In this document: positions 1-64,000 of the stretch, piece by piece
How positions within the stretch are numbered: position 1 is the stretch's first letter
Layout of the letters: every line of letters begins with the position of its first letter
Assembly: GCA_030674455.1 (NCBI GenBank)
Contig: JAUSGQ010000020.1
Coordinates: 13,461-77,460 of the forward strand
Source: a bacterium
Lineage (GTDB): Bacteria > Patescibacteriota > Minisyncoccia > Phycocordibacterales > UBA2100
Reading direction: 5' to 3'
Length of the DNA: 64,000 nucleotides
Position numbers and translations under genes: made by a program
The notes under the pieces: generated by a model
The model's input: the letters and a program-made list of their open reading frames with translations, nothing else
What the model was told of the DNA's origin: nothing
Databases searched by the model: none

Positions 1-276
1 GGCAAGCTCACCGATGGAACCGTATTTGACAGTTCTGCCGCCCAGGGGAAACCGCTCGTCTTTACTCTCGGCTCGGAAGGAATCATCCCCGGATTTCAAG
101 TCGGCGTTAACGGCATGAAAGTTGGCGGGGAACGCCTTCTCGCGGTTCCGCCGTCTCTCGCATACGGAGCAGAGCAAGTTGGAACGATTCCACCTAATTC
201 CACGCTTATCTTCAACGTCAAGCTCATAAAAGTCGAGGAGCCGGCACCTGCGGCAGAAACAGCTCCCGCAAATTAA
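1..276 (+). CDS. FKBP-type peptidyl-prolyl cis-trans isomerase, C-terminal fragment (5' end outside window)
   Basis: Frame-1 translation GKLTDGTVFDSSAAQGKPLVFTLGSEGIIPGFQVGVNGMKVGGERLLAVPPSLAYGAEQVGTIPPNSTLIFNVKLIKV matches the FKBP domain signature (GxxxGxxxMxxGE...IPPNSTLxFxVxL); stop at 274-276. Confidence 0.7.
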   Translation, partial: GKLTDGTVFDSSAAQGKPLVFTLGSEGIIPGFQVGVNGMKVGGERLLAVPPSLAYGAEQVGTIPPNSTLIFNVKLIKVEEPAPAAETAPAN

Positions 277-336
277 GAAGCGGATAATAGTGTTCGGCAA
301 GGTCGTGAGTTGCCGACGAAGTTGGTGTATGGGCTT

Positions 337-469
337 GCCCGGTTAGTACAATGTGGCGTCGTTTCCGTCGCTGTTCAACTCGATTTTGTTGACTTCCTCT
401 CGTCTACAATTTGGCTGATTTTTGTTCAAGAAACTACACCCAAGACTACGCCACATTGTCCTACCGGGC
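337..469. repeat. TIR element family 'A' copy 1 (~135 bp, MITE-like)
   Basis: Left end GCCCGGTTAGTACAATGTGGCGT (337-360) and right end ACGCCACATTGTCCTACCGGGC (446-469) are near-perfect inverted repeats. Internal GTTTCYGYCG and ...CCAAGAC.ATGCC motifs are shared with copies at 3605, 43613, 45137 and 51483. Confidence 0.7.
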
Positions 470-504
470 TTGCGTGCAATATGAAAACGAGTAAGCTTCG
501 GCCA

Positions 505-550
505 TGCCCAGACACTAATACTGCCGTCGCCTCTATGAACACATTTTATT
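505..550. repeat. Fragment of the longer related element (matches the left end of the copy at 41119)
   Basis: ATGCCCAGACACTAATACTGCCGTCGCCTCTATGAACACA resembles 41119-41160 ATGCCCAGACACTCACTTTGGCATCGCCTCTTTATGAAAACA. Confidence 0.45.
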
Positions 551-800
551 GCATTAGACAACATTTCTCTTTCATCAAAAAACTCCAGTGGTCGCTGGAT
601 TTGTCTCGGCAGGAATTACGGCAGTATTAGTGTACGGGTATGCCTCATTACCCATGGATTTTCATCACAATCCTCACCGTTTGGGTATGCCTTACCTTTA
701 TCCTCGCGGGAGCTAGCGATAGGATAGACGTCACATTTGTCTTTCTTTTGGGCGCTGTTTTCACGACTATCATAGCCGTAAAGGGATTGCGTCCCGATGT

Positions 801-2402
801 TTGATTATTTCCAGCATGGAAATGATGCTTCGTTTTCCCAATCGAATCTTTTCCGTCTTTTTTGTAATTTGTAAGTGGAGTGCTAGACGCCACGCTTTGG
901 TGCATGGTGAATTGCGGCAGCTTGATGGCCCCTACCGGACCCTTCTCATTTTAGAGGAGCTCGGCGGAGTTTATCTAAAATTCGGCCAGATTCTCGCGAT
1001 GCGCATCGACCTTATTCCGGCGCGATATGCGGCGGTTTTGATGAATTTATTTTCGAACGTAGCTCCGCAGCCGAACCATTTATTCTTCAAAGCATTTGAA
1101 CGGGCAACGGGAAAGAAGCCGGACGAAGTTTTTGAAACGATAGACAGGGACCCCATCGGCATCGCATCTTTCGCGCAAGTTTACAAAGGCTTCATAGAGG
1201 GAAAGCCGGTCGCAATCAAAATTCAAAAACCGGATGCGGGTCTAGTGATTAAGGAGGATTTGCTGGTCCTTCGTTTTATTATCGAAGCTCTAAAAAAGTT
1301 CGGTTTTCTAGGTACCGTTTCCACCTCCCAACTCGTCGGGCAATTCACCGTATGGCTTCGGCAAGAGCTGGACTACCGCATCGAAGCGGCAAATCTTAAA
1401 GACATGTCAGAACAAATAAAAAAACACGGTTTGGAAAACCGCGTGCGAATACCAGGTCTTTACTCTCAATTTGTTACAAAAACCACGCTTGTCGAAGAAT
1501 TTTTCGATGGAGCAAGCGTCGATGATGTCATCAGGGGCCGCGTGCGCATATCTCCCGCCAAGCGCCTTAAAGCGGCAAAAGCATTTCAGCGAGACTTAAT
1601 GCGCCAGTCATGGGTCGACGGATTTTTCCACGCGGACCCGCACCCCGGAAACCTAATGATATTTGACGATGGGCGCATTGGATACATTGATTTCGGGATT
1701 ATGGGGCGCGCCTCGACCGCGCCTGTTCATTTTCTCCGCTTCGTCGAGGGAGCAGTAAACCGCGACGCCGCGTATTCTACAAAAAGTTTAATGCAATACG
1801 CTCACACGCGCATTAAGAACGAGGGAAGAGAATTATTTGAGAGAGAACCAAAATACCGAAATGCCGCTGACCTTGTCTTAAACTTCATCACACAAAAACT
1901 TTCGGAAAATCTTGTGCCGTTAATGGATGAATGGCATGAGCAGACGGGAAATCCCAATCTAAGCCTTTTCGAACGCAGCTCTTCCGTCGCTTTTTATAAA
2001 ATGATTAAAGAGGCGTCGAAACTCGGTGTTAAATTTCCGACAGATTCTATAGCGTTCGTGCGCGCTCTCCTCATTATCGACATGGTCTGCCTAAATCTCA
2101 GCCCGAAATTCAACATGATAGAGTCCGCAAAAGGATTCTTTGAAGAATTTCCCATGGAGCGCGTGGAGAGGGAGAATCCACTGTTCGCTCTAGAGCGTAA
2201 ATCCGCTCACATGACGCCGACATTCTCGCCGCATCTATTGGCCAACTCGGTCGGCAGACAATGGGACATTGAATACCAGGCGCACCGAAAAGGAATGGCC
2301 GCGCACCGCTACGAGAACAACAAACACCGGCTCATACGCCAGGTAGGCGCGCTTGCCGAGAAGTATCCGGAATTGTATACTACGTTGCGAGAGGTTTTAT
2401 GA
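801..2402 (+). CDS. UbiB/ABC1-family atypical protein kinase
   Basis: Motifs LKFGQILAMRIDLIP, FHADPHPGNLMI and IDFGIMG are characteristic of the ABC1/UbiB (aarF) kinase domain. True start may be an internal Met. Confidence 0.75.
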   Translation: MIISSMEMMLRFPNRIFSVFFVICKWSARRHALVHGELRQLDGPYRTLLILEELGGVYLKFGQILAMRIDLIPARYAAVLMNLFSNVAPQPNHLFFKAFERATGKKPDEVFETIDRDPIGIASFAQVYKGFIEGKPVAIKIQKPDAGLVIKEDLLVLRFIIEALKKFGFLGTVSTSQLVGQFTVWLRQELDYRIEAANLKDMSEQIKKHGLENRVRIPGLYSQFVTKTTLVEEFFDGASVDDVIRGRVRISPAKRLKAAKAFQRDLMRQSWVDGFFHADPHPGNLMIFDDGRIGYIDFGIMGRASTAPVHFLRFVEGAVNRDAAYSTKSLMQYAHTRIKNEGRELFEREPKYRNAADLVLNFITQKLSENLVPLMDEWHEQTGNPNLSLFERSSSVAFYKMIKEASKLGVKFPTDSIAFVRALLIIDMVCLNLSPKFNMIESAKGFFEEFPMERVERENPLFALERKSAHMTPTFSPHLLANSVGRQWDIEYQAHRKGMAAHRYENNKHRLIRQVGALAEKYPELYTTLREVL

Positions 2403-2436
2403 AAGGCTTTAAGCCTTTGCTGTCTGCGCCGCTCGG

Positions 2437-2464
2437 ATGTAAATGCGCAAGCACATTTACATCT
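2437..2464 (+). terminator. Hairpin downstream of UbiB-like gene
   Basis: GATGTAAATG-cgcaagca-CATTTACATC is a perfect 10-bp stem 35 nt after the stop. No strong T-run, so termination function is uncertain. Confidence 0.3.
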
Positions 2465-2760
2465 CTCGCTATCCTCGACAGATAAGCACCTCTCCTATTA
2501 TCATATGAAGTATCCATGGGTCGCTTTTACAATCGTCCTTTTGTGGATTGAGGCGACGTATACGATCCTCTCAAACCAAGCGAGCAACGCATTTATTATC
2601 ATTGTTGCAACGGTCGTTTGCACCTCGATACTCGTGCTTTTTGGTTTTCGTTCGGCAACGTAGCCGCGGGTTTCGGCCTGCGGATGATTGCCGGCAAAGC
2701 CGGCTTCATGTTCCTTTTACCCATAAGAGATTAATTTAATAACTGTAACTATTTATTTAT

Positions 2761-3339
2761 ATGAGCATCGTCAAACATCCGGAACAGCGCGTAGGCGTTT
2801 TTATTGATACGCAGAATCTATATCACAGCGCGAAAAACATTTATCATGCGCGCGTGAATTTTGGGAATGTGTTAAAAGATTCGGTCGCCGGCCGCCACCT
2901 CATCCGCGCGCGCGCCTACGTAGTCACCACCGAATCAGGGGAAGAGAAGGGTTTCTTTGAGGCGCTGGAAAAAATCGGCATCGAAACGAGAACCAAGGAT
3001 CTGCAAATATTTTTCGGGGGAGCAAAAAAAGCCGACTGGGACGTGGGGCTCGCAGTCGACGCGATTACCGCCGCTCCGAGCTTGGACACGGTCATCCTTT
3101 TTACCGGCGACGGCGACTTTATCCCCCTCGTCGAATACTTAAAGGTACACGACGGATGCCAGGTGGAGGTGGTTTCGTTCGGAAAAAGCACGTCCGGCCG
3201 TCTGAAAGAATCTGCAGACCACTTTTTGGACCTTGATATCGACCCGCGCCGCTACCTGTTGAACTATCGGCCTTCAAACTCTCGCCGCGCAAGCGAGAGG
3301 GATGTCAGTGTTACTTCTGACGAAGATTCTATAGCTTAA
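2761..3339 (+). CDS. NYN/LabA-like (DUF88) domain protein
   Basis: VGVFIDTQNLYHSAKN...ILFTGDGDFIPLVEYLK matches the NYN/LabA-like PIN-fold signature. Confidence 0.6.
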   Translation: MSIVKHPEQRVGVFIDTQNLYHSAKNIYHARVNFGNVLKDSVAGRHLIRARAYVVTTESGEEKGFFEALEKIGIETRTKDLQIFFGGAKKADWDVGLAVDAITAAPSLDTVILFTGDGDFIPLVEYLKVHDGCQVEVVSFGKSTSGRLKESADHFLDLDIDPRRYLLNYRPSNSRRASERDVSVTSDEDSIA

Positions 3340-3384
3340 AACTAGTTCGTAGTCTGTAGTGCGTAGAAAGTAGTAGAACTCAAA

Positions 3385-3606
3385 CTACTTATCTATGCGG
3401 TAAATGAATGCGAGTGCCGTAATTTGTCCGAGTACGAGGAAAGTGAGCGCTTCCAATTCAAACCCGCCGAGGAACGAATAGTTCTGATTGATGAACCAGC
3501 GCACATACGCCTGCGCGGCGATGAATCCTATAAAGAGAACGGATGAAACAACGAAGGTTATAATCGATAGCCAATACACTACGCTCTGCCGGGTTTCCGC
3601 TGTCAT
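3385..3606 (-). CDS. Small two-TM membrane protein (hypothetical)
   Basis: 73-aa ORF with two hydrophobic helices. Its ATG is formed exactly at the outer terminus of TIR element copy 2 (gtCATacccgg). Confidence 0.3.
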   Translation of the reverse strand: MTAETRQSVVYWLSIITFVVSSVLFIGFIAAQAYVRWFINQNYSFLGGFELEALTFLVLGQITALAFIYRIDK

Positions 3607-3741
3607 ACCCGGTCAGTACAATGTGGCATGGTTTCTGTCGCAGTTCATGCTCACATTATTATTTTTTCCCGACATATACATTTGATTGTTTTTGTTGAAG
3701 AAGCCACAACCAAGACAATGCCACATTGTCCTACCGGGCAT
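3605..3741. repeat. TIR element family 'A' copy 2
   Basis: Left TACCCGGTCAGTACAATGTGGCAT (3606-3629) and right ATGCCACATTGTCCTACCGGGCA (3718-3740). Internal GTTTCTGTCGCAG and ACAACCAAGACAATGCC motifs are conserved. Confidence 0.75.
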
Positions 3742-3766
3742 GTTGTTATGGTAGCACGCTTTTGGA

Positions 3767-4780
3767 CTAGATTTTGAGATTGGTCTGTGCGCGGCGGGAA
3801 GAGATATAGGCGAACACAATGAATACAAGGCCGATGAGTCCGGTAATAATTTCAGGAACGTGAACAAAAATCCCCGCGAGCATGGAAAGTGCGAGGCCAA
3901 AAATCGCATAGTGCGCGCCATGCTCGAGGTAGGGGAGATTTTCCAGCGTCCGAGCCCGCACGAGTCCAACGGTAAATGCCCGCACGAATATTGCGCCGAT
4001 TCCGAGACCCGCGATGATGACTGGAAGATTGGAGGTAATCGCGAACGCGCCAACAACGCCGTCGAGAGAAAACGCGGAATCAAGGACGTTCAAGTACACA
4101 AAGAGTGCTGCCCCTCCCGCGACAGCCCCCGCGCTTGTTTCCGTTTGGAATGATTGCGCCACCCCTTCTATCACTATAAAAAGCACGGCGCCTATGAGGC
4201 CTGCGACAAGAATGGTCGCGGCTTCCGCCGGCAACAGGGCGGCGCAGATAAGTAGCGTCACAAGAACAATGGCGATTTCTATCGCCTCGATGCCGCCCCA
4301 GCGTGACATGTGCATTTCAATCGCTTCTATCCAATGCACTGTTTTCCTATCATTAAAAAAATATTTGAGCGAGACCAGGAGTAGGAACACGCTTCCGAAC
4401 GACGCGATTGCGACATGTGCATTCTCAAGTTGCTCGCCATACGAAACCGGGTCAAAAAATGCAAGGAGCGCCACTGCGATGGGAGAGAGGCCGGCGGCAG
4501 CCGCGACAATGAGTATCGGGAGGACGAAGCGAGTGCCAAAAACCGCGACCGGAATACCCCAGACAAGAAATCGCTTCTGCCAGATAGCGTCCATCCGCGC
4601 GAGCACTTTCGCGTTCACCACGGCGTTATCAAAGGAAAGCGTTGTTTCCAAAATCGCCAAAAGCGCAACAAGAAGTAAAGCGCTTAAACCGCCCCATATA
4701 TAAGCGGCAACAAGCACGATTGCGGAAAGAACCGCAGGAAAAACGAGGACTTTCATAGGAATGCCATCATGGTAGCACAA
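3767..4780 (-). CDS. Integral membrane protein (DUF475/TerC-like, multiple TM helices)
   Basis: About 8 hydrophobic helices. LSFDNAVV motif resembles the SxDN motif of DUF475/TerC-type membrane proteins. Confidence 0.45.
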   Translation of the reverse strand: MCYHDGIPMKVLVFPAVLSAIVLVAAYIWGGLSALLLVALLAILETTLSFDNAVVNAKVLARMDAIWQKRFLVWGIPVAVFGTRFVLPILIVAAAAGLSPIAVALLAFFDPVSYGEQLENAHVAIASFGSVFLLLVSLKYFFNDRKTVHWIEAIEMHMSRWGGIEAIEIAIVLVTLLICAALLPAEAATILVAGLIGAVLFIVIEGVAQSFQTETSAGAVAGGAALFVYLNVLDSAFSLDGVVGAFAITSNLPVIIAGLGIGAIFVRAFTVGLVRARTLENLPYLEHGAHYAIFGLALSMLAGIFVHVPEIITGLIGLVFIVFAYISSRRAQTNLKI

Positions 4781-4866
4781 AGCATGTTAGTTTTGAGTTG
4801 ACGCACCTATCCAGTACATTTGTCTTGTCTTGTTATAATCCAGATACCTATATACACTTTTGAAAT

Positions 4867-5349
4867 ATGCTTGATGTACCGAACAATACACGCAATCATG
4901 AAAGCCAGGAAGTGGCCTTGCCGGCTCTTACATCAGAACAAAAAGCTGAGAGAAATGCACGATTAAGATCAGTCGTAGGGGCAATTGATGATTTGACAAG
5001 AACATTGAGAATTCAGATACCAGATCCGGGTTTTCCTAAGATAGATGACCTTAAATTTGACGACAACCTGCAAGCGGCACAAATTAGAGCAGAGCTGACG
5101 ATTACCGGTCATCATAGATATGAAGACTTTCGGACAGGCCTTGCAAGAGACCCGGACATGAAAGCGCTTATTGGTGCATACAAAGTAGCCAATCGTCCAG
5201 AACACAGAAGAGTTATCGGCGAGAAGATACTAGTCTTGACGAACAAGAAAATTGAGGAAGCGAGGTTGCGTGGGGCACCATTTGAGGCCGCTACAACCGA
5301 CCCACTCACCGTAGATGACGTAAGGCGAATTATGAGAATTCATTTTTGA
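4867..5349 (+). CDS. Hypothetical protein
   Basis: 160-aa ORF in a coding-like region. No recognisable motif. Confidence 0.4.
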   Translation: MLDVPNNTRNHESQEVALPALTSEQKAERNARLRSVVGAIDDLTRTLRIQIPDPGFPKIDDLKFDDNLQAAQIRAELTITGHHRYEDFRTGLARDPDMKALIGAYKVANRPEHRRVIGEKILVLTNKKIEEARLRGAPFEAATTDPLTVDDVRRIMRIHF

Positions 5350-5417
5350 GCTATATGTACATTTGACGACTCTGCCAAACCCGTTATAATTGTGTTCTAA
5401 CAGGATAAGATATCGCT

Positions 5418-5657
5418 ATGTCCCAAAAAGTAATCGTCATTGGAAACTCGCTAGCTGTCACCATTCCCAAGGAAACCGCCAGGGAACTGCGCATCGAAGC
5501 GGGAGACCGCGTGGAAATTCGCGTTGATTCGCGCCGCAAGACTGTTTCGTTTCGTCCTGTGGAAAAAGCATCGCAGTCCGAGCAAAAAATCGCAAAGATG
5601 ACGGCGAATTTCATGCGCCGATACGACAATGACCTGCGCGAACTCGCTGGCAAGTAG
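5418..5657 (+). CDS. Antitoxin, AbrB/MazE (SpoVT-AbrB fold), partner of Doc
   Basis: N-terminus MSQKVIVIGNSLAVTIPKETARELRIEAGDRVEI is a typical swapped-hairpin AbrB/MazE antitoxin. Immediately upstream of the Doc gene (8-bp gap). Confidence 0.8.
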   Translation: MSQKVIVIGNSLAVTIPKETARELRIEAGDRVEIRVDSRRKTVSFRPVEKASQSEQKIAKMTANFMRRYDNDLRELAGK

Positions 5658-5665
5658 CATGTAGC

Positions 5666-6055
5666 ATGCGCTACCTCACTTCGTCTCAAATACTCCTCAT
5701 CCATTCCATGCTCATTGATGAGTACGGAGGTTCTCATGGGGTGCGCGATAGAAACCTGCTCGCGAGCCTTAGGCAATTGCCCGCGCAGACAGCATTTGGA
5801 AAGAATCTGTATCCAACGCTTTTTCTTAAATCCGCTTTGTACGTGCGCAATATCATAACGAGCCACCCGTTCCTTGATGGCAATAAGCGGAATGGTATCA
5901 CATGCGCCGCGATTTTTCTTGAAAATAACGGATACGTTTTTGACGCGAAAGTGGGGGAGCTTGAGAAGTACGCTGTCCTCATCGCCCGCGAGAAACCCGA
6001 ACTTGAAGAAATCGCCGAGTGGCTTAAAAAACACTCCAAACGCAACCGCCCTTGA
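5666..6055 (+). CDS. doc: Doc (death-on-curing) toxin, Fic/Doc family
   Basis: HPFLDGNKRNGITCAAIFL carries the Doc motif HxFx(D/N)GNKR. Size 129 aa. Confidence 0.85.
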   Translation: MRYLTSSQILLIHSMLIDEYGGSHGVRDRNLLASLRQLPAQTAFGKNLYPTLFLKSALYVRNIITSHPFLDGNKRNGITCAAIFLENNGYVFDAKVGELEKYAVLIAREKPELEEIAEWLKKHSKRNRP

Positions 6056-6146
6056 GGTTTAACCTCAAAGATATAACCTCAAAGATAGGGTTTATACACA
6101 AGGTAATTTATCTATCTCCGAAAGTTTAATCTTCGGAGGTTAGTGG
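6046..6146. repeat. Composite palindromic site P1 (TTGAGGTTTAACCTCAA + CTCCGAAAGTTTAATCTTCGGAG)
   Basis: Two adjacent hairpin-forming palindromes starting at the Doc stop codon. The same two modules recur at 6762-6875 and 7472-7545. Confidence 0.6.
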
Positions 6147-6711
6147 CTTTAAGTATGAGTTCAACGGCCTCTGCCAGATCGCTCGCAGTTTCATCTGGAC
6201 GATATGATTCTATCCAAGAATCAAGGTCTCGCTTTCCGTAGCCTGTCATCACCAATATTGTCCGACATCCGGCCCGCGCCCTCGCGCCGATGTCAATCGC
6301 CTTGTCGCCGATGAGTACGCAATTTTCTAGATCAAGATTGAGATCGCGGGCGGCGCGCTCTAGAAGTCCGGGGAGGGGCTTACGGCAATCGCATTGTCTC
6401 GTGTAATCGCCCTCGCCTGCCGTTGGATGGTGCGGACAGTAGTAAAAGTGATCTATCGAGGCACCAAAGTCTTTGAGTATTTCCGAGAACTGCTTGTGAA
6501 AAGAATCAACGTAATCTTGCATATAGTATCCGCGTGCAATACCCGACTGGTTTGAGACGATAATGACAGGGATGGAAAGTTCATTGACGCGCCGAAGCGC
6601 CGCGGCTGCGCCAGGAAGCAGCCGTATGTATTGAGGGCGATGTTCATAACCGTGTTCCTCGTTGATGACGCCGTCACGATCTAGAAACACCGCTTCAAGC
6701 GTTTTTGGCAT
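6112..6711 (-). CDS. D,D-heptose 1,7-bisphosphate phosphatase-like HAD-IIIA hydrolase (GmhB/histidinol-phosphatase family)
   Basis: FLDRDGVIN (DxDGT/V motif I), VSNQSGIARGY and GDKAIDIG, plus the Zn-binding C-x-H...C-x-C motif YYCPHHP...CDCRKP. Start moved to Met 6711 (MPKTLEAVFLDRDGV). Confidence 0.75.
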   Translation of the reverse strand: MPKTLEAVFLDRDGVINEEHGYEHRPQYIRLLPGAAAALRRVNELSIPVIIVSNQSGIARGYYMQDYVDSFHKQFSEILKDFGASIDHFYYCPHHPTAGEGDYTRQCDCRKPLPGLLERAARDLNLDLENCVLIGDKAIDIGARARAGCRTILVMTGYGKRDLDSWIESYRPDETASDLAEAVELILKATNLRRLNFRR

Positions 6712-6761
6712 AGGGCTTTTGACGCAGTGTACCTTTGCCTGCAACGGGCTGCAATCGATGT

Positions 6762-6875
6762 AATCTTTGAGGTTAAACCTCAATAGGAACAAGCAATATT
6801 TCACGAGCTGAAGAAATGCTTGGGGTACATCTGTCGCTAGCTACCTCCGAAGGTTAAGCCTTCGGAGGTTTTAGT
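6762..6875. repeat. Composite palindromic site P2 (TTGAGGTTAAACCTCAA ... ACCTCCGAAGGTTAAGCCTTCGGAGGTT)
   Basis: Inverted-order copy of the P1 modules on the other side of the HAD phosphatase gene. Confidence 0.6.
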
Positions 6876-6981
6876 TTATTGCGAATGCTATACTTAAATT
6901 CATGAACTGACTTGCAGAAATAAGTGGTGAGCCACTCGGAATCGAGTGATGTCGAACCATTATAAATAATCTCTAAACCAT

Positions 6982-7473
6982 ATGAATGTCAAAACATTTT
7001 ATTTTTATCTGAATGTCGTGTTATTTGCTATATGTTCAATTGTTTTTATCTTTATTTTCGGTAGAGGAATTCTAGTTATTATTGATGATTTTTCGCTATT
7101 ATATAGTCCGAATTATACTACTTCACAAGTTCTTACGTCTTTTTTGAAAATTCTAATCCATCTTCCAATCTCATTATTACTCACATTATACTTTGGAAAT
7201 AATATTTTAAAATCTCTCAAAAATAATGATTACTTAAGGAAGAAAAAATTTAAATTTGTTTTGCCCATTGTTGCATTTATACTTACAATCATAGGAATTT
7301 TGCTTCTGATTGGATATGGAATGATCTTAATTCAATCAGATCCCTCGATTACTGAAGTCGGTGAAGGTGTGGGGTTTGGTATTGTATTTTTATTTGTTGG
7401 AGGTTTGATAACTTCAACAGCATTTGGAATCATAGGATTTTTTATTGATAAACATTATATGAATCAAAACTAA
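6982..7473 (+). CDS. AT-rich hypothetical membrane protein
   Basis: 163 aa with 4-5 TM helices. The local composition (visibly AT-rich) differs from the surrounding DNA. Bounded by palindromic sites P2 and P3. Confidence 0.5.
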   Translation: MNVKTFYFYLNVVLFAICSIVFIFIFGRGILVIIDDFSLLYSPNYTTSQVLTSFLKILIHLPISLLLTLYFGNNILKSLKNNDYLRKKKFKFVLPIVAFILTIIGILLLIGYGMILIQSDPSITEVGEGVGFGIVFLFVGGLITSTAFGIIGFFIDKHYMNQN

Positions 7474-7545
7474 CCTCCGAAGGTTTAACCTTCGGAGGTT
7501 GACTTCCTCTATAATCATCTTTGAAGTTTTAACCTCAAGAAATAG
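7472..7545. repeat. Composite palindromic site P3 (AACCTCCGAAGGTT-T-AACCTTCGGAGGTT + TTGAAGTTTTAACCTCAAG)
   Basis: Perfect 14-bp-arm palindrome plus the TTAACCTCAA module. Confidence 0.6.
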
Positions 7546-7575
7546 AGTAATCTTGAGACTAAATCACATCGCCCT

Positions 7576-8034
7576 GTGTTAGAATTTAATCCAATGAGTA
7601 ACGAAACAGACCACAAAAAGATGGATCCAGTTTGGTTTTGGTGGGCTATTTTTACTGTAATTTATATTGCCTTTAATTTAAAGGGATTTCCTGTTAATTA
7701 CTTAAATCTTGGAGATTATCCAAATGGGTTGCCGTTAATGTCCTATATTGCTGCTTTTTTCGGTCTTTTTGCTCCATATGGAACTCTCTCATTTATTTCT
7801 CTCGTTACTAATCCATTATCTTGGGTTTCGTTCGTAATATTCTTTTTATTTATGAAATATATAAGTACATACATTAAAAAACATAGGTTCTCTAAATATC
7901 AAATTTTCTTTATCTGTTTATTGAGTCTTCTTTTAATTACAATCGTGGTTGATATAATTCGAGGCACACCTTTTGCGTCGTGGAATATCTTGTTTACAGG
8001 ACATTTACCACAACTTCCTAGTTATAGCTGGTAA
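7576..8034 (+). CDS. AT-rich hypothetical membrane protein
   Basis: 152 aa and multi-TM. AT-rich like 6982-7473. Confidence 0.45.
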   Translation: MLEFNPMSNETDHKKMDPVWFWWAIFTVIYIAFNLKGFPVNYLNLGDYPNGLPLMSYIAAFFGLFAPYGTLSFISLVTNPLSWVSFVIFFLFMKYISTYIKKHRFSKYQIFFICLLSLLLITIVVDIIRGTPFASWNILFTGHLPQLPSYSW

Positions 8035-8325
8035 ATTGACCCGGAGATAACGGTGCCGGCCACCCTAATGTGCCAAATCCCAGAAGTGGGTAACTGGCCT
8101 TATCAAAAGACTTTGCTAAACTGCCTTTTTTTGATATAGTTCGGTCATTAGTAAATAGCCGTGGTGTTTGGATAGGCCGAGTTAGTATTAAGCTGAAACC
8201 CCGAAGTAGAGTCCTCAATTTTTGATTACGTTGTCTGAGTTATCGGAGAACACAATCAGGAATTGAGCGCACCCCGAGGAGAAGGCTGGACTCACTACGG
8301 GGCAGGTCCGAACATCACCAAAGAA

Positions 8326-10533
8326 ATGAAGAAAAAGGTATATTCCCTGGAAATCGGGGGAAAGACATTAACAGCTGAATTCAATAATTGGGCAGACCAG
8401 GCAAACGGGAGCGTTTTGGTGCGCCTGGGGAACAGCGCGGTTCTTGCGACCGCGGTGATGGGTTCGAAAGAATCCGATAAAGATTATTTCCCGCTTTCTG
8501 TCGAGTACGAGGAAAAGTTTTACGCCGTCGGAGCGATTTTGGGCTCGCGATTCATGCGCCGAGAGGGAAGGCCTTCGGACGAAGCGATTCTTTCCGGCCG
8601 AATGGTAGACCGCACTATCAGACCGCTATTCCCAAAAGGATTGAAGCGCGACGTGCAGATAATTCTTACTGTTCTATCTATAGAAGACTACGACACGGAT
8701 GTCCTCGCAATTAACGCGGCATCGCTCGCGCTCGCGACCTCTAACATTCCGTGGAATGGCCCGGCTTCCGCCGTTCGTCTTGAACTTCCGTCGACCGAAA
8801 CCGGTGTCAGTGACGGACCGTACATCGTTAACCCGACATACAAAGAACGCGAAGCCGAGGGCGTTCGCATGGATCTCTTGGCATGCGGAAAGGACGGCCT
8901 CATCAACATGATGGAAGTCGGCGCCTCCGAGGTCGGAGAGGATGTGCTTGAGAAAGCGCTTGCGCAGGCGGGCGAGGAAATCGAAAAAATCCAGGCGTGG
9001 CAGAAACAGATCGTTTCGGAAATCGGCAAACCCAAGCAAGAATTCAAAGCTCCTGCGACAACACCCGAACTCGTTTCCGCGTTCGCCGAAATCGTGGAGC
9101 CTAAACTCGCCGCTTTGAACGGCACATTTTCAAAAGAAAGCAGCGGTGCCATAAAAAGTGAATGGCTAAAAACGGCAACTGAAAAACTTCCCGAAATTAC
9201 TCCGGGCAGAATTGATTCATATTACGAAGAGCGCGTTGATGCGTTCGTACACGAACTCGCACTGAAGGAAGGGAAGCGCGTTGACGGCAGAGCATTCGAT
9301 GAGATCAGGCCTCTGTTCGCGCAAGCTGGCGGAGTCTCCCCCATCATTCACGGCAGCGGACTTTTCTATCGCGGAGAAACGCACGTACTCGCGGCGCTCA
9401 CCTTGGGCGGCCCCGGCGATGCGCAACTCATAGACACAATAGAGTACCAGGATACGAAGAAAACGTTCATGCTCCATTACAATTTCCCTCCGTTTTCCGT
9501 TGGGGAAACAGGACGCGTGGGAGGAATGAACCGCAGGATGACTGGGCACGGCGCGCTCGCGGAAAAAGCGCTTCGCGCGGTTCTTCCCGAAAAAGAAAAG
9601 TTCCCCTACACCGTCCGTATCGTTTCTGAATGTCTCGCCTCTAACGGCTCGACTTCCATGGCGACGGTATGCGCGGGAACCCTGGCGCTCATGGATGCGG
9701 GAGTCCCAATAGAGCGGCCGGTTGCCGGCATCGCGATGGGACTCATGTCTGACGCAAAAACGGGCGCATACAAGGTTCTTACCGACATCCAGGGACCCGA
9801 AGACCACCACGGCGATATGGATTTTAAAGTTGCCGGAACATCGAATGGGGTGACAGCAGTCCAGATGGACGTGAAAGTTGAAGGCGTTCCACTCAAAGTC
9901 CTTGCCGAAGCGTTCGTGCAGGCAAAAAAGGCGCGCATGCAAATACTTGAAGTAATCACGAAAGAGCTTGCTGAACCGCGAGCAGACATCAGTCCGCGCG
10001 CTCCGAAAATCCTCACCATCAAAGTCAAAGTTGACCAAATCGGACTCGTCATCGGCCCCGGCGGCAAGACCATCAATGGAATCCGCGAGCGGACGCTCTG
10101 CGACGATATCACGATTGAAGAAGACGGAACGGTGTTTGTAACAGGCAAAGAGGGAACCGCCGACGCGGCCATAAAAGAAATTTATGACCTCACGCGCGAG
10201 TACGTGGTGGGCGAGCGATTGGAAGGCCCAGTCGTGCGCATGCTGGACTTCGGCGCGTTCGTGCAGATCGGCCCCAATACCGACGGACTCGTGCATGTCT
10301 CGGAAGTTGCGCCATTCCGAATTGATAAAATTTCAGACGCCGTGTCTATCGGCGAAGTAGTTCCTGTCGTAATAAAAGAAATTGATGAGAAAGGGCGGTA
10401 TAATCTATCCATCAAGGCAGCCGATCCGGAGTTCGCTTCCCGCAAGGGTCTGACTCCCAGCAAGGGCGGCCCCGATTATGGACGAAACGAATCCGACAGA
10501 CACCACAGCAAGCCGCACCACCGCCGGATCTAA
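8326..10533 (+). CDS. pnp: Polyribonucleotide nucleotidyltransferase (PNPase)
   Basis: Two RNase PH domains, a KH domain (LTIKVKVDQIGLVIGPGGKTINGI) and an S1 domain (GERLEGPVVRMLDFGAFVQI). Start set at MKKKVYSLEIGGKTLTAEF, the typical PNPase N-terminus. Confidence 0.9.
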   Translation: MKKKVYSLEIGGKTLTAEFNNWADQANGSVLVRLGNSAVLATAVMGSKESDKDYFPLSVEYEEKFYAVGAILGSRFMRREGRPSDEAILSGRMVDRTIRPLFPKGLKRDVQIILTVLSIEDYDTDVLAINAASLALATSNIPWNGPASAVRLELPSTETGVSDGPYIVNPTYKEREAEGVRMDLLACGKDGLINMMEVGASEVGEDVLEKALAQAGEEIEKIQAWQKQIVSEIGKPKQEFKAPATTPELVSAFAEIVEPKLAALNGTFSKESSGAIKSEWLKTATEKLPEITPGRIDSYYEERVDAFVHELALKEGKRVDGRAFDEIRPLFAQAGGVSPIIHGSGLFYRGETHVLAALTLGGPGDAQLIDTIEYQDTKKTFMLHYNFPPFSVGETGRVGGMNRRMTGHGALAEKALRAVLPEKEKFPYTVRIVSECLASNGSTSMATVCAGTLALMDAGVPIERPVAGIAMGLMSDAKTGAYKVLTDIQGPEDHHGDMDFKVAGTSNGVTAVQMDVKVEGVPLKVLAEAFVQAKKARMQILEVITKELAEPRADISPRAPKILTIKVKVDQIGLVIGPGGKTINGIRERTLCDDITIEEDGTVFVTGKEGTADAAIKEIYDLTREYVVGERLEGPVVRMLDFGAFVQIGPNTDGLVHVSEVAPFRIDKISDAVSIGEVVPVVIKEIDEKGRYNLSIKAADPEFASRKGLTPSKGGPDYGRNESDRHHSKPHHRRI

Positions 10534-11983
10534 TCCCGCGCCGGCCGCGGCTCCTTCACCTTCCGCACCAATTGATACTTCAGCTATCGATAGGGCAGCT
10601 GCTACTATATCCGAGCAAATTGTTTCTCACTCAAGAAAGACCCCTACACCTCCCGCGCCGCCAATTCCGCCTCCCCAACCGGCACCGGCAGTTTCACCTG
10701 CTGTTCCACCACCGCCGGTTCGATCAATTCCTGTTCCGCCGATTCAACCGATTCAGCCTGTTCAGCCGCCGATTGCAGAAGCCGCGCCGGCGGCCATAGT
10801 CGCCCCATCTCCAAGTGATAGCGAAAAAGCCGCTCCGCCGGCGGCAATGGAACAGACACCGAAAAAACCTCTGCGCGAGGATATCGCGCGCATTATTGAT
10901 AAAATAAAACTGCCTGAACGAATGACGGTTAAAATCAGCGGGGAGAAACCAAAAGCCCCGGCCGCTCCGCCTCCGCCGCCGCCAACTCCTATTGAAGAAA
11001 AAGCGCCTGCGGGACCTGTGGGAAATGAAATACCGCCCCCCGCTGGCAAGGAGCAAGCGGCTAGCCTCAATGCATCTGCAGAAAAAGAGCCGGAATCGTC
11101 CGTCTTCTCTGTCCACACGCTGAAGGACGACCTGCAAAATGTAGTGCGCGATAAAAAAATGTCCCTCGTGCGCGCCGTTGCACTGGAGTCGGAAAAGAAA
11201 AAGGGGCAGGAACATCTGACCCGCGAGAGCATCAATTCGCCTCACGCGCGCAAAATTCTGGGTATCGTATTTGCCATCACAGTTTTTCTCGCGCTTGCCC
11301 TCGTCGCATACTTCGGCGCTCGAGGCATCCTTCAGCAAAATGCCGGGACTCCACAACCGGGCGCTCCTACTGCCCTTATATTTACCGAGAAAACTCTTTC
11401 GTTCCCTAGGGGCGCGCTCGAGGGACTTGATTTGAAGCGCACCCTCATCATCGGAGCGCGAAACGCTGCGCAGGTTCCTCTTGGCGGCATCGTGCAAATA
11501 GTTCCGACATCTCCGGCGGCGGGCGCAGATGGTAGCGCACAGGAACAGCCGATGAACATCGGAGAATTCTTGGGTGTCATCGGAGCGCAAGCTTCGCCGG
11601 AATTAATTCGCGCCTTCAGCGGCAACTTTTTCCTCGGCCTTCACCAGATAGTCAGTAAACTTTCTCCCGTTCTGATAATTCCGGTTAATTCATACGAGCG
11701 TGGTTTCGCCGGCATGCTTGCATGGGAGCCCACGATGAACGCGGACCTCTCGCCGATATTTACAACTGTTCCAGCGCAAACGATCGATGAGCGAGGCGTC
11801 TTAGTGGATAGGCAATTTCAGGATGAACTCCTCAACAACTTCGACGTACGGGTTCTGCGGGACGACTCGGGAGCAATCCAAATGCTGTATTCATTTCCAA
11901 CGCGCACGATGCTCATTATCTCGGAGAGCCCGTATTCATTTACGGAAAGTTTAAGCCGCCTGCGCGCAAGCCGCCAACTATAA
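10478..11983 (+). CDS. Proline/alanine-rich membrane-anchored protein (hypothetical)
   Basis: The N-terminal half is PAPPIPPPQP low-complexity. One TM segment (ILGIVFAITVFLALALVAYF) is followed by a ~230-aa extracytoplasmic domain. Start uncertain, as the ORF overlaps the pnp 3' end. Confidence 0.5.
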   Translation: MDETNPTDTTASRTTAGSNPAPAAAPSPSAPIDTSAIDRAAATISEQIVSHSRKTPTPPAPPIPPPQPAPAVSPAVPPPPVRSIPVPPIQPIQPVQPPIAEAAPAAIVAPSPSDSEKAAPPAAMEQTPKKPLREDIARIIDKIKLPERMTVKISGEKPKAPAAPPPPPPTPIEEKAPAGPVGNEIPPPAGKEQAASLNASAEKEPESSVFSVHTLKDDLQNVVRDKKMSLVRAVALESEKKKGQEHLTRESINSPHARKILGIVFAITVFLALALVAYFGARGILQQNAGTPQPGAPTALIFTEKTLSFPRGALEGLDLKRTLIIGARNAAQVPLGGIVQIVPTSPAAGADGSAQEQPMNIGEFLGVIGAQASPELIRAFSGNFFLGLHQIVSKLSPVLIIPVNSYERGFAGMLAWEPTMNADLSPIFTTVPAQTIDERGVLVDRQFQDELLNNFDVRVLRDDSGAIQMLYSFPTRTMLIISESPYSFTESLSRLRASRQL

Positions 11984-12007
11984 CCGCCAGAACAAAACTG
12001 ATAACCA

Positions 12008-12170
12008 CAAGCTTCAAGCTCCAAAAGCCAAACTTCCCGCCTGCGCCGAGGCTTCTGCGGGCAGGCAAACAAAATCTCAATGTTTAAATTCCAAACCACC
12101 AAACTGTTTCCGAGTTTGGAGCTTGGATATTGGAGCTTGTTTGATATTTGGAGCTTGGGATTTAGATTTT
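12008..12170. repeat. Intergenic inverted-repeat block, 'TTGGAGCTTG' family, locus 1
   Basis: CAAGCTTCAAGCTCCAAAAGCCAAAC ... GTTTGGAGCTTGGATATTGGAGCTTGTTTGATATTTGGAGCTTGGG. The same word family is at 26982-27117 and 44267-44404. Confidence 0.55.
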
Positions 12171-12227
12171 TGTTCATACTCTTCCGCATACTGGTCATCT
12201 GCGGCTCACTCATGTATTATGTCGCAC

Positions 12228-12368
12228 ATGCCCGGTAGGACAATTTCGAATTGCTTTGTATGAATATTCACCAGCGTACCGCAAGAAATATTTCTCTAAT
12301 CACACTTTGCATGGTCTTTATTATTCCACCGACAACAGTAATTATTCGAAATTGTACTAACCGGGTAT
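12228..12368. repeat. TIR element family 'A' copy 3 (TTCGAA variant, opposite orientation)
   Basis: ATGCCCGGTAGGACAATTTCGAA (12228-12250) and TTCGAAATTGTACTAACCGGGTAT (12345-12368). The terminal ...CCGGGTATG supplies the ATG of the downstream ORF. Confidence 0.75.
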
Positions 12369-12735
12369 GACACACATCAACGCTCAAGAATTAAACGATT
12401 TTCGCGCGGAGCTTGAGGCAGAGGTGGACTCGCTCAAGGAGGAACTTGCCTCGCATGGAAAAGCAACTCCCGAAACAGGAGACTGGCAGGGAACAAAGGG
12501 AGAACTTAACGGAGAAGAAGCCGACCCGAACGACGCGGCAGACCAGATGGAAGAACTTGCGACAAATGTTCCTCTCGTGGAGGAGCTTGAAAAAAGATAT
12601 AAGGACGTCGCATCCGCACTGGAGAAGATCGAGAATAATGCATATGGTGTTTGCGAGAAATGCGGTGAGGAAATCCCACTGAAACGATTGCGTGCAAATC
12701 CGGCCGCGCGCACATGCGTAGATCACAGTAAGTAA
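12367..12735 (+). CDS. DksA/TraR-family C4 zinc-finger protein
   Basis: C-terminal CEKCGEEIPLKRLRANPAARTCVDH is a CxxC-x17-C-x2-H/C zinc finger following an acidic coiled-coil N-terminus typical of DksA/TraR. Confidence 0.7.
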   Translation: MTHINAQELNDFRAELEAEVDSLKEELASHGKATPETGDWQGTKGELNGEEADPNDAADQMEELATNVPLVEELEKRYKDVASALEKIENNAYGVCEKCGEEIPLKRLRANPAARTCVDHSK

Positions 12736-12897
12736 TAGATAGTCAGTGGTCGATTTTTTCGTTGATATTTCAACGAGCAAAAATCGCGTCGAAATTGAAC
12801 GCAATTTCGACGCAGTAGTTGTTAATAGAAAAAATGCAAATTGGATTGTCCACTTTGGGCGCTACAATTTGCCAGCAACTAGCTGTAAGCTACGACA

Positions 12898-14454
12898 ATG
12901 GGAAAGAAACAGGCGATTGCTTCCGGTTTCGCGCGGCTCTCCGGTGCGCAACCCGCACTGCCGCGAGCGCATGTCGTTTCCGTTGAGACGGACATCACAA
13001 AAGGGCTTCACGCGTTTACGATAGTCGGACTCCCAGATAAATCGGTGGAGGAGGCGAAAGACAGGATCGCATCCGCGATAAAAAATAGCGGTTTCGAATC
13101 GCCCAAGAGGAGTAATAAAAAGATAGTGTTGTCGCTCGCCCCTGCAACTCTTCGAAAAGAGGGAGGGGCTTTTGATTTGCCGATGGCGCTCTGTTTTTTA
13201 CTCGCATCGGAACAGATGAAGTTCAATCCAGCAGGTAAAATGTTCGCCGGGGAGTTGGCACTCGACGGCGAAGTGCGCGCGATACCGTGTGCGCTTTCAA
13301 TCGCGCTCTCCGCACGCGACAAGGGTTTCAAAGAATTCTTTCTTCCAGAAGAAAATTTGGAGGAGGCGTCTCTGGTTTCCGGAATCTCTCTATTCGGGGT
13401 GAGTACGCTTAAAGAACTGGTTGAACACTTGAGCGGTATTAAGCTCATCGCGTCATTTGTAAAAAAAGAAAATTCGCAGGTCAGAAAAGACATCGAAATA
13501 GACGGTCCTATCTTTGACGATATACGCGAGCAAAAAAGTGCGAAGCGCGGATTGGAAATCGCGGTCGCCGGCAGACACAACATCGCGCTCTATGGTCCGC
13601 CGGGAACGGGAAAAACGATGCTTGCCCGCGCGGCCACAGCGCTTCTGCCGGAACTTTCGCCGGAAGAAATCATTGAGGTGACGATGATACATTCGCTCGC
13701 AGGAACGTCCGGCGGGCGGGCGATAGTGAGCGCGCCGTTTCGAAGCCCGCATCACACTTCATCATACTCATCGCTCATCGGTGGCGGTTCATCAAGCCCT
13801 CGAGCGGGAGAAGTCACTCTTGCGCACAGAGGAGTTTTGTTCCTCGACGAATTTCCGGAGTTCCATCGCGACGTCGTGCAGGCGCTTCGAGAGCCGCTGG
13901 AAGACAAAGTAGTTTCAATTTCGCGGGCTAAAGGCTCCGCCATATTTCCCGCGAACTTCATGCTTATCGCCGCACTGAACCCATGCCCGTGCGGATTTTG
14001 GGGGACTGCGCGCTGTGAGTGTATGCCGCACATCGTAGAAAAATACCGCCGAAAAATTTCCGGCCCTGTCGCCGACAGAATTGATATGTGGGTCTCTGTC
14101 GGCGACATCGCGCCCGAAGCAATGACGGCGCGAAAAAGAAAAGAGGCCGGGGAAACCGAAGCCGTACGTTCACGAATACTAAAAGCCCGCACGCGGCAAA
14201 GAGAGCGTTTCATCAATGCGAAGGGACTTTCCACGAATGCCGACATGAAAGCGAAACAAATTGATACGCTCGCTAAACTTTCACCCAAAGCGGAAGAAAC
14301 CTTGGTCGGCGCGGCCCGTTCTCTAAAACTTTCTCCCCGCGGTTATCATCGCACCATCAAGCTCGCCCGCACCGTCGCCGACTTAGCCGAAAGTGAAACG
14401 ATTGAGCCCTCTCACATGCTTGAAGCTCTTCAATATCGAGCCCGGGAATTGTAA
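12898..14454 (+). CDS. YifB/ComM-family Mg-chelatase-like AAA+ ATPase
   Basis: N-terminal Lon-protease-like domain, Walker A LYGPPGTGKTML and Walker B VLFLDEFPEF. C-terminal Mg-chelatase subunit ChlI-like region with Cys cluster NPCPCGFWGTARCEC. Confidence 0.85.
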   Translation: MGKKQAIASGFARLSGAQPALPRAHVVSVETDITKGLHAFTIVGLPDKSVEEAKDRIASAIKNSGFESPKRSNKKIVLSLAPATLRKEGGAFDLPMALCFLLASEQMKFNPAGKMFAGELALDGEVRAIPCALSIALSARDKGFKEFFLPEENLEEASLVSGISLFGVSTLKELVEHLSGIKLIASFVKKENSQVRKDIEIDGPIFDDIREQKSAKRGLEIAVAGRHNIALYGPPGTGKTMLARAATALLPELSPEEIIEVTMIHSLAGTSGGRAIVSAPFRSPHHTSSYSSLIGGGSSSPRAGEVTLAHRGVLFLDEFPEFHRDVVQALREPLEDKVVSISRAKGSAIFPANFMLIAALNPCPCGFWGTARCECMPHIVEKYRRKISGPVADRIDMWVSVGDIAPEAMTARKRKEAGETEAVRSRILKARTRQRERFINAKGLSTNADMKAKQIDTLAKLSPKAEETLVGAARSLKLSPRGYHRTIKLARTVADLAESETIEPSHMLEALQYRAREL

Positions 14455-14463
14455 GTTATAATC

Positions 14464-14491
14464 ATTCTAGTATTTTGCAAAATACTAGAAT
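14464..14491. promoter_or_regulatory. Perfect 28-bp palindrome ATTCTAGTATTTTGCAAAATACTAGAAT (candidate operator), copy 1
   Basis: Located 17 bp upstream of the ArsR-like gene. Identical core at 14776-14803 and 20873-20898. Confidence 0.5.
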
Positions 14492-14507
14492 GGTTTAGAA
14501 TTCTCAT

Positions 14508-14804
14508 ATGCCTGACTTAAACATCAACCCAACAACTAATAATTACCGACGCCTCGAAAGAGTCGTAAAGGGTTTCGCTAATCATCGGCGGTTAGAGATC
14601 TTACATTTGTTACACAAGAGTCCGGAACTTTCAGTTGAGGATATTTCGGAGATATTGGACATCGGGTATGAAAACGCATCCGACCATCTTCGCAAAATGG
14701 CAATCGCTGGTTTAATTCTGAAGCGCAACGAGGGCAACAATGTTAGACACAAACTCACGACGCGCGCAGAATCTATTCTAGTATTTTGCAAAACACTAGA
14801 ATAG
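14508..14804 (+). CDS. ArsR/SmtB-like winged-HTH transcriptional regulator
   Basis: HRRLEILHLLHKSPELSVEDISEILDIGYENASDHLRKMAIAGLI matches the ArsR-type HTH pattern. Confidence 0.6.
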   Translation: MPDLNINPTTNNYRRLERVVKGFANHRRLEILHLLHKSPELSVEDISEILDIGYENASDHLRKMAIAGLILKRNEGNNVRHKLTTRAESILVFCKTLE

Positions 14805-14810
14805 ATTCTC
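14771..14810. promoter_or_regulatory. 40-bp palindrome (1 mismatch) with the same TTCTAGTATTTTGCAAAA core, copy 2
   Basis: GAATCTATTCTAGTATTTTGCAAAACACTAGAATAGATTC overlaps the stop codon of the ArsR-like gene. May act as a terminator hairpin and/or operator. Confidence 0.45.
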
Positions 14811-15029
14811 CTCGGAATTCTCTCGCAATTGCTGCAGCTAGATGCGGACAAAAAGAGTTCTCGCGTTAGTCGCGAATTTTCTAACTTTTTCGCGCCGGTC
14901 AAAGATTTCGTTTCACATCGCTTTAGGTTTTTTCTTCCTCAATCTCCCTGGCCAGCATATAGGACATGGTCCGCTTCCCTGATATCGATGTCCCCGGCTG
15001 CATGTTTTCCAATTCTTTTGTTCCATTTT

Positions 15030-15533
15030 TTAGCGAAGAGAATCTGAAAGCTTGTCGAAGGATTGATTCCATCCCTGCGCCGTCAAATCACCCATCATTC
15101 CCTCGGGAAGTCCTTTGTGCCGCAGTGTCATAAGCGTGCGGCCACCCTCCACGTCTTCGAATATTACCGAGAATTCAAGTTCCATGGGAAAACCCTCCAT
15201 GCCGTAATGAGTAGACGAAACAACATTTCCTTTTTCATCGGCGAAACTGTCGGTCATCACGAGTTTTTTCGCGGGGACGACTTCTTTATATGTGCCGGTA
15301 CTCCAGAAATCCTGAACAGGCGCCTCGGGCGAGGATTTGCCCCGCATGCAAAACAAATATTTACCGCCCTCCCGTAAATCAATCGAGATTGAGGGGGCTG
15401 TAAAATCTTTCGGGCCCCACCATTTTTTCACCTGTTCCGGTTCTGTCCATGCGCGCCATATTTTTTCGCTCGGCGCGTCAAAAAAGCGGGTAATGGTAAG
15501 CAATCCACCCTCAATTGTTGTGGCTTCTTTCAT
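15030..15533 (-). CDS. SRPBCC-superfamily protein (AHSA1/activator-of-Hsp90-ATPase-like)
   Basis: ITRFFDAPSEKIWRAWTEPEQVKKWWGP matches the AHSA1/SRPBCC N-terminal signature. Confidence 0.65.
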   Translation of the reverse strand: MKEATTIEGGLLTITRFFDAPSEKIWRAWTEPEQVKKWWGPKDFTAPSISIDLREGGKYLFCMRGKSSPEAPVQDFWSTGTYKEVVPAKKLVMTDSFADEKGNVVSSTHYGMEGFPMELEFSVIFEDVEGGRTLMTLRHKGLPEGMMGDLTAQGWNQSFDKLSDSLR

Positions 15534-15677
15534 GTGCGTACATTCTGCCCAACCGAATCTAGAATTTCCATGAAGAGCATGCGAAATACACTCTCACAGA
15601 ATCTTCATCGGGGTACAGGTACTCTTGAAAACTGGTCTGCAAATATTATTTAATCGACCAAAATTTTATCGACATAT

Positions 15678-18338
15678 ATGCAATACAATATGCAACGATT
15701 CAGTATCGCCGGTATTTGTATATCGGCTCTTATTATTAGCGCAGTGGTTGCTTACGCGGGACTGCAAATAGTTTCCGCTCAAGCGACGGCAACTCTAACA
15801 CTGCATAAAGTAGTAATAAATAACAACGGCGGCGCAGCAACGACCACGGATTGGACGCTTCAGGCAAGCGGGACGACTCCACTTTCGGGAGTAGATGGCA
15901 GTGCGGCAGTAACAAACGCGGCGGTTGAACCCGACACGTACAGTCTTGGCGAATTCGGGCCATCCGGATATACCTCTGCGGGTTGGGTCTGTACTGGAAC
16001 GGGAAATCAAACCGATAGCAACACGATAGTCCTCGGGGCAAATCAGAATGCGACATGTACCATAACGAATGATGATGTTGCGACCGTAAGAGTTCATACG
16101 CTCAAGTACCTCGACGGTTTGGAAGCGACGTCCGCCTCCGCGAACAACTACCAGTTTCCTGTGAGGGGAACATGGAAAGCTTCGAACATCAACGGCGGAG
16201 CTACGACAACCGTTGACTTCCTACTCGGTGTTAATGCGGGCGGTGCTCCTGAACAATATGGCGCGCTCACTGAGCCCCTGGCTTCACCAGCATACTTCTC
16301 CTTATTCGAAATTCCCAACACTGTAGATGGCACGAGCCAGGTCTTGCCGATAGGTGCGCAGTGCGAGGCGGGGAAATACCGGCTGCTTGGATATTCGTCG
16401 AGCGTCGCTGGTTTCGGCGATGCTGCAATTCAGCCCATTAGCACTTCAACGCCCGAATTTATCAACCTCGCGACGGATAGATATCTCATTGTATGGAACG
16501 AGAACTGCGATACGCCGAAACTCACCGTCAACAAGGTTGTGATAAATGACGACGGCGGAGAGGCGACTGTACCCAACTTCACCCTCTTCATTGACAACTC
16601 GACGACAACTTCCGGAGTTGCTTCATCAACTACGGTCGGAGCGCACGTCGTATCTGAAGCGCCAGATTCCGAATACACAGGCACAATCAGCGGCGATTGC
16701 GATTCGAACGGAAATGTGACCCTGGCTGCTGGAGAGAATAAGACATGTACGATTACCAACAATGACATAGCGGCAACAACAACGCCGCCAACCCTGACAG
16801 TAAACAAAGTTGTCATTAATGACGACGGCGGCACGGCGACGACCACAGACTTCACGCTGTTCATTGATAACGCAACGACCACTTCCGGAGTTGCTTCCAC
16901 AACTTCAGTCGGTGCGCACGTTGTATCGGAAGGGGCGCACTCAGGATACGCAGCGACGATTGGCGGTGATTGCGACGCCAGTGGCAACATCACATTGGCA
17001 TCCGGAGAGAACAAGACCTGTACGATTACCAACAACGATATAGCAGCGACAACGACGCCGCCAACTCTGACCGTAAACAAGGTTGTGATAAATAACGATG
17101 GCGGAACGGCAACAACGAGCGACTTTACGCTGTTCATTGACAACGCGACGACCACTTCCGGAACAACTGCCACGACGACAGTGGGCGCGCATGTGGTATC
17201 GGAAGGTGCTCACGCTGGCTATGCGGAAACGATTAGCGGCGATTGCGATTCGAACGGAAATGTGACTCTGGCTGCTGGAGAGAATAAGACATGTACGATT
17301 ACCAACAATGACATAGCGGCAACAACGACGCTGAAGGTTCACATTCTTAAGTACCTCGACGGCGCAATGGCAACGGCTAGCTCATCAAACAATTACCAAT
17401 TCCCGATGACATCGACGTGGCAGACGGCAAATCTTAATGGAGGCGCCACTACTACTGGCAGCTTTGTCCTGGGCAACTTCCACGGCGGAGCCGCGGATCA
17501 ATACGGAGCGGACACATCAGCGATGGAGGCACCGGCATACTACACAACTTCGGAAATAACCGACAATACAAGCTTGGTGTTGCCGCCGGAGGCGCAGTGC
17601 GAGACTGGCAAGTACCGACTGGTTGGATATTCGACTAGTACTATCAGTTTTGCCGACGCTGCGTTACAGCCCTCAAGCACGAGTACGCCGGAGTTCATTG
17701 GATTGAATTCGGATCGCTTCGTTATCGTGCGCGATGTCACATGCACAACGCCGACACCTCCTCCTTCGAATGTGTGCAGCCTCTCGCAAGCACCAAGCGG
17801 ATACACTCTGCAAAATGGAACGCCTGGACATGATAACGTAACGCTCGCTCCCAATACCATGTTCGTGGGAATGGGCGGCAACGATAGAGTAACTGCAGGC
17901 GACGGCAACTACATCATCTGTACCGGCACTGGCAACGATAGGATACGAACGGGGAACGGCGACGTTATCATCGACGCGGGCGACGGTAATAATTCCGTCG
18001 TGACCGGCGACGGCACGGGAGATATCACGACTGGTTCAAAGAATGACAAGATTACGACCGGGACGGGTACTCACACCATCAATGCTGGCGATGGAAACAA
18101 CAACATCCGAACCGGCGACGGCGACCAGATGGTGACGACCGACACCGGCAACGACAAGATAACGACGGGCAACGGCAACGACACAGTATCGGCCGGCAAT
18201 GGTAACAACAATATCAAGACCAATGGCGGCACCGATACCATCACGGCCGGAACAGGGAATGATAAGGTCGACGGCGGGTCTGGAACCGATAGCTGCAATG
18301 CCGATGGCGGCTTCAACTCGGTAACCAACTGTCCGTAA
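15678..18338 (+). CDS. Large secreted repeat protein with tandem DUF11-like domains and RTX-like C-terminal Gly/Asp repeats
   Basis: N-terminal signal or TM segment. Three ~81-aa tandem repeats (TLTVNKVVINDDGGTATTTDFTLFIDNATTTSG...NKTCTITNNDIAATTTPP), flanked by two copies of a ~140-aa domain (VH.LKYLDG...GKYRL.GYS). C-terminal GNDxIxTGxGxDxI nonapeptide-like repeats. Confidence 0.8.
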   Translation: MQYNMQRFSIAGICISALIISAVVAYAGLQIVSAQATATLTLHKVVINNNGGAATTTDWTLQASGTTPLSGVDGSAAVTNAAVEPDTYSLGEFGPSGYTSAGWVCTGTGNQTDSNTIVLGANQNATCTITNDDVATVRVHTLKYLDGLEATSASANNYQFPVRGTWKASNINGGATTTVDFLLGVNAGGAPEQYGALTEPLASPAYFSLFEIPNTVDGTSQVLPIGAQCEAGKYRLLGYSSSVAGFGDAAIQPISTSTPEFINLATDRYLIVWNENCDTPKLTVNKVVINDDGGEATVPNFTLFIDNSTTTSGVASSTTVGAHVVSEAPDSEYTGTISGDCDSNGNVTLAAGENKTCTITNNDIAATTTPPTLTVNKVVINDDGGTATTTDFTLFIDNATTTSGVASTTSVGAHVVSEGAHSGYAATIGGDCDASGNITLASGENKTCTITNNDIAATTTPPTLTVNKVVINNDGGTATTSDFTLFIDNATTTSGTTATTTVGAHVVSEGAHAGYAETISGDCDSNGNVTLAAGENKTCTITNNDIAATTTLKVHILKYLDGAMATASSSNNYQFPMTSTWQTANLNGGATTTGSFVLGNFHGGAADQYGADTSAMEAPAYYTTSEITDNTSLVLPPEAQCETGKYRLVGYSTSTISFADAALQPSSTSTPEFIGLNSDRFVIVRDVTCTTPTPPPSNVCSLSQAPSGYTLQNGTPGHDNVTLAPNTMFVGMGGNDRVTAGDGNYIICTGTGNDRIRTGNGDVIIDAGDGNNSVVTGDGTGDITTGSKNDKITTGTGTHTINAGDGNNNIRTGDGDQMVTTDTGNDKITTGNGNDTVSAGNGNNNIKTNGGTDTITAGTGNDKVDGGSGTDSCNADGGFNSVTNCP
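16500..17340 (+). repeat. Three tandem ~243-bp coding repeats inside the large secreted protein gene
   Basis: ACCGTCAACAAGGTTGTGATAAATGACGACGGCGG... recurs at ~16518, ~16797 and ~17063 with >85% identity. Confidence 0.8.
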
Positions 18339-18363
18339 CAAGCTTCGGCGCGAAATCATCACT

Positions 18364-18392
18364 AAAAGTCCCCGTTCGCGGGGACTTTTAGT
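18364..18392 (+). terminator. Rho-independent terminator
   Basis: AAAAGTCCCCG-ttcg-CGGGGACTTTTAG is a perfect GC-rich stem plus T-run 26 nt after the stop of the large repeat protein. Confidence 0.75.
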
Positions 18393-18469
18393 GTTCTGCT
18401 ACCCATCTCATTTTTTCTTCATTCGATCCGAATACAATCGGAGTATTAGTAATAATTATTCAAACTTAT

Positions 18470-18808
18470 ATGAAAAAATTTCTTGTAATTTATAAAGCGC
18501 CAAGTGAGGAGTTCCAAAAACTAATGGCCAATTCAACTCCAGAAGAACAGAAGAAAGGCATGGAAGATTGGGGAAAGTGGATGAAGGAACATAGTGCGGA
18601 ACTCGTAGACGGAGGAGCGCCCGTCGGAAAAACCAAGCAAGTGACAATGGACAGCGTTACGGATATTAAAAACGACATCGGTGGATACTCGATTGTTCAG
18701 GCCGAATCTCATGATGATGCCGCGAAAATCTTCACCGACAGCCCGCATTTTTCCGTCCCGCGCTCATCAATTGAAGTGATGGAAATCATGCCCATGCTTA
18801 CGAATTAA
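18470..18808 (+). CDS. Hypothetical small protein (YciI/Dabb-like fold guess)
   Basis: 112-aa ORF. No definitive motif. Followed by a strong hairpin. Confidence 0.4.
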   Translation: MKKFLVIYKAPSEEFQKLMANSTPEEQKKGMEDWGKWMKEHSAELVDGGAPVGKTKQVTMDSVTDIKNDIGGYSIVQAESHDDAAKIFTDSPHFSVPRSSIEVMEIMPMLTN

Positions 18809-18817
18809 TGTCCTTTT

Positions 18818-18878
18818 CATTCTAACGTTTTGCTTGCCCTTCCATAGCTTTAGCGAAGGAGGGCAAAACGTTAGAATG
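18818..18878 (+). terminator. Long hairpin (16-bp perfect stem CATTCTAACGTTTTGC / GCAAAACGTTAGAATG)
   Basis: Starts 10 nt after the stop of 18470-18808. No T-run, so it may be a regulatory or structural hairpin. Confidence 0.4.
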
Positions 18879-18927
18879 AGAAGAGCTGCAATGCTGTTCC
18901 GCAGGTTTCCGCTTTGAATATGCACCT

Positions 18928-19012
18928 CAATCCAAATCCGGGGTTTTGGAGCCGAGGCCCCACATGAAATCAAAGTAGGCGCTTAGGGTGTTGGAAAATT
19001 CTTTGCTCTCTA
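18928..19012 (-). pseudogene. Duplicated 3'-terminal fragment of the TrmB-like gene (direct repeat / att-like)
   Basis: The 85-bp segment AATCCAAATCCGGGGTTTTGGAGCCGAGGCCCCACATGAAATC.AA.TAGGCGCTTAGGGTGTTGGAAAATTCTTTGCTCTC also occurs at 19766-19851. The minus-strand translation FIIESKEFSNTLSAYFDFMWGLGSKTPDLD* equals the C-terminus of 19764-20528. Confidence 0.7.
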
Positions 19013-19243
19013 TGATGAAGAAAGTGCCAGAAGATCGTGGTCATTGAAACTTCATTATTTTTTGTTATGCTTAAGTTATGACAAAGAAAAATATTACATT
19101 CATTGCAACGCAGTTCAGAAATAAGCCGGTGAATATCAGCTTCTACACCAAAGATGGCGAGCGCGTGAATTTTACTGCAACAGAAAAAACGCCTGTGAGG
19201 ACTCGCGTGCATTTCCGCGCTCGCAATCGTAAACCTTAAGAAA

Positions 19244-19696
19244 ATGGCTCAACCGTTCGACTATAAGTTCGGGCTCACCGAGATTATTCCCTCCAAGCAA
19301 TTAGACGACCGCGAAGGTCAAAAAGTGACCACCTTCAAGACACTTGTGGAGAAGACGATAACATCGGAGGTACTCAAATCCCTCGCTTTTCCTTCTAAAA
19401 GAGAGGTCTTTGTGTCGATAATGCAATTTTTTGCAAGCAAGAAGGAATATGAAAGCCGAGATATTGATAATATGTCAAAAACAGTTATGGACTGTCTCAA
19501 GGGTAAGCTTTACATTGACGACGCGCAGGTACGGACACTTTTGATAAGCAAAAAGATTTCTCCAAAGGTTCCGACGAACTTCGTGTTCGTTGGAATGAGG
19601 GAAATAAAGGGAGAAACAGATGTTGGCATCGTACAGAATAATTTGCTGGAACAGGCCGTTACCCTTTATCAGGCATCTGCGAAAGCGGTAGCATGA
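19244..19696 (+). CDS. rusA: RusA-like Holliday-junction resolvase (phage-type)
   Basis: SRDIDNMSKTVMDCLKGKLYIDDAQV matches the RusA catalytic signature (D-x-D-N...K...DD-x-Q-V). Confidence 0.65.
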   Translation: MAQPFDYKFGLTEIIPSKQLDDREGQKVTTFKTLVEKTITSEVLKSLAFPSKREVFVSIMQFFASKKEYESRDIDNMSKTVMDCLKGKLYIDDAQVRTLLISKKISPKVPTNFVFVGMREIKGETDVGIVQNNLLEQAVTLYQASAKAVA

Positions 19697-19763
19697 AAAG
19701 GGTCGGGCAGTATAAGATGATAGCAATCACTCTTTCCGCAAATAAAAGTGGTTTCCCGAGAGC

Positions 19764-20528
19764 CTAATCCAAATCCGGGGTTTTGGAGCCGAGGCCCCAC
19801 ATGAAATCGAAATAGGCGCTTAGGGTGTTGGAAAATTCTTTGCTCTCAATAATAAATCCGAAATTTTCTTCTTTGGTGGAAACCATGGCGACTTTGTGGT
19901 CGTAAATCATGATTATGGCCGCATAGAAAACGGACGGGGGGAGATAGCGCACGTAACGTTTTAGCTTCGGGTCTTCCATCCCGCGCTTATTCGTATACAA
20001 ATCTCCGTGCTTGGGGTGAAGATTGCGCGTAATAATGCCGCGCGCGATTCTTTTTTTAATAAACTCGTTGATGAACGCGTCTCCGACGACTTCGTTGTGC
20101 TGGCGCGCCCGCACAATTTGCTTTATTTCTTTTGATTGGCAGTCAAGCGCGTCGTCATAGATTTTCTTCACACCCTCGCGCCCCTCAAAAAACGCGATTT
20201 TCGGTCGCACGTGGTGTGTGATGAACAAATTTGAAAGCCCCGGCAGGACTTCTGCCACTCGTTTCTTCTTTTCTTCAAGCATCGAGAGGATAAGAGCGGG
20301 GTCTTGCGCCTCGTAGAGTTTCTGTTTTCCTTTGTACCTGCTTTTGACAAGGTCCATCGCCTCCAACTCTTCGACGATTCCGTAGACAGTCGTTCTTTTA
20401 ATTTGAGCGGCAGTTGCAATTTGCGGGATTTTAGACGGACCAGCTTCCAAGCAGGCGATATAGACTTGCGCCTGCTTGTGCGTGAGCCCTGCGTCCATAA
20501 GTTCCTTTTTGTACATATTTTTCGACAA
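19764..20528 (-). CDS. TrmB-like HTH transcriptional regulator
   Basis: N-terminal LTHKQAQVYIACLEAGPSKIPQIATAAQIKRTTVYGIVEELEAMDLV is a TrmB-type wHTH. The C-terminal 30 aa are duplicated at 18928-19012. Confidence 0.55.
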   Translation of the reverse strand: MSKNMYKKELMDAGLTHKQAQVYIACLEAGPSKIPQIATAAQIKRTTVYGIVEELEAMDLVKSRYKGKQKLYEAQDPALILSMLEEKKKRVAEVLPGLSNLFITHHVRPKIAFFEGREGVKKIYDDALDCQSKEIKQIVRARQHNEVVGDAFINEFIKKRIARGIITRNLHPKHGDLYTNKRGMEDPKLKRYVRYLPPSVFYAAIIMIYDHKVAMVSTKEENFGFIIESKEFSNTLSAYFDFMWGLGSKTPDLD

Positions 20529-20868
20529 CTTTCTATGCTCGATAATGCCTTATATTAAGCCATTTCTTGAAACTAGCTAGATAATAATACATGAATTATG
20601 ACGGATTTCAAAGAGTTGGGACATACTTTACACACGAAGACAGGATGTTTGTCTTCGTACGGCCCGGGTCGCACCTAGCGGTCCATTTGCGAGTCATTCG
20701 ACTCACAAAAAAGTTCTTTCCGGGAAGTTATTCATAACTTTCCATTTGCGAATCAAACGATTTGCAAAAGCTTTTCGGCAAATTTTCTCTTCCATGAAAA
20801 TTTCCACCACATTTAAAGACTTGAGCACACCCGTTCAAGTCTTTTCCTTATCTGACGCTGATAGAAAC

Positions 20869-20904
20869 CTATTCTAGTATTTTGCAAAATACTAGAATAG
20901 ATTT
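20869..20904. promoter_or_regulatory. Palindrome CTATTCTAGTATTTTGCAAAATACTAGAATAG, copy 3
   Basis: 32-bp perfect palindrome ~70 bp upstream of the DinJ-YafQ module. Identical core to the copies at 14464 and 14771. Confidence 0.5.
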
Positions 20905-20968
20905 GCTGTGAGAGGTGCTGCACGCGCGAGCTTGACATGGGTGCTACCGTTGTATATACTTCGGTTAT

Positions 20969-21256
20969 ATGAAAACCGTCATCAGCGTAAAGGTAGACAA
21001 AGACGTGCGCGACAGAGCGCGTAAGGTGGCACGGCAGATGGGCGTGCCTCTTTCAATGGTGGTCAACTCGGGGCTCCGGCAGTTCGCCCAAGAAGAGCGT
21101 ATCGTCTTTCAAACAGAAAAAGTCTACCGAATGACCAAAAAATTTGAGAAGAAGCTCGAGAAAATCGAGGCCGATATAAAGGCTGGACGAAATCTCTCGC
21201 CCGAATTTAAAACTGCTGCAGAAATGGACAGGTATCTTGATGGCCTGAAAAAATGA
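20969..21256 (+). CDS. dinJ: DinJ/RelB-family antitoxin
   Basis: KVDKDVRDRARKVARQMGVPLSMVVNSGLRQFAQEERIVF parallels the DinJ RHH N-terminus. Overlaps the toxin gene by 4 nt. Confidence 0.8.
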   Translation: MKTVISVKVDKDVRDRARKVARQMGVPLSMVVNSGLRQFAQEERIVFQTEKVYRMTKKFEKKLEKIEADIKAGRNLSPEFKTAAEMDRYLDGLKK

Positions 21257-21513
21257 TCATTCATACACATCGGTCATTTGAGAAAAAATACCTGAAATTA
21301 CAGGCGAAACTTCAAGATAAGTTCCGGGAACGTCGTGACTTGTTCATTGATTACCAGTTTCATCCATTGCTTGACAACCACGCTTTACACGGCGAGTGGC
21401 AGGGTTATCGAAGCATTAACGTTACCGGCGACTTTCGAGCAGTATTCAAACAAGAAAACAATATCGTAACTTTTGTTGATATTGATACGCACCACAAACT
21501 CTACGGCACATAG
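21253..21513 (+). CDS. yafQ: YafQ/RelE-family mRNA interferase toxin
   Basis: HPLLDNHALHGEWQGYRSINVTGDFRAVFKQENNIVTFVDIDTHHKLYG parallels YafQ (HPLQGSWKGYRDAHVEPDWILIY...RTGTHAALFG). Confidence 0.8.
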   Translation: MIIHTHRSFEKKYLKLQAKLQDKFRERRDLFIDYQFHPLLDNHALHGEWQGYRSINVTGDFRAVFKQENNIVTFVDIDTHHKLYGT

Positions 21514-21515
21514 CG

Positions 21516-22631
21516 TTAAATTTTCTCTTTCGATTCGGAAAAGAAAATGTGATTTCTTGAAATGCCAAGTGTCTTTAATCGCTTTACGATAAAATCGTTC
21601 ATGGCTTTTTCGGACTTTCCGCCAGAGGCGCCTTGCCCGCCTCTGGCTGGGGATCCGCCTCCGGCGGAAAATTTGATTACTTTGCCTTTATCTATTACCG
21701 CCCACTGTCCCACTGCACGCAAGACGTCGACTTTGTTGAATACGATGTGCGTGACGCCGTTCATGCGGATGGCGCGCTCGAGTGTTTGGATGTTCATCCA
21801 GTTGCACTGGCGGCGGCGGCCTGTCGTTGCGCCGTATTCTTCTCCGAGGTCGCCCATTTTGTTGAAGACATCTCCCTCGGGCTGGAATTTCTTGCTGCCC
21901 ACGTATGTTTCGTAGATTTTTGCGACTCCCCACACATCGCGGATTGCCGTTGCGGGAAAGCCGTTCAAAAGTGCGCCGGCCGTTGTGCAGTGAGACGATG
22001 TGACGAAGGGGTAGTCGCCCCAATCAATGTCGAGCCCGAATCCCTGCGCTCCCTCCGCGAGGATGTTTAATTCGCCCCTCGACTTCGCTCGGGGTAAATA
22101 CCACTCCTTGTATAAATCAATGAGATAGGGCTTCAGCTCCGGCACATTTTCGGCGCGCAAGCCGGTGCGGCCGTACTTGTCGCGATATGCGGGGCCGTTG
22201 CCGCGGCCCGTCGTGCCGATTGCACCGCCGCCTTTTTTGTCTTCGGCCTTGTGCGCGTCGGTGATGACGTGCGTGTTGTTTGCGATAAAGATTTTGCCTT
22301 TAGTCGCGACGCCGCCTTCGTTCAAAATTTTAATTTCGCGGAAGAACTGCTCGGGGTCCAGCACGCAGCCGGAACCGATGACAGAGCGCACGCCAAAAAA
22401 TACTCCGGCCGGAATGTGGTGGGTGATGAACTTAACTCCTTTATGAAAAATGGTGTGGCCTGCGTTGCATCCGCCGTTGTACCGCAGAACGTGGGAGTAT
22501 TTCTTCGTCTTGCACAAAAAGTGGGCGACTTTGCCCTTTCCGCAGTCTCCGTATTGGAGGTCTACGATTACATCAATGTTTATCTTTGACTTTGACACAG
22601 CTAACTTATAGTAACATCCCACAAACGACAT
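21516..22631 (-). CDS. purA: Adenylosuccinate synthetase
   Basis: YGDCGKGKV (P-loop), NAGHTI, GTTGRGNGPAYRDK and GATTGRRRQCNWMN are canonical PurA motifs. Start set at MSFVGCYYKLAV... (22631) rather than the longer ORF. Confidence 0.9.
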   Translation of the reverse strand: MSFVGCYYKLAVSKSKINIDVIVDLQYGDCGKGKVAHFLCKTKKYSHVLRYNGGCNAGHTIFHKGVKFITHHIPAGVFFGVRSVIGSGCVLDPEQFFREIKILNEGGVATKGKIFIANNTHVITDAHKAEDKKGGGAIGTTGRGNGPAYRDKYGRTGLRAENVPELKPYLIDLYKEWYLPRAKSRGELNILAEGAQGFGLDIDWGDYPFVTSSHCTTAGALLNGFPATAIRDVWGVAKIYETYVGSKKFQPEGDVFNKMGDLGEEYGATTGRRRQCNWMNIQTLERAIRMNGVTHIVFNKVDVLRAVGQWAVIDKGKVIKFSAGGGSPARGGQGASGGKSEKAMNDFIVKRLKTLGISRNHIFFSESKEKI

Positions 22632-22667
22632 GCAACTTAGACGGTTTGTGGGAAAATTTGCAAGTTC

Positions 22668-22698
22668 CAATTTGCAATTTGCAAACAAAATTCCAAGT
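22668..22698. repeat. 31-bp repeat CCAATTTGCAATTTGCAAACAAAATTCCAAG upstream of purA
   Basis: Exact reverse complement found at 52800-52830, next to the purH-like gene. Confidence 0.6.
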
Positions 22699-23163
22699 TC
22701 CAGTTTTCAAAAGGGGAAACCGGTATTGAATGGCTATAAATGGAACGGTCCCGAGGCGACTTGCTGTGCCTGCGGGATCCGTTTATTTGTTGCCTTTCGG
22801 CTTGTTCTGAGGGATGAACCTCAGTATGTGTTTTACCGATTGTCAGTCGGCGACTGTCGAAAGATCAGAAAAAAGTTACCTCGATAGACACCTCCCTCAT
22901 TATTAATCGGGTGACCGTTTGGGCTTTTGCCAGGAGCCGTGAACGATCACTTAATCGCGTACAATGCTTTGCTATCACCGTCAGGGCGGTTTGATGACTC
23001 TCATCATCATCCCTCCGAAGAATTAAGAAGCACTCGTCTGAGTGTCCTAACCAACTCTTGTATGGAAAGAGCTGGCTCGCGCCAATATACCCCCCCCGAC
23101 TATTTTGTACAGCGCACCAAAAATGACTGAAATTCCCAAGGTCTCACCTCACATACAGAATTC

Positions 23164-23183
23164 CCGAGGAGAGGCCTTCCAAT
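23164..23183. repeat. 20-mer GAATTCCCGAGGAGAGGCCT (also inverted at 63335-63354) within a repeat-rich intergenic region
   Basis: The region 23150-23245 contains three variants (GAATTCCCGAGGAGAGGCC, GAAATTCCCGAGGAGACACCTCC, GGTGAGGAGTCACCTCGGGGAATCACC). Confidence 0.5.
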
Positions 23184-23329
23184 GCGAAATTCCCGAGGAG
23201 ACACCTCCCCTTTAGGTGAGGAGTCACCTCGGGGAATCACCCAAAAACATCTGCGTGAATCTGCGTTTATTTTCCTGCGTCGTCGCCGATAGAGTTCATA
23301 TCGGCACCTGTGGACGGTCTGCGCTTAGA

Positions 23330-24502
23330 CTAGAACGGGTTTCGGATATCGTTACGAATCTCAAAATGCACGTGCGAACCGGTGGATTTGCCGGTGGAGC
23401 CGACATATCCGATGACCTGGCCTCGCACAACGCTCTGTCCGACGGAGACGATGTTTTTGGAGTTGTGCGAATACAGAGTTTGCGAGCCGTTGCTATGCTG
23501 AATCACGATGTAGAGTCCATACCCGCCATTCCATCCTCCATTTTTCGATACAATTACATCTCCATCCGCCGAGGCGAGTATAGGAGTACCTTTAGGTGCT
23601 GCGAGGTCCACTCCGTTGTACCCGTGGATACCTTGAGTCCTTACATAATGTGCGAGGGGAGCTGTGTAGTAGGCAATCTGCGCTACCGTACCCGTGTGTG
23701 AATTGAGCGTCGTGGCTAAGGTACCCTTAGCCGGCTTGGTCGAGGCCGGGGCGGCAACGACCGCAGCGACCGCAATCTCGCCATCCGGAATGATAAGTTT
23801 CATGCCTGCGATAATCATGCCCTCGTCAAGGCCGTTGAAATTGGCGATGTCCACTGCGTCCGCATCGAACTTCTTTGCGATTGAGGCGAGCGTATCGCCC
23901 GACTTTACGGTGTATCGCACGCCGGTAATCGGCAAGATAACGAGCATTTGCCCGACTTTAAGCACGGCGTTGCGGGGTAAATCGTTTGCCCAAAGGATGG
24001 TGTCGGGAGAGACCTTATAGAGCTTCGCGATGCCATTCAGCGTATCGCCCTCGACTACGGTGTAGACGCTGATGGTCGCGTTCTTCGGCTTTTCAATGTC
24101 GGATATCGTGCCGGCGGGACCCTCTTCCGGCATGAGCGCGGAACCGTCCACTATGGTTATGTCGCCGCCGCCTCGCGCGGCTGATGGGTCGATGTTCATT
24201 GCCGGCCGCGGAAGCTGCATCGTTTGAACGTTGTCAGTTATGACAGCGGCCGCCTCTGTTGGCTTTGCCGTCATCATGCCTAGCGATGCCAGCAAATCGC
24301 CGAGGACTCCGGCTTTTGCCATGCTAGGAAGAACCGAACCGGTTATAAGTATGAGAGAAATTAAAGAAACCGCCAGCCTGCGTCGCCTGCCCGCGCGTTG
24401 CGCGCAGGCGGACGAACGCGACAGGCAGGCCACTCGTGCAGTCTTAGACCTCCGATATGTCCTCTCGCGCGCGGGTCGTAAATCCGCGCCGGAATCCTTC
24501 AA
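23330..24502 (-). CDS. LysM-domain M23 family peptidoglycan metalloendopeptidase
   Basis: Two LysM repeats (YTVVEGDTLNGIAKLYKVSPDTILWAN; YTVKSGDTLASIAKKF). C-terminal M23 motifs HGYNGVDLAAPKGTP and GSTGKSTGSHVHFEI. N-terminal Arg-rich segment, then a TM or signal sequence. Confidence 0.85.
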   Translation of the reverse strand: MKDSGADLRPARERTYRRSKTARVACLSRSSACAQRAGRRRRLAVSLISLILITGSVLPSMAKAGVLGDLLASLGMMTAKPTEAAAVITDNVQTMQLPRPAMNIDPSAARGGGDITIVDGSALMPEEGPAGTISDIEKPKNATISVYTVVEGDTLNGIAKLYKVSPDTILWANDLPRNAVLKVGQMLVILPITGVRYTVKSGDTLASIAKKFDADAVDIANFNGLDEGMIIAGMKLIIPDGEIAVAAVVAAPASTKPAKGTLATTLNSHTGTVAQIAYYTAPLAHYVRTQGIHGYNGVDLAAPKGTPILASADGDVIVSKNGGWNGGYGLYIVIQHSNGSQTLYSHNSKNIVSVGQSVVRGQVIGYVGSTGKSTGSHVHFEIRNDIRNPF

Positions 24503-24952
24503 TTGGCTTGTTATATGCGTTTTTGGACGGGGTCGATGAGAATTTCAATCGAAATGTGGCTTTATATCTGGCCCTTTAAGAAAGCAGGGAAAGATAGGCC
24601 GCAAAGAGCAAGGACAAGACCACCGTACCTTTTCACTCTACCTTCATGGTTTGGCGAGTCAACCTCATAGAATCTTCACAGGTGGATAGCGATTTTGTCA
24701 ATTTTGGCTCCGGAGAGGTTGCCGAGGGTGCGCTACCATGCAAAATATCGATAATAACGTGCTTTTGAGCCGTATTTTGACGCTCCATGCTCGCGAGGCG
24801 AGGAATGCCCAGTGCCGAAAAGCACTATTGGTGACTTCACCAAATCACGATAGGCGATGTTTAGTTACTGGGTGTCAATAGCAAAAATGCCGGCGTGCTA
24901 TAGTTCACCGGTTCCCGTTAGTTACTGATGGAGACGTATCACCCTTGCTATT

Positions 24953-26980
24953 ATGACAACAAAATTCCTGGATGGCTTAAATGTGGCTCAAAAGCAGGCT
25001 GTCTTGCATAAAGACGGACCGCTGCTAATCGTTGCGGGAGCGGGAGCCGGAAAAACAAAAACTATCACGCACAGAATCGCACAACTAATAGAGAGCGGGG
25101 TGTCCGCACGTTCGATACTCGCGGTTACTTTTACAAATAAAGCTGCTGAAGAAATGCGCACACGAGTACAGAACTTATTACGAGCGGAGGGGGACCTGCC
25201 CGCCGAAGCTTCTGCCTGTGCGTCTTCGCACGCAGACAGGTCGGCGCAGGCGGGGATGCGCGAGCGGGTACTCGGCCTGCTCCCCGAACGACACGGCGGC
25301 CTGCCTGCATCGCAGACGCGACAGGCAGGCTTGCCTCTCATAACGACCTTCCACTCGCTCGGCGTCCGGCTTTTGCGGGAATTCCATGAGGTTGCCGGCA
25401 TCCCGCGCGGTTTTTCCATCTGGGATCAGGATGACAGCACGCGCGCCGTCAAAAATATCCTGAAACAGCTCGATACCGAGGAATGGACTCCGCGGCAGAT
25501 ACTTTCCGCAATTTCCCGAGAGAAAGGAGCGGGGAAGTCGGCTGGTGAATATCGTGAGCGCGCGGAGAACCGCCGCGAGCAGGCAACGGCGCAGGTGTGG
25601 GAGCGCTATGAGAAAATGCTAAAAGATGAGGGGGGATTGGACTTTGATGATTTACTGGTCCGGACGGTCACGCTTTTCCGCGAATCGCCAAAAACGCTCT
25701 CGCTTTTGCAAAATCGCTGGCACTATCTGACCGTTGATGAATATCAGGACACAAGCGGGATGCAATATGAAATGATGAGACTTTTGTGCGGGGATCGTAA
25801 TAATATTTGCGTTGTGGGCGACTTGGACCAATGTATATACGCATGGAGGCAAGCAGAAATTGGAAACTTGTTGTCGTTCGAGCGAATTTTCCCAAGCACA
25901 AAAGTTGTTCGGCTCGAGCAGAACTACCGCTCGACGAGGACCATCCTCGCGGCGGCAAACGCTGTGATAGCAAAAAACGTCAACCGAATTCCAAAAAATC
26001 TTTTCAGCGAGAATGATACCGGGGAGCCCATAACGATTTACGACGCGATGAATGAGCGCGATGAAGCATGGTTCGTCGTGGAAAAATCAGCGGGACTGAT
26101 TGATTCTCGCGTGCCATCGCAGGAAATCGCCGTGCTATATCGTGAGAATGCCATGTCGAGAGTTTTGGAAGAAGCGTTTCTTCACGCAGGTATTCCATAC
26201 CGCGTCTTGGGAACCAGATTTTTTGAGCGTAGAGAAGTGAAAGATGTGCTTTCATATCTGCGCGCCGCACTCAATCCAAAAAGCAAGGGCGATTTCGCGC
26301 GAATCATCGCCGTTCCGCCGCGCGGAATCGGAAAAATCACGCTCGAAAAGTTCTTTAAGGGAGAAACGCTCGGCGCTGCCGGAGTGAAAGTCGCGAAGTT
26401 CCAGGAGTCGCTTGTAAAAATCGGGCATGCAGTGAAAACTTTGCCCGCATCCGAGGCAGTTCGTTTTTGCATTGAAGAAAGCGGGATACAAAAAATGTTC
26501 GACAGCAAAACGGAAGAGGGACGCGAACGGCTCGGTAACGTTCGCGAGCTTGCAAACCTCGCGGCGAAATACGAAAACGATGAGCCGCCATCGGGAATTG
26601 AACGGCTATTGGAAGAGGCGGCGCTGCAGAGCGAGCAGGACGAACTCGACATCGCGAGAGATAAGAGCGGGGTTTCACTTATGACAGTACACGCCTCGAA
26701 GGGGCTGGAATTCGACGCGGTATTCATTGTAGGGCTAGAACAGGGGCTTTTCCCGTCACTGCGAGATGACGGCAGCCGCGACCCGGAAGAAGAGCGGCGG
26801 CTTTTTTATGTTGCCCTTACGCGCGCGCGCAAACATCTTTTTCTTTCATACGCTCATGAGCGCACAAAATACGGCATGAGAGACACTGCCATGCCGTCGG
26901 AATTCCTTTCGGATATTGATTCGCGATTGATGAAACACGCTCTCGATGATAACGGGGGAAAGGAAGACATCATCGAGTAA
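24953..26980 (+). CDS. UvrD/PcrA/Rep-family ATP-dependent DNA helicase (superfamily 1)
   Basis: Motifs I (AGAGAGKTKTITHRIA), Ia (TFTNKAAEEM), II (YLTVDEYQDT), III, V and VI (VALTRARKHLFLSY). Contains an unusual ~50-aa GC-rich insertion between motifs Ia and Ib. Confidence 0.9.
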   Translation: MTTKFLDGLNVAQKQAVLHKDGPLLIVAGAGAGKTKTITHRIAQLIESGVSARSILAVTFTNKAAEEMRTRVQNLLRAEGDLPAEASACASSHADRSAQAGMRERVLGLLPERHGGLPASQTRQAGLPLITTFHSLGVRLLREFHEVAGIPRGFSIWDQDDSTRAVKNILKQLDTEEWTPRQILSAISREKGAGKSAGEYRERAENRREQATAQVWERYEKMLKDEGGLDFDDLLVRTVTLFRESPKTLSLLQNRWHYLTVDEYQDTSGMQYEMMRLLCGDRNNICVVGDLDQCIYAWRQAEIGNLLSFERIFPSTKVVRLEQNYRSTRTILAAANAVIAKNVNRIPKNLFSENDTGEPITIYDAMNERDEAWFVVEKSAGLIDSRVPSQEIAVLYRENAMSRVLEEAFLHAGIPYRVLGTRFFERREVKDVLSYLRAALNPKSKGDFARIIAVPPRGIGKITLEKFFKGETLGAAGVKVAKFQESLVKIGHAVKTLPASEAVRFCIEESGIQKMFDSKTEEGRERLGNVRELANLAAKYENDEPPSGIERLLEEAALQSEQDELDIARDKSGVSLMTVHASKGLEFDAVFIVGLEQGLFPSLRDDGSRDPEEERRLFYVALTRARKHLFLSYAHERTKYGMRDTAMPSEFLSDIDSRLMKHALDDNGGKEDIIE

Positions 26981-26981
26981 G

Positions 26982-27117
26982 CTCCAAGCCACAAAATCCA
27001 AGCCACAAACAAGCTACAATATATAAATTCTAAAAATCTAAACGAAATGCGTCTTGTTGTTTATGAGTTTAATTATTGAGATTTTGTTTGGATTTTGGTA
27101 TTTGGAGATTGGAGCTT
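26982..27117. repeat. Intergenic inverted-repeat block, 'TTGGAGCTTG/CCAAGCC' family, locus 2
   Basis: GCTCCAAGCCACAAAATCCAAGCCACAAACAAG ... TTGTTTGGATTTTGGTATTTGGAGATTGGAGCTT ends at the rsmA ATG. Confidence 0.5.
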
Positions 27118-27975
27118 ATGCGGCATAGACCAAAACTTGGACAACATTTCCTGAAAGCTAAATGGGCTGCGCGCTCGCTCGCTTATGCAGTTGGCATTTC
27201 TCCGGGCGACACAGTGCTAGAAGTCGGGCCTGGCAAAGGAGCTCTCACGCGCGAGCTACTTGCGATTGCTAAAGATGTCGGCGCAAAAGTTGTGGCGATT
27301 GAAAAAGATGAGGCGCTGGTCGCACATCTCGGTGAAATATTCGCAGATGAGATATCTTCGGGAATTCTCATAGTTGTTGCGGGAGATGTACGCGATGTTT
27401 ACCAAGGAGAGACCTTAAAATCCCCAAGGTCTCACCTTGGAGACGCGACCGCGGCACTATCTGGAAAATATGTTGTGGCGGCAAATATTCCGTACTACAT
27501 AACCGGAGAAATCATCCGCCAATTTCTAACAGCAGAGATACAGCCGCGCACGATGGCGCTTCTTGTGCAAAAAGAAGTCGCGCAAAGGGTTGTAGCTAAA
27601 CCCGCCGGAGGCGGGTCCTCCTCCGGAGGAAAGGAGAGCTTGCTTTCGCTCTCCGTTAAAGCGTACGGAACTCCGAAAATAGTTGTGAAAGTTCCACGCG
27701 GGAATTTCTCGCCGGCGCCGAATGTTGATTCGGCCATTCTTCTGGTAGAAAATATTTCCAGAGACTTTTTCTCTAGTATTAGCGAGGAGCTATTCTTCAA
27801 GGTGATACACGCCGGGTTCAAATCGAAAAGAAAATTCCTGCTCAATAATCTCGCTGGCACATTCGAGAAGGAGATTGTCGCGCGAGCATTCACCGAGTGC
27901 GGCATCAGTATGAAAGCCCGCGCTGAGGACGTACCGCTCGAGAAATGGAAAGCCCTTGCATTACACCTCGCTTAG
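27118..27975 (+). CDS. rsmA: 16S rRNA (adenine1518/1519-N6)-dimethyltransferase
   Basis: RPKLGQHFL at the N-terminus, the SAM-binding VLEVGPGKGALT, and NIPYYIT. Start at Met 27118. Confidence 0.85.
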   Translation: MRHRPKLGQHFLKAKWAARSLAYAVGISPGDTVLEVGPGKGALTRELLAIAKDVGAKVVAIEKDEALVAHLGEIFADEISSGILIVVAGDVRDVYQGETLKSPRSHLGDATAALSGKYVVAANIPYYITGEIIRQFLTAEIQPRTMALLVQKEVAQRVVAKPAGGGSSSGGKESLLSLSVKAYGTPKIVVKVPRGNFSPAPNVDSAILLVENISRDFFSSISEELFFKVIHAGFKSKRKFLLNNLAGTFEKEIVARAFTECGISMKARAEDVPLEKWKALALHLA

Positions 27976-28592
27976 TCCTGTTGGCCTCCTGTGGCCGGAG
28001 TCAGCGTTGTTTGTTGCACATTTTGAAGTGTCGCGCTATTCGGATCAAGCCCCGCTGGAGAAACCTGTGCTGGCGGAGGCGATGCCGGCACAAATGTGTT
28101 CAAGGGCGACCCTCCTCCGCTTGAGCCCATCATGCCAATCGCGATACCGGGAACAACAATCGGCCCGACCGGAAATACGACGCAAATGTAGGGAATACTT
28201 GTAAGCCCCAATAACCATTTGCCCGGAGCCGGAGGACCATTTTTATAGGTACGGGTGGCTAACGTCCATATATAGAGGCCGGGATTCGGCGACCCCACAA
28301 CGGAAATAGTGCCATAGGGAACGACACCAAACACAAAACATGGCCACACAAGGCTTGCTTTGCCTCCAAACGGATATGCGAGAGCCAAATTGGGCGCGCT
28401 AAGAAGAAGAGCGGCACAAATGAGAACTGCGGAAACAGGACGCCTGAACATGCTGTACATTCTAGCACTACGCGACTGGATACAGGTACATACAGCGAGG
28501 CCAAAATACCCGAGGTGCGACCTTGGGAGTGGCTCTTTAAGGTCGCACCTCGGGTATTTTGCTATGTTCGTTGCTGTGCTGTTGCTACTCAA
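27972..28592 (-). CDS. Hypothetical secreted protein
   Basis: Probable true start MYSMFRRPVSAVLICAALLLSAPNLALA (signal peptide) near 28455. Gly/Pro-rich. Confidence 0.4.
   Translation of the reverse strand: MSSNSTATNIAKYPRCDLKEPLPRSHLGYFGLAVCTCIQSRSARMYSMFRRPVSAVLICAALLLSAPNLALAYPFGGKASLVWPCFVFGVVPYGTISVVGSPNPGLYIWTLATRTYKNGPPAPGKWLLGLTSIPYICVVFPVGPIVVPGIAIGMMGSSGGGSPLNTFVPASPPPAQVSPAGLDPNSATLQNVQQTTLTPATGGQQD
28501..28558. promoter_or_regulatory. Perfect palindrome AAAATACCCGAGGTGCGACCTT-n14-AAGGTCGCACCTCGGGTATTTT between divergent genes
   Basis: 22-bp perfect arms. Lies between the likely starts of the divergent genes at 28455 (-) and 28564 (+). Confidence 0.5.
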
Positions 28593-29580
28593 CGCTATAC
28601 GCTATACCCTATACCTTATGCACTGGCTTCGCGAACACCGACACACCGTTGCGCTCATCGGGGCGGCTGTTTTTGTCGTAGTAGGCGGAATTCTCGCCAG
28701 AAACAATACTGGAGCTTCAGAACTCGGGAACATTAAAAATGTCGCTGTGGAATATCCTTACTACGCTCCTTCAGCAGATACAGAGGGCGTATCGGTAAAG
28801 AACCAGCGTACAAATCCGCAGAGTGCGGTTTCTGATATAGGCAGTTCAACGGCATCTCTCGCTGTTTTCTTTGACCGAGCATCAACGCCGGAACGGCCAC
28901 CGACAACATCTGTAACGCAAACCGCTACAAAAATCGTCCCGCAAACGCCGACTAAATCTCAAAGCACTATTACGAATTCTGCGTATTCGTCTTTCTTCCG
29001 CACGCTCTCGAATATTCTTTCTCCATCAGACACGCGAACACCGGAACAAAAAGAGCTTTATAATTACGGCAACGAGGTGGGCTCGATCGTAAAAACTTTT
29101 GAAAATAGCCATGGTAACCTGACGCAGGTGTTAAAAACGTTCTTCGACAGCCGCGTCGACCCCTCGAAAGCGGCTGCGACCCCTGAAATTGCCGATGCCT
29201 ACGCGCAATTGACGAGAGGAATTCCATCCTCAGCTGGCACAACTCCCGCCTCGGCAACCGCTGGAGTCCAATCCATCGCAAACGATTACGCACAATTGAG
29301 CTTCGCGATAGGGAGCATCGCAGATGTTCCTCCGCAAGCCGAAATCTTGAATGCGAAACTCGCCAAAGGATATGGGGACGTTGCACAAGGCATGTCCAAA
29401 CTTGCGAAAACTGACAATAATGATGCGCTTCTCGAGGCAATTAACTCTTATAACGCAACCGCGGAGGAATTTATCAGAACTTACGTCGCACTTGCGGATC
29501 TTTTTTCAGCATATGGAGTGAAATTCTCCGCGAGCGACCCGGGTTCAATTTTTTCTTTTAGTATGACTGGTGGGCTGTAG
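28564..29580 (+). CDS. Hypothetical membrane-anchored extracytoplasmic protein
   Basis: Start taken at MFVAVLLLL (N-terminal TM) just after the palindrome. Ser/Thr/Ala-rich exported domain. Confidence 0.45.
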   Translation: MFVAVLLLLNAIRYTLYLMHWLREHRHTVALIGAAVFVVVGGILARNNTGASELGNIKNVAVEYPYYAPSADTEGVSVKNQRTNPQSAVSDIGSSTASLAVFFDRASTPERPPTTSVTQTATKIVPQTPTKSQSTITNSAYSSFFRTLSNILSPSDTRTPEQKELYNYGNEVGSIVKTFENSHGNLTQVLKTFFDSRVDPSKAAATPEIADAYAQLTRGIPSSAGTTPASATAGVQSIANDYAQLSFAIGSIADVPPQAEILNAKLAKGYGDVAQGMSKLAKTDNNDALLEAINSYNATAEEFIRTYVALADLFSAYGVKFSASDPGSIFSFSMTGGL

Positions 29581-29860
29581 CGAAATACCCAAGGTCACAA
29601 ATGCGCGCATAGCGTGGCGGCCTGTCATAGTCGAGCGTAGCGAAGCAATCCAATTCCTTTCTTCTGGATTGCTTCGCGTTGCTCGCAATGACGATTCTTC
29701 GAAGGTTAAATTTTCCCCTATTGGTCGAAACTGTGGTCAGTTTCGACACGATTTTTGCTCCGTGGAGTACCACGGAAAAAATCGCCTACTGCCTAGTGCT
29801 TTTTCTTTTCCTTACTGCGTTTAGACCTCTTGCCTATTCATTGGATGTTATAATTTTCAT

Positions 29861-30703
29861 GTGGAAAACAAACACGCGAACGATGCGGGGTTTATTTTGA
29901 CGTGGCGAGATCGTCTGGGAATTTCATTCTCGCCGATGCTCATCGCCGCCGTTCTTTCCGTCGCGGTTTTATTAATTGCAATCGGCTGGCAGGCCAATAA
30001 AACTATCGTAACGGCAAATCCCGGAGCTTTTACCGGTTCGGGGAAGGTATCTTCCGCCCAAAATCAAACCGGGAGCGGAACAATTACAGAAATGAACTAT
30101 ATCGCACTCGCAGACGAAGCAGGTCCGAATGATTTCTCGAACACCGAAAGCGACGTTTTTGGACAACTTTTCGGAACATATATTAGCCTCAAAAATTCGG
30201 GAACGTACACAGAGGAGAAAGGGGCTGACCTGGCCAATCGCATAGCCGAGGCAACGGTGGCGCAGGTTGAATACACGCCTATTGCGAGGAGCGAAATAAA
30301 AACCGATTCCGACGTCTCTCGCGAACGAGTTCTTGCATATAGAAATGACTTGCAAACCGCTCTTGCGCCTTTTTTAACGAAGTCCGAATCGGAACTCGGA
30401 ATTTTTAACAGCTATGTACAAACGGGAGATAAGCACAACCTTGAGCTTTTGGCAGATGCTGCGGGGAAATATCGCAAAACTGTTTCTCTGCTCTCCGCAG
30501 TGACCGTACCGCAAGACGCGATTGATTATCACCTGGGAATCACGAACTCTCTTTTGCAGTTCGCAGTAACTCTTGATGCGATGATAAAAAATGCGGATGA
30601 CCCGATGGCTACTCTTGCCCTCTTGCGCACATACAATTCCGCTGAAGATAGCGTGTACACATCGTTCAGCTCCCTTGCTTCCTACGAAAAGCGAAAAATA
30701 TGA
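29861..30703 (+). CDS. Hypothetical membrane-anchored protein (T4SS-like cluster)
   Basis: N-terminal TM LIAAVLSVAVLLIAIGW. 4-nt overlap with the next gene suggests an operon. Confidence 0.45.
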   Translation: MENKHANDAGFILTWRDRLGISFSPMLIAAVLSVAVLLIAIGWQANKTIVTANPGAFTGSGKVSSAQNQTGSGTITEMNYIALADEAGPNDFSNTESDVFGQLFGTYISLKNSGTYTEEKGADLANRIAEATVAQVEYTPIARSEIKTDSDVSRERVLAYRNDLQTALAPFLTKSESELGIFNSYVQTGDKHNLELLADAAGKYRKTVSLLSAVTVPQDAIDYHLGITNSLLQFAVTLDAMIKNADDPMATLALLRTYNSAEDSVYTSFSSLASYEKRKI

Positions 30704-32442
30704 CTCCCATTAGAGACCGCGGAAGTTTAGTCTGTGTCCATTCAACGGATGTTTTTCATTGGTCTATTGCTTACGGGCAATTGCTTTTGAGTCGGAAGCG
30801 CAAACTTCCTACTTCTAACGGGACAGGTAACAAATATTCTTTCATCGCCCTGTGGTGCGCGCTGGCAATATTCGCAGCGCCCGCAGGCGTTTACGCGCAA
30901 CTTACAGCAAACGATGACCCCATGGAAAATTGCAGTATATATGGCGCCCAATCAATGAGCGTGGGCTCTATCGCAACGCTCGGAGGCGGAGTTGTGCCGG
31001 TGAGCGACGCGGCCGTTACTCTGAATACCGGAATGCTCGTCTACAAAGAATGCATCGTTCGCAAAATAATAGACGCAAAAAAGAAAGCCGCGATAGCGCA
31101 ACTTATAAGCGATTCTTCAAAAACATATCTGAAAGGACGAGAGGTCTGCACAGTGGACATTGACGGCAATAGAACATGCGAAACGACCAGTCCGTATTTT
31201 CCCGAAGATCTGGCGGCCGACCAGCGGCTGTGGGAGAGCAATGTTGTCAACCAAAACATAAGCGGCGGGCTATCAAATTCTCTAAATCCTGCGTATCAGA
31301 ACGACCTGCGGCTTGCCCTCAATCGCTCCTATCAGCAACAAATCCAGAATCCGGGCGCATCGCTCGCCTGTTCGTATACGGGAGACCTCGTCGCTCTTAA
31401 CAACGGTGCATACGACGGTCCGCAGTCATTGTTTGCGGTCGGCGACCCCAACTGCAATCCTCTCTTCAATTATTACAATTACCAAAGTTCCGTCATGAGC
31501 ATCGCGGCCGCCGACACAGCAAACAGGATGACCCGCCTTGGCTGGAACAATGGCACGTATGACGTCGAGTACAGGGATCCCGCGACCGGACGAGTGCGCG
31601 TCGTTACGCCCGGATTCATAGTAGCGGGAACTTTCCAACAGCAACTCGGCTCGAATTTCCGACAGCTTGAAAATGCCAACGACATAGGACAATTGATAAA
31701 CGTATTCTTCGCCGGAATAGGGAACCTTGCTATTTCGGCCACAGCTCAAGGGCTTAACGCGCTTATCAATTCCTCCGTCGGGACATCTTTCGTTGACAGG
31801 ATGGTGCAAGACTTCGGTGCGGAACAATCAGCCGCGCAGACCGGCGCAGCTCTACAGAATCTCCAGGCGGCGGTCTATAACGAGAGTCAATATCTCGCGG
31901 CAAAAAATGCGACGAAGGACGTGTTGATGCAGGCCGCGACAAGTTTGCGCGATGCGGAAAACCTATGTTGGAGCCGGATAGTTCCTCTGGTAACGACGTA
32001 TGCGCAACAAAACAGCATCGCTCAAATACAGATAGCGACAACGTCAGAGCAATGGGCGCAAAAAGTCATAGAAAACAACAACAATAGTCTCGTTAGGCTG
32101 GCGGCTTCTCTAAACACCGAAGCTACTGCCGCCTCCACAGCGCTTGACCGTCTCAATGAAATCAGTGCCGGAGTAACTAACAACACTATTAGTGGAACCG
32201 ACGGCTACAATCAACTCAACGCCATCGTTTCAACCCTCCCTACACAGGCCGACGTGCAGGGCGCACAAGAGCAAACGCAGACCATGCAAACAAATCTTGG
32301 GACACTTGTTCAGGGAACCCTGACAGCCTGGCAAGGAAATGCAGACCCTACTGTCGGCTGGTGCAATGTCAATACTCCCGCCGTGATTAAAGGATGGGCA
32401 GACAAATGGAGCGGGAGCAGCAGCATCTATGACCACCGATAA
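30700..32442 (+). CDS. Hypothetical secreted protein (T4SS-like cluster)
   Basis: Signal peptide FIALWCALAIFAAPAGVYAQ followed by 580 aa of Asn/Gln/Thr-rich sequence. Operonic with the VirB6-like gene. Confidence 0.45.
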   Translation: MTPIRDRGSLVCVHSTDVFHWSIAYGQLLLSRKRKLPTSNGTGNKYSFIALWCALAIFAAPAGVYAQLTANDDPMENCSIYGAQSMSVGSIATLGGGVVPVSDAAVTLNTGMLVYKECIVRKIIDAKKKAAIAQLISDSSKTYLKGREVCTVDIDGNRTCETTSPYFPEDLAADQRLWESNVVNQNISGGLSNSLNPAYQNDLRLALNRSYQQQIQNPGASLACSYTGDLVALNNGAYDGPQSLFAVGDPNCNPLFNYYNYQSSVMSIAAADTANRMTRLGWNNGTYDVEYRDPATGRVRVVTPGFIVAGTFQQQLGSNFRQLENANDIGQLINVFFAGIGNLAISATAQGLNALINSSVGTSFVDRMVQDFGAEQSAAQTGAALQNLQAAVYNESQYLAAKNATKDVLMQAATSLRDAENLCWSRIVPLVTTYAQQNSIAQIQIATTSEQWAQKVIENNNNSLVRLAASLNTEATAASTALDRLNEISAGVTNNTISGTDGYNQLNAIVSTLPTQADVQGAQEQTQTMQTNLGTLVQGTLTAWQGNADPTVGWCNVNTPAVIKGWADKWSGSSSIYDHR

Positions 32443-32448
32443 ATCGTT

Positions 32449-34965
32449 ATGAAAAAAATCCTCACATTAGGTTTTTTGACAATAGCACTGCTCATTACTG
32501 CTGCACCTGAGTTGGCTACAGCACAATCCGCACAACCCGAGTGGTGGGAATTAGCGAGGAACACTGCATGGTGTGGGACTTTAGGACTTCTTGATCCATC
32601 CTGCTGGATTAAATTAATCGCCGTCGTAGGCGGCACCATCTTGGTTAATTTAGCAGCATTGCTTTTGGGACTGGCGGATATGCTGTTCGGATGGACGTTT
32701 GATAACACGGTACTTTTATTCAAAACAGAGATATTTCAAAAGGCGGAAGAGGGAATAAACGCCGGTTGGACGGCACTTCGTGACATCGCGAATATCGTCA
32801 TAATCGGAATGCTCACCTTTACTGCAATCTCGACAATCCTCGGGATACAGGAATATGCCGCAAAGAAATTTCTCGCTCGCGTGCTTATAATAGCGGTGCT
32901 CATAAACTTCAGCTTACTTTTTACAAAACTTATTATTGACGCTTCCAACTTTACCGCAGGGCAGTTCTACGCGGCGGCGGCCGGAACATCCTTAGGCGGA
33001 GCGATGGATGATGCAACAAAGCGCAGCAGCGGCCATAAGGCCGACATCGCGGCACCCGAGACATCCTTTCGAAAGACCGGTATTTCCGGCGCATTCATGC
33101 GATTTTCAAGAGCGACGAGCATTAGCGGCACTGGGGGAAGCTTATTTAGGACTGCTTATAGCGATGCTGGTGGTGCACTCATGGCACTCGGGCAGGCCGT
33201 TCTTGCGGTGATACTACTGGGCGGAGCCGCGTTAGTTCTTTTCTATGGCAGTTATCTCCTCATATCCCGCGCTTTGCTGTTTATTTTTCTTATGATTACC
33301 GCGGCTGGCGCATTCGCGACCTACCTCATCCCCGGAATGAGCGACAGTAGGTATGGATGGAAGGGCTGGTGGTCGTCGCTTTTGCACAATGCCGCTCTTG
33401 CCCCCATTTTAATGGTACTGATATGGGTAACAATCCAGGTGTCCTCAAAAATGTCGGACATGAGAGAGGGTGCCGGGGGAACCCTCGGGACATTGGCCGA
33501 CCCCAAGCTCTTGTCCTCGGCTGATGGAGGGGTTTCATCGATAAGTGAGCTATTCTCCTTTATCGTAATTATAGGATTGCTCTACGCTTCTTTCCTTCTT
33601 GCGAGCAAATGGGCGGGGAAGGTGGGCGGTCTCAGCATGGCGTCAATGGCATTAACCGTTCCATTCAACCTCGGCTCGCAAGCGGTAGGATTCGCTCTCA
33701 AAAAAGGATTGGGCGGCGGAGCCGCATTAATTGAAAAGAAGATTGGCGCGAAGCAAGGAAAACTAAGGGATAGACTGGCTCGTTACCCCGACATGTCGCC
33801 TGCCAGAAAGAGCACAATCCAGGCTGGCATCGATAAGTATGCGTGGCAAAAGGGACTTGCCGGACGGTTTGCAAAACAGAATTACAATCCTATTGCACAA
33901 CTTGCAAAGACAAAGTTGGGCCAAACGGTCGCAAAGCAAGCCGGATTTACCAGCCCGATATCTGCCGGCGACGCGAAGTCTAATTTTGCAGATGATGCGA
34001 AAAAGGTAACTGAAGCCGCTGTAGCGCGCGCAGAAGCTGCGTACCAGTTCTCTACGAGCGATCAGAGAAAAATGCGTGAAAAGGAAGAGGCAAGACGAAG
34101 AAAAGAATGGCAGGAACACAAACAATTGCTCACCGAACAGGCAGTACTGGCAGCAAGAACTGCCGAAGCATCGGAACAACAGACGCAAAGAGAGAAAGCC
34201 AGATTGGAGCTTGAAAAACAACTGGTTGTGAGAGAAGCGACAGACAAAAAGACAAATGAAAATCTTGCGCCTAAAAAAGCCGTCGCGGAAGATAATCTAA
34301 AGACTGTAACGAAAGATGCGACGGCGCAAAAGGCAACCGTGGCTCTCACCTCGGACACATTAATCAAGAAACTCCAGGACGAACTAAGCCATGCCCAGAC
34401 GCCTGACCAAACAAAGGAAATAACCGGTAAGATAAAGAGCGCGGTGGCGGAAAAACAAGCGGCAATTGATGAGCAAGATGTGAGGATAAGAGACGCACAG
34501 AAAGCCGTAAAAGATATTGAGAATAGAATCGGTGAAATAGACAGGGATGCGAGAAAAGAAACACAAGAACTTGATGAATCTCTTTCACACTATGAAGAAA
34601 ATGCGGTTCGTGATGCGAGAAGGAGCAAGGGGCTCAACGAAAGGCTTAGAAAGGAAGATAACAAGGAAGAAACTGGACAACTTGATATTGATATTTCAAG
34701 AGCGGCGGAGAGAGTAGTGCAACGGTCAATTGATGCCGTTAAAAAACCGGGCGCGGAAGCGGCGGAAAGATATGCAGCCAATAGGATATCTGCTCTCGGA
34801 TTTGGGGCCTATGTCGGAGGAAAGGCGAAGACAATGTATGAAGACAAACAGGGTAAGACTAGGATTAAGAAAGACCTCGAAACGTATCTTGAAGATATGT
34901 TGAAACCAGAAAGTGCATCCACGGTGGCGCCGACTCCGCCGGCAACCCCAGGGACAACCGCTTGA
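32449..34965 (+). CDS. VirB6/TrbL-like polytopic membrane protein with long C-terminal coiled-coil
   Basis: N-terminal signal, then about 6 TM helices over ~400 aa, as in TrbL/VirB6. The C-terminal 400 aa are charged coiled-coil (EKARLELEKQLV...). Lies upstream of the PrgI-like and VirB4-like genes. Confidence 0.45.
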   Translation: MKKILTLGFLTIALLITAAPELATAQSAQPEWWELARNTAWCGTLGLLDPSCWIKLIAVVGGTILVNLAALLLGLADMLFGWTFDNTVLLFKTEIFQKAEEGINAGWTALRDIANIVIIGMLTFTAISTILGIQEYAAKKFLARVLIIAVLINFSLLFTKLIIDASNFTAGQFYAAAAGTSLGGAMDDATKRSSGHKADIAAPETSFRKTGISGAFMRFSRATSISGTGGSLFRTAYSDAGGALMALGQAVLAVILLGGAALVLFYGSYLLISRALLFIFLMITAAGAFATYLIPGMSDSRYGWKGWWSSLLHNAALAPILMVLIWVTIQVSSKMSDMREGAGGTLGTLADPKLLSSADGGVSSISELFSFIVIIGLLYASFLLASKWAGKVGGLSMASMALTVPFNLGSQAVGFALKKGLGGGAALIEKKIGAKQGKLRDRLARYPDMSPARKSTIQAGIDKYAWQKGLAGRFAKQNYNPIAQLAKTKLGQTVAKQAGFTSPISAGDAKSNFADDAKKVTEAAVARAEAAYQFSTSDQRKMREKEEARRRKEWQEHKQLLTEQAVLAARTAEASEQQTQREKARLELEKQLVVREATDKKTNENLAPKKAVAEDNLKTVTKDATAQKATVALTSDTLIKKLQDELSHAQTPDQTKEITGKIKSAVAEKQAAIDEQDVRIRDAQKAVKDIENRIGEIDRDARKETQELDESLSHYEENAVRDARRSKGLNERLRKEDNKEETGQLDIDISRAAERVVQRSIDAVKKPGAEAAERYAANRISALGFGAYVGGKAKTMYEDKQGKTRIKKDLETYLEDMLKPESASTVAPTPPATPGTTA

Positions 34966-34977
34966 TATACTGGCAAT

Positions 34978-35715
34978 ATGAACGACGACAAAAAATTAGA
35001 CGATATTCTCAAAGAGCGGCTCGCGAGCTTGCCATTGCCAGTGCGTAATGCGATTACGTCAGCAGACGTAGAAAAAGGTCTGCGCGAACTTGCCGACAAA
35101 CACAAACTTCACTTGGACCAGTGGGAAACCTTAGAGAATGCGGTAATGTTAACGCTTATCGGCTTCAAAAAGATAGCTGATTTGAGCGAAAACATCGAGA
35201 AAGAAGTCGGCGTAGACGCAGAGACAGCGCGAGCTATTGCGTCGGATATCACGGTTATTGTTTTTGAACCAATCCGCAAAGAGTTAGAGCGCGAACTGGG
35301 AGAACCGGTGACGGAAGAAGTTGGTGAAACGACCACCGTTGCTGAAGAACCCGCGCCAGTGGAAAAACCTATCGCGGAAAAACCGGTATCCAGTGAGTCC
35401 ATACTGAATACAGAATACCGGATACCGAATACTATTCCCGCGCGGGAAATAATCGATAACCTTCCTCCGCGGCCGATTGAAGTTAAGCCCGCAAATCAGC
35501 CCGCAGCCGGTAACCCGCAGCCGGTAGTCAGAGAAGCGGCTTCCATACAGAATACAGAATACAGAATACCAAATACATCTCCTTCTACTCCGCCTCCAGC
35601 TCCGCTAATGGCAAAATCAGTGCGCGCCGTTCCGTCGCCCGCGTATGCGCTGGACACGAAAAGCCACGAGCGCACAGCTATCGACGACGATCCATATAGG
35701 GAGTCGATAGCATAG
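34978..35715 (+). CDS. Hypothetical protein with internal repeat (NTEYRIPNT x2)
   Basis: 245-aa ORF. ESILNTEYRIPNTIP and ASIQNTEYRIPNTSP are internal repeats. Confidence 0.4.
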   Translation: MNDDKKLDDILKERLASLPLPVRNAITSADVEKGLRELADKHKLHLDQWETLENAVMLTLIGFKKIADLSENIEKEVGVDAETARAIASDITVIVFEPIRKELERELGEPVTEEVGETTTVAEEPAPVEKPIAEKPVSSESILNTEYRIPNTIPAREIIDNLPPRPIEVKPANQPAAGNPQPVVREAASIQNTEYRIPNTSPSTPPPAPLMAKSVRAVPSPAYALDTKSHERTAIDDDPYRESIA

Positions 35716-36146
35716 GTGTCAGGTTCCAGGTTTTAGGTTCCAGACAAAAATGCAAAGCATCAATTCGTACAAAGACCTTATAGTGTGGCAAAAAGCTATT
35801 GATGTTGTCGCTGACACATATGCCATCACGCGAAAGTTCCCGTCTTTTGAGAACTTCGGACTTTCATCACAGATGCAACGAGCTGCTGTTTCCATCGCCG
35901 CGAATATCGCGGAGGGACGTGGCCGCGGGACACGAACCGATTACGCGCATTTTTTGGATATATCGAATGGATCAGTATCGGAACTGGAAACGTTGCTAAC
36001 AATTGCGAAGCGTTTGTCGTACTGTAGAGAAGAACAGTGTAGTAGAATGGAGGAGCAGTTAGGTGAAATCGGGAAAATGCTCGGTACTTTGCGTGCTAAG
36101 TTACGACGCTTCTCCTAACACCTGAAACCTGTCACCTACAACCTAC
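35715..36146. mobile_element. IR-flanked mini-element carrying a four-helix-bundle gene (copy 1)
   Basis: Left GGTGTCAGGTTCCAGGTTTTAGGTTCCAG and right CTAACACCTGAAACCTGTCACCTACAACCTAC are imperfect inverted repeats. The same IR words occur without cargo at 36599-36725 and 48926-49030. Confidence 0.45.
35750..36118 (+). CDS. Four-helix-bundle protein (PF05635-like, '23S rRNA intervening-sequence protein' family)
   Basis: YKDLIVWQKAIDVV...SQMQRAAVSIAANIAEG...FLDISNGSVSELETLL matches the family signature. Confidence 0.7.
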   Translation: MQSINSYKDLIVWQKAIDVVADTYAITRKFPSFENFGLSSQMQRAAVSIAANIAEGRGRGTRTDYAHFLDISNGSVSELETLLTIAKRLSYCREEQCSRMEEQLGEIGKMLGTLRAKLRRFS

Positions 36147-36151
36147 CCAAT

Positions 36152-36598
36152 ATGCAATTCCAAGTTCCGCAATTTATAGAGGTTGAAGATAAGATTTTCG
36201 GGCCTCTTACTTTTAAGCAGTTCGTGTATGTCGCGGGCGGGCTTGGCACGTGCTATCTCTTCTGGAAAATTCTGCCTGTGCTCATATCGGTTCCGCTCAT
36301 TGCGGTGACAGCTGCGCTTGCGGCCGTTCTCGCGTTTTTCCAATTCAACGGAAGACCGTTTGTCGCCGCGCTCGAGCACGGCTTCTATTTTCTTTTGCGG
36401 AGCAAACTCTACCTCTGGAGGAATGATGAGAATGGAAGGGAACAGGCGGCAACAAAAAAACAGCTTCTGGACAAACAGGCGCAGGAAAAGGGGAAATCTC
36501 TCGTATATATTCCGAGCCTTTCCAACAGCAAACTGCACGATTTAGCCTGGAGCCTAGATATAAAAGAACAAATCGCCGAGAGCGAGGCGAGTGAATAG
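36152..36598 (+). CDS. PrgI/VirB3-like small conjugal-transfer membrane protein
   Basis: IEVEDKIFGPLTFKQFVYVAGG followed by two TM helices matches the PrgI-family architecture. Immediately upstream of the VirB4 homolog. Confidence 0.5.
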   Translation: MQFQVPQFIEVEDKIFGPLTFKQFVYVAGGLGTCYLFWKILPVLISVPLIAVTAALAAVLAFFQFNGRPFVAALEHGFYFLLRSKLYLWRNDENGREQAATKKQLLDKQAQEKGKSLVYIPSLSNSKLHDLAWSLDIKEQIAESEASE

Positions 36599-36725
36599 GT
36601 GATAGGTTCCACCCAGTAGGTGATTCTGCTAAATCAGGTGCTAGGTACTAGGTTAAAATCAAAACAATGAAACTTCAAGAAATCCATCTCCCTGACACCT
36701 GTAACCTGACACCTATAACCTAATC
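36599..36725. repeat. Empty copy of the GGTG.(T)AGGT ... CCTGACACCTGTAACCT inverted-repeat element
   Basis: GGTGATAGGTTCCACCCAGTAGGTGATT...CTGACACCTGTAACCTGACACCTATAACCT, with no cargo ORF. Confidence 0.45.
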
Positions 36726-36727
36726 CT

Positions 36728-37378
36728 ATGCCCCAATCTCTAGCCAGCAAAAAATCAACGCAGGATTTCGTGCCAGTGCGCGAGGTGCGCGACGGAATTG
36801 TCGTTCTCAAAGACGGCGGCCTGCGCGCGGTACTTCTCGCGTCCTCAATCAACTTCGCTCTCAAATCGGACGACGAACAGACCGCTTTCATAACTCAATT
36901 CCAGAGCTTCCTGAATTCTCTTGATTTTTCCGTACAGATATTCATAGAGTCGCGTATGCTGGACATCCGCCCTTATGTCGCCACGCTCGAGGCTGCGCAC
37001 AAAGAGCAGTTGGACGACCTAATGCGCGTTCAGATACGGGAGTACATCGAGTTCATCAAGAGCTTTACAGAGACCGCCAGCATTATGACGAAGAATTTCT
37101 TCGTGGTAGTGCCGTATTCAACTGGAGGAATAGGTGCGGGACTTTCGGGGCATTCTTCGTTCCTGCCGTGGAAAAGAAAAAAAGGTTCCTCCGAAGAAGA
37201 AAATAAATCGTTCGCAGAACAAGTGTCCCAGCTGGAACAGAGAATCGGGATTGTTCAACAGGGGCTCGTGCGCACCGGCGTCCGCACCGTCCAGCTTGGA
37301 ACGGAAGAGACCATTGAACTTCTCTATAAATTATTTAACCCGGGAGAGGAAGGGAAGCCGATGGTACTTGAAAAGTAA
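36728..37378 (+). CDS. VirB4-like protein, N-terminal fragment (split gene)
   Basis: DFVPVREVRDGIVVLKDGGLRAVLLASSINFALKSDDEQTAFI matches the extreme N-terminus of Gram-positive-type VirB4 proteins (IPY..I.DGI...DG.Y.K...INF.L.S..E). The ORF stops exactly at the boundary of the inserted element. Confidence 0.55.
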   Translation: MPQSLASKKSTQDFVPVREVRDGIVVLKDGGLRAVLLASSINFALKSDDEQTAFITQFQSFLNSLDFSVQIFIESRMLDIRPYVATLEAAHKEQLDDLMRVQIREYIEFIKSFTETASIMTKNFFVVVPYSTGGIGAGLSGHSSFLPWKRKKGSSEEENKSFAEQVSQLEQRIGIVQQGLVRTGVRTVQLGTEETIELLYKLFNPGEEGKPMVLEK

Positions 37379-37850
37379 ATCCGAAATCCGAAGCACGAAA
37401 TCCGAAAAAATCCTAAATCCAAATATGAAAAAAGAAGACCGGAAATATGACTTGGAAGAAAGAAGTTTCTTGTTCGCAAAGAACGTGCGGGCCTTTGTGA
37501 AAAACTTGCCACGTTCCATTACCAGTATAGAAGACACGAAGCAACTTGTGCGGTCATCTGGGTCAATTGGCGCAAATTATATTGAAGCGAACGAGTCGTT
37601 GAGCAAGAAAGATTTTTTGCTACGAATACGCATCGCGCGAAAAGAGGCAAAGGAAAGCAAATATTGGCTACGACTCATAGATACCAATACTGATGGCTTA
37701 GAAAAGCGACGAGCGGAACTAGAACAGGAAGCCACAGAATTGATGATGATTTTAAGTTCGATTATGAGAAAATATGTTTAAAATTTCTTTCTTTTTTGGT
37801 TTTCGGCATTTTTTCGGATTTCGGATTTCGGATTTCGTGCTTACTATATA
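37379..37850. mobile_element. IR-flanked mini-element carrying a second four-helix-bundle gene, inserted in the VirB4 homolog
   Basis: Left AAATCCGAAATCCGAAGCACGAAATCCGAAAAAATCC and right GGCATTTTTTCGGATTTCGGATTTCGGATTTCGTGCTTAC are imperfect inverted repeats. Confidence 0.5.
37425..37781 (+). CDS. Four-helix-bundle protein (PF05635-like), copy 2
   Basis: ERSFLFAKNVRAFVKNLPRSI...RSSGSIGANYIEANESLSKKDFLLRIRIARKEAKESKYWLRL is the same family as 35750-36118. Start taken at MKKEDRKYD. Confidence 0.65.
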   Translation: MKKEDRKYDLEERSFLFAKNVRAFVKNLPRSITSIEDTKQLVRSSGSIGANYIEANESLSKKDFLLRIRIARKEAKESKYWLRLIDTNTDGLEKRRAELEQEATELMMILSSIMRKYV

Positions 37851-37854
37851 GTCT

Positions 37855-39762
37855 ATGTCCCTCCTCGACCTCTTCAGAAGCAAAAAGACAAACGCCGAAC
37901 CGTCGGCGCTTCCCATACTCCCCGAGGAAATTTATTCGGCCGGCGTTTTGGATTTGCAGGATGTCATCGCTCCGCACGCGCTAAAGATAAGCTCGCGCGA
38001 ACTGGACTTGGGCGAGCGCATCGCGCGCACATTTTTTGTTATTTCCTATCCGCGCTTTCTCACCACCGGCTGGTTCGCGCCCATCATCAACATGGACAAA
38101 GTCCTGGACATTTCCATATTCATTCACCCGATGGACACGAGCGAAATGCTCCGAAAATTCCAAAAGAAAGTCGCCGAAGTGCAGAGCCAGATATCCACGC
38201 GCGAGCAAAAGGGAATGGTGCGCGACCCGATGCTCGATACCGCGTATTCCGACCTCGAGGGTCTGCGCGACTCTCTCCAGCAGGCGCAGGAACGCATCTT
38301 TGAGGTCGGCCTGTATCTCACCGTATACGGCAACACCCGTGAGGCGGTAGATAAAATAGAATCCGAGATACGCTCTGTTCTTGAATCGCGCTTAGTCTAC
38401 ATTCGCCCCGCGCTTTTTCAGCAAGAGCAAGGATTCAGGAGCGTCCTTCCGCTCGGCAATGACGAGCTCGATGTTCATACGAAATTGAATTCCGCTCCGC
38501 TCTCCTCTATCTTCCCATTTATCTCATTCGACCTCACTTCAAACCGCGGAATTCTCTACGGCATCAACCGGCATAATTCTTCGCTTATTCTCTTCGACCG
38601 ATTCTCGATGGAGAACTATAACTCGGTCATGTTCGCGAAATCGGGTTCTGGAAAGAGCTACATGACGAAATTGGAAATCCTGCGCTCGCTCATGTTCGAC
38701 ACGGAAGTCATCGTCATAGACCCTGAACGCGAGTATGAATATCTGGCGTCTACCGTGGGCGGCCGGTATTTCAATATTTCACTTTCATCGGAACACCACA
38801 TCAATCCGTTCGATCTTGCTATCCCGCGCGAAGACGAAAATCCTGCGGATATTTTGCGAAGCAACATCATTACTCTCGTCGGACTTTTCCGCATTATGCT
38901 TGGAGGCCTCTCTCCCGAGGAAGACGCTATTATCGACAGGGCGATAACTGAAACGTACGCGCTTAAAGACATTACGGCGGAAGCAAACTTCGCGGCAATT
39001 GAGCCGCCGCTACTCTCCGACTTTGAGCTGGTGCTCTCCGGCATGGAGGGAAGCGAATCGCTCGTACAGCGACTTTCGAAATATACTAAAGGTACGTGGT
39101 CGGGATTTATGAACAGGCCGACGAACGTGGACATGAATAAAAAACTCATCGTATTTTCCGTCCGCGATATGGAAGACGACCTGAAGCCCATCGCGATGTA
39201 CATCATTACGCACCACATATGGAATGTCGTGCGCAAAGAACTTCGCAAGCGCCTACTCGTCATAGACGAGGCGTGGTGGATGATGCGCTCCGCGGACACC
39301 GCCTCATTCCTGTTCTCAATCGCAAAAAGAGGAAGAAAATATTTCCTCGGTATTTCCACGATAACGCAGGACGTTTCGGACTTCTTGAACTCTCCGTACG
39401 GCCTGCCCATGATAACGAACTCGTCCATACAGATTCTTTTGCGGCAATCCCCGACTTCGGTGGACCTCGTCCAGCAGACTTTCAAGCTTTCGGATGAAGA
39501 AAAATATCTTCTGCTCGAGTCGGACGTGGGAGAGGGAATATTTTTCGCCGGACTAAAGCACGTGGCCATCAAAGTCATCGCTTCGTACACGGAAGACCAG
39601 ATAATCACATCCGACCCGTCGCAAATTCTTGCAATCCGCAAGGCAAAACAGGAATTGGCAGATGCAGAGAGCGCCCAGGCTACGTCTGCGATTACAACTG
39701 ACGCCGCTTCCTTCGCCCCGGCTCAGAATACCGCCGCCAGTTCTACAGCCACGCTCAAATGA
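37855..39762 (+). CDS. VirB4-like T4SS ATPase (C-terminal 635 aa including the ATPase domain)
   Basis: IAPHALKISSRELDLGERIARTFFVISYPRFLTTGWFAPIINMDKVLDISIFIHPMD is a VirB4-typical segment. Walker A MFAKSGSGKSYMTK, Walker B RLLVIDEAWWMM. Together with 36728-37378 it would make ~851 aa, a normal VirB4 length. Confidence 0.8.
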   Translation: MSLLDLFRSKKTNAEPSALPILPEEIYSAGVLDLQDVIAPHALKISSRELDLGERIARTFFVISYPRFLTTGWFAPIINMDKVLDISIFIHPMDTSEMLRKFQKKVAEVQSQISTREQKGMVRDPMLDTAYSDLEGLRDSLQQAQERIFEVGLYLTVYGNTREAVDKIESEIRSVLESRLVYIRPALFQQEQGFRSVLPLGNDELDVHTKLNSAPLSSIFPFISFDLTSNRGILYGINRHNSSLILFDRFSMENYNSVMFAKSGSGKSYMTKLEILRSLMFDTEVIVIDPEREYEYLASTVGGRYFNISLSSEHHINPFDLAIPREDENPADILRSNIITLVGLFRIMLGGLSPEEDAIIDRAITETYALKDITAEANFAAIEPPLLSDFELVLSGMEGSESLVQRLSKYTKGTWSGFMNRPTNVDMNKKLIVFSVRDMEDDLKPIAMYIITHHIWNVVRKELRKRLLVIDEAWWMMRSADTASFLFSIAKRGRKYFLGISTITQDVSDFLNSPYGLPMITNSSIQILLRQSPTSVDLVQQTFKLSDEEKYLLLESDVGEGIFFAGLKHVAIKVIASYTEDQIITSDPSQILAIRKAKQELADAESAQATSAITTDAASFAPAQNTAASSTATLK

Positions 39763-40064
39763 ACACAACCCGCATAAGCGTAACGACTGCAATTTTTTTG
39801 GTCGCTATAGCTGTATTAACTGACATAGCTGATTTTCTCTTGGGGATGGGGGCTTTGGGTATTCTTGTAGACATTCCTGCCGCTCTCATATTAGGAATAT
39901 GTTTTTCACACTGCGACGTAAGTTTGATGGATTCCAAACGCGTCGGTAAATTTCTAGCCACCATTGTTGCAGAGGCGACCCCCGTTGTTAACGACTTTCC
40001 TATATGGACTTACACGATCCTTTCCACAATAAAACAAGAGTGGCAAGAACCTCTCGAGATATAA
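39759..40064 (+). CDS. Small two-TM membrane protein (possible pilin/VirB2-like or VirB3-like)
   Basis: 101 aa with two hydrophobic helices. 4-nt overlap with the VirB4 homolog stop. Confidence 0.35.
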   Translation: MNTTRISVTTAIFLVAIAVLTDIADFLLGMGALGILVDIPAALILGICFSHCDVSLMDSKRVGKFLATIVAEATPVVNDFPIWTYTILSTIKQEWQEPLEI

Positions 40065-40071
40065 TTGCCAT

Positions 40072-41106
40072 ATGCAGACAAGAATTTACGTCATTTGTCT
40101 TACGGTCTTCCTTTTTTCTCCAACAACAATTCACGCGCAATTTAATTCCCCAAGCGAATTGGGAAAGATATTTATTTCTCTAACACCGGGGAATCCGGCC
40201 CCCGGCGAAAATGTTCAGCTTTCCGCGACAAGCCCGCTTATCGACCTCGCACGAAGTGACATCATCTGGTATGCGGATAAAAAAGTAATCGCGGAGGGGC
40301 GGGGTCAAATACATGCGGGCGTTACCGCGGGTCCTGCCGGGTCGGAGACTGATATCGTAGTCATCGCACAGTCCGAGAACGCAAGCGCAACCGGAGAAGC
40401 ATTTTTGAGACCGGCCGAAGTTGGACTAATGTGGGAATCCGATTCCTATACACAGCCCTTTTATAGAGGGCGCGCGCTTCCTTCCGCAGGAACAAAGCTC
40501 CGAGTGCAGGCACTCGCGCGGTTGGTCCTTCCAGATGGCAGTTCTGTACCGGAAAATGAAATTACCTACACCTGGAAGCGAAACGGTTCCGTTGTTGGGT
40601 CTGTATCGGGAATCGGCAAGTCTTTTGCGATTTTTCCGTCTCCATCGCTTTTCGGCACTGACATAATTGAGGTGGAGGCGGCTTCTGCGGACGGCACGCG
40701 CGTGGGACACGCAAGCGCGAGAATACCGTCCGTTGAACCCGTGCTTGCTTTGTATGAAGACCACCCTCTCTTTGGAATAATGTACGGAAAAGCACTCGAC
40801 AAACAGATTTCCGCAAAAGACCAGGAAATGACTTTCGCCGCAGTTCCATACTTTGCACAAGCAAGAAGCCCGGATGACGAACAATTCATATACAAGTGGC
40901 GGGTTAATGGGAGAGATATTACTGCTGATTATGCGCGGCCGAGCGAAATTACAATAAACTCAACGGATTCAAGCGGGGAAGCGCTTCTCGCTCTTACTAT
41001 AACTCGCGAACGCAACTGGAACATGAAAGCGAGCGGTGCATGGAATATTTTGTTCCCATCGGGGTCAGGCACGCCCGCAACTGACCCGTTCACATCCGCC
41101 CAATAG
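40072..41106 (+). CDS. Hypothetical secreted protein
   Basis: Signal peptide MQTRIYVICLTVFLFSPTTIHA. 344 aa. Confidence 0.45.
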   Translation: MQTRIYVICLTVFLFSPTTIHAQFNSPSELGKIFISLTPGNPAPGENVQLSATSPLIDLARSDIIWYADKKVIAEGRGQIHAGVTAGPAGSETDIVVIAQSENASATGEAFLRPAEVGLMWESDSYTQPFYRGRALPSAGTKLRVQALARLVLPDGSSVPENEITYTWKRNGSVVGSVSGIGKSFAIFPSPSLFGTDIIEVEAASADGTRVGHASARIPSVEPVLALYEDHPLFGIMYGKALDKQISAKDQEMTFAAVPYFAQARSPDDEQFIYKWRVNGRDITADYARPSEITINSTDSSGEALLALTITRERNWNMKASGAWNILFPSGSGTPATDPFTSAQ

Positions 41107-41118
41107 TCTTTTAATTGT

Positions 41119-41404
41119 ATGCCCAGACACTCACTTTGGCATCGCCTCTTTATGAAAACAATCCTTGTGAGCAAACTTCGAACAATGGGACAAGTTCAGG
41201 TTACATCTAGGTATGCTTCGGCAATAAAGGTTCCTCGCGGCAAGCCGCGAGGAATTAGTGGAACTCGCTTCGCTCGTTCAGTCGCGCAGCAAGCTGCGCG
41301 GTATTCCACCTGTGTTGCGTCTTCGCTCGGACGAAGTGTGAGCAAGCTCCCACTTCGCTCCTCGCTAGCCACAATAAATTATGCCAAAGTTAGTGTACGG
41401 GTAT
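41119..41404. repeat. Long (286-bp) relative of TIR element family 'A' with structured interior
   Basis: Left ATGCCCAGACACTCACTTTGGCAT, and the right end ATGCCAAAGTTAGTGTACGGGTAT is its inverted repeat (20 of 24). The interior holds several GC hairpins (CCTCGCGGCAAGCCGCGAGG; CGCGCAGCAAGCTGCGCG; CGTCTTCGCTCGGACGAAG). The terminal GGGTATG supplies the ATG of the downstream gene. Confidence 0.6.
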
Positions 41405-42713
41405 GATATCCACAAAAACATTTCTTCATTACGCCATAACTATCACGATCATTCTCCTCGTTGGAGGACTCGCCGGATGGTATTACTTTCTCAACAAGCA
41501 AAAGCAGGCAATTTCCACGAGCGACACGGGGCGGGGGTTAGACTCGCCTGCGCCCGCTTTCGGCGGCAGTACGGGGAGCAATTACAGCAACGTCTCCGGA
41601 ACAATCTCCGATGGCACGCCCGTCAATCAGGCCAAAGCACCGCCCCGGATTTGGCAGGTTACAAAAACGCCGGTCGCAGGCATGGGATTTGTTACAAGCA
41701 CTTCTTCAGCCGCAACAACATCAGCTGCGCAATTGTATTTCGTTGAGCGCGCAACCGGATACATCCTAAAAGCCGATACGGAAACCAGCCTGATATCTCG
41801 ACTTACAAACAAACTTTTTGCCCGCACATATGAAGCGTCGTTCAGTTCGGACGGTTCCGTAGTTCTCCGCTCAATCGACGACCGGGGCAATATCACGAGC
41901 TTTGCCGGTGATAATCCTCTGCAAAGTGCAGCGACAGCCTCCACTTCTCCAACGAACTCTAAAGAGCTCGCTGGGGGCCCACTTTCCGGCAAATATTTGG
42001 AGCCCAATATTCGTATGATCGTGCCGATGCAGAAAACACGTGAATTGCTTCTTCTCATACCGAATGCGGGCGGGGGATCAAGCGTGGTTCTATCGTCATG
42101 GAACGGTATTAAACAAAAAACTCTTTTTTCATCGCCTCTTGCTGGATGGAAACTCTTCTCCCTCTCGGATGGGCGGATATTTCTTTCTCTCTTGCCTTCT
42201 GATGATGCGGCAGGCTACGCGTTTGAGTTAAAAAACGGCACCCTGGTACCGCGTTTAAGGAACATCCCCGGGCTGACGTTCCTGCCGCGAACATCGTCGG
42301 ATGCCGTATTATTTGGCGAATCGAGCGGAAGGCTTTCGCTCTTCTCAAGCGCCAAAGAAGGGGCCGAGAGGGTGTATCTTCCGCTTCAAACTGTAGCTGA
42401 TAAGTGCGTATGGGCTCCCTTAAACGCGCCGCTTCGCAGAGCGTCGGGCGAGCGACTCATCGCGTATTGCGCTGTTCCGCAATATGTCGCGTCAAGCAAT
42501 TTTCTTATGGATTGGTACAGGGGAGCTCTGCGCACCTCTGACTCATGGTGGCGCATTGATACTGCTACCGGAGAAGTAACGCCTCTGCTTGAGACCGAGG
42601 AAACTGACAAGGTTTTTGATGTGGAAAATCCGATCATTGACAGCTCGGGAGAGCAAATAGCTTTTATGGACGCGAAAGACAAGTCTCTGTGGCTTCTTCG
42701 CATAACACAATGA
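41403..42713 (+). CDS. Hypothetical membrane-anchored exported protein
   Basis: N-terminal TM ITITIILLVGGLAGWYYFL. 436 aa and Ser/Thr-rich. Confidence 0.45.
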   Translation: MISTKTFLHYAITITIILLVGGLAGWYYFLNKQKQAISTSDTGRGLDSPAPAFGGSTGSNYSNVSGTISDGTPVNQAKAPPRIWQVTKTPVAGMGFVTSTSSAATTSAAQLYFVERATGYILKADTETSLISRLTNKLFARTYEASFSSDGSVVLRSIDDRGNITSFAGDNPLQSAATASTSPTNSKELAGGPLSGKYLEPNIRMIVPMQKTRELLLLIPNAGGGSSVVLSSWNGIKQKTLFSSPLAGWKLFSLSDGRIFLSLLPSDDAAGYAFELKNGTLVPRLRNIPGLTFLPRTSSDAVLFGESSGRLSLFSSAKEGAERVYLPLQTVADKCVWAPLNAPLRRASGERLIAYCAVPQYVASSNFLMDWYRGALRTSDSWWRIDTATGEVTPLLETEETDKVFDVENPIIDSSGEQIAFMDAKDKSLWLLRITQ

Positions 42714-43603
42714 CTATGAATACAAAGAATATCTTGAAACACCTTAAAACGCGCATTTCCAACGTCTTGTACGCTGTCGCGTTCGCACCGCTTGCAGATG
42801 TGGCAAGTTCCCAAAAACTTAGAGCTCTTTATAGTAGCGACGCCGATTTGGTCACTTACCTGAACACGCTATTCAAAGTGGCTATTTCGGTGGGAGCCAT
42901 TATCGCGGTATTGCGCCTCATGTATGCGGGCTACCTCTACATGGCAAGCGACATGTGGACAAGTAAAGAATCTGCGAGAAGTATATTTCGCGACGTCTTT
43001 GTTGGCCTGCTGCTTCTTCTTTCTGTATACATTATTCTCAAGCAGATCAATCCTAACCTCCTGAATTTGGACGCCAAGCTTAGCGAGGTGACAGTGGTTC
43101 TACCGAGCGACACCAGAAGAGATTGGGCGACTGACCCCGCGCTGAGCGCAGCAATGGCTACTGCATTTGGCGACAGTGGCAGAACATGGGAAAGATTACG
43201 AACTGCTGGCATAAGCAGAAACAAAAGCGAATGTACTGCGGCAGCCCCAACCAATTGCACGAGTCTGGGAGGGCTTGGCGAGGGTGCTGTTAACGGCCTT
43301 ATCAACCTAAAATCTGCGTGTACTGAAGCCGCCCGAGCTAGTTGCACAGGTTCCGCATGCAGTTGCGATGTTACTGTAACAGGTGGTACCGAATCATGGC
43401 TTCACAGCCGAGGCACTCAACATCGCCCCGGGAATTCTGTTGTTGATCTGGCTCCTTCAGCAGGTCTAAATACATTCCTTCTCGGATCCGGCGTAGCTCC
43501 TGTAAGCGGCCAGCAGGTTACCAAAAACTTTGCGCGTTACACATACGAAACCACCGGGGACAACGGCGTGTCGACTGGTAATCACTGGCACGTCCAGTAT
43601 TAA
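42689..43603 (+). CDS. Membrane protein with two N-terminal TM helices and a C-terminal Cys-rich domain bearing an M15/VanY-like metallopeptidase motif (possible T4SS pilin-like / cell-wall hydrolase)
   Basis: TM helices VAISVGAIIAVLRLMYAGYLYMA and VFVGLLLLLSVYIIL. C-terminal SRGTQHRPGNSVVDL (H-x7-D) and the terminal GNHWHVQY resemble the Zn ligands of VanY/M15 peptidases. Confidence 0.35.
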   Translation: MASSHNTMTMNTKNILKHLKTRISNVLYAVAFAPLADVASSQKLRALYSSDADLVTYLNTLFKVAISVGAIIAVLRLMYAGYLYMASDMWTSKESARSIFRDVFVGLLLLLSVYIILKQINPNLLNLDAKLSEVTVVLPSDTRRDWATDPALSAAMATAFGDSGRTWERLRTAGISRNKSECTAAAPTNCTSLGGLGEGAVNGLINLKSACTEAARASCTGSACSCDVTVTGGTESWLHSRGTQHRPGNSVVDLAPSAGLNTFLLGSGVAPVSGQQVTKNFARYTYETTGDNGVSTGNHWHVQY

Positions 43604-43612
43604 TTTGCCGCG

Positions 43613-43753
43613 TACCCAGTTAGTACAATTTGGCATAGGTTCTGCCGCGGTCTTCATGCAGGAAAGGGAAGGGAAAAATCGCGTGACTCAAAATCGCCAT
43701 CGTTCGGTAAGAACGGGTGAACCAAAGGCAATGCCAAATTGTCCTACTGGGCG
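43613..43753. repeat. TIR element family 'A' copy 4
   Basis: TACCCAGTTAGTACAATTTGGCAT (43613-43636) and ATGCCAAATTGTCCTACTGGGCGTA (43731-43755). It lies between convergent genes, and its right TIR overlaps the last codons of jag. Confidence 0.75.
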
Positions 43754-44238
43754 TATTTAATTACAACTCTGCGGTTTCTTCCTTCTCCTGCTGATTCTGT
43801 TTTTACGTTCGGCGAATCGGCGAGCACGGTGTGTACTATGAGGCGTTCATACGCATTCATCGGCGTGAGTTCAACATCATACTGAAAAGAGCGCGCCCGT
43901 TCCGCCATCATGAGTGCTTTTGTTTCCAATTCTTTTATCTGTTTTGCCCGGTAGTCGTTAACATCCACCAAAAATTGGAGGTATTCAACGGCTTCTTCGA
44001 CTCCCTCCGCATTTCTGGCGGTCTCGCCTGTCGGAAAAGACTGTTTTTCAGCGATTTTCTTCACGAGATGGTCTATGGCATGCACCGTATCGCCGTGCAT
44101 CCCGATGAACTGGCGTGCATCCTGCATTTGTATCGCAAAAATCGTCTGTCCCGCGATTTGATTTTTTACAACGCCGGAATGAGAGACGCCGAGAGCCTCG
44201 AGCAACTCATTGAGAATCTTTTCAACCTTTTTTTCCAT
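43744..44238 (-). CDS. jag: Jag/KhpB-like RNA-binding protein (KH + R3H domains)
   Basis: The C-terminal R3H-like MNAYERLIVHTVLAD motif and position downstream of yidC match the yidC-jag operon. Start set at MEKKVEKILN. Confidence 0.65.
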   Translation of the reverse strand: MEKKVEKILNELLEALGVSHSGVVKNQIAGQTIFAIQMQDARQFIGMHGDTVHAIDHLVKKIAEKQSFPTGETARNAEGVEEAVEYLQFLVDVNDYRAKQIKELETKALMMAERARSFQYDVELTPMNAYERLIVHTVLADSPNVKTESAGEGRNRRVVIKYAQ

Positions 44239-44266
44239 GGGGCAACTATACCTCTCGAAAGAGAAA

Positions 44267-44404
44267 ATCCCAAATCTCAAAGTCCAAATCACAAACAAAC
44301 CTCAATATTCAAACATCTAATATTGAAAACGAATTCTGTTTTGTTTTTTTGAGCTTTAATTGACTGGAGCTTGTTTGGAGCTTGGAATTTGGGATTTGGA
44401 GCTT
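44267..44404. repeat. Intergenic inverted-repeat block, 'TTGGAGCTTG' family, locus 3
   Basis: CCCAAATCTCAAAGTCCAAATCACAAACAAACC ... CTGGAGCTTGTTTGGAGCTTGGAATTTGGGATTTGGAGCTT extends into the yidC 3' end. Confidence 0.5.
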
Positions 44405-45125
44405 ATGTCGTCATTGAACCTTCTGCCCATCAGCAATTCTTGTGCGATCATCGCGGTGTTGCTCGTCACCCAGTAAAGCGCAGCGGCGGAAGGGACTGCA
44501 TAGGCAAATCCGCCTATCATTATCGGCAGTGCGTATCGCATCATCATATCGGCGCTTCTTGCCATGTCCTTAGAGAATGTGCCGTCGGGAGCAACTTTTT
44601 TAGCAGCGCCCATGGAAAGGCGCGTATAGATAATCTGCGTTACTCCCGCGAGAATGGCAAGAACAAAACTTTTGCCGGCCATATTTATAAGCCCGATGAA
44701 TTCCATATTCACTCCGGAAGGGACAGAAATAAAAGCGTACAAGCGTTCGAGATTGATTTCTGGAAGACCGCCCCAGGCAAATATCCAATACAAAGCCAAT
44801 AAAATCGGAAGCTGGATAAATATCAGCCCGAAACTCGCGAATGGATGCACATCATTCTCTTTATAGAGAGCAAACATGGCTTTACCTTGCTGTTCTCTGT
44901 CATTTTTGTATTTTTCTTTCAGCTTTTCCAGCTCCGGCGCAATTTTTTTCATTTTTTGCTGCGTCTCGATGGCGCGCTTGGAGAGAGGGAAGAGGATGAT
45001 GCGCACAATTATCGTCAAGATAATAACGGCAATGCCTACGTCATGAGTAGGAAGAATATCTACGATATAAATAAGCCCGTTATAGAGCGGGTTATATACG
45101 GCGGCATGGAATGCGGATGAAATCA
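44356..45125 (-). CDS. yidC: Membrane protein insertase YidC (short form)
   Basis: Five-TM core with conserved PILLALYWIF and the hydrophilic groove Arg. Start set at MISSAFHAAVYNP (45125), because the longer ORF N-terminus merely translates the TIR element. Confidence 0.85.
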
Positions 45126-45136
45126 TCGGACTAGTA

Positions 45137-45275
45137 TACCCGGTCAGTACAATTTGGCATAGTTTCTGCTGTGGCTCCGTTTGCGCCACACCAGTCTGTC
45201 ACCATCGCGTGATTTATTCGAGTTTATCAAGAATAGCTGTAACCGAGGCAATGCCAAATTGTCCTACCGGGTGTA
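45137..45275. repeat. TIR element family 'A' copy 5 (between rnpA and yidC)
   Basis: TACCCGGTCAGTACAATTTGGCAT (45137-45160) and ATGCCAAATTGTCCTACCGGGTGTA (45251-45275). Confidence 0.8.
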
Positions 45276-45283
45276 CCCATCAA

Positions 45284-45640
45284 CTACAAAGCGCGAGGTT
45301 TTGCGATTGTGCGCGCCACAAGTTGCTCGACATCGTTCTTAATTTCCGCATAGGAGGCGGTATTCGCCAGCCGCATCGCGTAAAATACGAGAATCGCAGG
45401 CGCGGACACGGCGGATAGGCATTGCTTCATCGCCGCGCGCCATCTTCGTTTGATACGATTTCTTGCAACAGCGAGCGCGGCAGTTTTTTTAGAAACTACG
45501 CAACCAGCCTTGATTTCCGCCGTCTTTTGGCCGGCAAATGACCCAAATGACAAAATAAAAAGCGCTCCGCGCTCTCTTTTGAATTTGGCTTTTTCCGCGC
45601 GAACAAAATCCGCGTGCGTCAGTGAATTTTTTCGAGGCAT
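45284..45640 (-). CDS. rnpA: Ribonuclease P protein component
   Basis: LTHADFVRAEKAKFKRERGALFILSF...AVARNRIKRRWRAAM matches the RnpA signature (RNR.KR). Start at MPRKNS with AAGGAAC 5 nt upstream. Confidence 0.85.
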   Translation of the reverse strand: MPRKNSLTHADFVRAEKAKFKRERGALFILSFGSFAGQKTAEIKAGCVVSKKTAALAVARNRIKRRWRAAMKQCLSAVSAPAILVFYAMRLANTASYAEIKNDVEQLVARTIAKPRAL

Positions 45641-45704
45641 AAAGGTTCCTTGAACCCGTATTGGCTCCTCGGCTCGCCGCCCATTCGCCAATCAAACTGA
45701 AAAC

Positions 45705-45839
45705 CTATGTGGACAGTCGGGCGCGTCCCTTTCGGCGGCGGCGTTTCAAAAGCGCGCGCCCGCTCGTCGTGGCGGAACGTTTACGGAACCCGTGAGTCTT
45801 CGAACGCTTTCTCTTTTTCGGCTGATATGTGCGTTTCAT
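45705..45839 (-). CDS. rpmH: 50S ribosomal protein L34
   Basis: The minus-strand translation [44 protein letters not shown] is a canonical L34. Not in the ORF track (44 aa). Confidence 0.9.
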
Positions 45840-46090
45840 AAATGCGTATAGCGTATGGAGTATAGCGTATGGAGGGCGTGAAGGGAAGTAGCAGTGCCAA
45901 TCTACAAATTTATCCCAATCTACAAATGTCTACGAATGACATATACGTCCATTTGTAGTTATTTGTAGTATTCGAATCATTCGTAGATTGGAACATTTCA
46001 TTGTCCCCACGCTATCCACACCTTGTGAACACCCGCGACAAAAAGCGCGGGACTATACCTTCGCGGCGGGACGCGTATAATGACCGGTCT
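45840..46090. other. Putative chromosomal replication origin (oriC)
   Basis: Lies between rpmH and dnaA. Tandem TATAGCGTATGGAG x2 (45848-45875), six 9-mers TCTACAAAT/TCTACGAAT in inverted arrangement (45901-45987) and a DnaA-box-like TATCCACA (46013-46020). Confidence 0.55.
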
Positions 46091-46229
46091 ATGCCCGGTA
46101 GGACAATTTCGAATCGTCTCATATGAATATATTCCTACCGAATCAAAAAAATGCTGGACGAGTAGAGGGGCAATGCCCTTGTGCGATTATTTGCGACCGT
46201 AATAATTCGAAATTGTACTAACCGGGTAT
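46091..46229. repeat. TIR element family 'A' copy 6 (TTCGAA variant) abutting dnaA
   Basis: ATGCCCGGTAGGACAATTTCGAA (46091-46113) and TTCGAAATTGTACTAACCGGGTAT (46206-46229). Internal CATATGAATAT is shared with copy 3. Ends in the annotated dnaA ATG. Confidence 0.8.
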
Positions 46230-47613
46230 GCCTCCTACTTCAATGATGTCCGCTCCCTCGATGACGAATCGGGAACTTTGGCAAAACGCCCTCGTGCAAA
46301 TCGAGCTTGGGACATCCGAGGCAAGTTTTCGCACCTGGTTTCGCAACACAGACATCTCCAGCCGCGACGGAAGCACCGTGCATGTATCCGTTCCGAGCAA
46401 AATCGTTAAGGAATGGCTCGTAGAGAAGCACCACAAGCTCATTTTGAAGGCGCTCCGCACGCTCGATAGCACGATCCGGACCGTCGAATACACCGTCCAC
46501 CGCTCCGCGACACCGCCGGCAGTTGAAAGAAAGCCCGGACGAGCCCCGTCTCCGGAAAACGCGTCGTTCGACCTCCAGTCTCTCTACATCGACAAGCGCG
46601 ACAACCTGAATCCGCGCTACACATTCGAGACATTTGTCGTCGGCCCGTTCAACCAGCTCGCTCACGCGGCAGCAAAAGCCATCCTCGAGCGTCCGGGACA
46701 GATTTACAATCCGCTTTTTATATATGGCTCGACCGGACACGGCAAGACTCACCTCATACAAGCTATCGGCAACTACTTCAAGAAGGCGCATGCCAACAAA
46801 AAAGTGCTGTATGTTACATCTGAGCGCTTCGCGGTCGATTACATCAACGCGGTTCGCGCCGGCCGCGCGAACGGATTCAAAGACCAGTACCGGCAGTATG
46901 ACGTTTTGATAATGGATGACGTCCAATTCATCGCGAATACCGAAAAAACACAGGAGGAACTCTTCCATTTGTTCAACGCGCTCCACGACAACAACAAGCA
47001 GATAGTTTTCTCGTCCGACAAGCACCCGAATTTCCTCCCCGGCTTCGAAGAACGGCTGCGCGGCCGCTTCTCCGCCGGGATGATCGCGGAAATTCCTGAA
47101 CCCGATATTGAGTCTAGAACGGCTATAATCAAGGCTAAAATCGAGCAACATGGATTCAATATTCCCGACGACATAATCCAGTACATCGCCGAGAGCGTAC
47201 GCGGCAACATACGGGAACTTGAGGGCGTCCTTAATATGATCGTCTGCAAATCCCAGCTCAAGGGCAAGGCGGTTTCTCATGCGGACGTGCGGGCGCTGGT
47301 GAAGCACAATATAAAACCGAACAAGGGAGTCTCAATTGAGGAAGTCGTGCGCAGAATTTCCTTGTATTACGAAATCCCGGAAAAAAGTATTTACGAAAAA
47401 ACCCGCAAGAAAGAAGTTGTTAAGCCGCGGCAGATAATCATGTATATGCTTCGTGAAGAATTCAATGTTTCGTATCCGTCGATAGGGGAAAAGCTTGGCG
47501 GACGCGACCATACCACGGTTATTCACTCATGCGAAAAAATAAAACATGAAATAAAGACCAACACGTCGCTAGAGCAAGAGGTCGAGCACATACGCTCTCT
47601 CATTCACTCGTAG
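46228..47613 (+). CDS. dnaA: Chromosomal replication initiator protein DnaA
   Basis: AAA+ Walker A GSTGHGKTHL, Walker B LIMDDVQF, sensor/box VII, and the C-terminal HTH DnaA-box-binding domain (GGRDHTTVIHSCEKI). True start may be an internal Met (MMSAPS / MTNRELW). Confidence 0.95.
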   Translation: MPPTSMMSAPSMTNRELWQNALVQIELGTSEASFRTWFRNTDISSRDGSTVHVSVPSKIVKEWLVEKHHKLILKALRTLDSTIRTVEYTVHRSATPPAVERKPGRAPSPENASFDLQSLYIDKRDNLNPRYTFETFVVGPFNQLAHAAAKAILERPGQIYNPLFIYGSTGHGKTHLIQAIGNYFKKAHANKKVLYVTSERFAVDYINAVRAGRANGFKDQYRQYDVLIMDDVQFIANTEKTQEELFHLFNALHDNNKQIVFSSDKHPNFLPGFEERLRGRFSAGMIAEIPEPDIESRTAIIKAKIEQHGFNIPDDIIQYIAESVRGNIRELEGVLNMIVCKSQLKGKAVSHADVRALVKHNIKPNKGVSIEEVVRRISLYYEIPEKSIYEKTRKKEVVKPRQIIMYMLREEFNVSYPSIGEKLGGRDHTTVIHSCEKIKHEIKTNTSLEQEVEHIRSLIHS

Positions 47614-47827
47614 TGTGTTGATATGGTGTGGAAATCAATCTCACAACATCCGTATAGCCATCGAGAAAAATATAAAATTTAAAATAAAATCTAACAACTC
47701 TAAGCTATCAACATATCTTCAACACTCGAAGAACCTAAAATACCACCCATCTTCATCGTAAAATCATCTTATACACACAATACACAGACATAGTAGTAAT
47801 AGTATTTTATATATATAAAAAGTATTT

Positions 47828-48925
47828 ATGCATCTAACAACTACCAAGGAACAAATTCTTTCAGCATCGGTAATAGCAGAACGGATAGTCGGGAAAAAAG
47901 AATCTCTTCCGATATTATCCTGTATTTTTTTAGATGCCGGTAGCGGTTTATCAGTCCAATCAACCAATTTAGAAGCTGGTGTTGATATAGCGGTTGCCGC
48001 AGAGATTAAGGAGAAGGGGGTAATTGCGATTCCGGCCACAATATTTTCACAAACGATCAAATCCATTAACAGCGACAGAGTTGTGCTGAAAACAGAATCG
48101 GAAAACTTAGTTGTCGAATCACGCGGCGCGAGAACCTTGATAAAGGCGATCCCCCATGAGGAATTTCCAAAACTATCATGGGATAACGGTAAAAAAGGTA
48201 TTGCAGTTCAGCGATTAACGCTCATAAAAGGTATTCAATCAGTCTTGTATTCCGCTTCCCACTCAATGATACGGCCAGAACTTGGAAGTGTTTACATATC
48301 AATAAAAGGAGGGCAGATTACGTTTGCGGCCACGGATTCATTCCGTCTCGCGGAAAGGTCTATAAAAGGACATTCGTCGTCCGAGGAGGGTGAATTTCTC
48401 ATTCCATCGAAGCATGCCGCGGAACTTGTGTATGTTTTGGAACGCGGCGCCAGTGAAAACGTAAAAATACAAGCATCCGACGCACAGCTTGTTGTTGTAG
48501 CGGACGGAACGCGATTCGCCGCGCGCGTTGTCGAGGGAGTATTTCCCAACTACACCGAGATTATTCCAAAGCAATTCACTACAGAGGCGACACTGCTCAA
48601 GAATGACTTTGCGGAGATGTTGCGGAAGGCGCGCGTGTTTTCCGGAAACGACCAGCATGTGGGGCTTCACGTGTATCCAAAAAAGAAAATTTTTTCCGCT
48701 ACTGCGCAGAGCCCAGATGTAGGAGAAACATCAGATTCTATTGATGCGGCCGTATCCGGAGAGGACATAGATATAAATTTCCACATCGGCTATCTTGCGG
48801 ACTGTATTCCGTCGATTGATTCCGACAGCATCACGCTTGGTTTCTCCGGCCCGAGCAAACCACTTGTCATTCGAGGAGCATCCGACATCGGCTTCACGTA
48901 TCTTGTGATGCCACTGAATAGGTGA
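47828..48925 (+). CDS. dnaN: DNA polymerase III beta subunit (sliding clamp)
   Basis: 365 aa with a three-domain clamp pattern, directly downstream of dnaA. Confidence 0.85.
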   Translation: MHLTTTKEQILSASVIAERIVGKKESLPILSCIFLDAGSGLSVQSTNLEAGVDIAVAAEIKEKGVIAIPATIFSQTIKSINSDRVVLKTESENLVVESRGARTLIKAIPHEEFPKLSWDNGKKGIAVQRLTLIKGIQSVLYSASHSMIRPELGSVYISIKGGQITFAATDSFRLAERSIKGHSSSEEGEFLIPSKHAAELVYVLERGASENVKIQASDAQLVVVADGTRFAARVVEGVFPNYTEIIPKQFTTEATLLKNDFAEMLRKARVFSGNDQHVGLHVYPKKKIFSATAQSPDVGETSDSIDAAVSGEDIDINFHIGYLADCIPSIDSDSITLGFSGPSKPLVIRGASDIGFTYLVMPLNR

Positions 48926-49030
48926 AAGGTGTCAGACAAATAGGTGTCAGGTTCCAGCTGTCAGGTGTCAGGAGTATCCGAACCACAAGTATTTTCCTGT
49001 AACCTGTAACCTAAAACCTGTAACCTGATT
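48926..49030. repeat. Empty copy of the GGTGTCAGGT ... AACCTGTAACCT inverted-repeat element between convergent dnaN and PBP1A
   Basis: GGTGAAAGGTGTCAGACAAATAGGTGTCAGGTTCCAGCTGTCAGGTGTCAGG ... CCTGTAACCTGTAACCTAAAACCTGTAACCTG. Confidence 0.5.
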
Positions 49031-51468
49031 TCATTGAATCGTAAACGAAACTGTTTGTTCCGCGTTACCGAGAGAGCTTTCTGCAACGGCGCGCAATACT
49101 GCGGGTCCGTGCGTCGTCGGCATAAAAGAAACGGAATACGGAGGCGTTGTGGCGCTTCCTATAAACTGGCCATTCAGGTAGTAAGCGACACGCGATACGC
49201 TTTCGGGACGAGGGTGCATTGAGGAAATAGGAAATGAGGCGAACCCCGAGACACTAATGCCATTTTGCGGGCTCAAAATTACGAATTGACCCGGGGCTCC
49301 CGCGGCTGGAGTTGGCGCGGGCGCAGATGATACCTCCTCTGCAAATGGGGCAGGATTGGCGCTTGCCCACACCTGCACTGGATATTCCCAGCGTGCGAAT
49401 TGCGGGTCGGCGTATGGGTTTGAGGGCGGGCCGGAGCGCGGGTCGCCTTTGTTTATCCAATAGAGGATGTCGTGTATGCCCTGCGCGGGATTGCTGTTCC
49501 AGCTTCCCCGCAAAACCGGCGGCAAAGAATCAAGGTCTGTGTCGGGAGAAGGAGGTGGAAACTCCACAGACTGATATTTAGTGAGAGCGTATGCAAAAAC
49601 TTCATGCCACATGGGCGCAACGATAAATGCCGCTATCTTTTTTACCATCGGACTATTGTCATTGTTGCCGGCCCACGCGCCCATCGCAATTCCGGGCGTG
49701 TAGCCGATTATCCATGCGTCATGGAAATCATTCGTGGTGCCTGTTTTATCTGCTACCTGGAACCCTGGGAAGTAGAGGGGAGAGTTGGCGCCGAATTCCG
49801 GAGTCCGCGCGACGTTGTCGGAGAGGATATCGTTCATCTGGCGCGCGATTTGGCTGTCGATGACGCGCACGCTCTGTTCCGCATAACTCTCGAGGATGTT
49901 TCCCGCGCTGTCCTTTACTGTAAGTATCGGCGTCGGCGGATTGCGCACGCCGTCATTGGCGAATACGCCGTATGCGCCTGTCATCTCAAGAAGGCTTACC
50001 TCGCCGCCTCCCAATACGAGCGTTAATCCGTACTGGTCTTTGTCTCCCAGCGTTGTAATTCCCATGTCGCTTGCTGTTTTTAGGGAATCTGTTATTCCCG
50101 CGAGATAGAGAGTTTTAATTGACGGTACGTTTATTGATTGCGCAAGAGCATTGCGCAGCGTTATCGGCCCGCGGAACTTTTCGTCGTAGTTACCCGGCGA
50201 GTAGCAGGGAGCCTGGTTGTTCGTATAATCAGCCGGCTGGCAGAAGGTCGAGAACTGTGTCTGCAGGTCAAACACCACGGTGTCCGGCGTGTAGCCCTTT
50301 TTAAATGCGGTCGCGTATACAAACGGCTTGAAGGATGATCCCGGTTGGCGATTGGCGAGAGTGACATTCACCATACCGTCGATATTTGGGTCAAAATACC
50401 CGCGCGAGCCAACCATGGCGAGGATTTGTCCGGACTTCGGCTCTACCGCGACGAGACCCGCGTTCGAGGCATTGAAATTCTTTTCATTTTGAAGAGCGGT
50501 TTTGGAAACAACCTCTTCAGCTTTCTTTTGCAGGTCATAATCGAGCGTTGTTATGACCTGAAGACCGCCGCTTGCAACGGCATCAGCCCCGTACTTTTCT
50601 TCCAAGTATTCACGCACATAAAATACGAAATGGGGAGCCTTGATGCCTGCCTCTGCTTCATCCCTGAACGCTACCGTTTCATTTCTGGCACTCTCATATT
50701 CCGCGTCATCAATAAATCCGTTCTCTTTCATTTTTAGAAGCACGAGATTTTTCCGGCCTTCCAATTCGTCGCGGTGTCTGCCGTACGGAGAATAGCGCGT
50801 CGGAGCCTGGGGGAGCGCCGCCAGGTATGCGGCCTGCGCGAGGTCCACATCTTTCGCGTCGATGCCGAAGAAATATTGGCTCGCTTCCTCTACCCCATAA
50901 ATAGTCCCGCCGTACGAAGTTTCATTCAGATAGATATAGAGAATCTCATCTTTAGAATAAATGCGCTCAAGCCGTATTGCGAGAATGATTTCTTTCAGCT
51001 TGCGAATGATGGTTTTGTCCCGCGTAAGAAGCGCATTTTTTACGACTTGTTGCGTGATGGTGGAGCCGCCCTGCACGAAACCGCCGGAAAAGATATTTAC
51101 GAGCATGGCGCGCGCAAACGAAAGCGGGCGGAAACCGAAATGCTGGTAAAATGTGGCATCTTCGATGGCAATAGAGGCGTTCCTGATATTTACCGAGATG
51201 GCATCAAAGGGAACCGTGGTGCGGCGCATCGCGCCATGCACGTCGTAGAGGAGTATGTTTCCTGTACGGTCGTATATTTTTGTGGATTCATCCACTCTGC
51301 GGTTCTGAAAATTCTCCAGCGAGGGAATTGAGACAACGGCGCCCCACGCGGCCACGATGCCGACGATGAGCATGCTTAGGATAAAAATTGCCGCAAGCGA
51401 CATTTTGATTGCCTGAAAGAGATTGGCGCGTGAAAAATCTTTGCCGTAGCGGTTATATTTTGAGGACA
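49031..51468 (-). CDS. Penicillin-binding protein 1A (bifunctional glycosyltransferase/transpeptidase)
   Basis: GT51 motifs (EDATFYQHFGF, GGSTITQQVVKN, RKLKE) and transpeptidase SSFKPF, SIN and KTGTT, with an extra C-terminal domain. Start set at MSSKYNRYG (51468), because the upstream ORF extension translates the TIR element. Confidence 0.9.
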
Positions 51469-51482
51469 TGTTGGGTGGATTG

Positions 51483-51622
51483 TACCCGGTTAGCATACTT
51501 TGGCATAGTTTCTGCCGTCCTTCACCGCGCCTTCGTCTAAAAATCTTCTCCCGGTGCAATTCGAACGATTATATGTATAAAATCACAACCGAGGCGATGC
51601 CAAAGTGTTCTACCGGGTGTAC
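51483..51622. repeat. TIR element family 'A' copy 7
   Basis: TACCCGGTTAGCATACTTTGGCAT (51483-51506) and ATGCCAAAGTGTTCTACCGGGTGTA (51598-51622). Internal AGTTTCTGCCG and ACAACCGAGGCGATGCC are conserved. Confidence 0.8.
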
Positions 51623-51687
51623 AAAAAACAGCCTGTTGCTAACAGCGGAAATTTGTGGCATCTTCAGGTATTCGTCCTCTTCGCTTC

Positions 51688-52713
51688 ATGGAAACAAAAC
51701 TCAAATACGGAGAAAATCCCCACCAAAAAGCGACCGCGAAGAGCCGCCCAACTACAGACCCCCTTGCCATAGGCAATTTCCAGCGTGAAGATGGCAGTCC
51801 ATTTGTGGGTGAAGGCACGAGCTGGATTTCTATAACCGACCTCGGACGCCTTCTGCAAGTTGTAGAAAGATTCGCCGCCGCTTATCGAAAGAATGTCGGC
51901 AGCGCGCTCCCCAATGTCGCCATTATCGTTAAGCATGGCAGCCCGTGTGGCGCTTCGTTCGGGGACGATACGGAAAAGGTGGCGGGCAATATGTGGCTTG
52001 GTGACCCCCAAGCGGCCTTCGGCGGAGCCATCGTTGTCTCGTTTCCGTTCACTTCAAGAATTGCGGATGCTCTCGCGAAGGCAAACGGCGGGAAGATTCC
52101 TTTCATCAGCGCGATTGCGGCTCCTTCTTTCGAAAAGGGCTTAACCGAGAAAATCGGCGCAAAAAGCAAGGGAACGCACTTCATATCGAACAAAGCGCTC
52201 GCGAAAATTCCTGCCGAAATTTCATCGCTGCCGGAAATTAAGTCGGTGCGCGACCATGTGCTTGAACAAACGGCCCCGCAATTCGTTCCGGACTTCGCAA
52301 ACATGGAATATCACGGCCCCACGTTCTCGGATGAGGATAAGAAACAAATTTTTGCAGACCTTTCGCTCGCATATGCCGTGTGTTCCGCGAGTACGAGCAA
52401 TACTGTTTCACTAGTGCGCGGCGGAATGTTGATTGGAAATGCGGTAGGCCAGCAGAAGCGAGTGGGAAGCGCGAAGCTTGCCCTAGGGCTCGCGCGTGGG
52501 AGCGGCCACGAGACGAAAGGCGCCGTAGCCGTCTCCGACAGCTACTTTCCATTTCCCGACGGCGTAGAGGCACTGGCAGAGGGAGGAGTGAGAGCGATTT
52601 TCTGCACTTCCGGCTCCGTGCGCGATGGGGCTGTGTTCGCACGAGCCAAGGAATTAAATGTCGGAATGTTTACTGTGCCGGATAAGGAGGGAAGAATGTT
52701 CGCGGGACACTAA
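51688..52713 (+). CDS. AICAR formyltransferase-domain protein (PurH C-terminal domain only)
   Basis: KYGENPHQ and the downstream AICARFT pattern are present. It lacks the ~200-aa N-terminal IMP cyclohydrolase/MGS-like domain of bifunctional PurH. Confidence 0.7.
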   Translation: METKLKYGENPHQKATAKSRPTTDPLAIGNFQREDGSPFVGEGTSWISITDLGRLLQVVERFAAAYRKNVGSALPNVAIIVKHGSPCGASFGDDTEKVAGNMWLGDPQAAFGGAIVVSFPFTSRIADALAKANGGKIPFISAIAAPSFEKGLTEKIGAKSKGTHFISNKALAKIPAEISSLPEIKSVRDHVLEQTAPQFVPDFANMEYHGPTFSDEDKKQIFADLSLAYAVCSASTSNTVSLVRGGMLIGNAVGQQKRVGSAKLALGLARGSGHETKGAVAVSDSYFPFPDGVEALAEGGVRAIFCTSGSVRDGAVFARAKELNVGMFTVPDKEGRMFAGH

Positions 52714-52799
52714 ACCAGCGAAGCTGGAATTTGCAAACGCTAAATACCAATTTGCAAAGAAATCACAAGAATTAAAACCCAAACGAGATTCTGGAAATT

Positions 52800-52830
52800 G
52801 AGACTTGGAATTTTGTTTGCAAATTGCAAA
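52800..52830. repeat. 31-bp repeat CTTGGAATTTTGTTTGCAAATTGCAAATTGG (reverse complement of 22668-22698)
   Basis: Exact match to the purA-upstream repeat. Confidence 0.6.
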
Positions 52831-52845
52831 TTGGATTTTGCAAAT

Positions 52846-53322
52846 TTATCTTCTGTGTCTGGCCAAATGCGTAACGCCCACCGCTATCGCGTCGTACTCG
52901 TCGTCATATTTAATTTCTTTTTCGATTTTCACAAGCGCGTGCAGCATTTTGGCCACTTGTTGTTTGCCCGCACCGCCATGGCCTCCGGCGGCGCTTTTGA
53001 TTTCTCCCGGAGTGTATTCAAAAACCGGAATACCGAGACTCGTCGCCGCCTGTATGAGCGCTCCGCGCACTTCGGCGACGCGCATCACCGTCTTTTGATT
53101 TGTGCTGAAATAGAGTTTCTCCAACGCAACCGCCTCCGGTTTATAGATATTTGCCAGCCGCGTGCATTCATTGGCGACGATTCCAAGTCGCGCAGTAAAT
53201 TCAGTATCTTTTGACGTTTCTATGCACGCGGAATAAAGCAGTGTTTCTTTTTCCCCGCCAACGCGCTCAAGCACCGCGACTCCACATCTGCCGTAACCGG
53301 GGTCAATGGCAAGAACTTTCAT
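52846..53322 (-). CDS. ruvC: Crossover junction endodeoxyribonuclease RuvC
   Basis: MKVLAIDPGYGRCGVAVLE with catalytic Asp/Glu pattern. Length 158 aa. Confidence 0.9.
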   Translation of the reverse strand: MKVLAIDPGYGRCGVAVLERVGGEKETLLYSACIETSKDTEFTARLGIVANECTRLANIYKPEAVALEKLYFSTNQKTVMRVAEVRGALIQAATSLGIPVFEYTPGEIKSAAGGHGGAGKQQVAKMLHALVKIEKEIKYDDEYDAIAVGVTHLARHRR

Positions 53323-53375
53323 ACATGCAGTATAGCCCGACAATGTAGCGCTCAGAGTAAAAGACCCTTGACCCG

Positions 53376-53789
53376 ATGTTCCATATCCCTATACTTAGTT
53401 ATATGACTAAGTATTGGAATGCTGAACGGGTACAAAGGGTAAGGCAAAGAAAGGTCAAAGCAGCCGCGCACGAGGCCGAACGGGCAAAATCCTTGCGCGA
53501 ACAACAACGTACTTATACGCAAGGAGATTCCCAAAAAAATTCCAACCTAATGCTGGACGCCCTCGGTCTTCCGCTCCGACGGCAAATGGCCGCACGCCTG
53601 CGTGAAGGCGGGGCGATGTCACTTTCGAAGCTTGTAGAACCATTTAGCATCACATTGCCAACCGCGCTCGTGCATTTGGAGGCGCTTGAGCGAGCGGGGA
53701 TTGTCGTTACTCATAAACACGGACGTGTGCGCATGTGCGTATACAACAAAAAGGCTCTCGAAGAGCTTGCGGCTTGGCTTACCAAATAG
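53376..53789 (+). CDS. ArsR-family HTH transcriptional regulator
   Basis: LDALGLPLRRQMAARLREGGAMSLSKLVEPFSITLPTALVHLEALERAGIVV matches the ArsR/SmtB wHTH pattern. Confidence 0.65.
   Translation: MFHIPILSYMTKYWNAERVQRVRQRKVKAAAHEAERAKSLREQQRTYTQGDSQKNSNLMLDALGLPLRRQMAARLREGGAMSLSKLVEPFSITLPTALVHLEALERAGIVVTHKHGRVRMCVYNKKALEELAAWLTK
53391..53414. promoter_or_regulatory. Palindrome ATACTTAGT-tatatg-ACTAAGTAT at the 5' end of the ArsR-family gene
   Basis: 9-bp perfect arms. The related 19-bp-arm palindrome AATCCCGATACTTAGTTAAT|TAACTAAGTATCGGGATT lies 3' of the gene (53801-53838). Confidence 0.45.
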
Positions 53790-53800
53790 GCGAAATATTA

Positions 53801-53838
53801 AATCCCGATACTTAGTTAATTAACTAAGTATCGGGATT
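53801..53838. terminator. Perfect 38-bp palindrome between convergent ArsR-family gene and yebC (bidirectional terminator and/or operator)
   Basis: AATCCCGATACTTAGTTAATTAACTAAGTATCGGGATT shares its GATACTTAGT core with the upstream site. Confidence 0.5.
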
Positions 53839-53865
53839 GATGGAAATTATATTTAGTTACTTCAG

Positions 53866-54396
53866 TTACTCTGCGTTGGTGAATACTTCCTCCACATCGT
53901 CGTGGTCGTCTATTACTCCGAGGACCCTCATGAGCTTTTCGCTGTCGGCTTCGGATAGTTTAACTTCCGTCTTTGGCGCGTAGCCGTCGGCAGTTTTTTC
54001 AAATGCCCACATGGCGCTGCCAGGTGAGGCGAGCGTAAGACCGATATCCCCCAGCAGGTGTTTAATTTCTTGCGATGTTCGATTGTGGCTGTCGGTAAGA
54101 GCGACAATTAAAATTGCGACGCCTCCCGGCCCGTAGGTTTCATATACGACAGTGTCCAGCGAGCCGGAATCGGCAGAAATACCTTTCGCGACAGCACGGT
54201 CAATGTTTTCTTTCGGCATGTTCGCTCCGCGCGCTTTCTCGATTACCGTCCTAAGCCCGGGCGAAGTGACATCGCCGTTTGCTTTCTTGGACTCAACGGA
54301 AATTCGCTTGGAGAGTTTGCCCCACACATTGCTTTTCACAGCATCTGCCGCGCCTTTGCGATGTTTTATTTGCGACCATTTATTGTGTCCGGACAT
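53866..54396 (-). CDS. yebC: YebC/PmpR-family transcriptional regulator
   Basis: MSGHNKWSQIKHRKGAADAVKSNVWGKLSKRI and ...KARGANMPKENIDRAVAKG are near-canonical. Confidence 0.9.
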   Translation of the reverse strand: MSGHNKWSQIKHRKGAADAVKSNVWGKLSKRISVESKKANGDVTSPGLRTVIEKARGANMPKENIDRAVAKGISADSGSLDTVVYETYGPGGVAILIVALTDSHNRTSQEIKHLLGDIGLTLASPGSAMWAFEKTADGYAPKTEVKLSEADSEKLMRVLGVIDDHDDVEEVFTNAE

Positions 54397-54601
54397 ATCT
54401 TAGAGTTTCTTAATGAGCGAAGCGAGTTTAGAAAGCTCTTAGACCCCGCCCCACTTTTCACGGTAATTTACCCTACAGCGATTGTATATCATGGTGATAG
54501 TCAATCAAGTTATTACACGCACCGAAAATAAAAAAAGTGATGTGGGGTGGATGAATTTATTAGGTTATAGGGAATAGTAAACAATGCAAAACTGCACGAC
54601 G

Positions 54602-54949
54602 TCAATGTTTCGTTCTGATGTCCTTAGGCAATGCCATCAATGCATTTTGGTTTGCGGCTATGCCGCATATTGTTTCAATTATTTTTTCATGGATAGTTTC
54701 GGCCTTTTCTCTAAGGCCGTTCATCCTTTCCGTTCCTTTATTCTCGAGTTGAAGAACGGTGTTCTTTACATGCTCCTCTTCTAAATCGTGTAGTTGTTTT
54801 TTCAACTTTGTCAGATTGTTTATATACGTTACCTCCCTTGAGTTTACGGGTGATCGCCATGTACTAGGATTTTCAAAATTGTGCATAGAAACAGAGTATA
54901 AACGCCAGATTATAGGGAATAGTGGAAAATGCAAAGTATTGTCGTTCAT
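54602..54949 (-). CDS. Hypothetical coiled-coil protein
   Basis: Charged heptad-like sequence. True start may be MHNFENP (54886). Confidence 0.4.
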   Translation of the reverse strand: MNDNTLHFPLFPIIWRLYSVSMHNFENPSTWRSPVNSREVTYINNLTKLKKQLHDLEEEHVKNTVLQLENKGTERMNGLREKAETIHEKIIETICGIAANQNALMALPKDIRTKH

Positions 54950-55275
54950 TACTCGATTTTTTTATTAGCGAGTTTGGCAAGCTTTTTCTCACACTCTATT
55001 TTATTTATAAGAGTTTCTCTTATTTTCGATTGAAGCTTCTCAGCAGCATGTTGTTGCGACCGAAGTTCTCCCGCTTTCTCCTCAATCACTGTTAGCTCTG
55101 AAGTTTCTTGTGATTGCCTCTCGATATCAGCTTGAACTTTATTGTTTTCGAACAGAGCTTTTTGTAATAGAGACAAATCAACATCAAGCTGTCTTAGCTG
55201 AAGCTCAATCCTTAGTTCTTGGCGTTCCTGTAGATTTTTTTGTCTTTGTGATTTAGGAGGTTGTAGCTTGTCCAT
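54949..55275 (-). CDS. Hypothetical coiled-coil protein
   Basis: 108 aa and highly charged (ELRIELQLRQLDVDLSLLQKA...). Confidence 0.4.
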   Translation of the reverse strand: MDKLQPPKSQRQKNLQERQELRIELQLRQLDVDLSLLQKALFENNKVQADIERQSQETSELTVIEEKAGELRSQQHAAEKLQSKIRETLINKIECEKKLAKLANKKIE

Positions 55276-55372
55276 ACCAGCAGATTATATGGAACATAGA
55301 GAAAATCAAAGGTGGCAAAGTAGACTGTTGAATAATTAAACGGGGCATGTGCGTGATCATGCCCCGTCGCTC

Positions 55373-55480
55373 CTACTCAACCCGTTTCCGTCCGCGGTAT
55401 ACCCACCACCAATAGTGGATATAACCAGCGATAACTGCGATTGAGCACAGAAGGAATCCGGGTCCCCTGATCTTTTTCAT
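55373..55480 (-). CDS. Small hydrophobic peptide (35-36 aa) with SD and terminator
   Basis: M(M)KKIRGPGFLLCSIAVIAGYIHYWWWVYRGRKRVE. GAGGAG lies 6 nt upstream of the second ATG. Followed by the hairpin ACGGGGCATGATCACGCACATGCCCCGT (55341-55368). Confidence 0.4.
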   Translation of the reverse strand: MKKIRGPGFLLCSIAVIAGYIHYWWWVYRGRKRVE

Positions 55481-55871
55481 CATTGTCTCCTCGTTAGGGT
55501 CAAACCTCCTTATACGCCATGCCTCTAATGCGGTCAATCAAAGCGAAAACATTACTCGCTCATAGTTATACACACCTATATCCACACCATATCCACGATT
55601 TTTTGGCTTTTTGCTCATTACGGATTCATAACGATTACTTTATAATCTTTCTTATCGATGTGCTTAACCGTGCGTCGGTCGCTTTCCAAGGAGGTTCGCA
55701 GAAATGCAAATCACACCGGATAGCAGTTCCTTGAATCTATAGATACGAAAGTATCTAAACATTGCAGGAACAGTTCGGCGAGAGGAGTGGGGTGGAATGC
55801 AGATGTGCGGGGAGATCGTATCAAGTTGCACGGAACATTCAATCGGTTCGTAACCGCCGAAGAAAAGCAAA

Positions 55872-55899
55872 AGACCTCCGCAAGAGAGGTCTTTTGTTT
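55872..55899 (+). terminator. Orphan rho-independent terminator in gene-poor region
   Basis: AGACCTC-cgcaa-GAGAGGTCTTTTGTTTG. No convincing ORF upstream. Confidence 0.5.
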
Positions 55900-56086
55900 G
55901 CCCAAGTGAGACAAGACTCTTCACATTCTCGGTCTCACAAGGTTAACCGTGCGTATGTACCCGTATAGTACACGCCATTTGCGCGCAAGATGTTCTTATC
56001 CACACATTTTGAATTCGGATAATTTTCTGTTTCAGAATTTTAAATCGAAAAAACAAAAAGGCCTGGTCCCTCGACAGGCCTTTCGG

Positions 56087-56311
56087 TCACATGGAATCCA
56101 GAAACATCGTACATCCGACACATCTATAGCGACGCCACTGTCCGAGCTTAGTTTGTAGCGTTACAATCGTACGCCGATGGCTCTGGCAAACCGGGCATGC
56201 TTCCGGTACCTCGATTTCTCCTTCGCGCAAGGAGGAGTACATGTAAAACGGAATCGTTACCATGACCATGGCCGCTAGAACAATTGCCGGAGGAATTAAA
56301 ACGATTACCAT
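56087..56311 (-). CDS. Small membrane protein with C-terminal CxxC...CxxC zinc-ribbon
   Basis: 74 aa with one TM, then CPVCQS...CVGC. Confidence 0.4.
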   Translation of the reverse strand: MVIVLIPPAIVLAAMVMVTIPFYMYSSLREGEIEVPEACPVCQSHRRTIVTLQTKLGQWRRYRCVGCTMFLDSM

Positions 56312-56625
56312 GGGAGCCTCCTTAAATCGGATGGCACGATTGCCCAGAGGACGCGCGGGACATCCCCTAGAAGCCGAGACATCTCAAAGCTGGTTACCCT
56401 TAACACCAGCCAGAGCAGAGTTGCAGCCACCCCTACGCGGACTCCATCAATTATCTCGAATCCGGAGAGATAAGCCAATGCCACACCAGTTGTAACGAAC
56501 GCGATGTAAATCGCGATTACTTCTCGTCCCGTGAGACTCATGATTTGTTCCTTTCCAAAATATGGGGAAAAAAGACCAAAAAAAGAGCAAGCGCTGAAAC
56601 GCCGCCCTTTCGGTCGCCTCAGCAC
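56305..56625 (-). CDS. Small hypothetical membrane protein
   Basis: Two TM helices. Overlaps the downstream small gene. Confidence 0.35.
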   Translation of the reverse strand: MLRRPKGRRFSACSFFGLFSPYFGKEQIMSLTGREVIAIYIAFVTTGVALAYLSGFEIIDGVRVGVAATLLWLVLRVTSFEMSRLLGDVPRVLWAIVPSDLRRLPW

Positions 56626-56680
56626 TTGTAATTTATGTGAATTGAGATTAAGGGAGAGTGAAGGTATTAATAGGTATTTA

Positions 56681-56718
56681 AAAAAGCCTGGCGCGCGGGG
56701 CGGGCCAGGCTTTTTCTG
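56681..56718. terminator. Bidirectional rho-independent terminator
   Basis: AAAAAAGCCTGGCGCGCGGGGCGGGCCAGGCTTTTTC has a GC-rich stem with A-run and T-run. It follows the stop of 56725-57261 (-). Confidence 0.7.
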
Positions 56719-56724
56719 TAGGTG

Positions 56725-57261
56725 CTATCCTTTCTCCCTTTGAGTTAGCGCCTTGATATACTCCCAAATGACTATTAGATAAATTACGCCAATCCAAAAC
56801 TTATCTTGCAATTGCTTTTTCGGATCAGTATGAGTATCAAGGTATTTACCTAGCACACGGCTCGATACAATAAAACAAAACCGCATGTAAGCCTCGGTCA
56901 TGTTCTTGAAAAACGGTGGAATTTGTTCAAGGATAGCTTGCGCATCCCTGTTTTCTTCCTTCGATAGCTTGAGCGTATCTAGGCGGTTGCGGATTTTTAA
57001 CACAAGCTCCTTCACTCCGGCTTGGTCTGGTCGACCCACAAAGGTTGAGGCACTGTCTGCCATCTCTTTTATTTCCGCCACCAGACTTCTTAGTGCAGAT
57101 GGCCTGAGAACGAGATATTTCCACATCCACCAAGCGGCCAAGAGTACCCCGACCACCAAACCAATGACCCACGGGATGTTGAAAATCGTCGCAGCCAGAC
57201 TGCAGGCCATGGTGGAAACAAGCAAAGCCGAGAAAACTTCTGCTACAATCCTTCTGTTCAT
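56725..57261 (-). CDS. Hypothetical membrane protein
   Basis: 178 aa with 3-4 TM helices. Confidence 0.45.
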   Translation of the reverse strand: MNRRIVAEVFSALLVSTMACSLAATIFNIPWVIGLVVGVLLAAWWMWKYLVLRPSALRSLVAEIKEMADSASTFVGRPDQAGVKELVLKIRNRLDTLKLSKEENRDAQAILEQIPPFFKNMTEAYMRFCFIVSSRVLGKYLDTHTDPKKQLQDKFWIGVIYLIVIWEYIKALTQREKG

Positions 57262-57365
57262 TCGAATTTCCTTTCCGATAATTTCGATTGTCCGCTCAAA
57301 GAACTAGTAAAGAGCGGGGCTAGTGAATCAGCCTCTATCCTGTTCCAGCACCCTGTTTATGTCAA

Positions 57366-58385
57366 TCAATCGTTTTCAGCCGGTTGAGATTTTCTTGGAG
57401 CGTCCATTCCGATGTGCTCGTAGCCTTTAGGGGTTACGGTTCTTCCTCGAGGAGTTCTGTCCAATAGGCCGAGTTGCATCAGGTACGGCTCGTGAACTTC
57501 TTCAATCGTATCTTCTTCTTCAGAGAGGGAAGCGGAAATTGTTTTTAAACCCACGGGGCCGCCGTTAAATTTCTCCACAATTATGCTCAAGATGTCGCGG
57601 TCGGTCTGATTGAGCCCGCCCTCGTCAATTTCCAGAAGCGCGAGCGCCTTTTTTACCGTTTTCAGGTTGAGCGGCTCTTCGTTCACTTCCGCGAAGTCGC
57701 GGCATCGCTTTAACAAATAATTTGCGGTACGCGGAGTCGAGCGGCTTCTGCTCGCGATTTCTTTTATGGAATCGTCGTCAATTTTTATATTTAATATTTT
57801 TCCGGAGCGCTTTAGAATTTCTGCGATTTCAGCATCGGTGTAGTACTGCAAACGGAATGTCCCGCCGGAAAAGCGTGAGCGCAGGGGGGCGGAGAGCATT
57901 GAGATGCGCGTGGTTGCCGCAATGAGCGTGAAGGGGGGAAGGTCTAATTGCACGGTGCGTGCCGAAGGACCTTTGCCGATGATGATATCCAAAACGCCTG
58001 CCTCCATCGCCGGATAGAGAACTTCTTCAATCGTGCGATTGAGCCGGTGGATTTCGTCTACAAAAAGAACGTCGCCGGGGGATAGGTTCGTAAGGATTGA
58101 GGCGAGGTCGCCCACGCGCTCGATTGCGGGGCCGGAGGTGGCGCGCAGGGATGCACCGATTTCTTTCGTCATCAAGTGCGCGAGAGTTGTCTTTCCAAGC
58201 CCTGGTGGGCCGTAAAGAAGCACGTGCTCCGGCTGATGATTCCTGCCTTTAGCGGCGGTGAGAAGAATCCGCAGGTTCTCTTTTATCGTCGGCTGGCCCA
58301 CATATTCGGCCCAATCCGCGGGGCGAAGCGCCTGGTCAAGAGAACGCGGACTTTTTTCAATTGTTTGTTTTTCTGTTTGGGTCAT
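57366..58385 (-). CDS. ruvB: Holliday junction branch-migration ATPase RuvB
   Basis: LRPADWAEYVGQ, Walker A LLYGPPGLGKTTLA, Walker B VLFVDEIHRL, and the RuvB C-terminal wing. Confidence 0.95.
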   Translation of the reverse strand: MTQTEKQTIEKSPRSLDQALRPADWAEYVGQPTIKENLRILLTAAKGRNHQPEHVLLYGPPGLGKTTLAHLMTKEIGASLRATSGPAIERVGDLASILTNLSPGDVLFVDEIHRLNRTIEEVLYPAMEAGVLDIIIGKGPSARTVQLDLPPFTLIAATTRISMLSAPLRSRFSGGTFRLQYYTDAEIAEILKRSGKILNIKIDDDSIKEIASRSRSTPRTANYLLKRCRDFAEVNEEPLNLKTVKKALALLEIDEGGLNQTDRDILSIIVEKFNGGPVGLKTISASLSEEEDTIEEVHEPYLMQLGLLDRTPRGRTVTPKGYEHIGMDAPRKSQPAEND

Positions 58386-58744
58386 GTTTAGTTTGCTCTC
58401 TGCGATTCAATCGAATCGGTTTGAGGGAACTAGTGATGCTTGACAAATGAGTTTAATGTGCTATACTTGCCAATAACTTCATTTTACACCCATTTACTCG
58501 GCCTTTGCTAGGCTACGGCGGACTCAGCTCGCCTTCGCTAAAGCTTCGGCGGAGCAAAGTCGGAAGCAGGATTTTCCGAGCGATAGTGACCACATCGAGG
58601 ATGAGGCGGTTTCGGCCTCCTCTCTCCTTAGATTTCGCGTTGCCACTTTCGCCAGAAAGTTTCGCTCGGATAATCGTACTCCCGACTACTAAATGAACGA
58701 TACCATTGCACGCAGGCCGCGCAATGGCCTTTTGCATATAGGTA

Positions 58745-58782
58745 TTGCTCTAGCAAATGCGGCCGCATTTGCTAGAGCAATA
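58745..58782. terminator. Perfect palindromic hairpin ATTGCTCTAGCAAATGC-GGCC-GCATTTGCTAGAGCAAT after the pilB/gspE stop
   Basis: 17-bp perfect arms, 4 nt from the stop of 58786-60537 (-). Confidence 0.55.
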
Positions 58783-58785
58783 GGT

Positions 58786-60537
58786 TCAACCTGCGATTTC
58801 CGCCGTTAGGTCTACTACGCGGCCGAGTTCTTCAAGCGACGTAACTCCCTGCAAGACTTTTACGATTCCGTCTTGACCCATGCGGCGGATGTTTTGATGT
58901 TTGGCCGCTTTCCATATCTCGCGCTCGCTCAATGTCGTGCGGACCGCGTCTTCAATAATTCTGTCCATCAAAATGACTTCTACGACTGCCACGCGCCCCT
59001 TGTATCCTAGGTTGCGGCATTTCTCGCATCCTTTCGGAACCCACATTGTGTCGTGATTCGCCGGAAGTTCATCGGCGTGCGGAATATCTTTGAGATACAT
59101 TGCGATTGTCTGTGCGTCTTTCCCTGTTATGGGCTTCGGCTCGCGGCAGATAGGGCAGAGCCGGCGCACCAAGCGCTGTGCCATCGCGACTGTGAGGGAT
59201 GCGCCCAGAATGTCGGCGGAGACACCCATGTCGATAAGGCGTGGGAAAGTTCCCGCGGCGTCGTTGGTGTGAAGCGTGGCAAAAACGAGGTGGCCGGTTA
59301 ATGCCGCGTGGACGGCAGTTGAAGCCACTTCGGCATCGCGGATTTCGCCGACCATTATCACATCGGGGTCTTGGCGCAGGGTGGAGCGAAGGCCGAGCGC
59401 GAAGGTGTAATCTTTTGAAACTTGCGTCTGCACGATTCCCGGCAGGTGATATTCAATCGGGTCTTCAATCGTGACGATTTTAATTTCCGGACGATGCACT
59501 TTGCGCAAGAATGCGTAGAGCGTCGTCGTTTTTCCCGAACCGGTGGGGCCGGTGTTCAGTATCATGCCGTTGGGCTTCTCTATCTCGCGGTTGAAGATTT
59601 CCATTAAGTATTTGTCGAAACCGAGCTGCTCCAGGGGCAGGGCGATGGTCGAAGGGTCCAAAACGCGCATGACGATTGTTTCCGCATATGCGCCCGGCAA
59701 AATTGAAGTACGAATTTCTATCTCTTTCTCGTTTATCGCGATTGAAAAGCGGCCGTCTTGCGCCGCGTTTTTGATGTTGAGCTTCATGCCCGAGAGGAGT
59801 TTGATGCGGGAGGAAATGAGCGCGTATGTCGGCGCGTCGAAAATCAGCACCTCAATCAGCACGCCATCGAGACGGAAGCGCATGTGGACGTCTTTTTCTT
59901 CCGGCTCAAGGTGGATGTCGGAAATACCGAGCGAGAGGGCGCCCGCCATGATGATTTCCAAAATGCGGGAGACCCGGTGCGGGTCTTTACTCTTCATATT
60001 CGTCTCCACGTGCTGCTTGAGGTCTGCCAGGGTCTTCAGTTCTTTCATCATCTGGTCGATAGTTTCGTTGGAAAGCGTGAGAATGCCCGCTTCGGTCTCC
60101 GTCGCGTATGAGAGGTCGTGGAAGCGGTCCCACGCGTGTTCGAGCGATGCCTGCGTCGCGATAAATCTCTGCGCACGGTACCCGAGACGCTCCAGATTCT
60201 GGACTATCGCGAGAGAGTCCGCCCGTTCGGGCGAGCGCATGGCGACAAAAACATTTTTATTAACCTTGCGGAAAGCGGCGACTTCTCCGGCGCGGGAATC
60301 CGCTTCGGGTATCAGGCGCAGAGCATCGGTATCAACCGCGCGCGTCGTAAGGTCGATATATTCCACTCCGTATTTTTTCGCGAGGATTTCCGCGAGCTGT
60401 TCTTCTTCGCGCGCGCGAAGGTCGTGCAATCGCTCCTCCTGTTTCTTTTCGTCAAATTGGGTCACAAGAGTATTATACTCTACACATGAAGTCGCATGAC
60501 GTGAATGTTGAACAGTTGAATTCATTGGCGGAGACAT
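58786..60537 (-). CDS. Type IV pilus assembly / type II secretion ATPase (PilB/GspE family)
   Basis: N-terminal GSPII_E_N-like region, Walker A GPTGSGKTTTLYA, Asp box, Walker B VIMVGEIRD, His box TGHLVFATLHTN, and the tetracysteine CPICREP...CEKC. Confidence 0.85.
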   Translation of the reverse strand: MSPPMNSTVQHSRHATSCVEYNTLVTQFDEKKQEERLHDLRAREEEQLAEILAKKYGVEYIDLTTRAVDTDALRLIPEADSRAGEVAAFRKVNKNVFVAMRSPERADSLAIVQNLERLGYRAQRFIATQASLEHAWDRFHDLSYATETEAGILTLSNETIDQMMKELKTLADLKQHVETNMKSKDPHRVSRILEIIMAGALSLGISDIHLEPEEKDVHMRFRLDGVLIEVLIFDAPTYALISSRIKLLSGMKLNIKNAAQDGRFSIAINEKEIEIRTSILPGAYAETIVMRVLDPSTIALPLEQLGFDKYLMEIFNREIEKPNGMILNTGPTGSGKTTTLYAFLRKVHRPEIKIVTIEDPIEYHLPGIVQTQVSKDYTFALGLRSTLRQDPDVIMVGEIRDAEVASTAVHAALTGHLVFATLHTNDAAGTFPRLIDMGVSADILGASLTVAMAQRLVRRLCPICREPKPITGKDAQTIAMYLKDIPHADELPANHDTMWVPKGCEKCRNLGYKGRVAVVEVILMDRIIEDAVRTTLSEREIWKAAKHQNIRRMGQDGIVKVLQGVTSLEELGRVVDLTAEIAG

Positions 60538-60926
60538 TCGCGGCGAAGCTCATGCCCAAAAAAACGGGAGCAACGGTAGTGGCGCTTTCGGGAGATTTGG
60601 GCGCGGGGAAAACAGCTTTCGCCAAAGCGCTCGCGCGCGCATACGGCATTGAAGAGGAGGTTACAAGCCCGACCTTTGTTATCGAAAAGATTTATGCGCC
60701 GTTAAAAGGACCGTTCCAGCGATTTATTCACATTGATGCATATCGTCTCAATGGTGCGCACGAGCTTGAAGCGATAGGCTGGAAAGAGTTGATACAGGAA
60801 CCCGGCAACCTTATTCTTCTTGAATGGCCGGAAAAAGTCTCTGAGGCGATACCGCCGGACGCCGCTCGCATTTCTCTTAAATACGTCGACGAGCATACGC
60901 GCACAATCACCCATGACATCACATAA
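60486..60926 (+). CDS. tsaE: tRNA threonylcarbamoyladenosine biosynthesis protein TsaE
   Basis: LSGDLGAGKTAFAKALARAYGI and SPTFVIEKIY are canonical YjeE/TsaE motifs. Confidence 0.85.
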   Translation: MKSHDVNVEQLNSLAETFAAKLMPKKTGATVVALSGDLGAGKTAFAKALARAYGIEEEVTSPTFVIEKIYAPLKGPFQRFIHIDAYRLNGAHELEAIGWKELIQEPGNLILLEWPEKVSEAIPPDAARISLKYVDEHTRTITHDIT

Positions 60927-63321
60927 AAAAACAAAACGCCTCGTTATTCTTGATACGCACGCGATTGTTCATCGCGCATACCACGCGATTCCCGATCTTT
61001 CTTCCTCAAAGGGCGAGCCGACGGGTGCCTTGTATGGACTGACGGCGATGATTCTCAAAACTATTGCCGATTTGAAACCTGATTACATAATCGCCGCGCG
61101 CGACCGCGCCGAGAAGACGCACCGGCACGAAATATTTGAAGCGTATAAAGGAACGCGGGCAAAAGTGGAGGACGCTCTTGTGGCGCAGTTGAAACGCACA
61201 GGCGAAGTCTTCGACGCGTTCGGCATCCCGACACTTGATGTTGCAGGATTCGAAGCAGACGACATCATCGGCACGGTGGCGGAGCAGGTCGCAAAACGAA
61301 AAGACCTCCAGACGGTCATTCTGACGGGTGATATGGACATGCTGCAGCTCATCGAGGACGGGCGCGTCACTGTCTACCGGCTTCTTACCGGCATTTCCAA
61401 CATGAAATTCTATGATGAAGCAGCGGTCAAAGAGCGATACGGATTTGGGCCGGAAAATGTAACCGACTTCAAGGGAATATCGGGCGATGTCTCCGATAAC
61501 ATCAAAGGCGTGCCCGGTGTAGGAGAAGGCGGCGCGTCAAAACTCATACAAACATTCGGCGGACTCGACGAAATATACAAGGCCATCCGGAAAGATGGCG
61601 TGGAAAGCGTTGCGAAAAAAGCGGGAATACAAAAACGGTACGTCCAACTCGTGGCCGATAACGAGGAGGCAGCCCGATTTTCCAAAGGACTCGCGACCAT
61701 ACGCCGCGATGCACCAATCACTTTCACAGAGCCGGACCATCCGTGGCGCATAGAAGACCATGCACCCGGAATTCTTTCTTTGTGCGACGAGCTTGAATTC
61801 CATTCGCTCAAAAAACGCGTACCTGCCTTGCCCGCCGAAGCCTCGGCGAAGGCGGGAGTGTCTGAAAAGTTGGAGGTTGTTGATGCGCGAGCCCTGCAAG
61901 AAGCCTCGATAGCTCTCTGGCTTCTCCATTCCGACAACACGGCGCCATCCTTGGAAGATATTTTGCGGTATGCAAAAAAAGACTTGCCCGCCGAAGCTTT
62001 AGCGAAGGAGGGGGATTTTGAGGCGGCGCGCGCGATAATTTTTGATGAACTCAAGAAAACGCCGAGTGTGCAGAATGTATACGACACAATTGAGCGGCCG
62101 CTCATACCGGTCATTGAGCGCATGAATAAAGACGGAATCCTTCTGGACGTGCCGTATCTGAAGAAACTCGCGGAGGAATATGAGAAAGAATTGGGAAAAA
62201 TCAGCGCGCGCATCTATAAAGCGGCTGGGCGCGAATTCAATATCAATTCTCCGAAGCAATTGGCGGGCGTGCTGTTTGATGAATTAAAAATTGTGCCCCA
62301 AAAACAAAGGAAGACCCCGGGCGGGGCGCGGACAACGCGCGAGGATGAGCTGGAGAAAATGTCGGAGCTACACCCGATTATTGCCGATATCCTCGCGTAC
62401 CGTGAACTGCACAAATTGCTTTCTACGTATGTTCAAAAAATGCCCGGGATGGTCGGGGAGAGCGGCCGCTTGCACGCGGAATTTCTGCAGGCTGGGACGA
62501 CCACGGGGCGCATGTCGAGCCAGAATCCGAATCTGCAGAATATTCCGATTAAGAGCGAGTACGGCAGGCGCGTCCGCTCGGCATTTCGCGCGAGCCCGGG
62601 GTTTTTGCTCGCGGCGCTCGATTATTCGCAGATAGAGCTTCGCATCGCGGCCGGACTTTCGGGCGACAAGAAATTACTCAAGACGTTTGCGGAGGGGAGC
62701 GATGTACACACGACTGTCGCGAGCCAGGTCTTCGGCGTGCCGGAGGAAAAGGTGGACTACGAAATGCGCCGAAAGGCAAAGGTTATAAACTTCGGCATCC
62801 TTTACGGAATGGGTTCGAATGCCCTGAAGTCGAATTTGGGAAATGTTTCGCGCGAAGAGGCCGCGCGATATCTTTCCGAATACTTTAAGAAATTCTCGGG
62901 ACTTGCTCTGTGGATAGAACGTACGAAGCTGGACGCCGCGCGCAACGGCTTTACCGAAACTCTGTTTGGCCGTCGCCGTTACTTCGCTGGTTTCAATTCG
63001 CCGCTTCCGAATATGCGGGCGCAGGCGGAGAGAATGGCGGTGAATGCTCCGATACAAGGAACGCAGTCGGACATCATAAAGCTTGCGATGGTGAAAGCCG
63101 ATAATCTCATTGAAGAAAAAGGATTGCGCAAACAAGTGCGGCTGGTTCTACAGATACACGACGAGCTGGTGTATGAAATTGAGAGAAAAGAAGCGGAAGA
63201 AATCGCGCGCGAACTCCGCGAGACAATGGAATCCGTCGTCCCTAAGGGCAAGCTTTCCGGTGTGCCGATCGTGGCGGAAGTTGCGATTGGGGAGAATTGG
63301 GGAGCGATGAAGCGCGTATAG
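60913..63321 (+). CDS. polA: DNA polymerase I (5'-3' exonuclease + family A polymerase domain)
   Basis: N-terminal 5'-nuclease (LVILDTHAIVHRAYHA; GIPGVG). Pol motif A DYSQIELRI, motif B RRKAKVINFGILYG and motif C QIHDELV. No obvious 3'-5' exonuclease motifs. Start at MTSHKK (60913). Confidence 0.9.
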   Translation: MTSHKKTKRLVILDTHAIVHRAYHAIPDLSSSKGEPTGALYGLTAMILKTIADLKPDYIIAARDRAEKTHRHEIFEAYKGTRAKVEDALVAQLKRTGEVFDAFGIPTLDVAGFEADDIIGTVAEQVAKRKDLQTVILTGDMDMLQLIEDGRVTVYRLLTGISNMKFYDEAAVKERYGFGPENVTDFKGISGDVSDNIKGVPGVGEGGASKLIQTFGGLDEIYKAIRKDGVESVAKKAGIQKRYVQLVADNEEAARFSKGLATIRRDAPITFTEPDHPWRIEDHAPGILSLCDELEFHSLKKRVPALPAEASAKAGVSEKLEVVDARALQEASIALWLLHSDNTAPSLEDILRYAKKDLPAEALAKEGDFEAARAIIFDELKKTPSVQNVYDTIERPLIPVIERMNKDGILLDVPYLKKLAEEYEKELGKISARIYKAAGREFNINSPKQLAGVLFDELKIVPQKQRKTPGGARTTREDELEKMSELHPIIADILAYRELHKLLSTYVQKMPGMVGESGRLHAEFLQAGTTTGRMSSQNPNLQNIPIKSEYGRRVRSAFRASPGFLLAALDYSQIELRIAAGLSGDKKLLKTFAEGSDVHTTVASQVFGVPEEKVDYEMRRKAKVINFGILYGMGSNALKSNLGNVSREEAARYLSEYFKKFSGLALWIERTKLDAARNGFTETLFGRRRYFAGFNSPLPNMRAQAERMAVNAPIQGTQSDIIKLAMVKADNLIEEKGLRKQVRLVLQIHDELVYEIERKEAEEIARELRETMESVVPKGKLSGVPIVAEVAIGENWGAMKRV

Positions 63322-63334
63322 CGTATGGAGTAAG

Positions 63335-63374
63335 GCCTCTCCTCGGGAATTCTGCATTTTGAGGTGAGGCCTTG
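63335..63374. repeat. Hairpin AGGCCTC...GAGGCCT nested in inverted TATAGCGTATGGAG / CTCCATACGCTATA arms, after polA
   Basis: The 20-mer AGGCCTCTCCTCGGGAATTC is the reverse complement of 23164-23183. The flanking TATAGCGTATGGAG 14-mer also occurs twice at oriC (45848-45875). Confidence 0.55.
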
Positions 63375-63455
63375 AGTATTCTCTCCATACGCTATACTTT
63401 ATACTGTATGTTGTATTTCTACAGCGGTACTGACACAAAAAAGGCGCGGGGAGAG

Positions 63456-64000
63456 ATGAATAAAGAAATCGCACGGGCGGCTAAAAGCGGCGCGCGCATC
63501 GTGCGCATAAACGACACTAACTCCGCCGATGATTTGCACTCATCGCTCCAAGGCGAAGGGCTTTTTGGCGAAAGCCACGTTTTTGTTTTGGATACCATAT
63601 CGCAAAACGAAGAAATGTTTATCGCGTTTCTCGGCATGCTGGAGAGAATGAAAGATTCGAAGGAGTCTTTTTTTGTGTATGAGGCGAGCCCGAATGCAAA
63701 TACACGCCGCACGATAGAAGAATTCGCGGAAACCTCCAAACGTTTTGATGCCCCGAAGAAAGAAAAAGATAACAGCGTGTTCGCGCTGGCAAATGCCATG
63801 CGGCGAGCCGACAAAAAAGCTCTGTGGACCAGCTATCAGCGCGAACTTTTGAAAGGGAAAGAACCGGAGGCTATTCACGGCGTGCTTTTTTGGGGAGCGA
63901 AAGACATGTTGTTGAAATCAAGAGACGGAACTCCGGAAAGTAAAAGAGCTAAGAAACTCGTGGCAGAGCTTGCAGAGCTTCCTCATGAAGCAAGGCGCAA
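63456..64000 (+). CDS. DNA polymerase III delta-subunit-like protein (HolA-like), 3' end outside window
   Basis: ATG at 63456. MNKEIARAAKSGARIVRIND...FALANAMRRADKKALWTSYQRELLKGKEPEAIHGVLFW resembles the HolA N- and C-terminal signatures. Partial, so not in the ORF track. Confidence 0.5.
   Translation, partial: MNKEIARAAKSGARIVRINDTNSADDLHSSLQGEGLFGESHVFVLDTISQNEEMFIAFLGMLERMKDSKESFFVYEASPNANTRRTIEEFAETSKRFDAPKKEKDNSVFALANAMRRADKKALWTSYQRELLKGKEPEAIHGVLFWGAKDMLLKSRDGTPESKRAKKLVAELAELPHEARR

Follow-up and report, generated by a model that had tools for sequence, protein, structure and literature searches.

What are the GC-rich segments that lie inside two genes, one for a UvrD/PcrA-type helicase and one for a LysM-LysM-M23 peptidase, in the genome of an uncultivated, Kaiserbacteria-like member of the Patescibacteria, and how did they come to be there? 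In the stretch of DNA that we analysed (64 kb in length, hereafter the window), GC content reaches 0.724 at 24365-24440 and 0.705 at 25195-25340, compared to 0.496 for the window as a whole, and 25179-25340 is its longest island with a GC content of 0.70 or more. The word ACGCGACAGGCAGGC occurs exactly twice in the window, at 24416 and 25316, and GCGCAGGCGG is found at 24402 and 25244, the latter word having 16 window matches versus 6.5 expected when up to one mismatch is allowed. The palindromes CCTGCC..GGCAGG (2 window matches, 0.03 expected) and GCCTGC..GCAGGC (5 matches, 0.11 expected) are confined to the helicase and peptidase loci and a third copy at 12039, while a 12-mer common to both segments arose in merely 89 of 20,000 composition-matched shuffles. 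Folding of the helicase island gave -86.5 kcal/mol (z = -2.97) and that of the peptidase segment z = -1.8. An earlier, sequence-only reading of this region had claimed GC-rich segments with common words and local palindromes, and this claim held on all counts (GC content, words, palindromes and shuffles). Both segments are likely mosaics of 27-30-nt GC-rich hairpin units that have been copied to many places in the genome. The units come mostly in lengths of 30 nt (units A, C and D), with some of 27 nt (site 3 of locus L251) or 21 nt (purA and locus L129), and every unit variant but one lacks stop codons in all six frames. We counted at least 11 modules in the 64 kb. As a side observation, the copies in the window are few, unlike a genome-wide uptake-sequence signal.

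The helicase gene (24953..26980, plus strand; 675 aa; Pfam UvrD-helicase/UvrD_C; match to PcrA 1PJR at E = 2e-136) has 132 extra bases, in frame, relative to its closest orthologs, and the insert is a composite of 102 + 30 nt. In the alignment with PcrA, the additional residues (79-129) are placed between positions 82 and 89, and the spacing of motifs Ia and Ib is 66 aa versus 20-22 aa in most of 120 orthologs, upholding the claim of some 50 extra residues between these motifs. A surface-loop location, which the sequence-only reading had proposed to check, is favoured by the position of the insert, which follows the helix behind motif Ia and precedes the strand of motif Ib, and by an AlphaFold model in which residues 81-123 are predicted to be disordered coil (pLDDT < 50).

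Read along the plus strand, one copy of a duplicated host segment (EMRTRVQNLLRAEG; 25151..25192) comes first; it has low-GC codons and lies directly 5' of unit A, as recognised by codon-level comparison with L001, L002, L128 and L129. The left part of unit A follows (CCTGCCCGCCGAAGCTTC; 25195..25212; nhmmer match 25194-25214) at the site where the L001 helicase has the unit uninterrupted. A nested 30-nt hairpin, unit C (TGCCTGTGCGTCTTCGCACGCAGACAGGTC; 25213..25242), sits at the apex of unit A and is exactly 30 nt extra versus L001; its family also occurs in polA of L251 and L252 and in metagenome loci such as L178. The right part of unit A (GGCGCAGGCGGG; 25243..25254; codon-level comparison and nhmmer) is followed by the second, GC-rich copy of the host segment (MRERVLGLLPERHGGLP; 25256..25306), which aligns with the single copy of the orthologs, where EMRxRVxxLL occurs only once; the flanking duplication amounts to ~39 nt. 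Next is a B-type hairpin (25299..25336) that has a perfect 9-bp stem, GCCTGCCTG..CAGGCAGGC at 25299-25330, and is revealed by a 30-nt gap in L001, L002 and L003. Its net gain of 30 nt corresponds to 25307-25336: the left arm consists of host GGLP codons and the inserted part of their reverse complement plus a (C/T)TGCCT repeat. The B family, defined by its right end ACGCGACAGGCAGGC, has at least 120 metagenome matches.

The helicase segment could simply be a protein insertion specific to the lineage, passed on vertically and conserved as amino acids, and one ortholog (P0018, locus L001) does have part of it, DLPAEASAQAG and the duplicated MRxRVxxLL, at the same position. This explanation can practically be ruled out: the closest orthologs lack the insert, the window helicase groups with P0002, its insert-free sister, in the helicase tree whereas the carrier P0018 lies in another clade, the common unit core is identical in nucleotides between the window and L001 despite visibly much more diverged flanks, and the same unit is also found in intergenic DNA and in other proteins (see below). 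A lineage-wide segment conserved as amino acids, which the sequence-only reading had named as its refutation, was thus not observed, as the one sharer belongs to a different clade and the identity is at the nucleotide level.

The peptidase gene (23330..24502, minus strand; 390 aa; assigned by Pfam) starts with TTG at 24502, aligned with the ATG of the L002 ortholog, and its N-terminus MKDSGADLRPA is conserved with L002. A 57-nt in-frame insert (ACLSRSSACAQRAGRRRRL; 24374..24430, minus strand), for which L002 and L003 provide the empty site, lies in the N-terminal tail directly before a hydrophobic segment. It comprises an outer B-type hairpin (24376-24431) and a nested hairpin of unit A' (24384-24410, GCCTGCCCGCGCGTTGCGCGCAGGCGG), a subfamily found nested in polA of L251 as well, and it folds at -34.2 kcal/mol. 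The earlier description of an Arg-rich N-terminal extension therefore failed as to location, as the segment is an internal 19-codon insertion after residue 23 of a conserved N-terminus.

Units of the same kind are present in other housekeeping genes of the window. The purA insert, SAGGGS(PARGGQG)ASGG (21618..21668, minus strand), consists of a 30-nt palindromic unit D and a nested 21-nt piece at the centre of the palindrome (21630-21650), with a 10-bp hairpin at 21621-21647. Locus L001 is empty at this site, L002 carries +30 nt and the window +51 nt, and the sequence of the nested piece complements that of the older arm beside it. A second copy of unit D forms the ksgA insert PAGGGSSSGG (27601..27630, plus strand), which is 26/30 identical to the L002 purA palindrome, the site being empty in L003.

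Unit A (CCTGCCCGCCGAAGCCTCGGCGCAGGCGGG) is the best-defined unit, and the window holds no fewer than five more members of its family: two in intergenic DNA, two within polA and the one split in the helicase (12036, 25195-25254, 58530, 61827 and 61983; 0.00 expected by chance). The copy at 12036..12065 (minus strand) is intact and intergenic, with 0 mismatches to the pattern, and a paralogous AT-rich repeat at ~27075-27100 provides its empty counterpart with a gap of exactly 30 nt; this AT-rich repeat occurs with and without unit A. The other intergenic copy (..CCGCCGAAGCTTTAGCGAAGGCG..; 58530..58552, minus strand), located in the spacer between ruvB and a T2SSE ATPase gene, was retrieved by unit A family searches including nhmmer. 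In polA, pattern and nhmmer searches identified the variant CTTGCC..GCGAAGGCGGG (61827..61856, plus strand), read as LPAEASAKAG, and a second variant, CTTGCCCGCCGAAGCTTTAGCGAAGGAGGG (61983..62012, plus strand), is a polymorphic 10-codon insertion read as LPAEALAKEG. The 61983 site is empty in most of the aligned orthologs shown, with L250 as empty-site DNA. At polA site 2, P0122, P0123, P0128, P0135, P0136 and P0141 carry the insertion, whereas the closer P0124-P0126 lack it.

A census of indels in conserved genes, comparing the window with its closest relatives, revealed that almost all indels of at least 5 codons are units, with a GC content of 0.65-0.80. All inserts for which an empty site was available for comparison have lengths divisible by three, and the presence or absence of units varies among close relatives without a gene-specific pattern. 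These comparisons bear out what the sequence-only reading had suggested looking for: the window contains further copies, in intergenic DNA as well as in genes, where they are in frame, and the closest orthologs lack the helicase and peptidase inserts, with empty sites in L002 and L003. Identical at the nucleotide level, the units recur in spacers and in genes that are unrelated to one another; they have empty sites in both orthologs and paralogs, and come in quanta of 21, 27 and 30 nt. New units are placed at the apex of older hairpins, giving nested structures (helicase, peptidase, purA, polA of L251 and L252, and L128 versus L129), and the same sites are used repeatedly in different lineages. 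Target-site duplication is inconsistent, being 0-2 nt at polA, purA, ksgA and the paralog site, ~6 nt in L129 and ~39 nt in the helicase. Taken together, recurrent insertion at identical sites, nesting at apexes and target duplications of no fixed length suggest that insertion proceeds by a chemistry different from that of classical transposition.

These features raise the possibility that the palindromes were made locally, by replication template switching, hairpin nick-and-fill or slippage that enlarges inverted repeats in place, without any mobile unit. In favour of this are the host GGLP block that forms the left arm of the helicase B-type hairpin and has its reverse complement in the insert, the complementarity of the purA nested piece to the adjoining older arm, the consistent placement of new material at hairpin apexes and the differing lengths of the flanking duplications. 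However, local origin cannot yield the same non-palindromic 30-mer (with asymmetric arms and a GAAGCCTC core) in unrelated flanks in about nine labelled phyla, nor identical A' and C units in genes that differ from genome to genome, and the insertions at polA site 2, purA, ksgA and the paralog site are clean 30-nt additions without similarity to their flanks. We therefore regard local origin as unlikely, although copy-choice between dispersed copies leaves room for a contribution from it, and where a new arm reverse-complements the host sequence beside it, as with the GGLP codons of the helicase and the nested piece of purA, local templated synthesis is a possible alternative source.

Beyond this genome, exact unit A was found in more than 117 species-representative genome stretches with unrelated flanks, labelled as about nine phyla (Patescibacteria and eight others), and in 7 viral contigs. 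All genome matches are to metagenome-assembled genomes (MAGs), and neither PLSDB nor INPHARED (isolate-derived plasmids and phages) contained a match, as might be expected if the units were artefacts of MAG assembly or sequencing. Yet independent assemblies share an insert at one and the same site (the window with L001 in the helicase and with L002 in purA), the matches come from many studies and include contigs on the Mb scale such as L052 (2.3 Mb) and L078 (4.1 Mb), the flanks on both sides are host-like and belong to a long, intact ORF (e.g. L034, at GC 0.72), and an artefact cannot explain the reading-frame bias described below, which leaves this explanation next to untenable.

Between 38 and 61 of about 122 copies of unit A (about a third to a half) lie in long ORFs, 35 in sense and 26 in antisense orientation, and the host genes elsewhere include those for aminoacyl-tRNA synthetases (aaRS), GatA, TsaD, MnmA and FolD. 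At least 5 frames are used, but the 38 copies in clear ORFs are skewed towards Ala/Ser/Glu reading frames (LPAEASAQAG 13, PACAEASAGR 11, CPPKPRRRR 0; chi-square p = 0.0016). The flank consensus of unit A is K R followed by CCTGCC...GGCGGG, and direct repeats with a score of 9 or more, mostly tandem heptamers, flank 18 of 117 copies versus 1 in the control. GC-rich hairpins with direct repeats, present in some cases, resemble the take-off and landing arrangements of ribosome bypassing, raising the question of whether the units are intervening sequences that never appear in protein, being bypassed (as in T4 gene 60 and yeast mitochondrial byps) or excised from RNA. Skipped units would need neither a length rule, nor freedom from stops, nor a frame bias; the multiple-of-three length of all compared inserts, the stop-free main variants and the bias towards benign peptides therefore argue against bypassing, as does the absence of matched codons flanking the window copies, and we consider it virtually excluded.

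Alternatively, the unit might be a functional nucleic-acid motif (a protein-binding site, RNA stabiliser, terminator or DNA-uptake-type signal) that is kept and spread for the benefit of the host. Its strong conservation against diverged flanks between the window and L001 would fit, as would the intergenic position of some copies at gene ends and the pairing of certain bases in one strand only (a T3:G28 wobble, and T2:G29 in variant 2), which suggests constraint on a folded single strand. Against this, the units occur in both orientations in ORFs, in the middle of unrelated housekeeping genes and with variable presence among close relatives, no Rfam family was matched and the window copy number is low, making such a function very improbable.

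We favour the view that the units are very small mobile dispersed repeats, which is likely but rests on distribution alone, since no mobilising gene was found in the window ORFs and no recurrent neighbour family was detected: none of the window's 39 largest ORFs encodes a transposase, reverse transcriptase, Cas1 or Y1/HUH protein, and no protein family, RAYT included, recurs beside unit A across 120 loci. The variable target duplication is also a poor fit to a classical transposase. In the mechanism that we infer, a stop-free unit with a length in multiples of three would leave the reading frame intact and would therefore survive on landing in a surface loop or tail, where it would be translated as a short flexible peptide rich in Ala, Gly, Ser, Pro and Arg (translation has not been demonstrated), with selection then filtering the reading frame. 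The units would be non-autonomous selfish DNA, copied, through a folded single strand of DNA or RNA, by an activity whose gene lies elsewhere, the enzyme and the insertion chemistry being unidentified, and may spread horizontally, possibly via viruses or larger repeats that contain them. The earlier proposal, a small GC-rich repeat element that inserts in frame where loops or termini tolerate it, is thus supported and largely right, but it did not include the 27-30-nt (also 21-nt) quantum, the nesting, the copies in purA, ksgA and polA, or the multi-phylum spread. A bolder reading, towards which we remain slightly sceptical on balance, is that of a cosmopolitan class of 30-nt, codon-quantised, stop-free hairpins that moves within and between many phyla and viruses by an unknown hairpin-directed mechanism, with a single-stranded DNA or RNA intermediate, insertion at apexes and no fixed target duplication.

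No match to the units emerged from the open-access literature that we searched, and their closest analogues are the small dispersed repeats (SDRs) of cyanobacteria and the Rickettsia palindromic elements (RPEs). The SDRs of Nostocaceae are reported to be highly repeated, dispersed, hairpin-forming sequences of 21-27 nt (Elhai et al. 2008, Genome Res 18:1484), and reportedly often lie within tandem heptamer repeats or mini-transposons, are self-nested, have no associated gene and show one-strand structure. The units described here measure 21-30 nt and are dispersed, and they share the hairpin formation, the lack of an associated gene, the one-strand structure, the embedding in heptamer repeats (18/117 versus 1) and the nested insertion (helicase, peptidase, purA, L128, L251 and L252). 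Whereas SDRs have not been found outside Nostocaceae (PMC5861425), the units are GC-rich and occur in about nine other labelled phyla, SDR sequences not having been compared; SDRs are, to our knowledge, not described as inserting in frame into housekeeping genes. RPEs are palindromic repeats that lie in frame in unrelated housekeeping genes and are translated as a fold-compatible extra peptide (PMC10969869), a likeness met here in the helicase, peptidase, purA, ksgA and polA and, elsewhere, in aaRS, GatA, TsaD, MnmA and FolD, but RPEs measure ~100-150 bp, are confined to Rickettsia and encode a conserved peptide, whereas the units are 5 times smaller, cross-phylum, nested and read in several frames.

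Other systems are less similar. REP/REPIN sequences are dispersed, non-autonomous, GC-rich imperfect palindromes of 20-40 bp mobilised by RAYT transposases (PMC3116915, PMC3733652) and resemble the units as short GC-rich dispersed palindromes, but they are extragenic and species-specific, with a GTAG or CGTC tag and co-occurring RAYT. Unit A, in contrast, is often intragenic, neither tag is present in unit A or its flank consensus, the CGTC of the B family is internal rather than an end tag, and no RAYT (Y1 transposase) gene was detected among the window ORFs scanned. The mobile GC clusters and byps of yeast mitochondria are short GC-rich palindromes that invade AT-richer DNA including coding regions, and are similar in this respect; they are organellar, however, and byps are ribosome-skipped and frame-free, unlike the codon-quantised, frame-selected units, and the byp/T4 gene 60 features (matched take-off and landing codons, unconstrained length and frame, often stops) are lacking at the window copies. 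PARCELs (PMC2996958) and the Coxiella QMITE (PMC5896051) are likewise palindromic coding repeats, readable in either orientation, horizontally distributed and a source of protein variation, but they are longer, PARCELs are tandem in surface proteins rather than single 30-nt units in core-enzyme loops, and the terminal inverted repeats and fixed-length target duplication of MITEs are not met here, with no parent IS seen.

The units place the unexplained SDR phenomenon of cyanobacteria in a much wider phyletic frame. If they are mobile, the known size limit of cross-phylum mobile DNA would fall to about 30 nt, many short low-complexity insertions in proteins of uncultivated bacteria would be explained, and the units would be a practical concern wherever marker genes (e.g. 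those for aaRS, PolA and TsaD) are annotated, aligned or used for phylogeny. Mobility would also mean that selfish DNA persists in gene-dense, reduced genomes such as those of Patescibacteria by hiding in genes as translatable loops, and, should the bolder reading prove true, few known mobile DNAs that spread horizontally would be smaller than these units, which would quite generally supply the essential proteins of streamlined genomes with new loops.

The source is an uncultivated Patescibacteria genome near Candidatus Kaiserbacteria, the best helicase relatives being labelled Kaiserbacteria or Patescibacteria. The LysM-LysM-M23 peptidase gene (23330-24502, minus strand) is divergent from the UvrD/PcrA-type helicase gene (24953-26980, plus strand), and the order purA - peptidase - helicase - ksgA is kept in the relatives' loci L001, L002, L003, L128 and L129. 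A sequence-only reading had proposed that GC-rich palindromic modules were inserted in frame in the helicase (25195-25340) and the peptidase (24365-24440), and its claims of GC-richness, shared words and palindromes held. GC content is 0.724 for the peptidase segment and 0.705 for the helicase segment versus 0.496 for the window, which has no island of GC ≥ 0.70 longer than 25179-25340. The 15-mer ACGCGACAGGCAGGC occurs in the window only at 24416 and 25316, and only 89 of 20,000 composition-matched shuffles of both segments contained a shared 12-mer. The palindromes GCCTGC..GCAGGC and CCTGCC..GGCAGG were found only at both loci and at 12039 (~0.1 and ~0.03 matches, respectively, expected by chance in the window), and the helicase island folds as hairpins in series (-86.5 kcal/mol, z = -2.97).

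The proposed extra helicase segment between motifs Ia (read as TFTNKAA) and Ib (read as TFHS) was likewise confirmed, with 66 residues versus 20-22 in most of 120 orthologs. Alignment to PcrA (1PJR) identified residues 79-129 as extra, placed between PcrA residues 82 and 89, and an AlphaFold model with 40 orthologs as input (mean pLDDT 74) supports the proposed loop location, as residues 81-123 are predicted to be coil (pLDDT < 50) between helix 62-77 and strand 129-132. Codon-level comparison with relatives defined the parts of the insert, the gain relative to the closest relative L002 (87% identity) being 102 + 30 bases. At the 5' end, the host segment EMRxRVxxLL is present as an additional, low-GC copy (25151-25192), followed by unit A, a 30-nt hairpin repeat (CCTGCCCGCCGAAGCTTC|GGCGCAGGCGGG) whose apex is interrupted by another 30-nt hairpin nested there, unit C (25213-25242), so that unit A is split into 25195-25212 and 25243-25254. 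Downstream of unit A comes the host segment in its normal form (25256-25306), and a further 30-nt gain (25307-25336) is the 3'-most part, forming with host GGLP codons a perfect hairpin, GCCTGCCTG..CAGGCAGGC (25299-25330). At the equivalent position, the helicase encoded in L001 (P0018) carries an unsplit unit A, GACCTGCCCGCCGAAGCCTCGGCGCAGGCGGGG, together with a matching duplication of the host segment.

The claim that the peptidase segment encodes an N-terminal extension failed: the GC-rich segment is an internal insertion of 57 nt or 19 codons (24374-24430), directly ahead of the hydrophobic segment, and the TTG at 24502 is the peptidase start because the protein shares a conserved N-terminus (MKDSGADLRPA..) with L002. 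The insert is an outer B-type hairpin ending in ACGCGACAGGCAGGC, with an A'-type hairpin, GCCTGCCCGCGCGTTGCGCGCAGGCGG, nested within. Comparison of orthologs for presence or absence revealed that this site is empty in L002 and L003, and that the helicase's sister P0002 is insert-free.

Other copies of the module were found in the window, in spacers and in polA. They comprise an exact unit A in a spacer (12036-12065, minus strand), a variant in the ruvB/T2SSE spacer (58530-58552) and two unit A family copies 156 nt apart in polA, encoding LPAEASAKAG (61827-61856) and LPAEALAKEG (61983-62012); the chance expectation for unit A patterns at these copies is 0.00. We also observed an AT-rich paralogous repeat (~100 nt, TTTGG/TTGGAG-rich) upstream of ksgA (27030-27150, plus strand) and at 11975-12125 (minus strand), the latter within a 383-nt spacer before the dksA-like gene, for which the orthologous L001 spacer measures only ~35 nt. 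Only the repeat copy around 12036 has unit A, and the ksgA-side copy is shorter by exactly 30 nt. The repeat upstream of ksgA is an empty site in the same genome, without target duplication beyond a 1-nt ambiguity. In purA, L001 is empty, L002 has a perfect 30-nt palindrome, TCCGCCGGAGGCGGATCCGCCTCCGGCGGA (unit D), and the window has the L002-type palindrome with 21 nt nested at its centre (21618-21668). A copy 26/30 identical to the purA palindrome lies in ksgA (27601-27630), at a site that is empty in L003. An indel census (≥ 5 codons, window versus relatives, conserved genes) showed that nearly all such indels are GC-rich units (GC 0.65-0.80; 21, 30, 57 or 102 nt). A test of k-mer enrichment in the window revealed nothing prominent, because the units are not high-copy, and six unit A copies, judged from their coordinates, had no consistent orientation relative to the replication strand (dnaA at 46.2 kb). 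A separate insert peptide, GPVRS[DIP]ASNG, is shared by the L003 ksgA and another protein of that relative (L002 14585-14689; L003 5132-5164 and 7392-7496), which suggests one more unit family, with no copy in the window.

The helicase tree (neighbour-joining, loop columns left out) placed the window helicase as sister to the insert-free P0002 within an insert-free clade, and P0018 in a different clade, where no other member has unit A; in some helicases of the P0018 clade, the same loop holds unrelated mini-hairpins of 21 nt and 42 nt (nested). Most polA orthologs are empty at the site ..RYAKxx|DFExAR. P0122, P0128, P0135, P0136 and P0141 each have exactly 10 additional codons there, belonging to the unit A family, and P0123 has 20 (nested), the more closely related P0124-P0126 having none. 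At the DNA level, comparison of polA from L250 (empty), the window, L251 and L252 revealed clean 27- or 30-nt insertions with a repeat of ≤ 2 nt. In L251, an A' unit of the same subfamily as that in the window peptidase is nested at the apex of the outer unit, and a third polA site carries a unit C like that of the window helicase, with an apex-nested 30-mer there in L252. The helicase tree and the polA pattern thus probably reflect repeated insertion rather than inheritance.

A scan with CYTGCCCGCNGAAGCNTCGGCGMAGGCGG (one genome per GTDB species, exact pattern) returned at least 117 stretches. By label, the hosts include many Patescibacteria classes, Verrucomicrobiota, Planctomycetota, Acidobacteriota, Myxococcota, Pseudomonadota, Desulfobacterota, Bacteroidota and Methylomirabilota, with some matches on Mb-scale contigs of GC up to 0.72; taxon labels are the submitters' own and all genome matches are MAGs. 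The public scans used exact patterns and capped outputs, and therefore understate both diversity and copy number. The consensus is preceded by K-R and has GGCGGG at its end, and because flanks are unrelated between loci, the 30-mer itself is the conserved entity. Unit A was also detected in seven IMG/VR viral contigs; PLSDB plasmids and INPHARED phages had no 28-nt match. Rfam, searched with the whole window, the locus and 12 B-family loci, returned nothing meaningful, and literature searches by exact sequence and peptide found no paper on the units, keywords yielding only analogues. In Verrucomicrobiia MAGs (L008, L019, L027, L037, L059, L070, L074, L102 and L106), unit A is part of a larger conserved repeat, ..CCCTCTCCCTTTCCAAGGGAGAGGG[unit A]GTCAGGGTGAGGGTTCG.., which one genome has on many of its contigs, and this composite could carry unit A.

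The B-family pattern (GCCTGC..ACGCGACAGGCAGGC) matched at least 120 metagenome stretches and defines a 50-70-nt element with the block order a b [GTCGCGAACGCGAC] a' b', of which unit C and the B-type ends in the window are pieces or relatives. The B-family blocks (L130-L249) are perfectly complementary but interleaved, unlike the nested order of a simple hairpin, and the unit A arms are interleaved on a small scale (CCTG.CCCG ... CAGG.CGGG), giving two mutually exclusive hairpins. An H-type pseudoknot was considered for the B-family and judged improbable on steric grounds, a' and b' being only 0-1 nt apart; a' is fixed by the search pattern, which precludes a covariation test.

About half of the unit A copies (61/122) lie in ORFs of ≥ 200 codons, and a stricter rule left 38 in clear ORFs. 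Their frames are skewed (p = 0.0016): LPAEASAQAG 13, PACAEASAGR 11, PARRSLGAGG 7, PRLRRGFGGQ 4, PPAPRLRRAG 3 and CPPKPRRRR 0. Host genes elsewhere include those for class I aminoacyl-tRNA synthetases, GatA, TsaD, MnmA and FolD. The main units are stop-free in all six frames, and all four coding family-A copies of the window use the two favoured frames. Peptides predicted from sequence include GDLPAEASA and KDLPAEALAKEGDF. These features are consistent with translation and subsequent selection on the encoded peptide, translation being inferred without experimental proof, and they disfavour the alternative that ribosomal bypass or RNA excision removes the units from expression. Full B-family copies were not counted as coding evidence, as the 8 of 64 in ORFs are all on high-GC contigs.

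Among known systems, Rickettsia palindromic elements are alike in effect, as they too are inserted into housekeeping genes in frame and in a way that the fold tolerates (PMC10969869), but the units fail the RPE size and clade criteria. In form they resemble cyanobacterial SDRs, whose hallmarks are reported to be self-nested GC hairpin units in tandem heptamer repeats (Elhai et al. 2008); according to PMC5861425, which also confirms the Elhai reference, SDRs have not been found outside Nostocaceae. The units lack the tag and extragenic location of REP/RAYT, the TIR/TSD features of MITEs and the defining features of bypass elements.

Several further features of the window were recorded. A ~68-nt direct repeat (18929-18996 and 19766-19833) brackets a RusA-family resolvase gene (19244-19696), possibly forming a small inserted cassette. 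Two conserved motifs, ..TCGAAATTGTACTAACCGGGTATG.. and ..CCCGGTAGGACAAT.., are found repeatedly just before start codons, among them the starts of dnaA and the dksA-like gene (338, 3605, 12344-12366, 45136 and 46205-46227; also 450, 3720, 12226, 45256 and 46096), and resemble promoter or leader elements. An inverted ~33-nt sequence (AAATTGCAAATTGGAATTTTGTTTGCAAA..) common to 22666-22698 (upstream of purA) and 52803-52821 (beside purH) may be a purine-regulon operator. A 23S_rRNA_IVP / bAvd-like four-helix-bundle gene (35750-36118) lies within a type-IV-secretion-like cluster (PrgI, 36152-36598; TraG P-loop ATPase, 37855-39762) that is syntenic with L001. The kilobase 7001-8000 is sharply AT-rich (GC 0.30 versus 0.50), its ORFs (6982-7473 and 7576-8034) have no Pfam match, and it could be a foreign islet. 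A near-exact tandem repeat of 546-nt period (16530-17312) lies inside a large SpaA_2/RTX-repeat protein gene (15678-18338).

Flanking direct repeats were detected at 18 of 117 copies versus 1 in the control, most being tandem heptamers within the host ORF. A simple TSD model, in which these flanks would be target duplications, was rejected, as different genes and genomes share identical flanks (L119/L045 and L009/L075) and the AT-rich repeat also occurs without the unit. The lack of a fixed target duplication, combined with an occasional long one (helicase), is unlike classical transposases. No transposase, RT, Cas1 or HUH protein was found by Pfam in the 39 largest ORFs of the window, and all-against-all clustering of the 2,327 ORFs near 120 copies revealed no linked mobiliser, only host aaRS families recurring. 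The full-length unit A hairpin uses a T3:G28 wobble, and a common variant (C2T, C23A) alters one wobble-compatible and one bulged position; therefore, the fold is preserved in one strand only, and since copies occur in both orientations in host genes, this constraint is the element's and not that of the host mRNA.

Recurrence, empty sites, 21/27/30-nt quanta, apex nesting, same-site recurrence, cross-phylum identity and frame bias are all directly established. Copy-choice or templated repair between dispersed copies remains possible, and would also explain host codons serving as the left arm of the helicase B-type hairpin. Our preferred inference is that the units would be non-autonomous selfish DNA copied via a folded single strand, their mobility not having been demonstrated experimentally. 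Several Kaiserbacteria-type helicase orthologs (P0022, P0036, P0054, P0075 and P0079; ~1,000-1,043 aa) also contain an intein (PF14890), so an additional type of in-frame selfish element resides in the helicase gene.

Follow-up and report, generated by a model that had tools for sequence, protein, structure and literature searches.

Introduction

In many bacterial genomes no long simple repeats are more over-represented than tandem repeats of 7 nucleotides, and the open reading frame (ORF) of 23S rRNA intervening sequences (IVS) was reportedly proposed in 1993 to aid their mobility. In Coxiella burnetii the IVS, inserted in helix 45, combines an S23p ORF with a 28-bp terminal stem and a variable number of tandem GACAGAT heptamers before the start codon; its cleavage by RNase III has been demonstrated, and the S23p protein is apparently not produced (PMC4990558). 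CPR bacteria have 16S and 23S insertions with 23S_rRNA_IVP (PMC11270868). Heptameric repeats are described as GGGAATC in Xanthomonas, GGGGA(T/C)T in Nostoc, TAACTGA in Beggiatoaceae, cyanobacteria, and Bacteroidetes, and STRR in cyanobacteria. They vary in copy number, end beside start codons, contain stops in three frames, and in Xanthomonas often form convergent inverted pairs (70-75); the papers treat them as orphan sequences of unknown function and link them to no protein or mobile element (PMC4692102, PMC4679880).

Here we describe elements that, as judged from their sequences, are like 23S rRNA gene insertions but lie between protein genes. They bring three loose ends together in one testable question: the role of the IVS ORF, the excess of 7-nt repeats, and the function of the common "four helix bundle protein." The overall reading of four-helix-bundle (4HB) genes as mobile inverted-repeat elements is supported, and we regard the elements as probably IVS-type foldback insertion elements outside rRNA.

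Results

Arms built of 7-nt words around two 4HB genes

The window (the whole 64-kb stretch of DNA analyzed) contains two 4HB genes, which we call HB1 and HB2, and the following features around them:

35712..35745, + strand: HB1 element, left arm: ATAGGTGTCAGGTTCCAGGTTTTAGGTTCCAG, made up of 4-5 words of 7 nt, type [T/C]AGGTnn
35750..36118, + strand: HB1 gene, 122-aa 4HB protein, PF05635 / TIGR02436
36119..36146, + strand: HB1 element, right arm: CACCTGAAACCTGTCACCTACAACCTAC, reverse-complement word family
36152 (start codon): PrgI-like gene, whose stop codon TAG is the start of the empty element at 36596-36727
36596..36727, + strand: empty AGGT-family element without a 4HB gene, between the PrgI-like and TraC-like genes
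36728-37378: TraC-like gene (PF26593), 216 aa
37377..37411, + strand: HB2 element, left arm: AAATCCG AAATCCG AAGCACG AAATCCG AAAAAAT
37425..37781, + strand: HB2 gene, 118-aa 4HB protein of a divergent subfamily
37808..37842, + strand: HB2 element, right arm: TTTTTTCGGATTTCGGATTTCGGATTTCGTGCTT, with the element end at 37842
37855 (start): VirB4 gene, 635 aa, complete
47828-48925: dnaN, convergent with the PBP1A gene
48919..49028, + strand: empty AGGT-family element without a 4HB gene, between dnaN and the PBP1A gene
49031-51559, - strand: PBP1A gene, convergent with dnaN

In profile searches both proteins matched TIGR02436 as well as PF05635 (E 1.7e-38 for HB1 and 1.1e-15 for HB2), and HB1 also matches PDB 2GSC (E 3e-33); the two are 17% identical to each other. 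The scan of the region for promoters and terminators gave HB1 no promoter-like site of its own. The earlier note had placed HB1 between inverted repeats, HB2 on a different pair, and cargo-less copies of the HB1 word family at two other sites, one of them between convergent dnaN and PBP1A genes, and all of this is borne out. The HB1 repeats (35713-35738 / 36120-36145) span 26 nt with 77% complementarity; those of HB2 (37374-37411 / 37808-37845) are built of AAATCCG words and span 38 nt with 84% complementarity and perfect cores of 16-17 nt.

Tandem 7-nt words make up the arms. Allowing at most one mismatch, AGGTNNNAGGTNNNAGG has 17 matches in the 64-kb window against 0.44 expected, all of them in the six arms of three elements (HB1 and the two empties), on the + strand in left arms and on the - strand in right arms; AAATCCG doublets occur only at HB2.

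The elements are in sense orientation and are found at gene 3' ends, between the stop codon and the start codon that follows, and the upstream reading frame often terminates within the first words of the array. The stop codon TAG (35713-35715) of the 245-aa gene upstream of HB1 falls in the first word of the left arm, as does the dnaN stop TGA (48923-48925) in the first words of the empty element there. At the other end the arms lead straight into start codons, with 5 nt between the HB1 right arm and the PrgI-like start and 12 nt between the HB2 element end and the VirB4 start. The loops of empty elements retain an ATGCAA-type start. That of the element at 36596-36727 holds an 18-codon mini-ORF (ATG 36667 to TAA 36721-36723) that stops 4 nt short of the start codon at 36728.

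The gene beginning there, which the earlier note had taken for an N-terminal part of VirB4, is not half of VirB4 but a separate TraC-like gene, found in nearly every related locus that reaches that far, with or without a 4HB gene. We rejected a split of VirB4 by the HB2 insertion, since VirB4 (635 aa) is complete and, in nearly all of these loci, the 216-aa gene stands apart from it. A search of the whole window at Rfam gathering thresholds gave no hits to known RNA families, including rRNA; the defence systems searched for gave negative results, and no Pfam match to reverse transcriptase appeared among the 16 window proteins scanned.

The same layout in unrelated 4HB genes

A first metagenome scan gave a broad alignment without a conserved stretch and was redone with the HB1 subgroup. 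Bracketing of PF05635 genes by inverted flanks, which the earlier note had expected to be systematic, was assessed in 77 unrelated metagenomic 4HB genes and 321 control genes from the same contigs, counting flanks with at least 16 of 20 positions complementary. Such flanks occur at 58% of the 4HB genes versus 1.6% of the controls, and a period-7 array in a flank at 70% versus 12%; of the six periods tested (5-10), enrichment is found only at 7, with a few cases at 8. Some 30-40% of the 4HB genes have no recognizable arms. Words across the family follow [T 55% / C 26%]AG[G/T], the G-rich arm is upstream in 50/56, and the upstream neighbor is co-oriented with the 4HB gene in 58/68, with 0 cases between divergent genes. 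Protein and word covary, both within one contig and across phyla.

Cultured organisms with this layout include Calothrix, Nostoc punctiforme, and Gemmatirosa, and in Xanthomonas an XCC0516-type 4HB gene lies at the accB|accC junction inside GGGAATC arrays. Xanthomonas sacchari has an orphan pair of repeats after accC, and in four other loci (L088, L096, L141, and L143) the repeats on either side of the 4HB gene also occur as orphan inverted doublets. This layout, shared by many bacteria, suggests where the unexplained 7-base repeats of Xanthomonas and cyanobacteria may come from. Our literature search, with most subscription journals outside its coverage, returned no paper linking PF05635 to heptamer repeats, and a search for a true IVS copy found no rRNA in any of the retrieved loci.

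Many orphan arrays for few 4HB genes (~186 arrays in Xanthomonas; PMC4692102), a 4HB gene flanked by the orphans' own words, and the conserved position of 83% of the Xanthomonas arrays between species would also fit a domesticated, beneficial system like REPIN-RAYT, its arrays serving the cell in RNA processing or genome structure and its 4HB protein acting as a single-copy maintenance factor rather than a selfish one. We consider this unlikely, because ORF decay is common, here and in Coxiella (PMC4990558), 4HB genes are patchy among close relatives, and they are spread across phyla at 70% identity; we keep to insertion elements of the IVS type.

Movement between operon junctions

In related genomes, the gatC|gatA junction holds homologues of HB2 (88% and 81% identity), flanked by the left arm plus leader (49 nt) and the right arm of the HB2 element. 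In these alignments homology runs from AAATCCG (37377, which sets the left boundary of the element) to TTTCGTGCTT (37842), with sharp ends and unrelated flanks. A 70%-identical protein is encoded at a livH|livM-like junction on a Deltaproteobacteria-like contig, with AAATCCG/CGGATTT words alongside. By these comparisons the HB2 element (37377-37842) is shown to be a discrete unit that moves with its arms between unrelated operon junctions.

We further compared three operon junctions (slots) in 80 related VirB4 loci and found the presence/absence polymorphism that the earlier note had proposed to look for: the junctions measure 1-20 nt in most loci and are expanded in some, either to empty hairpins of ~100 nt or to gene-plus-arm elements of ~450 nt, the gene-less hairpins coexisting with full elements of the same word family. 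Slot 2, orthologous to the 36596-36727 site, measures 1 nt in locus L169, as does slot 3, whereas L165 and L174 share the empty element of the window. In L165, slots 2 and 3 hold an identical empty element of 95 nt, found in two independent assemblies; where L165 has this empty element in slot 3, the window has HB2. The identical neighboring empties of L165 could come from gene conversion of existing copies rather than from transposition. One further locus (L015) retains a C-terminal 4HB fragment between arms, a decay intermediate.

Vertical descent of ancient elements within the operon, with many losses and the 4HB proteins as immobile accessory parts of the T4SS-like system, would account for the concentration of the genes: 15 of the 17 4HB genes within 10 kb of VirB4 in the 80 loci lie in the three slots (15/208 slots versus 2/~995 other junctions; odds ratio 39, p 2e-10), and the slot 1 copies look orthologous in the window's clade. 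The 4HB protein tree, however, is not congruent with slot or junction, the closest relatives lying in other slots or other operons; sister genomes have different element families at one slot, the distribution is sporadic, and the gene family also occurs in accBC, gatCA, and liv operons and in rRNA (PMC11270868). We therefore hold descent in place to be very improbable and retain the reading of the elements as insertions.

We found no transposase: full elements carry no gene other than 4HB, whose product matches no transposase family. No direct repeat marks the ends of the HB2 element in four contexts or of slots 2 and 3, a target-site duplication of 1-2 nt being possible, and no conserved target sequence emerged from filled versus empty junctions or from the gatC|gatA copies. 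Like MITEs, whose small gene-less copies arise by internal deletion, the elements have terminal inverted repeats and small gene-less copies in several places; unlike MITEs, they show no target-site duplication or transposase parent and lie strictly in sense orientation at gene 3' ends. The earlier note had described the 4HB genes as mobile cargo of MITE-like elements. Its mobility part stands, given the sharp-ended HB2 unit; since neither transposase nor target-site duplication was found, "MITE-like" applies to behavior and not to membership. Nor is the 4HB gene incidental cargo: it is the signature gene of this class of elements.

Folding and terminator tests

Both full elements fold into a structure closed by the terminal stem. 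The HB2 element is more stable than shuffles (z -5.2); the HB1 element (z -0.7) and the two empty hairpins (z about -2.2 each) are only weakly stabler. Mismatches in the arms show no excess of the G:U type (98, versus 110 of the A:C type), so that the arms bear no wobble signal specific to a sense-strand RNA helix. Left arrays often have stops in all three frames (41%, versus 5% of shuffles) but not always, and we rejected such stops as a universal arm design.

The earlier note had raised the concern that its repeats might be generic terminators after most genes. They are not, because no T-run follows the stems, the words lie within operons, and they are restricted to three elements in 64 kb; within 34900-38000, no terminator-like site overlaps an arm. 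A role of the hairpins as regulatory structures of the host (terminators, attenuators, or determinants of mRNA stability), with 4HB genes in or beside them by chance, is largely refuted: the hairpins do occur at gene ends and between convergent genes, and translational regulation has been proposed for heptamer repeats lying just 5' of start codons (PMC4679880), but the orthologous junctions measure 1-20 nt in most relatives, so that the hairpins are insertions, the stems lack a T-run, the words occur at only three sites in 64 kb, the arms accompany the gene into unrelated operons, and such flanks are rare at control genes.

Discussion

The elements share with the 23S IVS a PF05635/S23p ORF in sense orientation, a terminal inverted-repeat stem enclosing it, tandem heptamers before its start codon, a size of ~430-480 nt, and reductive decay of the ORF. 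They differ in lying at protein-gene junctions and not in a 23S helix (25 or 45), consistent with the absence of Rfam hits, and in being known from sequence, whereas RNase III cleavage has been shown in Coxiella; gene-less copies and insertion polymorphism, in turn, are documented for the elements described here. Their tandem 7-nt units in intergenic DNA are those of the STRR class of heptameric repeats, but in these elements the arrays form the arms of a unit that carries a gene. Arms built of tandem sub-repeats are also a property of eukaryotic foldback elements.

Like REP/REPIN-RAYT systems, the elements have genome-specific short repeats as intergenic inverted doublets, with many orphans per gene, and a gene flanked, in inverted orientation, by repeats that recur as orphan inverted doublets (AGGT family, Xanthomonas sacchari). 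Unlike REPs, which are single imperfect palindromes, their repeats are tandem heptamer arrays, and the gene belongs to PF05635, without a known nuclease fold, rather than encoding an IS200/IS605-type Y1 transposase as RAYT genes do. The protein fold is homologous to that of the four-helix-bundle Avd of DGRs, but scores fall below the cut-offs of the Avd models (PF22296, 32 vs 40; NF033474, 45 vs 80). The solved structures 2GSC and 2RLD each contain five chains of one sequence, 2GSC being a toroidal pentamer (PMC4990558).

A full element of ~0.45 kb consists of a promoter-less 4HB gene with an array of 7-nt words on either side, the upstream array purine-rich and the downstream one its reverse complement. 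By analogy with the 23S IVS of Coxiella and Leptospira, which have been studied experimentally and have the same parts, the element would be transcribed by read-through, its arms may pair as a long imperfect helix, and RNase III would cut this helix, so that the host transcript would survive the insertion. In the weakest step, the pentameric 4HB protein, an Avd homologue, might act on its cognate heptamer arrays and promote their copying or maintenance, much as RAYT acts on REP sequences. Tentatively, and with more doubt than confidence, we suggest that PF05635 proteins could be the missing partner of heptameric repeats (STRR, GGGAATC, TAACTGA, and others), each subfamily recognizing a 7-nt word of its own, perhaps one word per pentamer subunit, and could drive the copying or homogenization of the arrays. 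If so, the 23S IVS, the orphan heptamer arrays over-represented in many genomes, and the operon-junction elements would belong to a single repeat-plus-protein system whose mechanism is unlike that of any known transposon.

The data supply defined element ends and natural filled and empty sites. For annotation, the elements lengthen or shorten the 3' ends of their neighbors and can look like split genes. The accB-4HB-accC junction of Xanthomonas offers a tractable model; a crystal structure of the 4HB protein from this junction exists.

Inverted heptamer arrays bracket both PF05635 genes

The window belongs to the genome of a Kaiserbacteria-like member of the Parcubacteria/Paceibacteria, and its complete VirB4 (635 aa) is 73-91% identical to VirB4 of 80 such MAGs. 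A single co-directional T4SS-like operon spans 32.4-43.6 kb and comprises an 838-aa gene, a 245-aa gene, HB1, a PrgI-like gene, a TraC-like 216-aa gene, HB2, VirB4 and further genes, with a T4SS-pilin-like gene among those 3' of VirB4. HB1 and HB2, the only PF05635/TIGR02436 four-helix-bundle (4HB) genes in the 64 kb, share a mere 17% identity. The family profile matches structures 2GSC (Xanthomonas XCC0516, E 3e-33) and 2RLD, both made up of five chains of one sequence; 2GSC has been described as a toroidal homopentamer (PMC4990558).

35713-35738 and 36120-36145: HB1 arms, 26 nt, 77% complementary
35750-36118: HB1, PF05635/TIGR02436
36596-36727: gene-less AGGT-family hairpin
37374-37411 and 37808-37845: HB2 arms, 38 nt, 84% complementary
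37425-37781: HB2, PF05635/TIGR02436
48919-49028: gene-less AGGT-family hairpin

The inverted repeats described in the earlier note around both 4HB genes are real, as are the cargo-less copies, confirming its basic observation. Each arm consists of 7-nt words in tandem, [T/C]AGGTnn for HB1 and AAATCCG for HB2, and the gene-less AGGT hairpins fold as 5-bp helices broken every 7 nt. In each case the upstream gene's stop codon lies inside the first word, and 4-12 nt separate the last arm word from the next start codon. That the arms are generic terminators is contradicted by the data: no arm coincides with a terminator-like site, and all 17 window matches to a three-word AGGT pattern (0.44 expected) fall within the six arms of three elements, on the + strand in left arms and the - strand in right arms. 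We found no promoter-like site 5' of HB1 or HB2, and no match in an Rfam search.

Gene and arms move together

Homologues of HB2 occur at the same junction in a related locus, L174 (91% identical), and between gatC and gatA on other Kaiserbacteria-type contigs (88% and 81%). In these alignments homology starts exactly at AAATCCG (window 37377) and stops exactly at TTTCGTGCTT (37842), with unrelated flanks; these sharp ends define a 466-bp element, a discrete unit, and the alignments show no target-site duplication at its copies. Where the element follows gatC, that gene's frame runs through the left array and ends at a TAA within the element's leader. A 70%-identical HB2-type protein lies between two ABC-permease genes on a Deltaproteobacteria-like contig, again with words of the AAATCCG/CGGATTT family on both sides, which indicates that the protein and its words have spread horizontally together.

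HB2-type proteins are 65-72% identical across CPR bacteria, Deltaproteobacteria, Desulfobacterales and Caldithrix, suggesting that they either crossed between phyla recently or are under unusually strong constraint; identity among HB1-type proteins drops quickly to ~50%.

Insertion polymorphism in related VirB4 loci

We compared three junctions over 80 related VirB4 loci: 245-aa/PrgI, PrgI/TraC-like and TraC-like/VirB4 (slots 1-3). The first usually measures ~20-70 nt and the other two 1-20 nt, expanding in some genomes to inverted-heptamer hairpins of 50-140 nt or arrays plus a 4HB gene of 400-500 nt. In L169, whose 4HB protein is 75% identical to HB1, the second and third gaps are 1 nt each. 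The closest relative, L165 (HB1 89% identical), carries the same 95-nt empty element, perfectly identical, at its second and third junctions in two independent assemblies, and the window's third junction holds the HB2 element, unrelated to that empty one. The element coexists with empty derivatives and undergoes within-genome copying or homogenisation. Empties may arise by internal deletion: L015 retains intact arms around a C-terminal 4HB fragment, and the loops of empty hairpins often keep an HB1-like ATGCAA start, both consistent with this origin.

The operon is a hot spot for 4HB elements, which occupy 15 of its 208 slots versus 2 of ~995 other junctions (p 2e-10; 80 related loci). The 4HB tree ignores the junction, with cross-slot pairs of 63% (L026 slot 1/L067 slot 3), 58% (L055 slot 1/L074 slot 3) and 53% (window slot 3/L007 slot 2). 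Overall, the earlier note's interpretation as mobile elements is supported, with refinements.

At the first junction of L174 (1783-2342), a GIY-YIG gene is nested in a decayed 4HB element whose arms and C-terminal 4HB fragment persist: a selfish gene inside another selfish gene. Where 245-aa/PrgI has no insertion (L003, L010, L017 and L018, near 8770-8825), a TGATATAAT-like box that would suit a leaderless transcript lies 6-8 nt before the PrgI start; it is found neither in the window nor in other genomes that have a 4HB element at this junction. In L167, a close relative, VirB4 (7768-11571) reaches 1267 aa owing to an intein with a LAGLIDADG domain.

A family-wide layout

The outcome of most interest is a family-wide tie of 4HB genes to heptamer repeats. 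When metagenomes were scanned with an HB1-type profile, 80 unrelated loci emerged, in which we compared 77 4HB genes having sufficient flanks with 321 control genes. Inverted-repeat bracketing proved systematic, with flanks complementary at >=16/20 positions for 58% of 4HB genes versus 1.6% of controls; a period-7 array was present in a flank of 70% versus 12%. Among six periods tested (5-10 nt), 7 was enriched (49%), with few of 8 (9%) and no other, and the word consensus is [T 55% / C 26%]AG[G/T]. The upstream array is the G-rich one in 50/56 cases, and the upstream neighbour is co-oriented in 58/68. Both neighbours are close for 42 genes; 28 of these are set between two co-directional genes, none between divergent ones. 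Insertion is at the 3' end of genes and in the sense direction, and the same words also form orphan arrays nearby.

One metagenomic contig (L143, 4020-15447) packs five elements into 12 kb; each lies between metabolic genes in the sense direction, and together they use four different word families. Proteins with common arm words are mutual closest relatives. The layout recurs on Calothrix brevissima and Nostoc punctiforme plasmids (AGGGTGT/ACACCCT arrays) and, with 8-mers, in Gemmatirosa. In Xanthomonas campestris and X. sacchari, GGGAATC-family arrays enclose an XCC0516-type gene at the accB/accC junction.

Relation to 23S rRNA intervening sequences

The Coxiella 23S intervening sequence (IVS) has been described as a 428-nt selfish element within helix 45. 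It has an S23p ORF, whose start codon is preceded by 2-3 tandem GACAGAT heptamers, and a 28-bp terminal stem, for which RNase III cleavage was demonstrated; the ORF is in decay, and a role in mobility was proposed for it in older studies (PMC4990558). CPR rRNA insertions also carry 23S_rRNA_IVP ORFs (PMC11270868). Sharing an S23p/PF05635 ORF, terminal stem and tandem heptamers with the Coxiella IVS, the window elements are of the IVS kind, in a new form. By analogy with IVS experiments, they would be transcribed by read-through, their arms would pair with each other, and RNase III cleavage would render insertion harmless; predicted folds of both full elements form the terminal stem (HB2 z -5.2). 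The pentameric protein might also act on its cognate words. Arm mismatches show no G:U excess, which counts against an RNA-only reading.

Papers on heptameric repeats elsewhere (Xanthomonas GGGAATC, often in convergent pairs; Nostoc GGGGA(T/C)T; STRR; TAACTGA) call them abundant and unexplained and make no link to a protein or mobile element (PMC4692102, PMC4679880); our literature search, of limited coverage, found none linking PF05635 to heptamer arrays.

Other repeats in the window

A third hairpin family, built from AATTTGCAA words, separates the convergent purH-like and ruvC genes (52714-52845); it is the most stable hairpin (-40.6 kcal/mol, z -5.5) and has no 4HB gene nearby. A lone arm of these words occurs at 22653-22688. 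Other heptamer families, with words ACGCTAT (complement GCGTATA) and GGAGCTTG, form single arrays far apart (28585-28625/45844-45875 and 12112-12160/44360-44405) and may be orphan arms with partners or 4HB genes outside the window. Within the 245-aa gene, two heptamer-like arrays of CAGAATA words (35396-35435 and 35539-35580) both encode NTEYRIPNT and differ synonymously, so that a sequence of 7-nt periodicity is being maintained in coding use.

A repeat family unrelated to the arms, CCCGGTAGGACAATTT(C/G)G.., has 8 copies versus 0.01 expected (sites 450, 3720, 12231, 12344, 43616, 43733, 45253, 46094, 46205 and 51599), several in inverted pairs ~110 nt apart and two beside dnaA. Long repeat-rich spacers on either side of dnaA (46228-47613) and dnaN (47828-48925) probably mark the chromosomal origin region (45692-47827).

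Follow-up and report, generated by a model that had tools for sequence, protein, structure and literature searches.

A probable rRNA-intervening-sequence-type element in the spacer of a two-gene VirB4 module of Patescibacteria

In the window, the whole stretch of 64,000 nucleotides of Patescibacteria DNA that was analyzed, a VirB4-type ATPase of a type IV secretion system (T4SS) is encoded by two open reading frames, ORF1 and ORF2, with an inverted-repeat-flanked insert between them. This arrangement raises the question of what the insert is and whether it has disrupted the ATPase or the protein is simply made in two pieces, both of which an earlier note on this DNA had left possible. It is very probable that a VirB4 module in the normal two-gene state of Patescibacteria carries in its spacer a selfish element of the type of the rRNA intervening sequences (IVSs).

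The two VirB4 ORFs and the insert between them

The features of the locus are as follows.
36152-36598, + strand: gene for a PrgI/VirB3-like small membrane protein, the upstream operon partner (PF12666 PrgI, E = 1.2e-9)
36728-37378, + strand: ORF1, 216 aa, a stand-alone VirB4 N-terminal-domain protein, TrsD-like, with NCBIfam matches colinear with the VirB4 N terminus
37374-37411, + strand: left arm of the insert, with tandem heptamers AAATCCG AAATCCG AAGCACG AAATCCG; overlaps the ORF1 stop codon (TAA, 37376-37378)
37425-37781, + strand: insert gene, 118 aa, a four-helix-bundle protein of the S23p or "23S rRNA intervening sequence protein" family (PF05635)
37808-37845, + strand: right arm of the insert, reading (CGGATTT)n CGTGCTT as the complement of the left arm, with 9 nt between its end and the ATG of ORF2
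37855-39762, + strand: ORF2, 635 aa, the body of a VirB4-type T4SS ATPase (NF045971 and PF19044 matches)

In an NCBIfam profile search, ORF2 scored above the curated cut-off of NF045971, the model for CD1110-type VirB4-like ATPases (365.7 bits versus 325), covering positions 185 to 733 of 752, and it matched PF19044 with an E value of 8e-25. Its translation contains the Walker A motif GSGKS and the Walker B motif LLVIDEAWW, and the earlier assignment of this ORF as a VirB4 ATPase, including its coordinates and quoted peptides, was confirmed. ORF1 covers positions 2 to 109 of NF045971 and positions 100 to 233 of NF045975 (NCBIfam), and the NF045971 matches of the two ORFs are colinear, with no overlap between them. 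The concatenate of ORF1 and ORF2 also aligned with a rare fused homolog of 797 aa (P0216) in one HSP, from residues 1 to 815 on residues 1 to 796, at 48% identity. The proposal that ORF1 is the N terminus of VirB4 is upheld by both the colinear match and this alignment.

The insert protein matched PF05635 (E = 1.1e-15; 58.2 bits, cut-off 33.8), TIGR02436 (E = 6e-21; 74.7 bits, cut-off 24), and PDB entry 2RLD (E = 1.5e-12). Its gene is enclosed by an inverted repeat with 38-nt arms that are 84% complementary and have exact cores of 16 to 17 nt, in agreement with the earlier description of an inverted-repeat-flanked, PF05635-like four-helix-bundle gene. The pair of arms aligned with a score of 54, versus a mean of 12.4 (standard deviation, 2.5) for 5,000 equally spaced flank pairs from the window. 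Both arms consist of tandem heptamers (AAATCCG, 4.4 copies; TTTCGGA, 3.7 copies), and the window as a whole holds 17 period-7 tracts versus 1.2 in shuffles, while periods of 5, 8, and 10 give 0 to 1. In the predicted RNA fold, the arms pair as a terminal stem around the ORF (minimum free energy of −140.9 kcal/mol, z = −2.99).

The boundaries of the insert required correction. It had been placed at 37379-37850 with a length of 472 bp, and the stop of ORF1 and the start of ORF2 had been put exactly at its ends. The spacer between the ORFs is really 476 bp (37379-37854), the element itself measures 472 bp, the left arm contains the stop codon, and the right arm ends 9 nt short of the ATG. The insert takes up no more than the intergenic spacer, reaching from the stop codon of ORF1 to 9 nt short of the ORF2 start, and both host genes are therefore intact. 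It is located between two protein-coding genes, not inside a 23S or 16S rRNA gene, and the window contains no rRNA, no other Rfam family at gathering thresholds, and no tRNA. The insert gene has the same orientation as the operon. No transposase, as expected of an insertion sequence, is present in the insert, and a scan for promoter and terminator consensus sequences found no promoter in or just 5' of it, with site counts in the region not above those of shuffles.

The insert compared with rRNA intervening sequences

The insert is very probably a selfish element of the 23S rRNA IVS type, sited in an mRNA operon. The IVS in the 23S rRNA of Coxiella has 428 nt, a 28-bp inverted-repeat stem at which RNase III cleaves, tandem heptameric repeats (GACAGAT, two to three copies), and an S23p ORF reported to be decaying and untranslated (PMC4990558). 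The insert and the rRNA IVSs with an S23p ORF (Coxiella burnetii, Leptospira, and others) are alike in their length of ~430 to 470 nt, their inverted-repeat stem of 28 to 38 bp, the tandem heptamers at the 5' side, and a PF05635 four-helix-bundle ORF of ~120 aa, and both have the orientation of a strongly transcribed host unit, on which they would depend. In contrast to the rRNA IVSs, the insert occupies the spacer of a protein operon and not helix 25 or 45 of 23S rRNA, and its ORF, unlike that of Coxiella, is under purifying selection. Excision from the precursor RNA by RNase III, as in the rRNA IVSs, may also apply to the insert.

On this model, the promoterless four-helix-bundle gene would be transcribed by read-through from the operon, and the arms would pair in the RNA as a stem of ~38 bp. 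RNase III might cut this stem as in the rRNA IVSs, separating the cistrons and releasing the four-helix-bundle mRNA, or the stem might instead bring the stop of ORF1 next to the start of ORF2, keeping the translation of the VirB4 parts coupled. The four-helix-bundle protein may recognize its own heptamer arms.

Other repeat systems show partial likeness. The REP/RAYT system, as an analogy only, also has a small gene between inverted copies of a short repeat, with gene-less hairpins of the same genome-specific repeat scattered between genes; unlike it, the insert encodes a four-helix bundle without a known catalytic motif and not a Y1 transposase, and its repeats are tandem heptamers and not single palindromes. 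The STRR sequences of cyanobacteria are intergenic tandem heptamer repeats described as direct arrays. The TAACTGA repeats of Beggiatoaceae are intergenic tandem heptamers likewise described as direct arrays (PMC4679880). In both, the 7-nt-period arrays occur mainly between genes and often abut or overlap a stop codon near the next start, as in the insert, but they have neither an inverted partner nor an enclosed four-helix-bundle gene.

The order ORF1-element-ORF2 recurs in L005 and L006, which are independent assemblies. In comparison with L005, the insert gene has a dN/dS of 0.15, the arms are 94 to 95% conserved, and the noncoding left flank is 94% identical, whereas synonymous sites have diverged (dS of ~0.6 to 0.9). 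At the sequence level, selection acts on both the ORF of the element and its arms. The dS of the element relative to L005 is the same as that of the host genes; at this junction, the element has long been resident and vertically inherited and is not a recent insertion.

The presence of the element at the VirB4 junction is patchy. No hairpin is found at the two-gene junction in ~65 of 87 species, and a gene-less heptamer hairpin lies at exactly the junction of the N-domain and ATPase genes in ~16 other species. Neither a target-site duplication nor a clean empty/filled pair, as would mark a MITE, was found among the insert-free relatives compared, because the closest of these carry a different hairpin at the junction. 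Within the family of CGAAA arms, own arms were no better paired than arms of different elements (38.1 versus 39.6; P = 0.89), which means no element-specific compensatory covariation for the stem. When loops of gene-less hairpins were compared with the ends of four-helix-bundle genes, 2 of 13 were above shuffles.

A different view of these data is that the hairpin is a host structure for regulation or processing (an mRNA stabilizer, an attenuator, or an RNase site) that tunes the ratio of TrsD to VirB4, with a four-helix-bundle gene that is domesticated and neither selfish nor mobile. This would agree with the gene-less hairpins at exactly this junction, with arms better conserved than synonymous sites, with vertical inheritance between the window and L005, and with the similar hairpins at other junctions of the window, including those between convergent genes. 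It is nevertheless unlikely, as most species have no hairpin at the junction, and the heptamers vary between species yet match the four-helix-bundle element local to the same genome. Moreover, the same four-helix-bundle clade recurs with its arms beside 91 clusters of flanking genes, and at another junction of the relative L001 a four-helix-bundle element has decayed and been invaded by a GIY-YIG gene.

Ancestry of the two-gene VirB4

With the insert interpreted as an IVS-type element, the split of VirB4 itself remains to be explained. The local picture, in which stop and start codons abut the arms of the element, and the existence of the rare fused homolog would suit a continuous virB4 cut by a mobile insertion, with an ATPase inactivated or only recently forced into two pieces. 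This disruption is highly improbable and is refuted by the relatives that lack the insert, because they are split as well. In place of an uninterrupted ortholog, 87 of 87 related Kaiserbacteria/Paceibacteria loci have separate N-domain and ATPase genes with the same stop and start, mostly without the insert and mostly −4 to +30 bp apart; in all of them, the ATPase polypeptide has no N-terminal domain, and this part is a separate protein. The four-helix-bundle gene is absent from the junction in L007 (93% identical), L001 (89%), and L004, a complete Kaiserbacteria genome in which the gap between the VirB4 genes is 3 bp. The C terminus of ORF1 and the N terminus of ORF2 do not differ from those of insert-free relatives. 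Of the two possibilities in the earlier note, the split protein therefore stands, and the disruption falls to these insert-free two-gene relatives.

The stand-alone N-domain family is deep and was already published. The best 120 homologs of ORF1 are all 196 to 240 aa long, in a set of 150 representative clusters extending to ~35% identity, 149 are stand-alone N-domain proteins, and a VirB4-body match occurs in none of the 35 clusters of 260 to 600 aa. In comparison with L005, dN/dS is 0.05 for ORF1 (dS of 0.68) and 0.03 for ORF2 (dS of 0.88), values that indicate strong purifying selection and point to two functional halves. A stand-alone TrsD-like protein adjoining VirB4 was described in 2025 as a hallmark of the Patescibacteria T4SS, of which TrsD is the most abundant component and is essential in S. 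epibionticum; the two-gene split is hence already known biology (PMC12102498). The two-gene VirB4 module is the normal state in Patescibacteria, and the split is ancient and not caused by the insert. In this group, a VirB4 in two ORFs is the rule and no sign of damage, and annotation pipelines should avoid labeling it a pseudogene.

ORF2 sits among genes for T4SS inner-membrane proteins, with the PrgI-like gene directly 5' of the N-domain gene in every relative inspected and a T4SS_pilin-like gene downstream in relatives. The TrsD-like N-domain protein and the VirB4 body presumably form a non-covalent complex with PrgI/VirB3 at the membrane. The staphylococcal pair of TrsD/TraD and TrsE (VirB4) of the pGO1/pSK41 type and the Patescibacteria pair share a VirB4-N homolog of ~200 aa directly 5' of the ATPase gene, and in both systems the N-domain gene also adjoins PrgI/VirB3. 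Unlike in TrsD/TrsE systems, the two genes are parted here by the 476-bp spacer with its element and not by a few bases. Unlike staphylococcal TrsD/TraD, ORF1 is far below the cut-off of the NCBIfam model NF041427 (30.9 bits versus 200), and it is a remote TrsD relative outside this subfamily model. PF26593, named "TraC-like," is among the precomputed matches of all ORF1 homologs listed.

Related elements in the window and beyond

Two further structures of this kind precede ORF1.
35713-36138, + strand: second element of the same class, filling the spacer between a 245-aa ORF and the PrgI gene, with heptamer arms at 35713-35737 and 36114-36138
35750-36118, + strand: four-helix-bundle gene of this second element, 122 aa (PF05635, E = 1.7e-38)
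36597-36716, + strand: gene-less heptamer hairpin filling the spacer between the PrgI and N-domain genes, with arms AGGTGATAGGTTCCA... / CCTGACACCTGTAACCTGACACCTAT

The arms of the second element belong to the same heptamer family (AGGTGTC/AGGTTCC) as this gene-less hairpin. Across T4SS loci, all 23 of 23 four-helix-bundle genes are co-oriented with the operon, and ~20 of 22 have inverted arms of period 7. Other candidates were rejected as members of this element type. The GIY-YIG gene of L001, at a neighboring junction, has its own inverted repeat inside the decayed four-helix-bundle element and is not cargo of heptamer arms; neither is a Y1 transposase at a neighboring junction of L004, whose hairpins are unrelated. 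The other long inverted repeats of the window flank ordinary genes (an ArsR-type HTH protein and a HAD hydrolase) and are palindromes repeated on both sides.

Diversity-generating retroelements (DGRs) are common in this radiation, and the upstream paralog at 35750-36118 weakly matches bAvd PF22296 (32 bits, cut-off 40) and NF033474 (45 bits, cut-off 80), which could suggest that the insert gene is an Avd accessory protein of a DGR. This is very doubtful, as the insert protein itself has no Avd match, no gene within ~5 kb, either here or in L001 to L007, has a recorded reverse transcriptase domain, and no template/variable repeat pair or TR/VR-like direct repeat was found. Least credible of all is an assembly artifact or chimera made by the repeats: a 100%-identical Logan contig (L169) does break right after ORF1, at the heptamers, but independent assembly of an NCBI MAG and of an ENA contig gave the same order of ORF1, element, and ORF2, and the substitutions are distributed across the three genes.

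The IVS-type element is not restricted to the VirB4 junction but occurs, with the same arms, at many operon junctions unrelated to it. Arms of the AAATYCG/AAGCACG type are present in ~60 of 80 metagenome relatives of the insert protein (58 to 81% amino acid identity). Proteins flanking these relatives fall into 91 clusters, and presence in that many contexts amounts to spread. Flanking genes and junctions include GatC|GatA, L7/L12, NusG|L11, LeuC|LeuD, PurA|GuaB, and S16, and the ratio of same to opposite orientation is 51:6 relative to the upstream neighbor and 50:14 relative to the downstream one. The classical architecture of the 23S rRNA IVS is also found between the protein-coding genes of operons, in elements whose ORF and arms are under selection and whose arm sequence tracks the protein clade. 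Such operon-borne elements offer many natural contexts for asking what IVS proteins and stems do. The literature on PF05635, four-helix-bundle proteins, and heptamer repeats, covered incompletely, yielded no description of four-helix-bundle/heptamer elements outside rRNA, and an earlier description is possible.

A more general reading can be offered only tentatively. PF05635 genes with heptamer arms may constitute a general class of IVS-type elements that colonize the spacers between stop and start codons in strongly transcribed operons, in which each protein clade is matched sequence-specifically to its own heptamer dialect and maintains or spreads gene-less hairpins within its genome, as RAYTs do with REPs. 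If this were true, it would give a function to the "IVS protein," an orphan for 30 years. The operons named for such a class are those of rRNA, ribosomal proteins, T4SS, gatCA, and leuCD.

The two VirB4 genes

The VirB4 region comprises the following genes:
36728-37378: ORF1, stand-alone VirB4 N-terminal-domain gene, TrsD-like (216 aa)
37425-37781: four-helix-bundle ORF, PF05635/TIGR02436 (118 aa)
37855-39762: ORF2, VirB4 ATPase body gene (635 aa)

The peptides and Walker motifs quoted in an earlier note on this DNA were all found in the ORF map translations. ORF2 scores 365.7 bits against NF045971 (CD1110-type VirB4-like ATPase; curated cut-off, 325), covering model positions 185 to 733 of 752, and also matches PF19044. 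ORF1 matches positions 2 to 109 of NF045971, covers positions 100 to 233 of a mycoplasma VirB4 model, and weakly matches the TrsD/TraD model. The expected colinearity was observed, as concatenated ORF1 and ORF2 align in one HSP (1-815 to 1-796, 48% identity) with P0216, a rare fused homolog that is a real gene adjoining PrgI (the gene for a PrgI/VirB3-like small membrane protein) in a Patescibacteria MAG.

The earlier note left open whether the ATPase is disrupted by a mobile insertion or functions as a split protein. The best 120 homologs of ORF1 are all 196 to 240 aa long and all belong to Kaiserbacteria/Paceibacteria. An exhaustive search over 50%-identity representatives retrieved a stand-alone N-domain in 149 of the best 150; the 35 of these with 260 to 600 aa showed no ATPase-body match, indicating that they are not truncated fusions. 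Related loci were fetched from 80 species representatives and seven contigs of close relatives, and in all 87 the N-domain gene ends in a stop codon and the ATPase gene has a separate start, with a gap of −4 to +30 bp in most and of 3 bp in a complete Kaiserbacteria genome. No four-helix-bundle gene is present at this junction in two relatives, L007 (93% identical) and L001 (89% identical). The C terminus of ORF1 (…NPGEEGKPM…) and the N terminus of ORF2 (MSLLDLF…LPILPEE…) are the same in relatives with and without the insert, and comparison with the related locus L005 gives a dN/dS of 0.05 for ORF1 (dS, 0.68) and 0.03 for ORF2 (dS, 0.88). According to a 2025 survey, no T4SS component is more abundant in Patescibacteria than a homolog of TrsD; this protein is a remote relative of the VirB4 N terminus, usually lies beside VirB4, and is essential in S. 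epibionticum (PMC12102498). Disruption is refuted by the split loci that lack the insert, the unchanged termini, the low dN/dS, and this published pairing. The split-protein reading is correct, and the split is ancestral and already known biology.

The insert between ORF1 and ORF2

The element is confined to the spacer. The inverted repeats reported around it are present at 37374-37411 and 37808-37845 (38 nt, 84% complementary), with a score of 54 against 12.4 ± 2.5 for 5,000 equally spaced flank pairs from the window. Both arms consist of tandem heptamers, AAATCCG AAATCCG AAGCACG AAATCCG on the left and (CGGATTT)3 CGTGCTT on the right; the ORF1 stop codon falls inside the left arm, and 9 nt separate the end of the right arm from the ORF2 ATG. 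In the RNA fold, the arms pair as a terminal stem around the whole four-helix-bundle ORF (MFE, −140.9 kcal/mol; z = −2.99). The closest solved structure to the encoded protein is 2RLD. A site scan found no promoter-like site in or just upstream of the insert.

The same insert was assembled independently in an NCBI MAG (L005) and an ENA contig (L006). In the comparison of the window with L005, its ORF has a dN/dS of 0.15 and a dS of 0.60, similar to that of the host genes, and the noncoding arms are 94 to 95% identical, far above synonymous-site retention. These comparisons indicate that the insert is an old, vertically inherited resident of this site and that constraint acts on both its protein and its arms.

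A Logan contig (SRR13727527_21238) with an ORF1 100% identical to that of the window ends 27 nt past the ORF1 stop, in the heptamer arm. Short-read assemblies appear to break at such repeats, which may be underrepresented in MAGs.

Heptamer hairpins and dispersal of the insert family

The window contains 17 period-7 tracts, against 1.2 in shuffles and 0 to 1 for periods 5, 8, and 10, and these form hairpins within stop-to-start spacers:
35750-36118: second four-helix-bundle gene, with AGGTGTC-type arms at 35713-35737 and 36114-36138, filling the spacer upstream of PrgI (36152-36598)
36597-36716: gene-less hairpin of the AGGTGTC-type family, filling the PrgI/ORF1 spacer
48947-49028: gene-less hairpin of the same family
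12007-12140, 26978-27118, 44265-44397, 52728-52846, 63316-63397: further gene-less hairpins with tandem-heptamer arms

The last six hairpins each occupy a spacer and mostly begin at or close to a stop codon, and two of them lie between genes that seem convergent on mechanical ORF coordinates only. In other species, the N-domain/ATPase junction carries inserts of 60 to 194 bp in approximately 16 loci; most are heptamer-arm hairpins, the heptamer differing from locus to locus, and a few (e.g., L026, L027, and L038) show no obvious heptamer periodicity. Two further species (L065 and L078) carry different four-helix-bundle genes with different heptamer arms at this junction. All 23 four-helix-bundle genes in the T4SS loci compared are co-oriented with the operon, and approximately 20 of 22 have 7-periodic inverted arms. 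Gene-less hairpins and nearby four-helix-bundle arms have a mean of 15.8 7-mers in common within a genome versus 2.55 between genomes (permutation P < 1e-4).

The family has dispersed with matching arms. A metagenome scan retrieved 80 relatives of the insert protein (58 to 81% amino acid identity), and approximately 60 of 78 have arms of the same heptamers (AAATCCG, AAATTCG, AAGCACG, AATATCG). The proteins that flank them number 116 and group into 91 clusters, with Pfam-confirmed junctions that include GatC|GatA, L7/L12, NusG|L11, LeuC|LeuD, PurA|GuaB, and S16. Neighbors are mostly co-oriented with the element (51:6 upstream, 50:14 downstream), and in most relatives the arms start a few bases from the upstream stop and end 3 to 30 nt short of the downstream start. 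Within the insert's arm family, an element's own two arms are no better complements of one another than of the arms of other elements; conservation extends to the sequence of the family, not just to pairing.

The 23S rRNA intervening sequence (IVS) of Coxiella spans 428 nt. RNase III cuts its 28-bp inverted-repeat stem, tandem heptamers (GACAGAT) precede the start codon, and its ORF encodes an S23p four-helix bundle; the origin of this element and the role of the ORF are described as unresolved (PMC4990558). In CPR bacteria, 23S_rRNA_IVP ORFs have likewise been observed within insertions of the rRNA (PMC11270868). The window insert shares the stem, tandem heptamers, and ORF, as read from its sequence, but lies outside rRNA. 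Intergenic heptamer arrays noted elsewhere (PMC4679880) lack inverted partners and a four-helix-bundle gene. The insert is a known element type, the IVS, in a new variant; in the literature, which was covered incompletely, no description of IVS-type elements in mRNA operon spacers was found.

The insert would be expressed by operon read-through. Its stem may be handled at the RNA level, either through RNase III cleavage, by analogy with rRNA IVSs, or by juxtaposing the stop and start codons, which would keep the ancestral translational coupling of both VirB4 parts. The four-helix-bundle protein is a putative recognizer of the heptamers. IVS proteins and heptamer hairpins may be cognate partners.

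Other repeats and small genes

Direct tandem-heptamer arrays (GAATACC/GAATACA) also occur at 35398-35433 and 35542-35577 within a coding ORF (34978-35715, 245 aa). Both translate to NTEYRIPNT, and a homolog in L116 has PDTRYQIPDT at the corresponding place, so heptamer arrays expand also in the low-complexity tail of this protein.

In L001, a four-helix-bundle element in the spacer upstream of PrgI (3875-4466) persists as a 3′ remnant plus right arm. A GIY-YIG gene of 96 aa interrupts that element and is bracketed by its own inverted repeat, GCGAGCGTAGCGAAGCAATC; the repeat recurs at 29632-29685 of the window as a gene-less hairpin. In a complete Kaiserbacteria genome (CP066682.1; L004, 3640-3727), the equivalent spacer contains an IS200-like Y1 transposase gene with two copies of the TACAAGGTTCGACCTTGTA hairpin ahead of it. 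Various small selfish genes seem to accumulate at the junctions of this operon.

A different element of approximately 140 to 290 nt, with conserved inverted termini (ATGCCCGGTAGG... / ...CCTACCGGGTAT) and no Rfam match, has five window copies (335-472, 499-646, 12227-12368, 41115-41408, and 46090-46229). Long palindromes (e.g., ATTCTAGTATTTTGCAAAATACTAGAAT) occur at 14464-14814, 20865-20904, and 53385-53838; they flank small ArsR-type HTH genes on either side, recur at another site adjoining a RelB-like gene, and may be operators or bidirectional terminators. A 273-bp unit repeated 2.9 times (16530-17331, 77% matches) lies inside an 886-aa ORF (15678-18338), indicating a protein with repeated domains.
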